From Chloroflexota bacterium (GTDB taxonomy: Bacteria; Chloroflexota; Limnocylindria; Limnocylindrales; CSP1-4), in contig JADGQJ010000003.1 of NCBI GenBank assembly GCA_017881885.1, positions 1 to 35,173 on the forward strand: a DNA stretch of 35,173 bases. The letters run 5' to 3'. The position numbers were made by a program, and so were the translations under genes. Positions within the stretch are counted from its first letter, which is position 1; each line of letters starts with the position of its first letter. Shown here piece by piece: positions 1 to 35,173 of this stretch. The notes beneath the pieces are model-generated. The model was not told the DNA's origin. It did not search any database and worked only from the letters and a program-made list of their open reading frames with translations.

Positions 1-1446
1 GCCGCGTCCGAGGCCGACGACGACGTCATGACGAAGTACCTCGAAGGCGAGGAGATCAGCGACGCCGAGCTGGAGTCGTGCCTCCATACGGCCATCCGGT
101 CCGGCATGGTCGCGCCCGTCCTGGTCGGCAGCGCCTCGAAGGACATCGGCGTTCGCGCGCTGATCGACGCAATCGTGCACTACCTCCCATCGGCCGCGGA
201 GCTGGGCGAGATCGTCGCCACGGACTCCAAGGGCAAGGAAGTCAAGATCGTCCCGAGTGCCACCGGCCCGCTCGTCGCCCGCGTCTTCAAGACGACGGCC
301 GACCCGTTCGTCGGCCGTCTGACGTATCTGCACGTGCTATCGGGGACGCTGCACGGCCAGGGCCAGGCCTGGAACGCGACCCGCGGCGAGGCCGAGCGGA
401 TCGGCCAGTTGCTGCTGCTCCACGGCAAGGACCAGGAGACGATCGGCCAGTTGCAGGCCGGCGAGATCGGCGCCATCTCCAAGCTCACCGTGACCGCGAC
501 CGGCGACGTGCTCTCGTCCTCTCGTGAGCAGGCCTACACGCTTCCGCCCCTCTCGTTTCCCATTCCCACACTTCAGGTCGCGATCGAGCCGCAGACGAAG
601 GCCGACCTGGACAAGATGGGCTCGGCCCTCCAGCGCATGCTCGAAGAAGAGCCCTCAGCACGAGTCGACCGCTCCGACACGGGCGAGCAAATCCTCGTTT
701 CGATGGGCGACGCGCACGTGGCGGTTCTGGGCGAACGCCTCAAGCGCAAGTTCGGCGCCGCGATCGTGACCAAAACCCCCCGAGTCCCCTACAAGGAGAC
801 GATCCGAGGCAAGACCCAGGCCCACGGCCGATACAAGAAACAGACCGGCGGCCATGGCATGTTCGGCGACGTCTGGATCACGATCGAGCCAAACCCGGGC
901 GGCGGCGTCGAATTCGCCGAGCACGTGGTTGGCGGCACCGTGCCCAAGAACTTCTTTCCCGGCGTCGAGAAAGGCATCCGCGAGTCGGCGGCAGAAGGCG
1001 TGCTGGCCGGTTACCCACTCAGCGACTTCAAGGCGACGCTATACGACGGGTCGTTCCACGCAGTTGACTCCAACGAGTTGTCTTTCAAGATCGCGGCCTC
1101 AATGGCCCTCAAGGCGGGCGTCCTCGAATGCAAGCCGGCTCTCATGGAGCCGATCATGACGGCCGAGATCCGCATCCCCGAGGCCTACTTGGGCGACGTC
1201 AACCGCGACCTCAACGGCCGCCGCGGACGCGTCCTCGGCATGGACACCAAGGACGGGATGCAAATCATCACGGCCCACGTGCCCCAGGCGGAGTTGTTCT
1301 CCTACGCCACTGAGTTGCGCTCGATTACCGGCGGCCGCGGCACCTTCAGCGCCGTGTTGGACCGCTACGAGGACGTGCCGGCGCACATCGCCGAAAAGGT
1401 GATCGAGGCCCACCGCAAGGTCGTCGAGGCCGCACACAAGGAATAG
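1..1446 (+). CDS. fusA: Elongation factor G paralogue (EF-G2/fusA2-like), 5'-truncated by the window
   Basis: Frame is open from base 1. EF-G domain II-V motifs: FKTTADPFVGRL, MGDAH, P.VPYKETI, KKQTGGHGMFG, DGSFHAVDS, LMEPI, DLNGRRG, LRSITGGRG. It is not followed by tuf, so it is probably the non-str-operon paralogue. Confidence 0.93.
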   Translation, partial: AASEADDDVMTKYLEGEEISDAELESCLHTAIRSGMVAPVLVGSASKDIGVRALIDAIVHYLPSAAELGEIVATDSKGKEVKIVPSATGPLVARVFKTTADPFVGRLTYLHVLSGTLHGQGQAWNATRGEAERIGQLLLLHGKDQETIGQLQAGEIGAISKLTVTATGDVLSSSREQAYTLPPLSFPIPTLQVAIEPQTKADLDKMGSALQRMLEEEPSARVDRSDTGEQILVSMGDAHVAVLGERLKRKFGAAIVTKTPRVPYKETIRGKTQAHGRYKKQTGGHGMFGDVWITIEPNPGGGVEFAEHVVGGTVPKNFFPGVEKGIRESAAEGVLAGYPLSDFKATLYDGSFHAVDSNELSFKIAASMALKAGVLECKPALMEPIMTAEIRIPEAYLGDVNRDLNGRRGRVLGMDTKDGMQIITAHVPQAELFSYATELRSITGGRGTFSAVLDRYEDVPAHIAEKVIEAHRKVVEAAHKE

Positions 1447-1476
1447 CGGCGCGCGCGTAACTGAATTGGAGGGGCC

Positions 1477-2100
1477 ATGACACCGTGGCAAGGGCCGCCG
1501 CCCGGATACGGCTGGGGCCGCGCCTGGCCGCCGCAGCCTCCGTTCGTCCCGGGACGGGCCTTCTACGCGCTTTTGGCGGTGGTGCTCGGCATCGGCGTCG
1601 TGGCATCCAGCGCGCCAGATCTGGGCTTCCTGCTCGCCCTGGCGTACCTGATGGGCCTCACCCTCGGACTCGTCTGGCTCATCGCCTTCTGGGTTGCGGC
1701 AGGTGACACGCGTCTCCACATGCCACGCCGAAGCTGGGCCCGCTGGGCCGGCATCCCGGTCATGTGTTTTGCTTGCGCGGCACTCATTTCCTCGGGTCTG
1801 CCCTTGACTACGCGTTTCGAGGCGAGCAGGCCGGCCCTGGAGCAGGCCGCGGTACGCGCCGAGTCGGGGGAGCATTTCGAGTCGGGCTGGATCGGCCTCA
1901 TGCCTGTGCACGAAGTTCGAACGCTTGGGCGCGGCACGCTGTTTGTCCTCTCGGGCTCCGGCGAGACCGTCGACGAATGCGGCCTGGCCTACAGCGACAT
2001 CGGCATCTCGGCTTTGCAGTCGTTCCTCAGTGACTCATACAACGTGTCGAGCTACGGACATGGTTGGTGGTACTGGTGCAGCTACCCGCCGGGCGATTGA
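1477..2100 (+). CDS. Hypothetical membrane protein (about 3 N-terminal TM helices, C-terminal soluble domain ending GWWYWC)
   Basis: GGAGG RBS at 1468-1472 before ATG; hydrophobic segments; 207 aa. Confidence 0.75.
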   Translation: MTPWQGPPPGYGWGRAWPPQPPFVPGRAFYALLAVVLGIGVVASSAPDLGFLLALAYLMGLTLGLVWLIAFWVAAGDTRLHMPRRSWARWAGIPVMCFACAALISSGLPLTTRFEASRPALEQAAVRAESGEHFESGWIGLMPVHEVRTLGRGTLFVLSGSGETVDECGLAYSDIGISALQSFLSDSYNVSSYGHGWWYWCSYPPGD

Positions 2101-2200
2101 GCCGCCGGCGGATCTGGGGTACCGGCTCTACGGCGAAATCGCAGTCGGCTGGTGGGTCTGGTGCGACAACATCTAGCCTGAGTTCTGTGCAGACACAAAT

Positions 2201-2234
2201 AGCGGGCCCCGTACAGGCCGGTGCGAGGCCCGCT
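2201..2234. terminator. Probable intrinsic terminator hairpin, possibly bidirectional
   Basis: AGCGGGCC (2201-2208) pairs with GGCCCGCT (2227-2234), with further inner pairs. Flanked by TGTATG on + and ATTTGTG on -. Confidence 0.55.
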
Positions 2235-2274
2235 TGTATGACTGCGACAGGGCCGGCCGGCGCACGGCCGTCCT

Positions 2275-2458
2275 CGCGCCGGGGCCGGACAGTGCCGCAG
2301 GGTGACGTCGCACAGGACCGTGGCCGTAGCCCGTGAAGACCGAGCTCGGTGCCGACGCCTCCACATGAGGGATCGGCCGGCCCACAGGCGGCTTTAGGCG
2401 GTGATAGTCCCATGGCGCCTGTACGCTTCGGCGAGCACTCGGAGCCAGGAGCCCGGAT
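2275..2458 (-). ncRNA. Candidate rod-shaped ncRNA, 6S RNA-like
   Basis: Hand-folded nested helices on the minus strand with a central unpaired stretch. The closing stem AGUG-CUC-GC/GC-GG-CACU resembles the E. coli 6S GAUG-UUC-GC/GC-GG-CAUC. Not tested with a covariance model. Confidence 0.3.
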
Positions 2459-3001
2459 TTGAATTCAACGGAACGCCCCCTAGAGATTCGCGCGAGCTAC
2501 ACCCTGACGGCGCGGGAATGGGTGTGGGCGATGGCTCGGCTTCGACCGGTGGCGCTGGTCTACGACTCGATTGCCGCGGCCGGGCTCCTCGCGTTTGGCG
2601 TGTGGGAGTCGGACCTGGCATACCTGCTCGTCTTCTGGGCGCTGTCGGTCTTCGTTATCACGTCTTATCTGTGGGTGCCGTGGCTGGCCGGGCTTGTGTC
2701 CGGCACGCTCCGGCGCGCGACCTCACCTACTGATCTCGAGATCGATGGCGCGGGACTCACTGCCCGCACCGCCGGCGGCACGGCCCTGATGGAATGGGGC
2801 GCCGTCAAGAGCGTCAAGGAGATCGGAAGCTGCCTGGTGTTCGTCCGGCATTCCGGCAGGTGGCGGATCGTTCCGAAGCGCGCCTTCTCGGCCGAACAGC
2901 TCGCGGAGCTGCGAACCTACCTCAAGACCGAGGGGCTTCTCGACGACAGATCACTCTGGGCGAAGATCCAGAAGGTTGCCAACGACGGGCCTGATTCTTA
3001 G
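2459..3001 (+). CDS. YcxB family membrane protein
   Basis: Two TM helices, then a PH-like domain with W..V..V.E and the IVPKRAF motif typical of YcxB. AGGAG RBS before the TTG start. Confidence 0.8.
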   Translation: MNSTERPLEIRASYTLTAREWVWAMARLRPVALVYDSIAAAGLLAFGVWESDLAYLLVFWALSVFVITSYLWVPWLAGLVSGTLRRATSPTDLEIDGAGLTARTAGGTALMEWGAVKSVKEIGSCLVFVRHSGRWRIVPKRAFSAEQLAELRTYLKTEGLLDDRSLWAKIQKVANDGPDS

Positions 3002-3028
3002 GCGACACCGCTCGCTGGCGCTCTGGGC

Positions 3029-3796
3029 TCAGCCGCCGTTCACGAGTCGCAGCGCTTCCGCGAGGTCGATCCGGCCTTCGTAGAGGGCCCTGCCGACGAC
3101 GGCTCCCGCGCAGCCGATGGCTCGGACGGCCGAGATATCTTCCAGCGACGAGACACCGGCTGAGGCGATGATGTCGCCCCGCTTGAGCTCAACCATCAGG
3201 CGGAGCAGATCGAGATTCGGGCCGGTCAGAAGGCCGTCTCGTTCGATCGCCGTGACGATGAAGGTCCGAGCGCCACGATCCGCCAGGTTGGTCAGCGCAT
3301 ACGCGACCGGCACGCCCTCGGCTCCCGGAACCCAGCCCTGCCCGACTGCAACGCCGTCGCGCACATCCAGCGCAATCGCGATCCGCTCCACGCCGAACCG
3401 CGCCACCAGCCGGTCCACGAATCCCGGGTCGCGCAGCGCCGCCGTTCCCACGACCACCCGAGCCGCCCCGGCATCGAGCGCGGCGGCGACCGCCGCCTCG
3501 TCACGCAACCCGCCGGCCACCTCACACGCGACCGACTCCCCCACCGCTGCCACGATGCGCGCAACTGCCTCCGTCTGCCGCCGCGCGCCGTCTCGCGCTC
3601 CGTCCAGATCGACCACGTGGATCCATTTAGCCCCAGTCGCCGCGAAGCCCCGGGCAACCTCGGCCGGGTCGGAGCCGTAGACCGTCTCCCGCGCAAAGTC
3701 GCCTTCGGCCAGCCGAACGACACGACCATCGCGCAGGTCGATGGCCGGCAGGAGCTGGAAGGCGTTCGGCCGCACCACTTGCTCTCGTATCACCAT
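3029..3796 (-). CDS. hisA: ProFAR isomerase HisA
   Basis: Motifs PAIDLRDGRVVRL, HVVDLDGA, GGLR, VVVGTAA, RDGLLTGPN, GRALYEG; adjacent to the his operon. Confidence 0.95.
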   Translation of the reverse strand: MVIREQVVRPNAFQLLPAIDLRDGRVVRLAEGDFARETVYGSDPAEVARGFAATGAKWIHVVDLDGARDGARRQTEAVARIVAAVGESVACEVAGGLRDEAAVAAALDAGAARVVVGTAALRDPGFVDRLVARFGVERIAIALDVRDGVAVGQGWVPGAEGVPVAYALTNLADRGARTFIVTAIERDGLLTGPNLDLLRLMVELKRGDIIASAGVSSLEDISAVRAIGCAGAVVGRALYEGRIDLAEALRLVNGG

Positions 3797-3819
3797 GCTA
3801 CTATGCTACTACACCAGCA
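3788..3819. promoter_or_regulatory. Overlapping divergent promoters and candidate HisR (TrpR-family) tandem operator
   Basis: Four 8-bp units TATCACCA-TGCTACTA-TGCTACTA-CACCAGCA. + strand extended -10 TG-C-TACTAT (3796-3804). - strand -10 TAGCAT (3808-3803) lies 6 nt before the hisA ATG. Confidence 0.6.
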
Positions 3820-3849
3820 GGGCGGCCGAACGGCCGGCAAAGCGAGGAA

Positions 3850-4185
3850 ATGACGATGAGCGCAATCGAAGCATGGCGCGACGAGGCAACCGCTGAGCTG
3901 TTCGGTGCAGTCGTCCGCCTCGAGACGGTGGACGAGGCGTCCGCATTCTTCCGCGATCTTTGCACGCTCGGTGAACTGCACGACATGGCGCAACGCTGGG
4001 CCGTGGTCCGGCTGCTCGACCAGGGCCTCCACTACGCCGAGATCTCGCACCGCACCGGCGCGAGCACGGCCACAATCACGCGTATCGCCCAGTGGCTGCA
4101 TCACGGCGAGGGCGGCTACCTGCGTGCCCTGGAGCGGTTGCGCGCCGCAAACGCCGATTCCACCACCGGAGACAACGCCCGATGA
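3850..4185 (+). CDS. YerC/YecD family TrpR-related repressor (probable histidine repressor HisR)
   Basis: FFRDLCTLGEL..MAQRW.V..LL..G..Y.EI...TGASTATITR.A.WL..G.GGY signature; first gene of the his operon. ATG 3856 is an alternative start better spaced from the GAGG RBS. Confidence 0.92.
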   Translation: MTMSAIEAWRDEATAELFGAVVRLETVDEASAFFRDLCTLGELHDMAQRWAVVRLLDQGLHYAEISHRTGASTATITRIAQWLHHGEGGYLRALERLRAANADSTTGDNAR

Positions 4186-5042
4186 CGCGACGCCTCCGCC
4201 TCGCAATTCCAAACAAGGGCCGGCTGGTCGAGCCGACCGTCCGCCTGCTGCGTGACGCCGGGCTCGTCTTCGAGGCCGGCGAACGGGCGCTGGTCGCGCG
4301 CGTCCAGAACTTCGATCTCGACATCCTATTCGTGCGGACGAACGACGTCGTCGAGTTCGTGGCCGACGGGGTCGCCGAACTCGGGGTGACGGGGCTGGAT
4401 CTGGTCGCCGAATCGGGATCCGACGTGCCTCAGTTGCGCAAGCTCGGTTTCGGGAAATGCCGCCTCACGATCGCGGTTCCGAACGACTCGCCGTTCCGAG
4501 CCGCCGAGGACCTCGCAGGATTGCGCGTCGCGACGTCGCACATGAGCCTGACGAAGAGCTTCTTCGCGGGCCGGTCCATCCCCGTAGACGTAATCCCGGT
4601 GTCCGGAGCGGCCGAAGTCGCCCCCAGGCTCGGCCTGGCCGAAGCGATCGTCGATCTCGTATCGACCGGATCGACGATGGTCGTGAACGGCCTCCGACCG
4701 ATCGAAGAGGTCTTCGAATCCGAGGCGGTCCTGCTCGCGAATGCCGGCGCCCTGCGGGATCGCGCCGACGCGCTGGGAACTATCCAGACGATGCTGAGCG
4801 CCACCCTGGCAGCCCGCGATCGCAAGTACCTGATGATGAACGCCCCCGAGTCCCGGCTTGCCGAGCTCGAGGACCTCCTGCCCGGCCTGGAGTCGCCCTC
4901 GATCATTCCGCTGGCGCACAAAGGAATGGTGGCCATTCACTCGGTCGTCGATGCCGACGCCGTCTGGTCGCTGCTGCCCCGTCTCAAGGCCGCCGGCGCT
5001 TCCGGCATCCTGATCCTGCCCATCGAGAAGATCGTCTCATGA
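4182..5042 (+). CDS. hisG: ATP phosphoribosyltransferase, long form
   Basis: LAIPNKGRL, GVTGLD, LGFGKCRL, SGAAEVAP.LG.A.AIVDLVSTG.T, and the C-terminal regulatory domain (PGLESP, LKAAGASGIL). ATGA overlap with the upstream gene. Confidence 0.96.
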   Translation: MTRRLRLAIPNKGRLVEPTVRLLRDAGLVFEAGERALVARVQNFDLDILFVRTNDVVEFVADGVAELGVTGLDLVAESGSDVPQLRKLGFGKCRLTIAVPNDSPFRAAEDLAGLRVATSHMSLTKSFFAGRSIPVDVIPVSGAAEVAPRLGLAEAIVDLVSTGSTMVVNGLRPIEEVFESEAVLLANAGALRDRADALGTIQTMLSATLAARDRKYLMMNAPESRLAELEDLLPGLESPSIIPLAHKGMVAIHSVVDADAVWSLLPRLKAAGASGILILPIEKIVS

Positions 5043-6376
5043 GCGCCCCGTCCGTCAAGCTGCGCCGGCTCGAGCTGTCTCGCGCGGCCGGGGATCCGTC
5101 GGTCGCCGCGGAGGTCCTGGCTCTCGTGCGCCGTGGCGTCGTCCCGGACCAGCGAGTCCGCGAAGGCGCTCGGGCCATCCTGGCCTCGGTCAAGGCAGGC
5201 GGCGACGCGGCCGTCCGCGCCGCCAACGCTAGCTTCGGCGGCGGCCGAGCCGATGGCTCGCTGCTGGTCGGCAAAGCTGAGATGGAAGCCGCGCGCGACG
5301 CGCTGCCGCCGCGGATCCGGACCGGGCTCGAGCAGATGATCGAGAACATCCGCCGCTTCGCCGAAACCGAGTTGCCCCAGACCCGCATGACCACCATCGT
5401 GCCGGGCGTGGAGATCGAGCGGCGCTGGGTGCCCCTGTCGCGCGTCGGCGTCTACGCCCCGGGTGGCTCGGCGGCATACCCCAGCTCGCTCCTGATGGGC
5501 GTCGTTCCGGCCAAGGTGGCCGGTGTCGGCACGATCGTCGTCGCCTCGCCCGCGGATGCCGAAGGCGCGATCAACCAGACGCTGCTGGGAGCGGCCGGAC
5601 TGGTCGGAGTGGACGTCTTCATCGTTGCGGGCGGCGCCCAGGCCGTCGGGGCGATGGCCTACGGATTGCCGGACGCGGGCATCGCGCCGGTCGACCGCAT
5701 CGTCGGTCCGGGCAACTCCTGGGTGACGGCCGCCAAGCTCGAAGTCTTCGGCGAGTGCGGCATCGACCTGCCCGCCGGCCCGTCCGAAGTGATGGTCGTG
5801 GCGGACGGAACCGCCGACCCCGTGCACGTGGCCGCCGACCTGCTCTCGCAGGCGGAACACGGCCCCGACTCCCCTGCCCTGCTGGTCACCTGGGACGCGT
5901 CCTTCGCCGCGACGGTCGAGGTCGAGCTCGGGCGCCAGCTGGCCACGGCGGCGCGCCGCGAGATCCTGGAACGTTCGCTCGGGAAGGGAGCGCTCATCGT
6001 GCTGGCGCCGAACCGCGACGCAGCGATCGACTTCGTCAACGACTACGCCCCGGAGCACCTCTCCGTGGTCGTGGAGAATGTCGAGGAGGCCGTCGCGCGG
6101 CTCCGAAATGCGGGCTCGCTCTTCGTCGGGCCGTACGCGCCCGAGTCCGCCGGCGATTACGCGTCGGGAGCCAACCACGTCCTGCCGACCGGCGGGCTCG
6201 CCCGCTCTTGCGGCGCCCTCTCCACCGAGGATTTCGGCAAGTTCATCCAGGTCCAGCGCATCACCCGCGACGGCCTCTCCACGATCCGCGACGCCGTCGA
6301 GTCGATCGCCGAGGCCGAAGGGTTGATCGCCCACAAGCGCGCCGTCGAAGTCCGGTTCGAGGGAGCCGCTTCATGA
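5039..6376 (+). CDS. hisD: Histidinol dehydrogenase
   Basis: GVYAPGG..AYPSS.LM, GGAQAV, GPGN, ID.PAGPSE, DLLSQAEH, APEHL, GDYASG.NHVLPT; ATGA overlap with hisG. Confidence 0.97.
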   Translation: MSAPSVKLRRLELSRAAGDPSVAAEVLALVRRGVVPDQRVREGARAILASVKAGGDAAVRAANASFGGGRADGSLLVGKAEMEAARDALPPRIRTGLEQMIENIRRFAETELPQTRMTTIVPGVEIERRWVPLSRVGVYAPGGSAAYPSSLLMGVVPAKVAGVGTIVVASPADAEGAINQTLLGAAGLVGVDVFIVAGGAQAVGAMAYGLPDAGIAPVDRIVGPGNSWVTAAKLEVFGECGIDLPAGPSEVMVVADGTADPVHVAADLLSQAEHGPDSPALLVTWDASFAATVEVELGRQLATAARREILERSLGKGALIVLAPNRDAAIDFVNDYAPEHLSVVVENVEEAVARLRNAGSLFVGPYAPESAGDYASGANHVLPTGGLARSCGALSTEDFGKFIQVQRITRDGLSTIRDAVESIAEAEGLIAHKRAVEVRFEGAAS

Positions 6377-7506
6377 GCGCCTCAGTCGAACCCGGCGATG
6401 CCGTTGAGCTGGGCCCTCTCCCGACATATGTCTGGGAGCCGACGACCGACTTCCTCGCGGCCAAGTACGGGTTGCCCCGCCGGTCGGTCGTCCGCTTCGA
6501 CGTGAACACCTCGCCGCTGCCGCCCGATCTGCGGGACGTGCTGTCCGGCCCGTTCGACCCGCTGCTGTCCGAATACCCGCCCAGCGACTACGCGGAGCTG
6601 GTTTCGGCGGCCGCGGATTCCTACGGCGTTTCGCCGGGCGAGATCCTGCCCACGGCCGGCGCCGACGAAGCCCTCGACCTGTCCGCTCGGGCGTTTCTGC
6701 GCGGTTGGTCGGTCGCCGTGGCGGCCGTACCCACCTACGCGATGTACGGCATCGTGACCGAGCAGCGAGGGGCCTCGTTCATAGGTGTGCCGCGGTTGTC
6801 CCGCGAGCAGGGCCTCGGCCTGGACATACCGGCTCTTGCGGAAGCGGCCCGCACCGCCCAGCTCGTCTGGCTCTGCGAACCGAACAACCCGACCGGAACC
6901 GTCGAGCCGCCGGAACGAATCTCCGATCTGCTGGACCGCCTTGCGGCCGACGCGGTCCGAGACAACCGCGAAGCGCCCGCCGTCGTCGTCGACGAGGCCT
7001 ATGCCGAGTTCGTCGGGAGCTCCGTGCTGCCGCTCCGCGCCCGATACCCGCGTCTGGTCGTGATCCGGACGCTGAGCAAGGCTCACGCTCTGGCGGGGGC
7101 CCGCGTCGGTTTCGCCGTGGCCCGGCCGGAGACGTTGGCGCGGATCCTGTCCTTCCGGGCGCCGGCTTCGGTCTCGACCGTGTCTGCCGCTCTGGCGACC
7201 GCGTCGCTTCGCCGGCCCGAGCTGGCCGCAGCCAACGTCGCCCGGATCACGGAGCAGCGTTCCCGACTCATCGCCGAGCTGGCCCAGATCGGCTGGCACC
7301 CCTATCCGTCCGAGGCCAACTTCGTCCTGTTCCGCTTCGGTTCGCCGATGATCGCCGCCGCGGCCGCCGAGGCGCTGTTGCGTCAGGGCCTCGTCCCGCG
7401 AACATTCGGCCCCGATCACCCGCTCGCCGACTGTCTGCGGCTGACCGTCCGGTCGGCCCAGGAAAACGACCGTCTCATCCGCGCCGCGAGGGAGATATCA
7501 GCATGA
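6373..7506 (+). CDS. hisC: Histidinol-phosphate aminotransferase
   Basis: GADEAL, PTYAMY, PNNPTG, VDEAY.EF, PLP lysine in RTLSKAHALAGARVG, SEANF; ATGA overlap with hisD. Confidence 0.95.
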   Translation: MSASVEPGDAVELGPLPTYVWEPTTDFLAAKYGLPRRSVVRFDVNTSPLPPDLRDVLSGPFDPLLSEYPPSDYAELVSAAADSYGVSPGEILPTAGADEALDLSARAFLRGWSVAVAAVPTYAMYGIVTEQRGASFIGVPRLSREQGLGLDIPALAEAARTAQLVWLCEPNNPTGTVEPPERISDLLDRLAADAVRDNREAPAVVVDEAYAEFVGSSVLPLRARYPRLVVIRTLSKAHALAGARVGFAVARPETLARILSFRAPASVSTVSAALATASLRRPELAAANVARITEQRSRLIAELAQIGWHPYPSEANFVLFRFGSPMIAAAAAEALLRQGLVPRTFGPDHPLADCLRLTVRSAQENDRLIRAAREISA

Positions 7507-8123
7507 CCAGCCAGATCGGTACCGTCGTGAAGTCGGGCGATCGCTCGGCCACCGTCAGCAGGAAGACCCGCGAGACCGAGATCACGGTCACTCTTCGGCT
7601 CGATGGGACCGGCGAAAGCAAGATCTCGACCGGAGTCGGTTTCTACGACCACTTGCTCGGGTCTCTCGCTCACCACGCCCTCTTCGACCTCGAGATCGAG
7701 GCGACCGGTGACCTGGCGATCGACGAGCACCACACCGTCGAGGACGTGGCGCTGGTCTTCGGCGCCGCGCTGGCGGAAGCGCTCGGCGATCGTTCCGGCA
7801 TCGTCCGCTTCGGCGACGCCGCCGTGCCGATGGACGAGGCGGTGGCAACTTCCGTGGTCGACGTGGGCGGACGCCCGTATGCCGTGATCGACCTGCCGTT
7901 CAAGGGCAAGCGAGCCGGCAAGCTGCCGCTGCAGCTGATCGAGCATGTCTTCGAGTCGTTCGCCCGCGCCGGCGGCGTGACTCTTCACCTCAAGGGCAAG
8001 GGCCGGAACGATCATCACCTGGCCGAAGCTGCCTTCAAGGCTCTCGGCCGGTCGCTGCGCGCCGCGTGCGCCGTGGATCCACGCCGGAGCGGCGTCGCCT
8101 CGACGAAGGGATCGCTGGGCTGA
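7503..8123 (+). CDS. hisB: Imidazoleglycerol-phosphate dehydratase (monofunctional)
   Basis: [44 protein letters not shown]; no N-terminal phosphatase domain. Confidence 0.97.
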
Positions 8124-8812
8124 TGGCCGGGTCGACGGCTGCGCCGGGGCCGCTCGTTGCCGTCCTCGACTACGGCGCGGCGAACATGGTCAGCATCGGG
8201 CAGGCGCTCGTGGCCGCGGGCGCTCGCGTGGTCGTGGCCGAGGACGCGGCGGCTCTCCGGGGAGTGGACGCGGTCGTGGTTCCGGGCGTCGGGGCGGCCG
8301 TCCCGGCCATGGCCCACATGAGCGACCGAGGCTTGGCCGAGCCGCTGCGCGACTGGGTTCGGGCAGGTCGGCCGTGCCTGGGGATCTGCCTGGGCTATCA
8401 GATTCTCTTCGAGCGCAGCGCCGAAGGCGACGAGGGCGATGCCGACACGCTGGGGCTCCTTGCGGGACGAACCGTCGGCCTGGCGGACGCACCGACGCTA
8501 CCGCACATCGGCTGGAACACGGTCGAGCTGGCGCGGCCGCACCCGCTCTTCGACGGGATCCCCGACGGATCGCACTTCTACTTCGTGCACTCGTTCGCGC
8601 CCGCGCCGGAGGACGAGCGCGTCGTCGTGGCTCGGACCACGCACGGACGGCCGTTCGTGAGTGCCGTCGCGTCGGGGTCGCTCTACGGACTGCAGTTCCA
8701 TCCCGAAAAGTCGGCCGAGGTCGGCCAGCGGCTGCTGGTCAACTTCCTGAGGCTCGTCGCCGAGGCCACCGCAACGGGCGGCGGCACGGCGCGCACGGAA
8801 GAGGTGGCGTGA
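8123..8812 (+). CDS. hisH: Imidazole glycerol phosphate synthase, glutaminase subunit
   Basis: DYG..N, PGVG, GICLGYQ, PHIGWN, YFVHSF, QFHPEKS; TGATG overlap with hisB. Confidence 0.97.
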
Positions 8813-9615
8813 TGCTCGCCCGCCGCGTGATCCCGTGCCTGGACGTCGCCAACGGCCGCGTCGTGAAGGGAACCCGGTTCGTCGACCTCACCGACGAGGG
8901 TGATCCGGCCGAACTGGCCGAACGCTACGCCCGCGAGGGAGCAGACGAGATCGTCTTCCTCGACATAACCGCTGCCCCCGAAGGACGCGGAACGATCCTC
9001 GACGTGGTCCGGCGAACGGCGAGCCGGGCATTCGTGCCGCTCACCGTCGGCGGCGGCGTGCGCTCGGTCGACGAAATGCGCGATGTCCTGCGCGCCGGAG
9101 CGGACAAGGTGTCGTTCAACACCGCCGCCGTGGCGGATCCGGAGCTTCTCACGGCCTGTGCCCGCCGATTCGGCCGCCAGGCGGTCGTCTGCGCCATCGA
9201 CGCGCGGCGGTTGCCTGCGTCCGCCGAGACTGATACCGGCGTTCCCGCCGCCTGGGAAGTCGTGACGCACGGCGGCCGAACTCGTGCCGGTTTGGACGCC
9301 ATCGAATGGGCGCAACGAGCCGTCGATCTCGGCGCCGGCGAGCTGCTCGTGACCTCGATGGATCGCGACGGCACGCGAAGCGGCTTCGACACGGAATTGC
9401 TACGGGCCATCTCGTCGCGCGTTCGAGTGCCGGTGATTGCATCAGGCGGCGCCGCAGGACCGGCGGACTTCGTGGTGGCCGTGCGCGAGGGCGGCGCCGA
9501 CGCCGTGCTTGCCGCCTCGATCTTCCACCGCCGCATGTTCTCGATAGATACGGTCAAGCAGGCGATGGCCGCGGCGGGATTGCCGGTCCGGCCCGTTGCG
9601 GAGGTCGCGGCATGA
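8812..9615 (+). CDS. hisF: Imidazole glycerol phosphate synthase, cyclase subunit
   Basis: [68 protein letters not shown]. Confidence 0.97.
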
Positions 9616-10337
9616 AGTCCAACCGTGTATTCGAGCGTGCTGTCTCGTGGGGACTGAGCGGACTTGTGCCGGCCGTAGTCCAGGACGTCGCCGACGGCCG
9701 CGTCCTGATGGTGGCCTACGTCGACGCCGAGGCTCTCGCGGCCACACTCGCCGGCGGCGAGGTCCATTTCCACTCGCGGTCGCGCGACCGCCTCTGGCGC
9801 AAGGGCGAGACGAGCGGCAACGTCCTGCGTCTTGTCGACATCGCTCTCGACTGCGACGGGGACGCGTTGCTCTTCCAGGTAGAGCCAGTCGGGCCGACAT
9901 GCCACCGCGGAACGCGAAGCTGCTTCGACGCGACCGCCGCGGGCGCCTCAGCCGACGGGAACGCTCCAACCGCTATCGCAGCCCCACTCGCAGCCGCGGC
10001 GGCGCCCATTTCCGCCGCTCAGGGCTTCGCCTGGCTGGAGACGCTGTGGGCGACCATCGACTCTCGTGCCGGTGCCGACCCGGCCGCCTCATACACGGCC
10101 CGCCTTCTCGCGGGCGGCGTGGACGCGCCTGCGCGCAAGGTCGCCGAAGAGGCCACCGAAGTCCTGATGGCCGCCAAGGACGACGCCGTCGCCGCAATCG
10201 ACCGCCGCGACAAGACGCGCGACGCCCTCACCGGCGAGGTCGCCGATCTCCTATACCACACGCTCGTTGTGCTCCGCGAACGTGGCCTCCCGCCGTCCGA
10301 AGTCATCGCCCGCCTTCAGGAGCGGCACAAGAGCTAG
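9612..10337 (+). CDS. hisIE: Bifunctional phosphoribosyl-AMP cyclohydrolase / phosphoribosyl-ATP pyrophosphatase
   Basis: HisI motifs SRSR..LW.KGETSGN, DCDGDAL, TCH.G..SCF; Ala-rich linker; HisE motifs [20 protein letters not shown]. Confidence 0.95.
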
Positions 10338-10409
10338 CGGCCCCTTCGCCTGCCGTTACGACCCGGCGATCCCGATTTCGAACGATCCGGCGGCACGATC
10401 GCGCAATTC

Positions 10410-10455
10410 GGGCCATCTCTGTCCGGTGGGACCGGACATCCGCACGATCAGGCCC
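10410..10455. terminator. Hairpin between convergent hisIE and tyrS
   Basis: TGTCCGGT-GGG-ACCGGACA perfect 8-bp stem (10420-10438) inside an outer GGGCC/GGCCC pair; no U-tract. Confidence 0.4.
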
Positions 10456-10466
10456 GCCCCACGGCC

Positions 10467-11789
10467 CTAGGCGCGGAGCCGCCCGATTCGCAGGCGCTTC
10501 TTGCCCATTCGGACAACGAGGTAACGGCCGTCGATCGGCGCCGGCACGGCGTCTTCGGGGGCGCCGACTCGCTCGTCGTTGATCGAGAGCCCGCCCTGCA
10601 CGATGGTCCGGCGCGCCTCGCCGTTCGAGGCAAACAGGCCGCTCGCCACCGCAAGTCGGAGTGCTCCGCCGGCCAGGTCTTCGGACGTGAACTCGAAGTG
10701 CTCGAGAGCCTCGAACAACCCAGCCAGCAACTCTGGGTCGCGGATCGGCTCGGTCGAGAAGGCTGCCCCGCTAACCCGCACGGCCCGGCTAGCTTCGCCG
10801 TCGCCGTGGACTCGCGCGGTGAGGTCGTACGCCACCGCTTTCTGGGCGTCACGCCGCTCGGGATGCGCCGCCATGTCCGCTTCGAGCCCCTCGATCTTGG
10901 CCCGGTCGAAGAGCGTGAAGGTGCGCAGATACTTGCCCACGTCGCGGTCGTCTGCGTCGAGCCAGTACTGGTAGAACGCGTATGGGCTCGTCTTGGCCGG
11001 ATCGAGCCAGACGCTCGTACCGGCGGCCGTCTTGCCAAACTTCGTGCCGCTCTCGTTGGTCAAGAGCGGATAGCTCAGCGCGAATCCGAGATCCTGGCCG
11101 TCGCCGGCCCCGAACTCCTTGCGGATGACCTCCAGGCCGGCCGTCATGTTGCCCCACTGGTCGGCGCCGCCCATCTGCAACTCGACGCCCCCGTTTCGAT
11201 AGAGGTGCAGGAAGTCGGCGGCCTGGAGCAGCATGTAGCTGAACTCGGTGAAGCTCAGGCCGGCGTCCAGGCGGATCTGGACCGAGTCCTTGGCCAGCAT
11301 GTACGGCACAGTCAGGTGCTTGCCGATGTCGCGCAGGAACCGCAGCAGCGAGTACGAGCTAAGCCACTCGTAGTTGTCGACGACTTCGGCCCCGTTCGAT
11401 CCGTCGAAGTCGAGGAACTTCGTCAGCTGGGCCTGGATGCCCACCACGTTCTCCTCGACGACCGGCCGGCTCAGGAGGAGCCGCTCCGCCGACCGACCGG
11501 ACGGATCGCCGATCATGGCCGTGCCTCCACCGACCACGACGATCGGCACGCCGCCCGCTCGCTGGAGATGGAGCAATCCGAAGATCGGGACCAGATGCCC
11601 GATATGGAGCGAAGGGCCCGTCGGGTCGAATCCGTTGTAACCCTTGATCTGGACTCCGGTCGCCAGCCGCTCGGCCAGGCCGCCGCTGTGCTGGTGCAGC
11701 ATCCCCCGCCAGCGCAACTCGTCGAGCAATCCGGCCTGACCTGGTGCGCTCGCGAACCCTCGCCCGCCTTTCGCGTCAGCTCCCGTCAT
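10467..11789 (-). CDS. tyrS: Tyrosine--tRNA ligase
   Basis: [49 protein letters not shown]-terminal S4 domain. Confidence 0.97.
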
Positions 11790-11883
11790 CGCCAGAACCG
11801 CTCCTCACTTGTCGTCACAGGCTTCGCCGTCGGCCCGTCCGAAGGCTTGGCGGCCGGGGGTGCGATGGCCGCTCACGTACGTA

Positions 11884-11892
11884 TGCTATCTT
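11884..11892 (+). promoter_or_regulatory. Extended -10 promoter for the PBP gene, overlapping a divergent TAGCAT -10 toward tyrS
   Basis: TG-C-TATCTT lies 10 nt before ATG 11903 with no SD. The reverse strand reads TAGCAT over the same bases. Confidence 0.45.
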
Positions 11893-11902
11893 GCGAGCCG
11901 CC

Positions 11903-14839
11903 ATGCAGACCAGCCTAGCCCGACGCCAACGCCGTCGACGCAACGGTCGCGGTGCTTCCCGAGGGGGGGCCGTCGGACGCTTCGCCGTGATTCTCCCGAT
12001 GATTCTTCTCGGGGGCATGGTTGTGCTCGGTGCCGTCACGTTCGTTGGCGCGGTCGATGTTTACGCGACCTACAGCCGCGATCTGGAGGACCCCAGGACG
12101 CTCCTCCAGAAGATCAACTACAACCAGCAGACGATCCTGTACGACAGGACCGGGCAGATTCAACTGGCGGCTTATGGGTCGGAGAACCGGCGCGTTCTCA
12201 AGTTCGCCGAGATTCCCAACGTCGTCCTGGACGCGACGACGACGGCCGAGGACAAGACCTTCTGGACCAACACCGGCTTCGATCCGGCGGCGGTCCTGGC
12301 GGCATTCCGAGACGCCATCTCCGGACGCCCCAGAGGCGCCTCAACCATCACTCAGCAGCTCGTCAAACAGCGCCTTCTGCCGCCCACGACCAGCACGGTC
12401 GACCGCAAGATCAAGGAGATCATCCAGTCGGTCAAGCTCACCCAGGAGTTCCCGGGTGAGGAAGGCAAGCAGACGATCATCACCAACTATCTGAACCTGA
12501 ACTTCTACGGCAACCAGAGCTACGGCATCGCCTCCGCCGCCCAGGGCTACTTCGGCATCAGGGATCTGAGCCAGCTGACGATTGCCCAGTCTGTGATCCT
12601 GGCCTCATTGCTGCAGGCGCCCGGTGCCTACGATCTCGTCCAGAACGCGGAGGAACAGCCGGACGGCAGGCTCATCGTGCCGAAAGACGCCCCGATCGTG
12701 GCTCGCCGCAACGACATCCTCGAGGAGATGCGCCAGAACCTGCGCGACAACCTGCTCCGGGGGTCCTACACGGACGCGGCCATCGTGGCCGCCGAATCAG
12801 AGCCGGTCGTGGTCCGATCTCAGGTTCAGAACCAGCTTCTCGCCCCTCACTTCGACGAGCAGGTGCGAGAGCAGCTTGCGGATCTGCTGTGCGGCGCCGG
12901 CACCGATCCGGCCGACTGCGAGGCAGTGGACACGGGCGGCTTCAAGGTAATCACGACGCTGGACACGAAGATGCAGGCTTCCGCGGAGAAGTGGCTGAAG
13001 GCGTACATCGTGGCCCCGAACCAGGGCTCGAAACAGGCCACGATCGACTACCTGGCAGGGCTTGGCATCACCGCCAAATCGGACCCGTTCGACTACCTCA
13101 GGATCGTCGGTCCGAACCCGACGACCGGCAACAAGAACGGCCTGCGCGCGAGCAATATGCACAACGGGGCCCTCATCGCAGTCGACTATCGAACCGGCCA
13201 GGTGCTTGCCTACGCCGGCAGCGCCGGGTTCTACGAGAAGCCGGTGAAAAACCCGGCCAAGTCGGGCAAGAACCTGTTCGACCCGCAGTTCGACGTCCTG
13301 AGCAACGGCTATCGCCAGCCGGGTTCGTCGTTCAAGCCGATCAACTACACCGTCGGCCTCCAGGACAAGACGATGACGGCGGCGTCGCTCTTCATGGACG
13401 TGGCCACCGATATGGGCGGCGGCTACAAGCCCCACGACGCCGACAACTACGAGCGCGGTCCGGTCCGCCTCCGCGAGGCCCTCCAGTACTCGCTCAATAT
13501 TCCGGCCGTCAAGGCAGCCTCGATCAACGGCGTCCAACACCTGCTGGACCGGGCCCAGGACTTCGGGCTTTCCTTCCCGCCGAACCCGGATCCGGGAGTC
13601 TCGCTCGGCATTGGGACGGTCGAAGTCCGACCGGCCGATCTAGTGTCCGCGTACGGCGCAATCGCCGACGGCGGCACCCTTGTTCAGCGCTCGATGATCG
13701 TCTCCGTCACCGACGCGAAGGGCAATCTCGTCTGGTCGCAGAACGCCAACCAGCCGGCCCGGACGCACCCGACGACGCCGCAGGCCGCATACGTCATGAC
13801 GGACATACTCAAGGGCAATACCGACCCGGCCCAGAACAACTGGTGGAGCCAGTACAAGCTGACGGATGGTGCCCGGCGGCCCGCGGCGCTCAAGACCGGC
13901 ACCAGCGACCAGACCGAAGATCTCTTCGCGGTCGGCTACGTAGCGCCACCCGACGATCCCACCGCACACGCCATCGTGTCGGGCGTATGGGCCGGCAACA
14001 GCGACCGGACGGCCGGCACGAGCGTGATGTCCCTCGAACTTGCCGCCCCGATGTGGCATGCGTTCATGCAGGATGTCACTGCGGGCACGCCCAAAGTCGA
14101 CTTCAAGCAGCCGGGCGGCCTGACGTGGGCCAACGTGGACGCGTTCAGCGGAATGCTTCCCGGCCCCTACTCGGGCAAGGTCGTCCGTGAGGTCTTCATC
14201 AACGGCACCGTTCCGACGCAGGTCGACAACACCAAAGTCTCGAAGGACATCGACACCGTCACCAACACACTCTGGACCTACGACTGTCCGGGCGTGAAGG
14301 ACACCAGGGGGTTCCTGGACTTGAGCCAGGTCGATGCCGGCAACGCCAACTTCCAGAACTTCGATCAAATCTGGATTTCGCGCGCCATGACCGGCGTCAA
14401 GAAGCGGGGTGGCCCCAACAACGGCTACACCATGTACTTCTACCAGACGGGCTTCTGGACGCCGTACGGGGCAAGCTGGGGTGCGCCGTTCGCACCGAAG
14501 ACATACTGCACTTCCAACACCGGAACGCCGCCGCCGCCCACGCCGACACCGGAGCCGACGCCGACCCCGGGACCTACCCCGGTGCCCACGCCGACCGCAG
14601 CGCCGACGCCGACACCGACGCCCGCACCGGTGCCCACGCCGACCGCAGCGCCGACGCCGACTCCGACGCCCGCGCCGACTCCGACGCCCACCCTGATATT
14701 CCCCGGTCTGGCGCTCTTCTCGCTGATCGGCCGAAAGAGCCGCGTGGCGCGGGGCCGCGTGGCGCGGGGCCGCGTGGCGCGGGGCCGGCTAGCTTCCGCG
14801 GCGCATGAGAGTCCTCGCGATATCCGTCACCGTCGTTAG
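11903..14839 (+). CDS. Class A penicillin-binding protein (PBP1A family transglycosylase/transpeptidase) with Pro/Thr-rich C-terminal tail
   Basis: Basic N-terminus plus TM helix. GT51 motifs [30 protein letters not shown]. Transpeptidase motifs SxxK (QPGSSFK), SxN (SLN), KTG. Confidence 0.95.
14579..14674 (+). repeat. 48-bp tandem duplication ([16 protein letters not shown] x2) within the PBP Pro/Thr linker
   Basis: Units 14579-14626 and 14627-14674 differ at two synonymous positions. Confidence 0.9.
14739..14787 (+). repeat. 15-bp perfect tandem repeat GCCGCGTGGCGCGGG x3.3 (VARGR x3)
   Basis: Read directly from the sequence; each unit contains a CCGCG-TGG-CGCGG mini-hairpin. Confidence 0.92.
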
Positions 14840-16414
14840 CTCGGGCAGCCGCAGCAGGCGCCCCCACGCCAGGTAGACGGCGAGCCCGACCAGGCCCGCC
14901 AGCCCCAGATCCACGACCAGGATCGGCAGCGATGTCGAGCTGTGCGTGAAGTTGGCCACCAACCGGTCCATGGCAAGAGCGGCGGCTGCCGCAAGCGACG
15001 CTCCCGGCAGGGCGAATGCGACCGTCAGGCCGAGGGGCCGCAGGTCGAACCCCTGCCGGCGTCGCATCATCAGGAATAGCATCGAAACCTCCGCCCACGC
15101 CCCAAGGCCGATCGCCAGGGCCAACCCATTGAGCTGGAACAGCGGGAACAACACCGCAGCCGCCGCGACGTCAACCGCGACGGCGAGCAACGCCGCCGCT
15201 ACCGGAGTCCTGGTGTCCTTGCCGGCGTAGAAGATCGGCGCCAGGAGCGAGATGAGGACGTGCGCCACCAATCCGACGAGGAAGACGAGGAAGACCGGGA
15301 TCGTCGCCGCCGTGTCCTCGGGCCTGAATGCGCCGCGCTGGTATAGAAGCTGCATGGCCGGTGTCGCGAGCACGAGCATCAAGCCTGTGAGTGGGATGGC
15401 GGCGTAGAGCAGCAGCCGTAACGAGCGTTCGACGAGGCTGCGGAAGCGCTCCATATCGCCTCGGGCTATCGCCTGCGACAGCGGCGGCAGCAGGACGATG
15501 CCGAGCGGCACTCCGATCAGGCCTACGGGGATCTGGAGGGCCGTGAACGCTCCCGTATAGACCGTCAGCGCGCCGTGTCCTGGCATCTGAAGAGCGAAGT
15601 ATGTGTTTACCAGGAAGACGATTTGGGTAGCTCCCAGGCCGAGCGCACGCGGCGCCATCAAGAGCAGCGTCTCGCGAACTGCCGGGTCGTGGAAGTCGAG
15701 GACGAGGCTGTACAGGCCGTTCTGGCGGACCGCACGAGCCTGGGTTGCCACGTGGCCGGCGGCGCCGATGACAACCCCGAGCGCAAGCGCGTAGACCCCC
15801 ATCGCCGGCGTCAGGGCCAGTGCGCAGACGATGATCGCGATGTTGTAGACGTTTGGCGCGAGAGCTGGTGCCCCGAAGACACCGGACGCATTGAGTCCGG
15901 CGGTCATGACCGCAGCGATGGCGAGCAGGATCGGCGAAAGCAGCATCCACCGCGTCAGCGTTATCTCCAGGGCTAGCTTGCCGGCTCCGGCGGACGGATC
16001 GATTATCGGAACGAGAGTCGGCGCCGCAAACCACACCACCACCGCCAGCGGAATAAGCACGATGAGCATCAGGTTGGCGACGGTGGCCACGACTCGACGT
16101 GCCCTCTGCTCTTCGCCCTTTGCCAGCAGCGCCGAGGCAACCGGCACGAGCGCGGATCCGACGGCTCCCGCCGCGACCAGTTGAAAGAGAGTGTCCGGGA
16201 TACGGAACGCCGCCCAGAAGGCATCCAGATCCGCACTGGTCCCGTATTCGGACAGGAATACGGACGTCCGAACCCATCCGAGCAGCCGCGAGAGGACGAT
16301 CCCCGCGACGACGACCAGCCCGGCCATGGCTATGGCGCGGCCGCCGAGCCGGGCCGCGCTGGCCTTCGATAGATCCGGAGTCGCCGGCGACGTTGTCTCC
16401 GCGCTCAGGACCAC
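14789..16414 (-). CDS. murJ: Lipid II flippase MurJ (MviN)
   Basis: [30 protein letters not shown]...DT, FYA.KDTRTP, GLALA; many TM helices. Start uncertain (GTG 16414 or 16426). Confidence 0.93.
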
Positions 16415-16539
16415 GTCACCCGCCACGTTCTCGGGCGAGGTCTGTAAGTATCGACGAGGCTGCCACGAGCCTTCCCGTACGGAAGGTGGGCGGCCGACCC
16501 TGCGCGAGCCGGGCGGGCGACGAGCACCCGGGCTGCCGT

Positions 16540-17646
16540 TCACCGGAATCGCCGCGCCAATCGCCAGAGCGCTCCCAGGAGCTGATGCGGCGCGTATTCG
16601 TGGGCGCGGACCCGAACCTCGCCGATGGCTCCAAGGCGCCGCTTGAACTCGTAGAGGTTCCAGAGCGGGTGCGAGTTGTCTTTGGGCAGGCCCGGGAACG
16701 CGTGCGTGTCGACGCCGCCCAGGTCGTAGCCTTCGAAGCCGGCCGTGGCGGCCCAGCGCAAAATCGACCAATGCAGGAGGTGATTGGCCCGGTTCTTACG
16801 CAGGTCGGCGTCGTCCGGAGAGCCGGCCGCGAACAGCACCACGTACCGGCCGCAGTGCAACAGGAGCAGCCCGCTACGCCGCCGGCCCTCGACTGAGGCG
16901 AACCAGAGACTGGCCAGGCCCGCCTCCCCCAGGCTCCTCCACTGGTTCAGCTCATATTCGCGGTCCCGCACCAGGAAGTCCTCGCGCCGGCCGGTGGCGG
17001 CGTGCATCTCGAAGAACTCGGCCAACGCCGCCTCTCGGACGTCTGGCGATGTGAGGTCCACCTGCTCCGTGGAGACGCCCGCACGGCGCGCCTTGTTGAT
17101 GTTCGTGGCCGTCGAGTCGTCCAGGAGCGCGTGCTGCTCATCCTCGTCGGCGCGGATCGGGATGACCATCGCGGTGCGCGAAACCTGGACTTCCCTCGCC
17201 GCAGGGTGAAATCCCGATTCGGGCAGCTTCGCCGCCAATTCGCCATCCTCGAGCCAGGTTGGGTCGATGGTGAGCGCCAGGCTATGACGGGCGCGGGCAA
17301 TGCCCTCCAGAGCCCGCAGGACCGCGCTGGCGGCCACAGGCGTCGCCTCCAGCAGGATGGGGCCCCGTGGCGCGTAATGGACGCGGAGGCGCCCCAGCGG
17401 CCCGGGCACGCGGCGCATGAGTGGCCGCTCCTGAATGGACACCACGCCGACCCGCCGTCCGTCCAGTTCGACGGCATAACGGAGCGGCGTCCAGCCCAGG
17501 CTGCGTTTGACCTCGCCCCACTCGTAGGACTGGAACGCGTCGCCGAGCGGGCTCCGTGCCGCCAGGGCGTCCCAATCGGTCGCCGACCAGGCACTCGCGT
17601 CGACGATGCCGTGCACACTGGCAGCGGCGTCTTGCCGTTTGCTCAC
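16540..17646 (-). CDS. FemAB/FemX-family peptidoglycan interpeptide-bridge aminoacyltransferase
   Basis: FQSYEWGEVK...GW, YAPRGP, NINKARRAGV, ANHLLHW..L.WA...G...YDLGG, LYEFKRRLG. GGAGG RBS before GTG 17646. Confidence 0.88.
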   Translation of the reverse strand: MSKRQDAAASVHGIVDASAWSATDWDALAARSPLGDAFQSYEWGEVKRSLGWTPLRYAVELDGRRVGVVSIQERPLMRRVPGPLGRLRVHYAPRGPILLEATPVAASAVLRALEGIARARHSLALTIDPTWLEDGELAAKLPESGFHPAAREVQVSRTAMVIPIRADEDEQHALLDDSTATNINKARRAGVSTEQVDLTSPDVREAALAEFFEMHAATGRREDFLVRDREYELNQWRSLGEAGLASLWFASVEGRRRSGLLLLHCGRYVVLFAAGSPDDADLRKNRANHLLHWSILRWAATAGFEGYDLGGVDTHAFPGLPKDNSHPLWNLYEFKRRLGAIGEVRVRAHEYAPHQLLGALWRLARRFR

Positions 17647-17733
17647 CAACTCCTCCACAGGGCCGCGACGCGTGACGGGCGGGGCCGCCGGCGGTTGATT
17701 CTCGCATCCCCGGGCGCGGAGCGCGGGTTCAAG

Positions 17734-20190
17734 TCAAAGAGCCACCACCGTGGCACCGTCTCCGCCCTCCCCTCGCCCACCGCCGCGCCACGATTTGACG
17801 AGCGGATGGCCCGCGGCGTAGTCCCGAACGGCGTCGCGCAGAGCTCCGGTTCCGAGCCCGTGGATGATCGTGACCTGATCGAGGCCGGCCAGGGATGCGT
17901 CGTCGAGGTAGCGGTCCAGGACCTCGAGCGCCTCGACGACCTTGGCGCCGCGAAGATCCAACGAGGACGCGACCGTGCGGGCACGATCCAGCTGCAGTCG
18001 CGAAGCGGCGCCGGGTGACCCGCTGTCTGTCCTCGGCGTCGATCGGCCGCCCGTCCGGCTGCCGGCCGCGGAGGTCTCCCCTTCTCCACCGACGGCCTGC
18101 TCGAGGTCGTCCGTCGGCACAGTCACTCTTATGCCGCCGGCCTCCAGAGTGGCCCGGCGGCCGCCCTTCTCCAGCGCTGCAATGCGACCCTCCCAGCCGC
18201 CGCTGATGCTGCGAGCGCGCATTCCGGTTCGCCAGGCAATCGCAGTCGGGGACGCCGTTCGCACCGGTTCGGGCTCGGTCGCCGGCAGGCGCTCGAGTTG
18301 TGCCTGCGCCCGCTCGAGGCCTTCGTCCAGGCTGCGCTGAGTGACCGTCTCGCGGTCGAGGTGGCGGCGCATGGTGCGGACCTCGCCACGTACCTCGTCG
18401 ACAAGCCGCTCGGCTTCGTCGCGCGCGGCCTTGACCGATTCGTCCCGCTCGCGTCGCGCCTTGCGTCGCTCGTCCTCGGCAACGACAAGCGCGGCCTTCG
18501 CCCGCTCCTCGGCAAGCCTCGCTCGCGCCAGCGCCTCCGCCGTCTCCAGCTCAGTGGTCTTTATCGAGGCCAGTGTTTCCTCGAACGCCTGCTGTTCGTC
18601 CGTCAGGCGCGCCCGAGCGTCGGCCACGAGAGCCGCCGGCAGCCCTAGCCGTTCGGCTATCGCGAACGCCTGGCTCTGACCGGGCAGCCCGATCGACAGA
18701 CGGTAGGTCGGGCGCAGCGTCTCCACGTCGAACTCCACGGAGGCGTTGCGGGCCTGCGGGGTGGTGTGCGCGTACAGCTTCAACTCGGCGTAGTGCGTCG
18801 TGGCGGCGACCAGCGCGCCGGCCTTGATGAAGTGATCGAGCAGGGACTGGGCCAGCGCGGAGCCCTCGGTCGGGTCCGTTCCGGCACCGAGCTCGTCCAG
18901 CAGCACCAGATGGTTGGGTCCCGCCGATTCGACGATGCGGACGATGGAGCGAAGATGCCCGCTGAAGGTGGAAAGCGACTGCGCGACAGACTGCTCGTCG
19001 CCGATGTCGGCATAGATGTCGAGCAGGACCGGCAGCTTCGTGCCCGCGTCGGCCGGCACGTGTAGCCCGGCCTGATGCATCAGATTGAGCAGACCGAGTG
19101 TTCGAAGCGCCACCGTCTTGCCGCCCGTGTTCGGACCGGTGATCAGCAGGGCCGTGTAACCGTCGCCGAGGCGGATGTCGATCGGCACGACTCGGCCAGA
19201 TAGACCCGGATGGCGCGCTCCGAGCATCACGATCTCGGGCCGGGCGGCGATTTCGGCCGGTATGGCGTCCATCTCTTCCGCAAGGCGTGCCTTGGCCGCC
19301 CAGAAGTCGAACCGTGCCAAGGCGTCGAGCGTCTCGCGGAGCGGCTGAACCTGCCCTGCCACCAGCATCGACAGTTCGTCGAGGATGCGCTCCACCTCGA
19401 CCTGCTCGGCCACCTGCGCCTCGCGCCAGGCATTGCCGAGTTCCACCGCCACGAGCGGCTCCACAAACAGGGTCTGGCCGCTGCCGGAGGCGTCGTGGAC
19501 GATGCCCTTGACCCGCGCCCGGGAGTCGGCCCGGACCGGGATCACATACCGGCCGCTACGCAGGGTCACCAGCGGCTCCTGGAGCGCGCCTGATAGCTCG
19601 CCCGAGTGAACCAGCTGATCCAGCCGGGTCCGCAACCGGTCGTAGGCGATGCGCACGGCTCGTCGCAAACCGCCGAGACGCGGCGACGCCGTGTCCAACA
19701 GGTCGCCGGTCGGATCGAAGCTACGGCCCAGCACGCTTCGCAGGCCCGGCAGCGGATGGATCTCATGCGCCAGGTCGTGCAGCAGAGGCCTGCGATCGCT
19801 CGACAGCGCCTCCGCAAGGCGAGAGGCGGCCTCGAGGGTGGATTGGATATCGATGAAATGCGCCGCATCGAGGCGGCCGCCGCGAGCGGCGCGCTCCAGC
19901 CACGGTCCGATGTCCTTGCTGCCGCCGATTCCGGCACCGGGATGTCCGGCCACGAAAGCCCGAGTCTGCGTGGTCTCGTCGAGGCCGCGGGCCACGATCA
20001 CCGGATCTGTCGAGGGCTCGAGGGTCTCGGCCAGGCGCCGGCCGGGCGCGAACCCGGTCGCAGCGGCCAGGCGGGCGCGAACGAGAGGAAACTCCAGGAG
20101 CGCCATCGAGCGCCGGTCCATCTGGTGGCCCTGGCCGCCTGTCGCCGGCGAGACCGCGACGCTCGCCTTGTCGGGCTCCGGGGTCGTCAT
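17734..20190 (-). CDS. mutS2: MutS2 (RqcU) ATPase with C-terminal Smr domain
   Basis: HDASGSGQTLFVEP, ITGPNTGGKT, DIGDEQS..QSLSTFSGH, DELGAGTDP.EG, TTHY, Smr LDLRG/IIHGLGTG.LR. ATGA overlap with mpg; alternative start 20121. Confidence 0.96.
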   Translation of the reverse strand: MTTPEPDKASVAVSPATGGQGHQMDRRSMALLEFPLVRARLAAATGFAPGRRLAETLEPSTDPVIVARGLDETTQTRAFVAGHPGAGIGGSKDIGPWLERAARGGRLDAAHFIDIQSTLEAASRLAEALSSDRRPLLHDLAHEIHPLPGLRSVLGRSFDPTGDLLDTASPRLGGLRRAVRIAYDRLRTRLDQLVHSGELSGALQEPLVTLRSGRYVIPVRADSRARVKGIVHDASGSGQTLFVEPLVAVELGNAWREAQVAEQVEVERILDELSMLVAGQVQPLRETLDALARFDFWAAKARLAEEMDAIPAEIAARPEIVMLGARHPGLSGRVVPIDIRLGDGYTALLITGPNTGGKTVALRTLGLLNLMHQAGLHVPADAGTKLPVLLDIYADIGDEQSVAQSLSTFSGHLRSIVRIVESAGPNHLVLLDELGAGTDPTEGSALAQSLLDHFIKAGALVAATTHYAELKLYAHTTPQARNASVEFDVETLRPTYRLSIGLPGQSQAFAIAERLGLPAALVADARARLTDEQQAFEETLASIKTTELETAEALARARLAEERAKAALVVAEDERRKARRERDESVKAARDEAERLVDEVRGEVRTMRRHLDRETVTQRSLDEGLERAQAQLERLPATEPEPVRTASPTAIAWRTGMRARSISGGWEGRIAALEKGGRRATLEAGGIRVTVPTDDLEQAVGGEGETSAAGSRTGGRSTPRTDSGSPGAASRLQLDRARTVASSLDLRGAKVVEALEVLDRYLDDASLAGLDQVTIIHGLGTGALRDAVRDYAAGHPLVKSWRGGGRGEGGDGATVVAL

Positions 20191-20912
20191 CGCCGCGTCC
20201 TCGGTCCCGACACAGCCGGGTTGCCTGCCGCCCAGACTCGCCACGGCATGCCGAGCCAGGGCTCCGGGGCGTAGCCGATGCCGATCCGCGGCCCATACGC
20301 TCGCTCCAGGGGCGAGTCGCCCGGAGCAGCAAGTTCCAGATGCAGCGGGGACGCCGGGTCGCACAGATCCGCGCCGCCATCCTCACGTCCTATCGAGAAG
20401 GCGGCACACACAAGGCCGGGTCCGGAGGCCAGACGCGCGGCCGGCAATGCGGCCACTCTCTGGCGGGCGGTATCTGCGCGCGCGGCATCCTCCACCGAGG
20501 CGTTCCGGCGGTCGGCCCGGCCGCGGGCGCGCCCGGCAGCTCGCTCCTCGCGGGCGTGGCGCATCAGGTCCACTCCCTCGAGAGGCTCGATCGACCGCAC
20601 GAGCAGGGCCGCGGCACGTCCGCTGGGTTCAATCACAACGTTCAAGCAGTCGTACATCCCATAGACAAGGTACACGTAGGCGTGGCCGGGCGGGCCGAAC
20701 ATGACGGCGTTGCGGCTCGTCCTGCCGAAGCGCGCGTGGGAGGCCATGTCGTCCGGACCTGCGTACGCTTCGAGTTCCACGATCCTGCCAACTCTTACGC
20801 CCGAAGCGTCGTTTCGGACCAGTCGGGCGCCGAGAAGCGCGGTTGCAGCCGCCAGGCCATATCGGGCCAGCAGGTCGCGAGGGTAGGCGTTCTGGAACGA
20901 GGCGGGCGTCAC
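20187..20912 (-). CDS. mpg: DNA-3-methyladenine glycosylase (MPG/AAG family)
   Basis: GRIVELEAY.G..D.ASH, MFGPPGHAYVYLVYGMY.CLNVV, A.L.RSIEP, L.SGPG..C.A, PRIGI, PWR. Start approximate (GTG 20912). Confidence 0.93.
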   Translation of the reverse strand: MTPASFQNAYPRDLLARYGLAAATALLGARLVRNDASGVRVGRIVELEAYAGPDDMASHARFGRTSRNAVMFGPPGHAYVYLVYGMYDCLNVVIEPSGRAAALLVRSIEPLEGVDLMRHAREERAAGRARGRADRRNASVEDAARADTARQRVAALPAARLASGPGLVCAAFSIGREDGGADLCDPASPLHLELAAPGDSPLERAYGPRIGIGYAPEPWLGMPWRVWAAGNPAVSGPRTRR

Positions 20913-20929
20913 GAAGCCGAACGGATGGC

Positions 20930-21499
20930 TCAGGGGAAGAGCGCGACCAGATCGCTCGGCAGCAGCCACGCGAGCAGATGCATAACCACCGGCACCACGG
21001 TGTCAAGGATCGCGGCTCCGATGTGTGATTGGGTAATCAGCAGGTCGTGGACCCATCGCAGCTGGCCGATTTCATCCGGAAATGGAGCCGGCATCGTATA
21101 GGAGCCGAGGATGGCGACCGCGATCGTGAGGACGACGAGCGCTTCGAGCAAGCCCAACAGGCCGCCGACGATGTCGTCGAGGATCGGGTGAGCCGCCGAA
21201 AGCTCGGTGTGCTTGTAGAAACCCTGGATCAGGATCGAAAAGCCGACCGTGAGGACGACGAAGAGCAGCCCGAAGGCAATCAGGTGGTTATAGCCGGACG
21301 GGTACTGCTGCCAGTGGTCTGCGAGGTAGTCGCCGACGGGATTTCTCAGGTTGGCTGAAACGAGAAATGCGAACACGATCGACACGATCCCGAGGATCCG
21401 CCGGATGGCGCCCTGCATGACGCCGACGATGAACGCCCCAAGCAGGACGATCAGGATCGCCAGATCGACCAGTGGCGCTGACTGGATTGCTCCGATCAT
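20930..21499 (-). CDS. cvpA: CvpA family membrane protein
   Basis: D..I...L......G...G pattern, LDDIVGGLLGLL motif, 4 TM helices; GAGGGAG RBS before ATG 21499; typical context before mutS2. Confidence 0.85.
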   Translation of the reverse strand: MIGAIQSAPLVDLAILIVLLGAFIVGVMQGAIRRILGIVSIVFAFLVSANLRNPVGDYLADHWQQYPSGYNHLIAFGLLFVVLTVGFSILIQGFYKHTELSAAHPILDDIVGGLLGLLEALVVLTIAVAILGSYTMPAPFPDEIGQLRWVHDLLITQSHIGAAILDTVVPVVMHLLAWLLPSDLVALFP

Positions 21500-21583
21500 C
21501 GGTCTCCCTCGCATCGTCGAGGCGGACAAAGCCTCCCGGCCGCGAACTCGGCCACGTTGGCCGCCTCCGAACCGCCGTGGTCC

Positions 21584-21592
21584 ACCTTAGCA
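21584..21592 (-). promoter_or_regulatory. Extended -10 promoter candidate for cvpA-mpg-mutS2
   Basis: Minus strand TG-C-TAAGGT about 85 nt upstream of the cvpA start. Confidence 0.4.
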
Positions 21593-21686
21593 GCGCTCAG
21601 GTCGCGGGTCCAACAGGCAACGGTACCGGCCTGCATGCGAACCCGGACCGCGCCCGCCAATTCGGCCGGCCCCGCGGGCGGCCAAG

Positions 21687-24188
21687 CTAGCTGCGGATAT
21701 GTGCGCCCAAGTCGGTTTCGAGGCCCTTGCGGACCGCTTCCATTGCCGCGTCCGCTTCGCCTTCGGTCAGGGTCCGGTCCTTCGACCCGAGCACAAGCCG
21801 GTAGGCCAGACTCTTCTCGGTGGCCGCAAGTGGCATTCCGCGATATCGATCAAACAGGCGGACGTGGCGCAGCAGCCTGCCGCCGTGACTGCGGATCGTG
21901 GCCTCAACTTCTGCGGCCGTCCGCGATTCGGCGACGATCACGGCCAGGTCGCGCTCGACTTCGGGAAACCGCGGAATCGGCTCGACGTGCACGCGCAGCG
22001 GCGTTGCAGCGTCCAACCCGGCGACGGCGAGCTCGGCCACGATCACCCGCTGCGCGCGAAGATCCCACGCCGCCAGCGCTTCGGGGTGTAGCTCCGCCAG
22101 GCGCCCAGCGACTGCCTCGTTCTCCGACTCCTGCCGGGCGACGAGTGCACGGCCGGGATGGAACGGGAAGCCACGAGCATCGGGAACGTATGACGGCTCG
22201 GCGAGGCCCAGACGACGGCACAGCAACTCGACGATACCCTTCGCGTCGTCGAGGTCGTACGAGCGGGCAACGCGGTTCCAGGCCGCGGGCTCGGCCGCGC
22301 CGGTCAGCAGGAACGCGAGACGGGTCCATTCGCGCGGCTTGCCGTCTATACGGGCGTAGTGCTTGCCGATCTCGAAGATCGCGACGTCGGGGCGGCCCTG
22401 GCGCTCGTTCAGCGAGAGAACGTCGAGCAGGCTGGCCGCCAGATGCCGTCTCAGGACCGAATGCTGAGCGGAGAGCGGGTTCGTGACCGCGATCTCTTCA
22501 CCCGACTGGGCTGCCAGGCCCCCAGGCAGAGCCGGTGCGGTGGCATCGTCGGGCCATTGCAGCTTAGCCTCGTCCGGCGCCGCAACGAGAGCGTGGGTGA
22601 CGACTTCGCTCAATCCGGCACCGGCGAGGGTCTCGCGAATGAGGTCCCGGACCCGCAGAGGTGACGGCCGATAAGCCGGCATGAGCGTGTCCGGAAGGTG
22701 CGCTGGCGTGGTCTCGTAGCCGCGGACGCGGGCGACCTCCTCCGCGACGTCGGCCTCGATCGCCATGTCGCGCCGCCATGTCGGGACCACGGCGATGAGG
22801 ATCTCTTCGGACCCAGGATTGACCACGAGCGGCTTCGGTTCGACGGCCACCTGGATCCGCGTCCCCGACGGTGCCGATTCGGTCTCGACCCCGACCCGCA
22901 GCAGAAGCGCCCGCTGCTCTTCGCCCGAAATCTCGGCGCCGAGAAGTCTGCTGACGCGGGCCGGTCGGAACGCCAGCCTGGCAGATGCCGGTTCCGTCGG
23001 TGCCGTGTCGACGCGTCCCTTGGAGGCCGAGCCGCCGGCCCACGCCAGGGTCAGCTGGGCGACCCGATCCGCGCCGATTCGTGCGAGCCTGAATTCCTGG
23101 CCCTTTTCGAAGCGAAGACTCGCCTCGGAGCGCAAGGCGTACCGATGGCCCGTTCGACGGATGCTCACCGGGTCAAAGACGGCCGACTCGATCGCGATCT
23201 CGGTGGTCGCGTCGGTGATCTCGCTCTCGGCTCCGCCCATGACGCCGGCAATGCCGATTGGGCCGGAGGGATCGGCGATGATCAGCGTATCCGGCGTCAG
23301 TTCGCGATCGACGTGATCGAGCGTCTCGAGCCGCTCCCCGGGCAGGGCGCGTCGGACGATGATGGTCCCCTCGCGGACCGCGGCGCCGTTGAAGGTGTGC
23401 GTCGGCTTGCCGAGTTCGAGCATCACGAAGTTGGATGCGTCGACGACATTGCTGACCGGCCGCATCCCTGCGGCCTGGAGCCGCATCTGGATCCAATCCG
23501 GGGAGGGCGCGATCTTGACGCCGCTGATCCACCGGCCCACGAACCTGGTGCACAGTTCCGGCTCTCGAACCTCGACCCTCAGGCGATCGGCAACAGGCCC
23601 GCCCGTCTCCTCGACGGCGATCTCGGGCCAGCGGACCGGGGCGCCGGTCGCGGCCGACACCTCGCGGGCCAGGCCCACCAGGCACAGGACGTCGCCACGG
23701 TTCGGTTTGACGTCCACGTCCAGGACGACGTCGCCGTAGAGGTCCGAGAGTTCGATGCCCAGCTGTGTCGAAGGCGGCAGGATCAGGATCCCCTCGGCGT
23801 CGCTCGTGATGTGCAGCTCGTCGCCGGAACAGAGCATTCCCTCGGAAGCTATGCCCATCTTCTCGGTCCGCTCGATGCGGCGGTCGCCGGGCAGAACGGC
23901 GCCCGGCAGAGCGACCGGCACCCGCTGGCCCGGGGCGATGTTGTTGGCCCCGCAGACGATGTGCAGCGGCTCGCCCGAGCCCACGTTGACGGTGGTCAGG
24001 TGGAGTCGGTCGGCGTGAGGATGCTTCTCGACGGTGAGGAGCTCGCCAACTACTACCGAGCGCCAATCGGCACCCCACTGCTCGACACCCTTGACTTCCA
24101 TGCCGAGGAGCGTCAGCCGCTCTGCGAGTTGCTCGGGCGACATCTGGACATCGACGTACTCACGAAGCCAGCTGAGCGGGACTCTCAT
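21687..24188 (-). CDS. pheT: Phenylalanine--tRNA ligase beta subunit
   Basis: MRVPLSWLREYV, HPHADRL, IVCGA.N, SEGMLCS, PNRGD.L, RFEKG, PTWRRD, EEVARV.GY, C-terminal FDX-ACB domain (RFP.VERDLA, KSLAYRL). Confidence 0.97.
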   Translation of the reverse strand: MRVPLSWLREYVDVQMSPEQLAERLTLLGMEVKGVEQWGADWRSVVVGELLTVEKHPHADRLHLTTVNVGSGEPLHIVCGANNIAPGQRVPVALPGAVLPGDRRIERTEKMGIASEGMLCSGDELHITSDAEGILILPPSTQLGIELSDLYGDVVLDVDVKPNRGDVLCLVGLAREVSAATGAPVRWPEIAVEETGGPVADRLRVEVREPELCTRFVGRWISGVKIAPSPDWIQMRLQAAGMRPVSNVVDASNFVMLELGKPTHTFNGAAVREGTIIVRRALPGERLETLDHVDRELTPDTLIIADPSGPIGIAGVMGGAESEITDATTEIAIESAVFDPVSIRRTGHRYALRSEASLRFEKGQEFRLARIGADRVAQLTLAWAGGSASKGRVDTAPTEPASARLAFRPARVSRLLGAEISGEEQRALLLRVGVETESAPSGTRIQVAVEPKPLVVNPGSEEILIAVVPTWRRDMAIEADVAEEVARVRGYETTPAHLPDTLMPAYRPSPLRVRDLIRETLAGAGLSEVVTHALVAAPDEAKLQWPDDATAPALPGGLAAQSGEEIAVTNPLSAQHSVLRRHLAASLLDVLSLNERQGRPDVAIFEIGKHYARIDGKPREWTRLAFLLTGAAEPAAWNRVARSYDLDDAKGIVELLCRRLGLAEPSYVPDARGFPFHPGRALVARQESENEAVAGRLAELHPEALAAWDLRAQRVIVAELAVAGLDAATPLRVHVEPIPRFPEVERDLAVIVAESRTAAEVEATIRSHGGRLLRHVRLFDRYRGMPLAATEKSLAYRLVLGSKDRTLTEGEADAAMEAVRKGLETDLGAHIRS

Positions 24189-25228
24189 CGGAACTGCTCC
24201 AGGAAGCGCAGATCGTTCTCGAGGTAGTAGCGGAGATCCGGCACGGCATGGCGCAGGTTGGAGATTCGCTCGACGCCCATGCCGAACGCGAAGCCCTGAT
24301 ACCGCTCGGGGTCGATGCCGCCGTATTGGAGGACGACGGGATGGACCATTCCGGCGCCCAGGATCGTCATCCAGCCGGTCTTCGAGCAGGCCGGGCAGCC
24401 CACGCCGCCACAGACTACGCACTCGACGTCGAACGCCACCGATGGCTCGGTGAAGGGGTAGTAACCCGGCCGGAAGCGCGTCTTGCGCGGCCCGAAGAGA
24501 GCATGGGCGAACTCGTCGAGCAGACCCTTCAGGTCCGCCATCGAAGTCCCCTCGTCCACCATCAGGCCTTCGACCTGGAAGAACTCGAAGCCGTGGCTGG
24601 CATCCACCGCCTCATACCGGAAGCAGCGTCCCGGAAGGAGCGCTCGGATCGGCGGCTTGGTCGACTGCATGACGCGGATCTGGCCCGGGCTGGTGTGGGT
24701 CCGCAACAGGTGGCCCGGAATGTCGACGTACAGCGTGTCCCATAGGTCGCGCGCCGGGTGATCGGGAGCGATGTTGAGCATCTGGAAGTTAGTCAGATCG
24801 TCCTCGACCTCGGGCCCTTCGTAGACCACGAAGCCGAATTGTCCGAAGACCTCGGCGATGGCGGCGATCGTCTCGGGGATCGGGTGAAGCGTGCCGCGGG
24901 GAACGGTGCGACCAGGAAGGGTCACATCCACGCTCTCGGCCGCCAGTCGCTGAGCCTGAACCACGGAGCGGAGTTCGAGGCCACGTTCGGACAGCGCCGT
25001 CTTGACGGCCTCTCCGATCTCGTTCGCGACGGCCCCGACGCGCGGCCGATCTTCCGCCGGCAACGCGCCGATGCCCCGCAGCACAGCCGTCAGATCGCCC
25101 TTCTTGCCGAGGTACTGGATCTGCAGCTGGTCGAGTGCCGCGGGATCCGCCGCTTTGGCGATCTCGGCCAGGGCCAGATCCTTGAGGCGATGCAGATCGC
25201 CGCTCAGGCTCTCGAAGTCCACGCTCAC
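24185..25228 (-). CDS. pheS: Phenylalanine--tRNA ligase alpha subunit
   Basis: YLGKKG, NF..LN...DHPAR...DT, LLRTHTSP.Q.R, F.QVEGL, RFRP.YYPFTEPS, CxxC..GCxxC, GAGMVHP, GFAFGMG.ER. GAGGA RBS; start GTG 25228 or 25222. Confidence 0.97.
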   Translation of the reverse strand: MSVDFESLSGDLHRLKDLALAEIAKAADPAALDQLQIQYLGKKGDLTAVLRGIGALPAEDRPRVGAVANEIGEAVKTALSERGLELRSVVQAQRLAAESVDVTLPGRTVPRGTLHPIPETIAAIAEVFGQFGFVVYEGPEVEDDLTNFQMLNIAPDHPARDLWDTLYVDIPGHLLRTHTSPGQIRVMQSTKPPIRALLPGRCFRYEAVDASHGFEFFQVEGLMVDEGTSMADLKGLLDEFAHALFGPRKTRFRPGYYPFTEPSVAFDVECVVCGGVGCPACSKTGWMTILGAGMVHPVVLQYGGIDPERYQGFAFGMGVERISNLRHAVPDLRYYLENDLRFLEQFR

Positions 25229-25285
25229 GTTTCCTCGTCCTCTCGCCGAGCCGAGCGGCTCGGCGTCCTCCAAGTGTTGCACCAG

Positions 25286-25592
25286 GAATCTAGAACCCTC
25301 GACCGTCCGCGTCCCGTTCGGACACGGGGACGAGTCGAGGGCTCGCGGTACCACCCCGCTTCCCGGGCGGCAGACGGGCCGTCAGGGCGCTCTTGTGGGG
25401 CCCGATATCGGGGGCCGATCGGTTCGCCTACTTGCCGGGACGCCTGGACGTCGAGGGTTCTGCGAACGGCTCCGGAGCGAACCGGCGAGATCGATCCGAG
25501 ATGGGCTTCCAGTCGCCGACCCGTCCTCCCTGGTGGATCTCGAGTCAGAGCGCAAAGGCCCTGGCACTCGCCTCTTCTCCGTCGTCGCCTTG
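25286..25592 (-). promoter_or_regulatory. T-box riboswitch, Phe-specific (UUC specifier)
   Basis: T-box AAGCGGGGUGGUACCGCG (25361-25344). Antiterminator GGGG/CCCC plus GCGAG/CUCGU. Terminator CCCUCGAC/GUCGAGGG. Stem I with AG box CAGGGAG, GACUGG loop, and specifier UUC at 25481-25479. Confidence 0.9.
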
Positions 25593-25630
25593 CTCTATTT
25601 CGGACCCGACCGTCTCCGGCCGGCGGAGAC

Positions 25631-25987
25631 TCAGGCCGACGCTTTTCCGGCGACAGCCACGATCTGTGCAAATGCGGGAGCGTCGCGAACGGCAAGATCG
25701 GCCAGGATCTTGCGATCGAGATCGATATTCGCGGCCTTGAGGCCGGCGATCAGCTTGCCGTAGGTCATGCCGTTGAGGCGAGCCGCCGCGTTGATCCGAA
25801 TGACCCACAGCTGACGCATCTGACGCTTGCGCTGCTTGCGATCCCGGGTCGCGTAGGCCAGCGCGTGGAGCATCGACTCATGGGCACGCTTGACGAGCTT
25901 GGAGTTCGTGCCGGAACGGCCCTCGGCATCCTTGAGGAGGCGCTTGTGTCGGTGGTGGGCGGTTACGCCCCGCTTTACGCGTGACAT
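25631..25987 (-). CDS. rplT: 50S ribosomal protein bL20
   Basis: [41 protein letters not shown]. Confidence 0.98.
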
Positions 25988-25993
25988 CTAAGC

Positions 25994-26197
25994 TCAGGCT
26001 CCCAGGTACGGCAGCAGCCGGCGGATCTGATCAAGGGACTCGGGGCTCACGAGCGCTTTGCCGTCGTATCGGCGGGCACGTCGTGAGGACTTCAGCTCGA
26101 GGTGGTGTCCGCGCCACGACTTGACACGGTACGCCTTGCCACCGCCGGTGACCCCGATCCGTTTCTGGGTCCCCTTGTGGCTCTTCATCTTGGGCAC
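25994..26197 (-). CDS. rpmI: 50S ribosomal protein bL35
   Basis: MPKMKSHKG..KR..VTG.GK, H.LE.KS, LLPY; located between infC and rplT; GTG start. Confidence 0.96.
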   Translation of the reverse strand: MPKMKSHKGTQKRIGVTGGGKAYRVKSWRGHHLELKSSRRARRYDGKALVSPESLDQIRRLLPYLGA

Positions 26198-26198
26198 G

Positions 26199-26912
26199 TC
26201 AGTTCACCTTCCCAGTTGACGCCGCGCCGGATTCCGGCTCGGGTCCGGGAGCCGCCGGACTGGCCGGGGTCTCCACTTTTGCTATTGCCACTGCGGCGTC
26301 ATTCGCTGTTGCCTCTACGGCGTCGAGTACCGGCGCCGCTTCTTCGTCTGTTCTGGCATGGCCCTTGGCTGCCGCCGCCGGTGTCGGCTCGTGCGTCTTG
26401 GGCTTGTGGACCGATGCAACGCTGATGTGCATCGACTTACCTTCGAGCAGCGGGAGCCGCTCAACCACGCCGTGTTCTTTGATCTGCTCCGCGAACTTGT
26501 CCAGCAGATCGCGACCGATCTGAGGATGGGTGAGCTCCCGTCCGCGGAACTGAACCGAAACCTTGACCCTGTCGCCTTCTTCCAGGAACTCGACCGCCCG
26601 TCGGACCTTTGTATCGAAGTCGCCGATCCCGATCTTGGGCTTGAGGCGGACTTCCTTGAAAGTGACGGAACGTTGCCGCCGCTTGGCTTCCTTTTCGCGC
26701 TTGGTCAGTTCGTACTTGTACTGACCGAAATCGAGGAGTCGCGCCACGGGAGGACTGGCCAGCGGTGCGACCTCCACCAGATCGAGCCCCCGCTCCTGCG
26801 CAAGCCTCAAGGCGTCTGCCGTTCGCATGACGCCAAGCTGGCTGCCGTCTTCGTCGACGAGCCGCACGTCGAACACGCGGATCATCTGATTTATGCGCAG
26901 GTCTCGGCTGAT
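26199..26912 (-). CDS. infC: Translation initiation factor IF-3, non-canonical ATC start, with C-terminal extension
   Basis: AAGAAGGGG RBS, then ATC AGC CGA GAC CTG CGC ATA AAT CAG ATG (ISRDLRINQMIR). Motifs LDLVEVAP.A.PPV, D.G.YKYE, KEVRLKPKI, FRGRE. Confidence 0.95.
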   Translation of the reverse strand: MSRDLRINQMIRVFDVRLVDEDGSQLGVMRTADALRLAQERGLDLVEVAPLASPPVARLLDFGQYKYELTKREKEAKRRQRSVTFKEVRLKPKIGIGDFDTKVRRAVEFLEEGDRVKVSVQFRGRELTHPQIGRDLLDKFAEQIKEHGVVERLPLLEGKSMHISVASVHKPKTHEPTPAAAAKGHARTDEEAAPVLDAVEATANDAAVAIAKVETPASPAAPGPEPESGAASTGKVN

Positions 26913-27021
26913 GGCGAACCCCTTCTTTACAGGTTCCGGTTACCGGCCGGCGGCGACTCCGTCCGGAGGCAGATGAGCGCGCCGACCCCGGGCACGGCTG
27001 CGCCGGGCGGTCGCCCGCGGG

Positions 27022-27051
27022 ACTATATCACAGGGATTCCGCGAGCGGCAA
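27022..27051 (-). promoter_or_regulatory. Sigma-70-type promoter of infC-rpmI-rplT-pheST
   Basis: TTGCCG (27051-27046), 18-nt spacer, TATAGT (27027-27022) with extended TG. Confidence 0.6.
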
Positions 27052-27148
27052 ACGCGCGACCGACACGTTTCGCCGTCCTTTGGCGTCGATAAGCGAGCGG
27101 TGTGTGATGATGCTCACCGCATTGTCGAATCAAATCCGAGGAGTGGTT

Positions 27149-27727
27149 ATGGGGCGGTCGATTCTGGGGTCCGTGCTCGCTGTCTTTCTGCTGGTTTCTG
27201 CTGCAGCCGCATGCCAGGGCACTGCCCCAACCCCGTCTCCGAGTCCCACCCCGACGCCAACTCCGACTGCTACTCCTTCGCCAACCCCGACCCCGACTGC
27301 GACCCCTTCCCCCTCGCCCACGATCGACCCAAAGGCAACTCCCACTCCCCTACCGACCGGAGCACCGGGGGCCTTCTTCGCCGTAAGGAAGTACGAGGAC
27401 GCGATCGTTGCCGGCGAATACGCGAAGGCATGGGGATTGCTCGGGAAAGTCACGCAGGCGAAGTGGGGCAATCTCGCCGCCTTCCAGAAGGACCGGGCCG
27501 CCTTCGTGGCGACCGCAGGCGTCGACTATCGGGAGGAGTTGAGCCCTCCCAACACCCTAACACTCAAGCAGTGGATCGAGGGCCTTTCCTGGGCATCCAG
27601 CATCGACCAGGCGCACGCCTACTTGGTCAGCGTCAAATGGACCTTCTTCACGAGCGACACCGCAGGCTGGGAGATCTGGGTCGCCAACCCCGGGAAGACC
27701 GGTTGGCTCCTCTATCAGGCTCGCTAG
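27149..27727 (+). CDS. Hypothetical lipoprotein with Pro/Thr/Ser linker
   Basis: GAGGAG RBS; signal peptide ending AAAAC; PT repeat linker; C-terminal domain with Y..A...G.Y..AW.LL pattern. Confidence 0.8.
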   Translation: MGRSILGSVLAVFLLVSAAAACQGTAPTPSPSPTPTPTPTATPSPTPTPTATPSPSPTIDPKATPTPLPTGAPGAFFAVRKYEDAIVAGEYAKAWGLLGKVTQAKWGNLAAFQKDRAAFVATAGVDYREELSPPNTLTLKQWIEGLSWASSIDQAHAYLVSVKWTFFTSDTAGWEIWVANPGKTGWLLYQAR

Positions 27728-27745
27728 CCTTTCTCCGACAGACGG

Positions 27746-29608
27746 CTAGGGCTTGCGCGCGCCGGTCTCTTCGGCCAGGCGATCGATGAAGGCGTCCCAG
27801 GTGACACCGTTCTCCTGCTCGCCGGCCCGGTTTCGAATCGAGACCGTTCGAGCCTCCACCTCCCGGTCGCCCATGACGAGCATGTAGGGCACCTTCTGCT
27901 CCTGGGCCAGGCGAATCTTGTTCTGCATCCGGCTGTCGGAGTCGTCCACCTCCACGCGGAGCTTCCGTGCGCTCAACAGGGCCCCCAATTCGCGAGCCGG
28001 TCCGCCGTGCCGATCGGCAATGGGGATTACGACGGCTTGAACCGGCGCGCACCAGACCGGGAAGGCTCCGGCGAAGTGCTCTACCAGCACGCCGATGAAT
28101 CGCTCGAGCGACCCGTAGATTGCGCGATGGATCGTCATCGGCCGGACGGCCTGTCCGTTCTCATCGATGTACGTACAGTCGAAACGTTCCGGCAGCATGA
28201 CCAGATCGACCTGGATCGTGGCTGTTTGCCACTCACGCCCAAGCGCGTCCTCGATCTGAATGTCGATCTTGGGTGCGTAGAATGCGCCGTCCTTGGGCTT
28301 GAGCCGGTACGGCTTGCCGAACGACTCGAGCGCTGCCGTGATCTGGGCCTCCGCCGTCTCCCACAGCGCAGGATCGCCCAGCGCCTTGTCGGGCCTCGTG
28401 CCGAAGGTGAAGCGCGGCTCCAAACCGAACCAGCCGTAGACCTCGTAGACCTCACCCAGCAACGCCCTTATCTCTTCCTGGAGCTGGTCGGGGCGGAGGT
28501 AGATGTGGGCGTCGTCCTGGACGAAATGGCGGACGCGGGTCAAGCCGGAAAGGGTCCCAGAGCGCTCGTTGCGGTGCAGTCGGCCGAACTCGGACAAACG
28601 CAGCGGCAGGTCGCGATATGAGCGCAACTTGCTCTTGTAGATGAAGGTGCTCTCGGGACAGTTCATCGGCTTGAGGCTAAAGGTCTGGCCTTCGGACTCG
28701 AGGACGAACATGCTGTCTTTGTAGTTGGCCCAGTGGCCCGACTGCTCCCACAGCTTCTTGTGGACGAGCATCGGGGTGCTCACCTCCTGGTACCCGCGGC
28801 GATCCTGGACTTCCCGGATTGCGGTCTCGAGGGTTCGCCACAGCCGCTGGCCCTTCGGGTGCCAGAAGGCCGAGCCTGGGGACACGTCATGGAAGCTGAA
28901 TAGGTCGAGCTGGACGCCGAGGCGGCGATGGTCGCGGCGCTTGGCCTCTTCGCGCCGCAGCAGGTAGGCGTCGAGCTCGGCTTGAGTCGACCAAACGGTG
29001 CCGTAGATGCGTTGCAGCATCGGGCGCTTCTCGGAGCCCCGCCAGTACGCGCCGGCCACGGTCATCAGCTTGAACGGCCCGATCTTGCCCGTGCTCGCCA
29101 CGTGCGGGCCTTTGCACAGGTCGGTGAACGCACCGTGTGAATACGTGGAGGTCGGCGGCAGCGGCTCGCCGGTCTCTTTAGCTCGAGCAGCAAGGTCGTC
29201 GAGGATCTCGACCTTGAACGGCTGGTTGACACTCTCGAAGTAGGCTCGGCCTTCGGCGAAGGGAAACTCCTTGCGCACGAAGGCGTGGTCGGCGGCAATC
29301 GAGGTCCGCATGCCGTCCTCTATGGCGGCGAGGTCGTCTGGCGTGAGCGGCCGCGGCAGCAGAAAGTCGTAGTAGAAGCCGTCCTCGATCGACGGCCCGA
29401 TGCCGAGCTGGGCGTCGGGGAAGATCCCCTGCACAGATTCGGCCATCACATGGGCGGCCGAATGGCGCATGGCATCGATGTCGGAGTGTGCGCCGGCGTC
29501 GAGGAGTTCCTCCACCGAGCCCCGCTCGACTGTATCGAAGAACTCCTCCGGCTCCGCCGACGCCGGTCCGACTGCCTTTGCTGCCTCGCTCTGTACTTCG
29601 TTAGCCAT
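27746..29608 (-). CDS. thrS: Threonine--tRNA ligase (appears to lack the N-terminal TGS domain)
   Basis: RHSAAH, IGP.IEDGFYYDF, DLCKGPH, GAYWRG, RDHR.LG, LKPMNCP, GLTRVR.F.QDDAH, GAFYAPKID, HRAIYGS.ERF. Confidence 0.98.
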   Translation of the reverse strand: MANEVQSEAAKAVGPASAEPEEFFDTVERGSVEELLDAGAHSDIDAMRHSAAHVMAESVQGIFPDAQLGIGPSIEDGFYYDFLLPRPLTPDDLAAIEDGMRTSIAADHAFVRKEFPFAEGRAYFESVNQPFKVEILDDLAARAKETGEPLPPTSTYSHGAFTDLCKGPHVASTGKIGPFKLMTVAGAYWRGSEKRPMLQRIYGTVWSTQAELDAYLLRREEAKRRDHRRLGVQLDLFSFHDVSPGSAFWHPKGQRLWRTLETAIREVQDRRGYQEVSTPMLVHKKLWEQSGHWANYKDSMFVLESEGQTFSLKPMNCPESTFIYKSKLRSYRDLPLRLSEFGRLHRNERSGTLSGLTRVRHFVQDDAHIYLRPDQLQEEIRALLGEVYEVYGWFGLEPRFTFGTRPDKALGDPALWETAEAQITAALESFGKPYRLKPKDGAFYAPKIDIQIEDALGREWQTATIQVDLVMLPERFDCTYIDENGQAVRPMTIHRAIYGSLERFIGVLVEHFAGAFPVWCAPVQAVVIPIADRHGGPARELGALLSARKLRVEVDDSDSRMQNKIRLAQEQKVPYMLVMGDREVEARTVSIRNRAGEQENGVTWDAFIDRLAEETGARKP

Positions 29609-29653
29609 GTCGCCAGCCCGCCTTCGCTACCGCCGCCCGATGGTCGTTGATCG

Positions 29654-29905
29654 AAACACAAAACCTCCCGTCCGACAGGACGAGAGGTTTCTCTCGCGGT
29701 TCCACCCGCCTTCGCGCCGCCTGGCTCCTCGCCCGACGCCGCGCGCTCCTTCCGCTCTAACGGGCGGAGCCCGGGCCGGTTCTCCGGCCGCTCACGGTTG
29801 GTGCTCGCGCCGGCGACGACCGTCATCGATCTCAGCGGTGGCCTAGGCCACCTCGACGACTCTCTTGGATCTTGCCGGCGAAGCGTGTCCCGCTCGTCGC
29901 TTTCG
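29654..29905 (-). promoter_or_regulatory. T-box riboswitch, Thr-specific (ACC specifier), transcriptional type
   Basis: T-box AAGGCGGGUGGAACCGCG (29712-29695). Terminator AAACCUCUCGUCC-UGUC-GGACGGGAGGUUU followed by UGUGUUU. Stem I with AGAGAG, GCUGAGA, and specifier ACC at 29802-29800. Confidence 0.92.
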
Positions 29906-29941
29906 ATATGGATTTGGTCGGCGCCGCTTGCGCGGCTCCGA

Positions 29942-30018
29942 TGGTGGGCGGTAGAGGACTTGAACCTCTGGCCTCATGCATGTCAAGCATGCGCTCTAAC
30001 CAACTGAGCTAACCGCCC
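29942..30018 (-). tRNA. tRNA-Val (GAC)
   Basis: 77 nt, GGGCGGTTAGCTCAGTTGGTTAGAGCG...CATGC-TT-GAC-AT-GCATG...GGTTCAAGTCC...CCGCCCACCA; CCA is encoded. Confidence 0.98.
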
Positions 30019-30031
30019 GGGTGCGCGCCGC

Positions 30032-30037
30032 ATCATA
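30032..30037 (-). promoter_or_regulatory. -10 element (TATGAT) for tRNA-Val/T-box/thrS
   Basis: TATGAT followed by a GC-rich discriminator, 13 nt before the tRNA 5' end. Confidence 0.55.
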
Positions 30038-30096
30038 ACGCATCGGCCCGGCTGGGCGCCGAGCGTGGTTTGTCGGGCGCCTCAGCGCCGATCGGA

Positions 30097-31662
30097 CTAT
30101 CCGCGGTAGCGCCAGACTTCTCCGATAGGCAGCGTCGCGACCAGGTCGTAGTGCGACTGGATGAAGGATTGCAGTGGCGCGAGGGCCGCGTAGTAGGTCC
30201 GCAGCGGGTTCGTCATAGCCGCCGACTGATTGAGTGGATAGAGCCCGATGAGGTCCGGATTCGTCGCGCGGCTTGCCACAACCAGACGGGGCGGATGCGC
30301 CGTCCACTGATCCAGCATCGTTGCTACCGCCTTCTGGTCATAGCCGGGCATGATGAGCGGATGGATCTGGAGGTATGGACCGGCCGGCTGACGATCGGAT
30401 CGCAGGTAGAGGTCCGGGTCGGTTCCCCAGACGTAGATCGTGTCACCCGGTGCGGAGTTGGCACGTATGTACGCCGCAAGGTTGGCGTTCGCGGCGAGTT
30501 GCGGGTCGTTCGAAGGGGTGGGGAGCGATTGCCACAGGAGTCCGGCTGCAACCGAGGCGCACAGAGCGACGGTGAGGACCGCTCGGCTGATCCGCGGACG
30601 TTCGACCCAGAGGGTGCAAAGCGTGAAGCCAAACAGCACGATGAGCGGCGGCACGATCAACAACAGATAGCGGGCATAGAACCGCTGACCGAACCCGAGT
30701 AGCGCCAGCTCGGCCACGAGCCAGACCAACATCGCCCGGGCGAAGTTCGACCGCAGGACGTTCAGTCCAAGCAGATAGCCGCGAGCAGTCGGGGTCAGGC
30801 AAATGATGAGCGTCGGGAACCAAAGAGGCCAAACGTCGAGGATCCCGCGGACCCAGGCCCGGGGCTGGAGGTGGCCCGCGGCCCGATACAGGCTCTGGTA
30901 GTGAACGAAAGCATCGATGGCGGCCGGCACGGCCCCACCGGCGAGCACCGTCCACCAGACCACCAGGGAGACCATGGCCGCGGCGGCGATAGCAGCGCCA
31001 AGGCGTCCGTCCAGAACCCGCCGACGGAGCCACGTTCGCATGTTGGATCGCGTCGGTGGATACAAAGCACCATCAATGGGGATCGACAGCCAGAGAACGG
31101 CCAGAGCCGGCACGGCCCCGGCGGTAAGGAACGATGAGCCGACCGCGAGAGCGAAGGTGGCGCCCGCGGCGGCCGGCCATATGAGGCTCCGGCGTCCGAG
31201 GACGATCCCGGCGATGATCGCGAAACAGACGGCAAGCCAGGCCACGCCGAACAGCTCCGACATTCCGCCGCCGTAGCTGAGCGCGGGCAACGAGAGACCG
31301 CCGGCGAGGGCTACGACGGTCGCGACGCCGACCCAAAACCTGGAATAGACGGTCGCAACGAGCCAGCCACCAGCCGTAGCCGCGGCAGCGATCGCCACGA
31401 CAGTCAAGGCCTGCATCGATACGGTCGTATCGCCCGGATCGAGGATCCAGGCGAGAGCGCCCACGAGGTAGATCGCCGGCGGTTTGTAGTCCCAGATGCC
31501 GAGGAACGGCGGCCGCCCCTCGAGCATCCCGCGACCGATGACGACCCAGATGCTGGCGTCGTGGGATGCCGGACGCGGCTGCGTGACGAACACGGCGGCG
31601 GCGACAGCGGCCGCAAGAAGCGTCACGAGTCCCCATCGCAACCGCGAATTCGAGATGGACAA
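30097..31662 (-). CDS. GT-C fold membrane glycosyltransferase (ArnT/PMT-like, family 39/83)
   Basis: HDA..W...GR.ML.G..P....WDYKPP.IY loop after TM1, many TM helices, C-terminal extracytoplasmic domain (D.IYVWG..P.LY..SDR). GGAGG RBS before TTG 31662. Confidence 0.8.
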   Translation of the reverse strand: MSISNSRLRWGLVTLLAAAVAAAVFVTQPRPASHDASIWVVIGRGMLEGRPPFLGIWDYKPPAIYLVGALAWILDPGDTTVSMQALTVVAIAAAATAGGWLVATVYSRFWVGVATVVALAGGLSLPALSYGGGMSELFGVAWLAVCFAIIAGIVLGRRSLIWPAAAGATFALAVGSSFLTAGAVPALAVLWLSIPIDGALYPPTRSNMRTWLRRRVLDGRLGAAIAAAAMVSLVVWWTVLAGGAVPAAIDAFVHYQSLYRAAGHLQPRAWVRGILDVWPLWFPTLIICLTPTARGYLLGLNVLRSNFARAMLVWLVAELALLGFGQRFYARYLLLIVPPLIVLFGFTLCTLWVERPRISRAVLTVALCASVAAGLLWQSLPTPSNDPQLAANANLAAYIRANSAPGDTIYVWGTDPDLYLRSDRQPAGPYLQIHPLIMPGYDQKAVATMLDQWTAHPPRLVVASRATNPDLIGLYPLNQSAAMTNPLRTYYAALAPLQSFIQSHYDLVATLPIGEVWRYRG

Positions 31663-31691
31663 GACCTTCCTCCGCCGGACAAACGGGCCCG

Positions 31692-31700
31692 ATCTTAGCA
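31692..31700 (-). promoter_or_regulatory. Extended -10 promoter for the glycosyltransferase gene
   Basis: TG-C-TAAGAT about 30 nt upstream of the TTG start. Confidence 0.5.
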
Positions 31701-31770
31701 TCCGTGTCCGCGCTTCGGGGATCGGTCACCTCAGTGCCTGCCAGAAGGGTCCCGAGTCCTCAGATCCGCC

Positions 31771-32847
31771 CTATCCAAGCCAGATCTGGCCGCCGACCTG
31801 ATCGAACGGAACCGGCGAGTTGAAGAGCGGCGCCCACTCTCCCTGTTCCCACCCGTATCCGAGCTCATGGATGTCGCCCACCGTGCCGTCTGGAGATTCG
31901 GTGCCCGACAACATGGCGACACGGGAGTTGTCGCCGCTGAGGGCAACGTCCCACACGACCTGCGACGGCTTCAGGGTAGCGACCGCGGCCGGTACCCTGC
32001 CCGCCAGCCACTCGGAAATAGGTGCCACGTACACGCCCGACTCGGTCGCCGCCACGAGTCTCTTGCGATCAGGCGACACCGCGAAGACCCGCACGCCCGT
32101 CAGCCCCTGGAGCAAGGCGACGGTGCCTTTCGCCGGGTCGATCACCGCAAGCCGAGATATCTGGCGGTTGTCCGTCGACAACGCGACCACCCTGGACTCG
32201 TCCAGCCATGCGACCGACGGCCCGAACGGTGACGCGGGCGTGGGCGTCAATGGGCTTCCGGCTCCCTTACCACTTACCACCGCGAAGTTGAGCCCATCAG
32301 CATCCGCGATGGCGATGATCGCCTTCCCCGAGTCGGAACTGTCCACGCACACAACCGTCCCAAGGGATACCTGCGCCGACCAATTCACACCGAGCGACAT
32401 GCGCCGATCCTGCGGTGTGGCGAGGTCGCGGTATTCCAGCGAGCTTCTCGTGGCGAGCGTGACCTTCATGCCGTCCCGGGCGATTGCAGTCACGCCGGGA
32501 GTCTTTGTGCCGCGTGTCCAGGTTCCATCGTCGGCGTAGGTCCACAGCCCCGCCTCCTCGTTTGAAGCGTTGCCGAGAACCAGGAGTTGCGGAATGCCGG
32601 CGCCGGGAGACACGGCGGACGGCGCGCTCGTGCCGGAAGGCACGGCACTGACCACAGCCGTGGGCACTGCTACGGCCGTGGGCACGGCTACGCCCGTCGG
32701 CACCGCTGCGGTCGTGGGTGCGCCGGAGTTGACGACCGAGGCGCAGCCGGTCACCGCGACACAAAGTGCAGCCGCGATCGGCGCGTAGGGCCGCAGGACC
32801 GCACAGGCATGGTCGTTTACGCGACCCACGAAACCCCCGAGATACAT
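31771..32847 (-). CDS. Hypothetical lipoprotein, AVPT-repeat linker and probable beta-propeller domain
   Basis: AAGGGG RBS; lipobox-like VTGC; AVPTxV repeats; beta-strand-rich body with AWLD.SR, AVSPD.KRL and ALS.D.SRVA motifs like TolB/WD40-type blades. Confidence 0.75.
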   Translation of the reverse strand: MYLGGFVGRVNDHACAVLRPYAPIAAALCVAVTGCASVVNSGAPTTAAVPTGVAVPTAVAVPTAVVSAVPSGTSAPSAVSPGAGIPQLLVLGNASNEEAGLWTYADDGTWTRGTKTPGVTAIARDGMKVTLATRSSLEYRDLATPQDRRMSLGVNWSAQVSLGTVVCVDSSDSGKAIIAIADADGLNFAVVSGKGAGSPLTPTPASPFGPSVAWLDESRVVALSTDNRQISRLAVIDPAKGTVALLQGLTGVRVFAVSPDRKRLVAATESGVYVAPISEWLAGRVPAAVATLKPSQVVWDVALSGDNSRVAMLSGTESPDGTVGDIHELGYGWEQGEWAPLFNSPVPFDQVGGQIWLG

Positions 32848-32862
32848 GCGTCCCCTTTCTGG

Positions 32863-32899
32863 GTCGGTCCGCGGGCCCAGCAGGCGGCCGCGGACCGAC
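32863..32899. other. Perfect 12-bp intercistronic stem-loop
   Basis: GTCGGTCCGCGG (32863-32874) pairs with CCGCGGACCGAC (32888-32899); no U-tract. Confidence 0.7.
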
Positions 32900-32909
32900 T
32901 ATTCCAGGA

Positions 32910-33836
32910 CTACTCCACGAAGTCGCCGCCGATGATGTTCCCGTCACCCGCGTCGACGAACAGAGTCATCAACCACATGGAGTTCGCCGCGTCGCCCGAT
33001 GGCTTGACTTCGGTGACCCAGGCCAGGCGATATGGCACAGACGTGTTGGCCGTCAGCGACGGGTCGAAAGCACCGTTAGGCTCCACCCATTCAAGGGCGA
33101 CGCCCTGGATCGCATAGCCCGAGTGGCGCCCGGAGAACCACCGATCGAGGTTGTCCGACGCGGCATGCTTCGCGTTTTCGGCGTTGATCCGCTGACCAGG
33201 TGCGGGCCCCAGATCGTGCTCGACGCGAGACACGCTCTGAATGCGCCCGTCCGGCCAGACCTGGACCCGAGTCTCGTCGCCGCGGACTCGTATGCCGGCC
33301 ACGACCCGATCCCAATGAACCGTCCAACCGCCCGTGGCCTGATCGGCGTCCGTTGCACTCGGCGTTCCGAGCGTCAGACCGGCCGTCTGTGCTGATCGCT
33401 GCGCCGCGCGGATAGCGCCCGCGCCGCTCACTTTGAGAACGCCTCGCGGAGGGCTGTCCAGCCGGATCGCCGTGCGCAAGCGCCCGCTCTTGTCGAACTG
33501 GGTTATCGACGAGACCCGGCCCTTCGAGTCCAGTTCGGTCACTTCGTCGTACTCGGCCTGCTCGAAACCGTCTCGAACGTGCTTTCCTATTCGCTTGACG
33601 CCGACCGGGAAGCCGAGTGCGTTGCCCGTCTCGCCGGCTTGAGCCAGCAGCGTTGAGCTCGTACCCGCGTCGAGAACCGTTTCCTCACGGGCGAGCTTCC
33701 CCATGGGGTCCGGATCCGACGATGGCGCCTGTCTCGGCGCCGCCGCGAGCTGTCCCGCCGTGACCAGCAGACACACTGCCAGCGCACACGTACCAGCTGC
33801 CGTCTTGATAGAGCAGCGCACTCCTAGAAGTTGCAT
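32910..33836 (-). CDS. Secreted FTP/PepSY propeptide-like (YcdB/YcdC-like) protein without a catalytic domain
   Basis: GAGGTG RBS; signal peptide; W.V.W.RVVAGI.V.GD...V.V..DGRI.SV (FTP-like); INAE.AK.AA ... LAWV.EV ... VDA.DG.IIG (PepSY-like); no HExxH motif. Confidence 0.75.
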   Translation of the reverse strand: MQLLGVRCSIKTAAGTCALAVCLLVTAGQLAAAPRQAPSSDPDPMGKLAREETVLDAGTSSTLLAQAGETGNALGFPVGVKRIGKHVRDGFEQAEYDEVTELDSKGRVSSITQFDKSGRLRTAIRLDSPPRGVLKVSGAGAIRAAQRSAQTAGLTLGTPSATDADQATGGWTVHWDRVVAGIRVRGDETRVQVWPDGRIQSVSRVEHDLGPAPGQRINAENAKHAASDNLDRWFSGRHSGYAIQGVALEWVEPNGAFDPSLTANTSVPYRLAWVTEVKPSGDAANSMWLMTLFVDAGDGNIIGGDFVE

Positions 33837-34606
33837 GTCGGGCACCTCAGGGTCGGCTGGAGCGGCGTTCCGTCGTATTGGGGATTGCCCCACCAATTGG
33901 CCTGGAACGCCTCAGTTCCAACAGCCTCGTAGCCGCCGATGCTTGCGGCGTACGTGAAGGCCTCGGACAGCCACCGGGTGTGCGGCGCCCCGCCGTTCAT
34001 GTATCCCCAGAACGCCTTTTCGAAGCGAAGGCTCGAGCTGTCCCAGGTGTGTTTGACGTAGCTGAGGTAGAACTTGAACTCGGCCGACGTCTTGGTCTTG
34101 GCAATCTGGAACGCATTCGGCATCGTGCTCGAACTCGATCCAAGCATGCACGTCGACATGATCACGATGTTGTAGATGGTGCCGGCCGTGGCGGTCTTGA
34201 TCGCGCTGGACCGGACCATGTCCTTCGACGTATTGCACTTCCCGGTACCCGGATCCTGCAGGAAGGCGGAGTCGACATTCGGCGCCCCGCTCGCCGCCCA
34301 GTAGTTGTCGCCGTGGCTGTGCACATAGACCGCGTAGTCGTAGAACACGTTGCCCAGAAACGCTGAGCGCGTGAAGCCGGCACCGAGCGCCCCGGACACG
34401 GGGCTGAACCCGAGCTTCCCGAACTGCGAGACGGTCAGGCTGTAGTGCTGTTTGGGGTACGTGTCCGTGAAGCCCAGACACGTGGCCGCGAACGCGTCGG
34501 AGTTGGACCAGACGTGCGCGTTGTAGGCAGCGGCTGCCTGCACCGAAGCTCCGAGTGTCGAGGTCGCTAAGACGATCGAAACGAGCAATGTCGACGCTCG
34601 CTTCAT
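33824..34606 (-). CDS. Secreted caspase/gingipain-fold (clan CD) putative cysteine peptidase, DUF6345-like
   Basis: GGAGGAG RBS; Sec signal (..VQAAAA); strand+HG (AVYVHSHG, His98); strand+C (IVIMSTC, Cys153); F...FW..M helix, LSEAF..A helix, terminal WWGNP. Confidence 0.72.
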   Translation of the reverse strand: MKRASTLLVSIVLATSTLGASVQAAAAYNAHVWSNSDAFAATCLGFTDTYPKQHYSLTVSQFGKLGFSPVSGALGAGFTRSAFLGNVFYDYAVYVHSHGDNYWAASGAPNVDSAFLQDPGTGKCNTSKDMVRSSAIKTATAGTIYNIVIMSTCMLGSSSSTMPNAFQIAKTKTSAEFKFYLSYVKHTWDSSSLRFEKAFWGYMNGGAPHTRWLSEAFTYAASIGGYEAVGTEAFQANWWGNPQYDGTPLQPTLRCPTCNF

Positions 34607-34844
34607 GCGATCTCCTCCCATTCCGGCGGGCGGACGATTGCCTGCGGCGGGCTGGACGTGAGACGCGGCTCCTCGACGGTAGGGCTGCCTCCTTCACGCG
34701 AACATGAGCGGATCCGGGGTGATGGACTGGGGCGACCTCCCTTCAGCCGAGGCGACCACGCGCGTGCGCGGCCCAACGGACCGATTCCTTGCCCGACACC
34801 GAGCCCCGGACTTGCGCCGGTGGTCACAGCGAGCGGACGCCGGG

Positions 34845-34875
34845 AATGTAGGCCCCTCCGCTTACTTACGGCTTA
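34845..34875 (-). promoter_or_regulatory. Candidate promoter of the protease operon (-10 TACATT) with an 11-bp-spaced TAAGC direct repeat upstream
   Basis: TACATT at 34850-34845; GCTTA on + at 34860-34864 and 34871-34875. Confidence 0.35.
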
Positions 34876-34947
34876 TCTGGAGATCACCGCGCGAGGTCGC
34901 GACGCGCAGCGTCGCCCGATCACGCCCGGGCGGCTCGCACGAGGCCT

Positions 34948-35173
34948 CTACTGCTCCCACTCAGTGGCGCCGGCGCCATCGTGCTCCATCTTCTCGTATG
35001 GGACCGGGCCGGCGCGCGAGATCATGTTTACGAGCGCCTGCGGGACCACGGCCAACCACAGCCCGTTGAAGAGCGAGACCCGCACAGTGCGACGGGCTCG
35101 CTCCATTGCGCCCAACGCCCGGCCGTTTGCCCCGCGCTCCCAGCGCAGAGCGTCCCAGCCCAATCCGGCGCTG
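34948..35173 (-). CDS. C-terminal fragment of a membrane protein running off the window, possibly a GT2 glycosyltransferase
   Basis: Frame is open to the window edge; hydrophobic segment then P..Y.K..H, loosely like the W.KT.H tail of membrane GT2 enzymes. Confidence 0.45.
   Translation of the reverse strand, partial: SAGLGWDALRWERGANGRALGAMERARRTVRVSLFNGLWLAVVPQALVNMISRAGPVPYEKMEHDGAGATEWEQ

Follow-up and report, generated by a model that had tools for sequence, protein, structure and literature searches.

Do the three consecutive genes found at positions 31771-34606 of the window (the whole 35,173-nt stretch of Chloroflexota DNA that was analysed) code for a secreted enzyme whose activity is controlled by a separately encoded propeptide? 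Such a system was proposed in an initial annotation, made from the sequence alone, in which the product of the first gene (g1) is a caspase-like cysteine protease or transpeptidase, the second (g2) its trans-acting propeptide and the third (g3) a surface lipoprotein. The folds, invariant residues, gene linkage and predicted interface that bear on this question were obtained by computation and are described below together with the functional readings that they allow.

Gene layout and export signals

The trio is co-oriented and its ORFs are all carried by the minus strand, in agreement with the initial annotation. The g1 ORF (33824-34621) has 265 residues when counted from its first ATG. The ATG at 34606, which is preceded at a distance of 6 nt by a Shine-Dalgarno-like run (GGGAGGAG), defines the 260-residue protein considered here (33824-34606, stop codon included), a member of an unnamed family. 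The g2 ORF (32910-33896) has 328 residues counted from a TTG and codes for a 308-residue protein from the ATG at 33836 (32910-33836). Comparison of this start with the g1 stop codon (33824-33826) yields the same 13 nt overlap as reported previously (33824-33836; ATGCAACTTCTAG). The 358-residue g3 (31771-32847) is separated from g2 by a spacer (32848-32909), in which a GC-rich hairpin lacking a U-tract comes first and AAAGGGGA then precedes the ATG of g3. Folding of the spacer gives an MFE of -37.4 kcal/mol (z -4.81), a stability reached by none of 200 shuffles, and a long hairpin follows the g2 stop in all 12 loci of the genus. Scanning of the spacer region identified 0 terminator-like sites.

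Export signals, also part of the original description, are recognizable by eye in the three products. The g1 amino terminus features MKR, a hydrophobic run and then AAA, read as a signal peptide of about residues 1-26 (34529-34606; MKRASTLLVSIVLATSTLGASVQAAA); in the AF2 model residues 1-25 have pLDDT <50 and the folded domain starts at strand 29-34. In g2, a linker that varies in length and is modelled with low confidence comes after a hydrophobic helix (residues 13-24). This helix may be cleaved off as a signal or retained as an anchor: AxA-type sites are present in several orthologues and the g2 of the window has a Pro at +1, as judged by eye. The g3 signal is a lipobox (V32-T33-G34-C35), after which a linker rich in Pro, Ala and Val extends to about residue 85.

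The three genes are not chance ORFs since homologous clusters exist for each of them (157 for g1, 98 for g2 and 46 for g3 at E<=1e-3). RNA-library contigs from four runs cover parts of g1, g2 and g3. Two contigs bridge the g1/g2 junction and one the g2/g3 junction; note that such contigs may include DNA and that a two-gene contig is no proof of a single transcript.

Predicted fold and putative catalytic dyad of g1

Clan CD, to which caspases, gingipains, CHAT and legumain belong, is defined by its His-Cys layout. The g1 AF2 model (pLDDT 78.9, pTM 0.79) reproduces the order characteristic of the clan, a strand with His-Gly and then a strand with Cys: strand 90-96 precedes His98-Gly99 and strand 147-151 precedes Cys153. 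The putative catalytic histidine (codon 34313-34315) lies in an H-G-D motif (context VYVHSHGD) and the putative catalytic cysteine (codon 34148-34150) in the context IVIMSTCMLG, their codons being placed so that the 55 residues of spacing noted originally are exact. The motif described then as a terminal GNP corresponds to W238-W-G240-N-P.

The best 30 rows of the structural search, ranked by VIA Z, are all clan-CD-type chains. The first is SAVED-CHAT 8tl0 (Z 14.9, 195 residues aligned, rmsd 4.2), followed by metacaspase 4 (6w8r, 14.5), legumain (4aw9, 13.8), the OaAEP1 ligase (13.2), PIGK of the GPI transamidase (7w72_K, 13.0) and the gingipain RgpB (4ief_B, 12.2). Chains 8a53, 3bij, 4f6p and 3v4o also belong to this Z 12-15 group, in which 177-197 residues are aligned and which covers families C14 (caspases, metacaspases, orthocaspases), CHAT, C13 (legumain, GPI8) and C25 (gingipains). 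The likeness extends to C11 clostripain (Z 7-7.5). Foldseek retrieves 87 matches at E<=0.001, with CHAT, orthocaspase-like, MALT1 and caspase chains on top and E-values between 7e-6 and 4e-4 for clan-CD chains. The candidate dyad is conserved: H98, G99 and C153 are invariant in 42/42 close relatives, while H98, D100, C124 and C153 are invariant in 25/25 diverse relatives (28-65% identity) and H98 in all 31 sequences of a further alignment. The caspase-hemoglobinase fold with a putative His98/Cys153 dyad, deduced initially from the layout of motifs, is thus supported in silico.

The families of clan CD differ from g1 in that their sequence models do not recognize it. Models for C11, C13, C14, C25, C50, C80 and CHAT match 0 of 31 g1 relatives and 0 of 10 distant matches, Pfam and NCBIfam yield 0 families at E<=1, and sequence and profile searches of the PDB return chance rows only. 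Its clan-CD membership therefore rests on the predicted fold, whose confidence is moderate. Further particularities of g1 are its minimal secreted domain of 234 residues without a cis prodomain, the invariant second cysteine C124, a C43 kept at 90% or more and a carboxyl terminus CxxC present in part of the family. To our knowledge, known clan-CD zymogens make use of their own prodomains or linkers, as exemplified by the RgpB prodomain in 4ief. The g1 family comprises 83 clusters among 1.84 billion representatives. We read g1 as a probable protease, not a transpeptidase.

g2 and its predicted complex with g1

In the g2 AF2 model (pLDDT 83.8), PepSY-like alpha/beta units occur three times in tandem (residues 50-125, 138-205 and 219-307), with a helix lying on an antiparallel sheet in the manner of experimentally determined PepSY and FTP structures. 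The closest structure to g2 is the carboxyl terminus domain of YpeB (5boi; Z 13.6, 214 aligned residues, Foldseek E 3e-8), which spans residues 58-308; further matches are 5coz (Z 10.8) and YpmB (2gu3, Z 7.3). The last two units (residues 119-308) are similar to the propeptides of the M36 protease fungalysin (4k90_B, Z 9.1) and of the M4 protease vibriolysin MCP-02 (3nqz_A, Z 8.1). Sequence comparisons are fainter. Pfam FTP (PF07504) scores 15.3 bits, below its cut-off of 21 bits, and its sub-threshold matches at E<=0.1 are found in 11 of 35 g2 members (best 5.9e-4); Pfam PepSY (PF03413) matches 0/35 members, and the YpeB chains are not found by a PDB profile search with g2. These data support in silico that g2 is a PepSY/FTP-propeptide-like protein without catalytic domain. 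The initial description as an FTP+PepSY propeptide holds for this propeptide-like character, while the domain composition is revised to three PepSY-like units with YpeB as closest structure.

FTP/PepSY domains are cis-acting chaperone-inhibitors of M4/M36 metalloproteases, and the carboxyl terminus of the M4/M36 propeptide remains in the catalytic cleft after autocleavage. The resemblance of g2 to these propeptides lies in the fold of its residues 119-308, in the weak FTP match and in its tail, which is predicted to be positioned beside the g1 catalytic residues. In contrast to an amino terminus cis domain, g2 is a separate product encoded after the enzyme: its ORF is not fused to the amino terminus of an M4 or M36 catalytic domain and the 98 homologous clusters have 188-345 residues. 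It has, in addition, a third PepSY-like unit, and its predicted partner is a cysteine enzyme of unrelated fold.

The g2 tail, G303-G-D305-F-V-E308 (32913-32930), has a fixed length. The g2 stop is found exactly three codons past GG[DENST] or GWD in 40/40 loci, the last strand being likewise followed by 3 residues. G303, G304 and D305 are invariant in 35/35 g2 members, and 5 of the 40 loci have E, N, S or T in place of the Asp of the motif. In the predicted complex this tail is placed next to the His/Cys site, on the g1 loop formed by residues 186-190. The interface includes g1 residues 96-99, 124-127, 152-153 and 186-190 and g2 residues 305-308; the joint contact of 96-99 and 152-153 with g2 is an indirect sign that His98 and Cys153 may be neighbours in space. 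It is very large (~160 contacts), and the contacts of lowest error pair g1 188-190 with g2 305-307 (expected error 0.5-0.6 A). Three runs gave ipSAE values of 0.93, 0.92 and 0.93, the best of 3 controls being 0.00, and share at least 93% of contacts with partner pLDDT of at least 87. The ipSAE mark is reached by 58/80 solved complexes and 2/110 mismatched pairs, counts that are only rough because the alignments were self-supplied. Unpaired alignments were used for the complex. To the question posed initially of whether g2 covers the His/Cys site, the model answers that g2 is predicted to clamp over the g1 active site, including residues 96-99 and 152-153. It fits a permanent g2 subunit as well as an inhibitor; coverage of these residues together with a tail placed on the substrate loop agrees better with blocking than with presenting, and g2 is read here as a putative inhibitor.

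The initial annotation considered that no characterised system is alike, which overlooked the SleB-YpeB pair of Bacillus, a co-encoded enzyme and three-PepSY chaperone-inhibitor acting in trans. In the 2026 study that presents this model, the YpeB PepSY domains are proposed to be trans chaperone-inhibitors of SleB and are likened by the authors to the pro-domains of M4 and M36 proteases. The common features are an enzyme gene that comes first, an exported three-PepSY partner with an amino terminus hydrophobic segment encoded in the same operon, and PepSY domains predicted to embrace the catalytic domain with a proposed dual role of chaperone and inhibitor. The two systems differ by the caspase-fold His/Cys domain of g1, where SleB is a lytic transglycosylase, by the non-sporulating Chloroflexota host of g1-g2 and by the sequence of g2, without similarity to YpeB chains detectable in the PDB profile search. 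Likewise overlooked was the 2004 proposal of Yeats, Rawlings and Bateman, as cited in PMC5842191, of a regulation of peptidases around the cell by free PepSY proteins. This proposal addresses metallopeptidases without a specific trans pair, whereas g2 has a genetically linked, putative cysteine-enzyme partner.

Conservation of the g1-g2 pair and readings of its function

A match to the g2 profile is found directly downstream of g1 in 12/12 loci of the genus, 8/8 of a sister family and 20/20 of other genera. The co-occurrence of g1 and g2, which the initial annotation had singled out for verification, is thus observed in 40/40 loci examined, within one order, and persists while g1 identity drops to ~30-38%. 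The distance from the g1 stop to the inferred g2 start is between -13 and +31 nt in 28 of 32 same-family loci. The pair is single-copy in the source genome. In the genus it is found beside thrS within a conserved housekeeping neighbourhood, and in the sister family it is found next to an ABC transporter and to an ORF of 487 aa, phosphohexomutase-like by eye. The pair is kept in streamlined genomes of ~1.1 Mb (13/16 in one set and 9/12 in another) and therefore probably matters to the physiology of its host soil and freshwater lineage.

The position of g3 is different. It adjoins the pair in 12/12 genus loci, in at least 8 of the 20 from other genera and in 0/8 of the sister family. Because of the latter g3 does not belong to the conserved core, which corrects the system as first proposed; we propose that it is a lineage-specific accessory and the weak part of the system. 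Lipoprotein genes flank the g1-g2 pair in many genera. The GC of the g3 lipobox is present in the consensus of the g3 alignment and the source genome codes Lgt and LspA above Pfam cut-offs (PF01790, 199.8 bits; PF01252, 117.1 bits), consistent with g3 being a predicted bacterial lipoprotein. That its body is a beta-propeller is only a lead, provided by PD40/TolB-like clusters in a protein-atlas feature search (score 0.95), by weak Pfam matches (WD40 in 4/27 members, PD40 in 1/27) and by RACK1 in a PDB profile search (E 0.022).

The reading that we favour, and hold to be reasonably probable, is a secreted split zymogen encoded by two genes, with g1 as the enzyme and g2 as a trans-acting PepSY chaperone-inhibitor, in parallel to SleB-YpeB. 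Catalysis, inhibition, a release step and any g3 role are what we infer from the data, as follows. Exported by the Sec pathway, g1 would fold as a clan CD domain with its His98/Cys153 dyad and act as a cysteine endopeptidase. Translation of g2 from the g1 mRNA, at a start that overlaps the g1 stop, would be followed by export in parallel, and g2 may remain tethered through its amino terminus hydrophobic segment. Its three PepSY-like units would wrap the active-site face of g1, the fixed-length tail running along the substrate-binding loop 186-190 next to His98 and Cys153. g1 would so be kept folded yet blocked, as by FTP-PepSY in cis in M4 and M36 proteases and by YpeB in trans for SleB, and its activity would appear once g2 is removed or degraded. 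Lipid-anchored and perhaps propeller-shaped, g3 could be a surface accessory serving as anchor, substrate or receptor.

The very large predicted interface could also be that of a permanent heterodimer in which g2 is a required structural or substrate-presenting subunit and the complex a transpeptidase or ligase that would process or attach surface proteins, for example the lipoproteins encoded nearby, as legumain-type ligases and the GPI transamidase do with this fold. The scores of legumain, OaAEP1 and PIGK within ~1-2 Z of the best row, the lipoprotein genes around the pair in many genera and its retention in ~1.1-Mb genomes are in line with this arrangement. It is nevertheless rather unlikely, as g2 covers g1 96-99 and 152-153 with its tail on the substrate loop, the solved relatives of g2 (M4/M36 propeptides, YpeB) are inhibitors or chaperones, and g3 is not adjacent to the pair in the sister family. 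The structural kinship of g2 with YpeB, which works with a lytic enzyme of the cell wall, brings in an envelope amidase or hydrolase, acting for example on peptidoglycan peptide stems under a YpeB-like regulator as in SleB-YpeB. Such a role would suit the retention of the pair in reduced genomes and the presence in the window of genes for a class A PBP and MurJ. These are, however, ~17-20 kb away from the trio, separated from it by the housekeeping genes thrS, infC, pheST and mutS2. Neither the transporter nor the phosphohexomutase-like ORF of the sister family speaks for it, and the high-scoring fold matches of g1 are all peptidases or transamidases that act on proteins, which makes this alternative quite improbable. 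An enzyme gene overlapped by the gene of a tight-binding blocker is also the layout of effector-immunity pairs used in interbacterial competition, with g1 as the secreted effector, and 9qpe, which is the complex of a T6SS effector, is a weak fold row for g1 (Z 7.8). This last alternative is very hard to reconcile with a single-copy pair in a conserved housekeeping setting beside thrS, with a g1 that is strongly conserved rather than polymorphic (57-98% identity across the 120 clusters listed), with ordinary export signals on both proteins, with 0 PADLOC matches and with the absence of a secretion-system or delivery domain.

A broader version of the split zymogen, which we regard as unlikely, is that PepSY/FTP domains are portable chaperone-inhibitors independent of the fold of their target, one of them having been recruited as a separately encoded protein that gates a new family of minimal secreted caspase-fold enzymes, that the genetically fixed g2 tail is a built-in product mimic and that the pair, with the flanking lipid-anchored propellers, constitutes a machine by which monoderm Chloroflexota process or ligate proteins of their surface, a role done elsewhere by sortases or GPI-transamidase-type enzymes.

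If the split zymogen reading is true, g1 would define a new and very small family in the clan of caspases, legumain and gingipains and be, as far as our searches show, the first cysteine protease of such a fold placed under a separate metalloprotease-type PepSY propeptide. The pair would then offer a concrete, testable case for the 2004 idea of free PepSY proteins regulating peptidases, and would widen the 2026 SleB-YpeB chaperone-inhibitor model, built on a cell-wall hydrolase, so that it also takes in a protease whose fold is unrelated. The host is an abundant, uncultured Chloroflexota lineage of soil and of wetland and freshwater habitats.

Gene layout and distribution of the g1-g2 pair

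ORF calling and translation recover the three co-oriented minus-strand genes described in the initial annotation, including the 13-nt overlap between the first two. The first, g1 (33824-34606), codes for a 260-aa protein from the ATG at 34606, which lies 6 nt downstream of the purine run GGGAGGAG; an alternative ATG at 34621 falls within this run. The codons of its His98 (34313-34315, context VYVHSHGD) and Cys153 (34148-34150, context IVIMSTCMLG) are both on the minus strand, and residues 238-242 read WWGNP. The second gene, g2 (32910-33836), codes for 308 aa from the ATG at 33836, overlapping the g1 stop by 13 nt. The third, g3 (31771-32847), codes for a 358-aa candidate lipoprotein with the lipobox V32-T-G-C35 followed by a Pro/Ala/Val-rich linker, and the genome encodes both Lgt and LspA. 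Export signals of the three proteins were assigned by eye. A consensus scan of 31500-35173 gave 0 promoter and 0 terminator sites. Contigs from four RNA libraries cover parts of g1, g2 and g3 at 90-99% likeness; each run holds a small share of the sampled words of the window (≤0.18), and contig-free stretches carry no meaning. The g1/g2 junction is bridged by record 16 of contig set X2 (33742-34699) and record 6 of set X1 (33592-33877), and the g2/g3 junction by X1 record 2 (32783-32948). Note that such contigs may include DNA carry-over and that a bridging contig is no proof of a single transcript.

The g1 gene is single-copy in this genome. Of 24 other genomes of the genus, 20 have it, as do 13 of 16 from the sister family, whose genomes are about 1.1 Mb. 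A class-wide draw recovered it from 37/91 genomes of the organism's own family and 9/12 of the sister family, and from none of those searched in three further families (0/92, 0/103 and 0/2). All 52 loci recovered by a motif scan of species-representative genomes are titled Chloroflexota or Limnocylindrales-type MAGs. The neighbourhood conservation proposed as a check on the annotation holds for the pair: g1 is followed directly, and in the same orientation, by a g2-profile match in all 40 loci compared (12/12 of the genus, 8/8 of the sister family and 20/20 of other genera). The distance from the g1 stop to the inferred g2 start is -13 to +31 nt in 28/32 loci of the organism's family; the inferred start is unreliable in the remaining four and in the eight sister-family loci.

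A predicted caspase-hemoglobinase fold in g1

The g1 family is compact at the level of sequence. Homologues form 157 clusters at E≤1e-3 in a 90%-identity database, and the 120 clusters listed show 57-98% identity, all without a name; a profile search across 1.84 billion representatives yields only 83 matches at E≤1e-3. At E≤1, g1 is hit by neither a Pfam nor an NCBIfam model, no Pfam family was found in any of ten distant profile matches, and sequence and profile searches of the PDB with g1, g2 or g3 returned chance-level rows only.

The fold claimed in the initial annotation is supported by structure prediction. The AF2 model of g1 (pLDDT 78.9, pTM 0.79) places strand 90-96 before H98 and strand 147-151 before C153. 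Compared with 48,161 PDB representatives, its best 30 rows are all caspase-hemoglobinase-fold chains, among them SAVED-CHAT (Z 14.9), metacaspases 4 and 9 (14.5 and 14.4), legumain (13.8), GSU0716 and Yca1 (both 13.7), the DdvA CHAT domain (13.4), OaAEP1 (13.2), PIGK (13.0), MALT1 (12.6), RgpB (12.2) and caspases (about 12). Since rows within one Z unit count as tied, no single closest clan-CD family can be named. Unrelated folds appear from near Z 7 downward, and a Foldseek search concurs with the assignment.

An alignment of 42 close relatives has 31 invariant columns, including H96, H98, G99, D100, C124 and C153. The residues F78, H98, D100, C124, C153, E196, W238 and G240 are the invariant ones in a second alignment, of 25 full-length relatives at 28-65% identity. 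Six rows had been left out before this second alignment was made: P0316, P0331, P0340, P0345, P0327 and the remote P0348. The first four look like frame-shifted read-through ORFs from high-GC loci. P0316 (686 aa), probably a gene-calling artefact of a high-GC relative, reads through g1-like, g2-like and lipobox segments in shifted frames and incidentally displays the order g1-g2-lipoprotein in another lineage. That D100 and E196 are invariant acidic residues and that no basic residue is invariant would argue weakly against a caspase-like Asp P1 specificity. A second conserved cysteine pair is formed by C124, which is invariant, and C43, which is at least 90% conserved (34235-34237 and 34478-34480); it would fit a structural disulfide of a secreted protein, and residues 43-50 and 124-127 around the two cysteines both fall within the predicted g2 interface. 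A C-terminal CxxC (RCPTCNF; C255, C258; 33833-33844) lies in the low-confidence tail of the model and is present in many distant family members and absent from others; it may serve in redox chemistry, in metal binding or as a disulfide.

DUF6345 (PF19872) had been indicated as the nearest named family by a protein-atlas lead (score 0.95, 48% of the members of one cluster). Three results ruled it out: HMMER matched it in none of 31 g1 relatives, the genome of the window gave nothing at E≤10, and hhalign returned a probability of 0.13% between the g1 alignment and eight Chloroflexota DUF6345 domains. At loci of other Chloroflexota (L085-L094) DUF6345 domains are embedded in proteins of ~740 aa, and have strand-AGHG and strand-ASCQT motifs of their own, 37 residues apart, resembling a His/Cys hydrolase layout.

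The PepSY-like partner and its proposed role

Sequence models detect little in g2: the only Pfam hit is a sub-threshold FTP (15.3 bits versus a 21-bit cut-off), FTP is seen at E≤0.1 in 11 of 35 family members, and the PepSY model matches 0/35. The AF2 model (pLDDT 83.8) features three helix-plus-sheet units, preceded by 45 residues modelled as disordered with one hydrophobic helix. Its best structural match is the three-PepSY carboxyl-terminal domain of YpeB (5boi: Z 13.6, 214 residues, Foldseek 3e-8), followed by EUBREC_2869 (Z 10.8), the fungalysin propeptide 4k90_B (9.1, residues 119-308), the vibriolysin MCP-02 propeptide 3nqz_A (8.1), and then YpmB, YycI and YycH. The initial annotation, which read g2 as an FTP+PepSY propeptide devoid of a catalytic domain, thus appears right as to kind, but the whole protein is predicted to be nearest to YpeB. 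The g2 carboxyl terminus is fixed in length. The motif GGD (303-305) is invariant in 35/35 members, and the stop comes exactly three residues past GG[DENST], or past GWD in the sister family, in 40/40 loci, even where the remaining g2 sequence has diverged past BLAST detection.

The complex of g1 residues 27-260 and g2 residues 46-308, modelled from alignments that we supplied, scored 0.93, 0.92 and 0.93 in three runs versus 0.00 for the best of three controls. This level is attained by 58/80 solved complexes and 2/110 mismatched pairs, counts that are only roughly valid here because our own alignments were used. The runs share at least 93% of contacts, with partner pLDDT of at least 87. On the g1 side the predicted interface comprises residues 96-99 (including H96, H98 and G99), 124-127, 152-153 (including C153) and 186-190; expected error is lowest for the contacts that join g1 188-190 to g2 305-307. 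In the model g2 therefore covers the His/Cys face, as the annotation had asked of a complex prediction, and its carboxyl-terminal tail runs along the g1 loop after strand 179-182. This loop would be equivalent to the caspase substrate-binding loop that follows the fifth strand. To our knowledge the model had no solved clan-CD/PepSY complex to draw on. These predictions support a putative binding of g1 by g2.

The best-supported reading, which we consider probable, is that g1 and g2 form a putative split zymogen. The two proteins would be made in a fixed ratio from coupled genes and then exported, with g2 helping g1 to fold and keeping it blocked until g2 is removed. Such a role mirrors that of the cis-acting FTP-PepSY propeptides of M4/M36 enzymes and also the trans-acting SleB-YpeB pair. 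A 2026 SleB-YpeB study proposes a chaperone-inhibitor role for YpeB and describes lower levels of both proteins when their genes are separated. A permanent g1-g2 holoenzyme or transpeptidase is rather unlikely. Still less probable is that g1 serves as a cell-envelope amidase. We give very little credence to an effector-immunity pair; PADLOC defence-system models gave 0 matches to g1, g2 and g3.

For the putative split zymogen, the components and the logic are already known. What is new, on the predicted structures, is the combination of a new clan-CD family with a trans PepSY partner and a fixed carboxyl-terminal tail. Among the papers listed by literature searches outside subscription journals and supplements, none links PepSY to a clan-CD or caspase-type enzyme, as judged for caspases by title or opening of the abstract, none describes such a pair with a cysteine protease, and nothing relevant on Limnocylindria proteases was found.

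The lipoprotein gene and the surrounding region

The three-gene unit of the initial annotation stands for g1-g2 in 40/40 loci but does not extend to g3 in the sister family. There g3 is absent from 8/8 loci, its place being taken by a 487-aa ORF that, read by eye, resembles a phosphohexomutase. In the genus g3 adjoins the pair in 12/12 loci. In loci of other genera a single-pass profile places it directly downstream of g2 in 8/20, plus one weak upstream match, and several more have different lipobox ORFs in its place. An iterated g3 profile search did not converge in four rounds (20, 30, 42 and 54 matches) and, as drift is possible, was left out of the counts. In 14 of the 20 other-genera loci (L063-L081) a divergent lipobox ORF (LAAC, VAAC etc.) is found upstream of g1, so that lipoprotein genes often lie on both sides of the pair; its likeness to g3 is weak and is based on weak single-pass E-values and the unconverged iterated profile.

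The 62-nt spacer between g2 and g3 (32848-32909, minus strand) contains a GC-rich hairpin without a U-tract (-37.4 kcal/mol, z -4.8, 0/200 shuffles as stable). A comparable hairpin of differing sequence is present just past the g2 stop in 12/12 genus loci (L013-L024). Candidate functions are those of a U-less terminator, of an attenuator or of an mRNA-stability element separating g3 from g1-g2. These hairpins point to g1-g2 as the core transcription unit, with g3 either reached by read-through or separately expressed.

The trio lies beside a housekeeping block (11744-29608) coding for a class A PBP (11744-14839, plus strand) and, on the minus strand, MurJ (14789-16771), MutS2 (17734-20364), PheT and PheS (21687-24422 and 24185-25354), IF3 (26199-26885) and ThrRS (27746-29608). 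Apart from L013, which has no thrS match in its 10-kb stretch, ThrRS adjoins the trio in the genus loci (11/12). Between g3 and thrS, a 534-aa polytopic membrane ORF (30097-31701, minus strand) lacks a Pfam family at E≤1e-5 as well as any tblastn match in 20 related loci, and may thus be specific to this genome. On visual inspection its sequence is like that of a GT-C-type glycosyltransferase.
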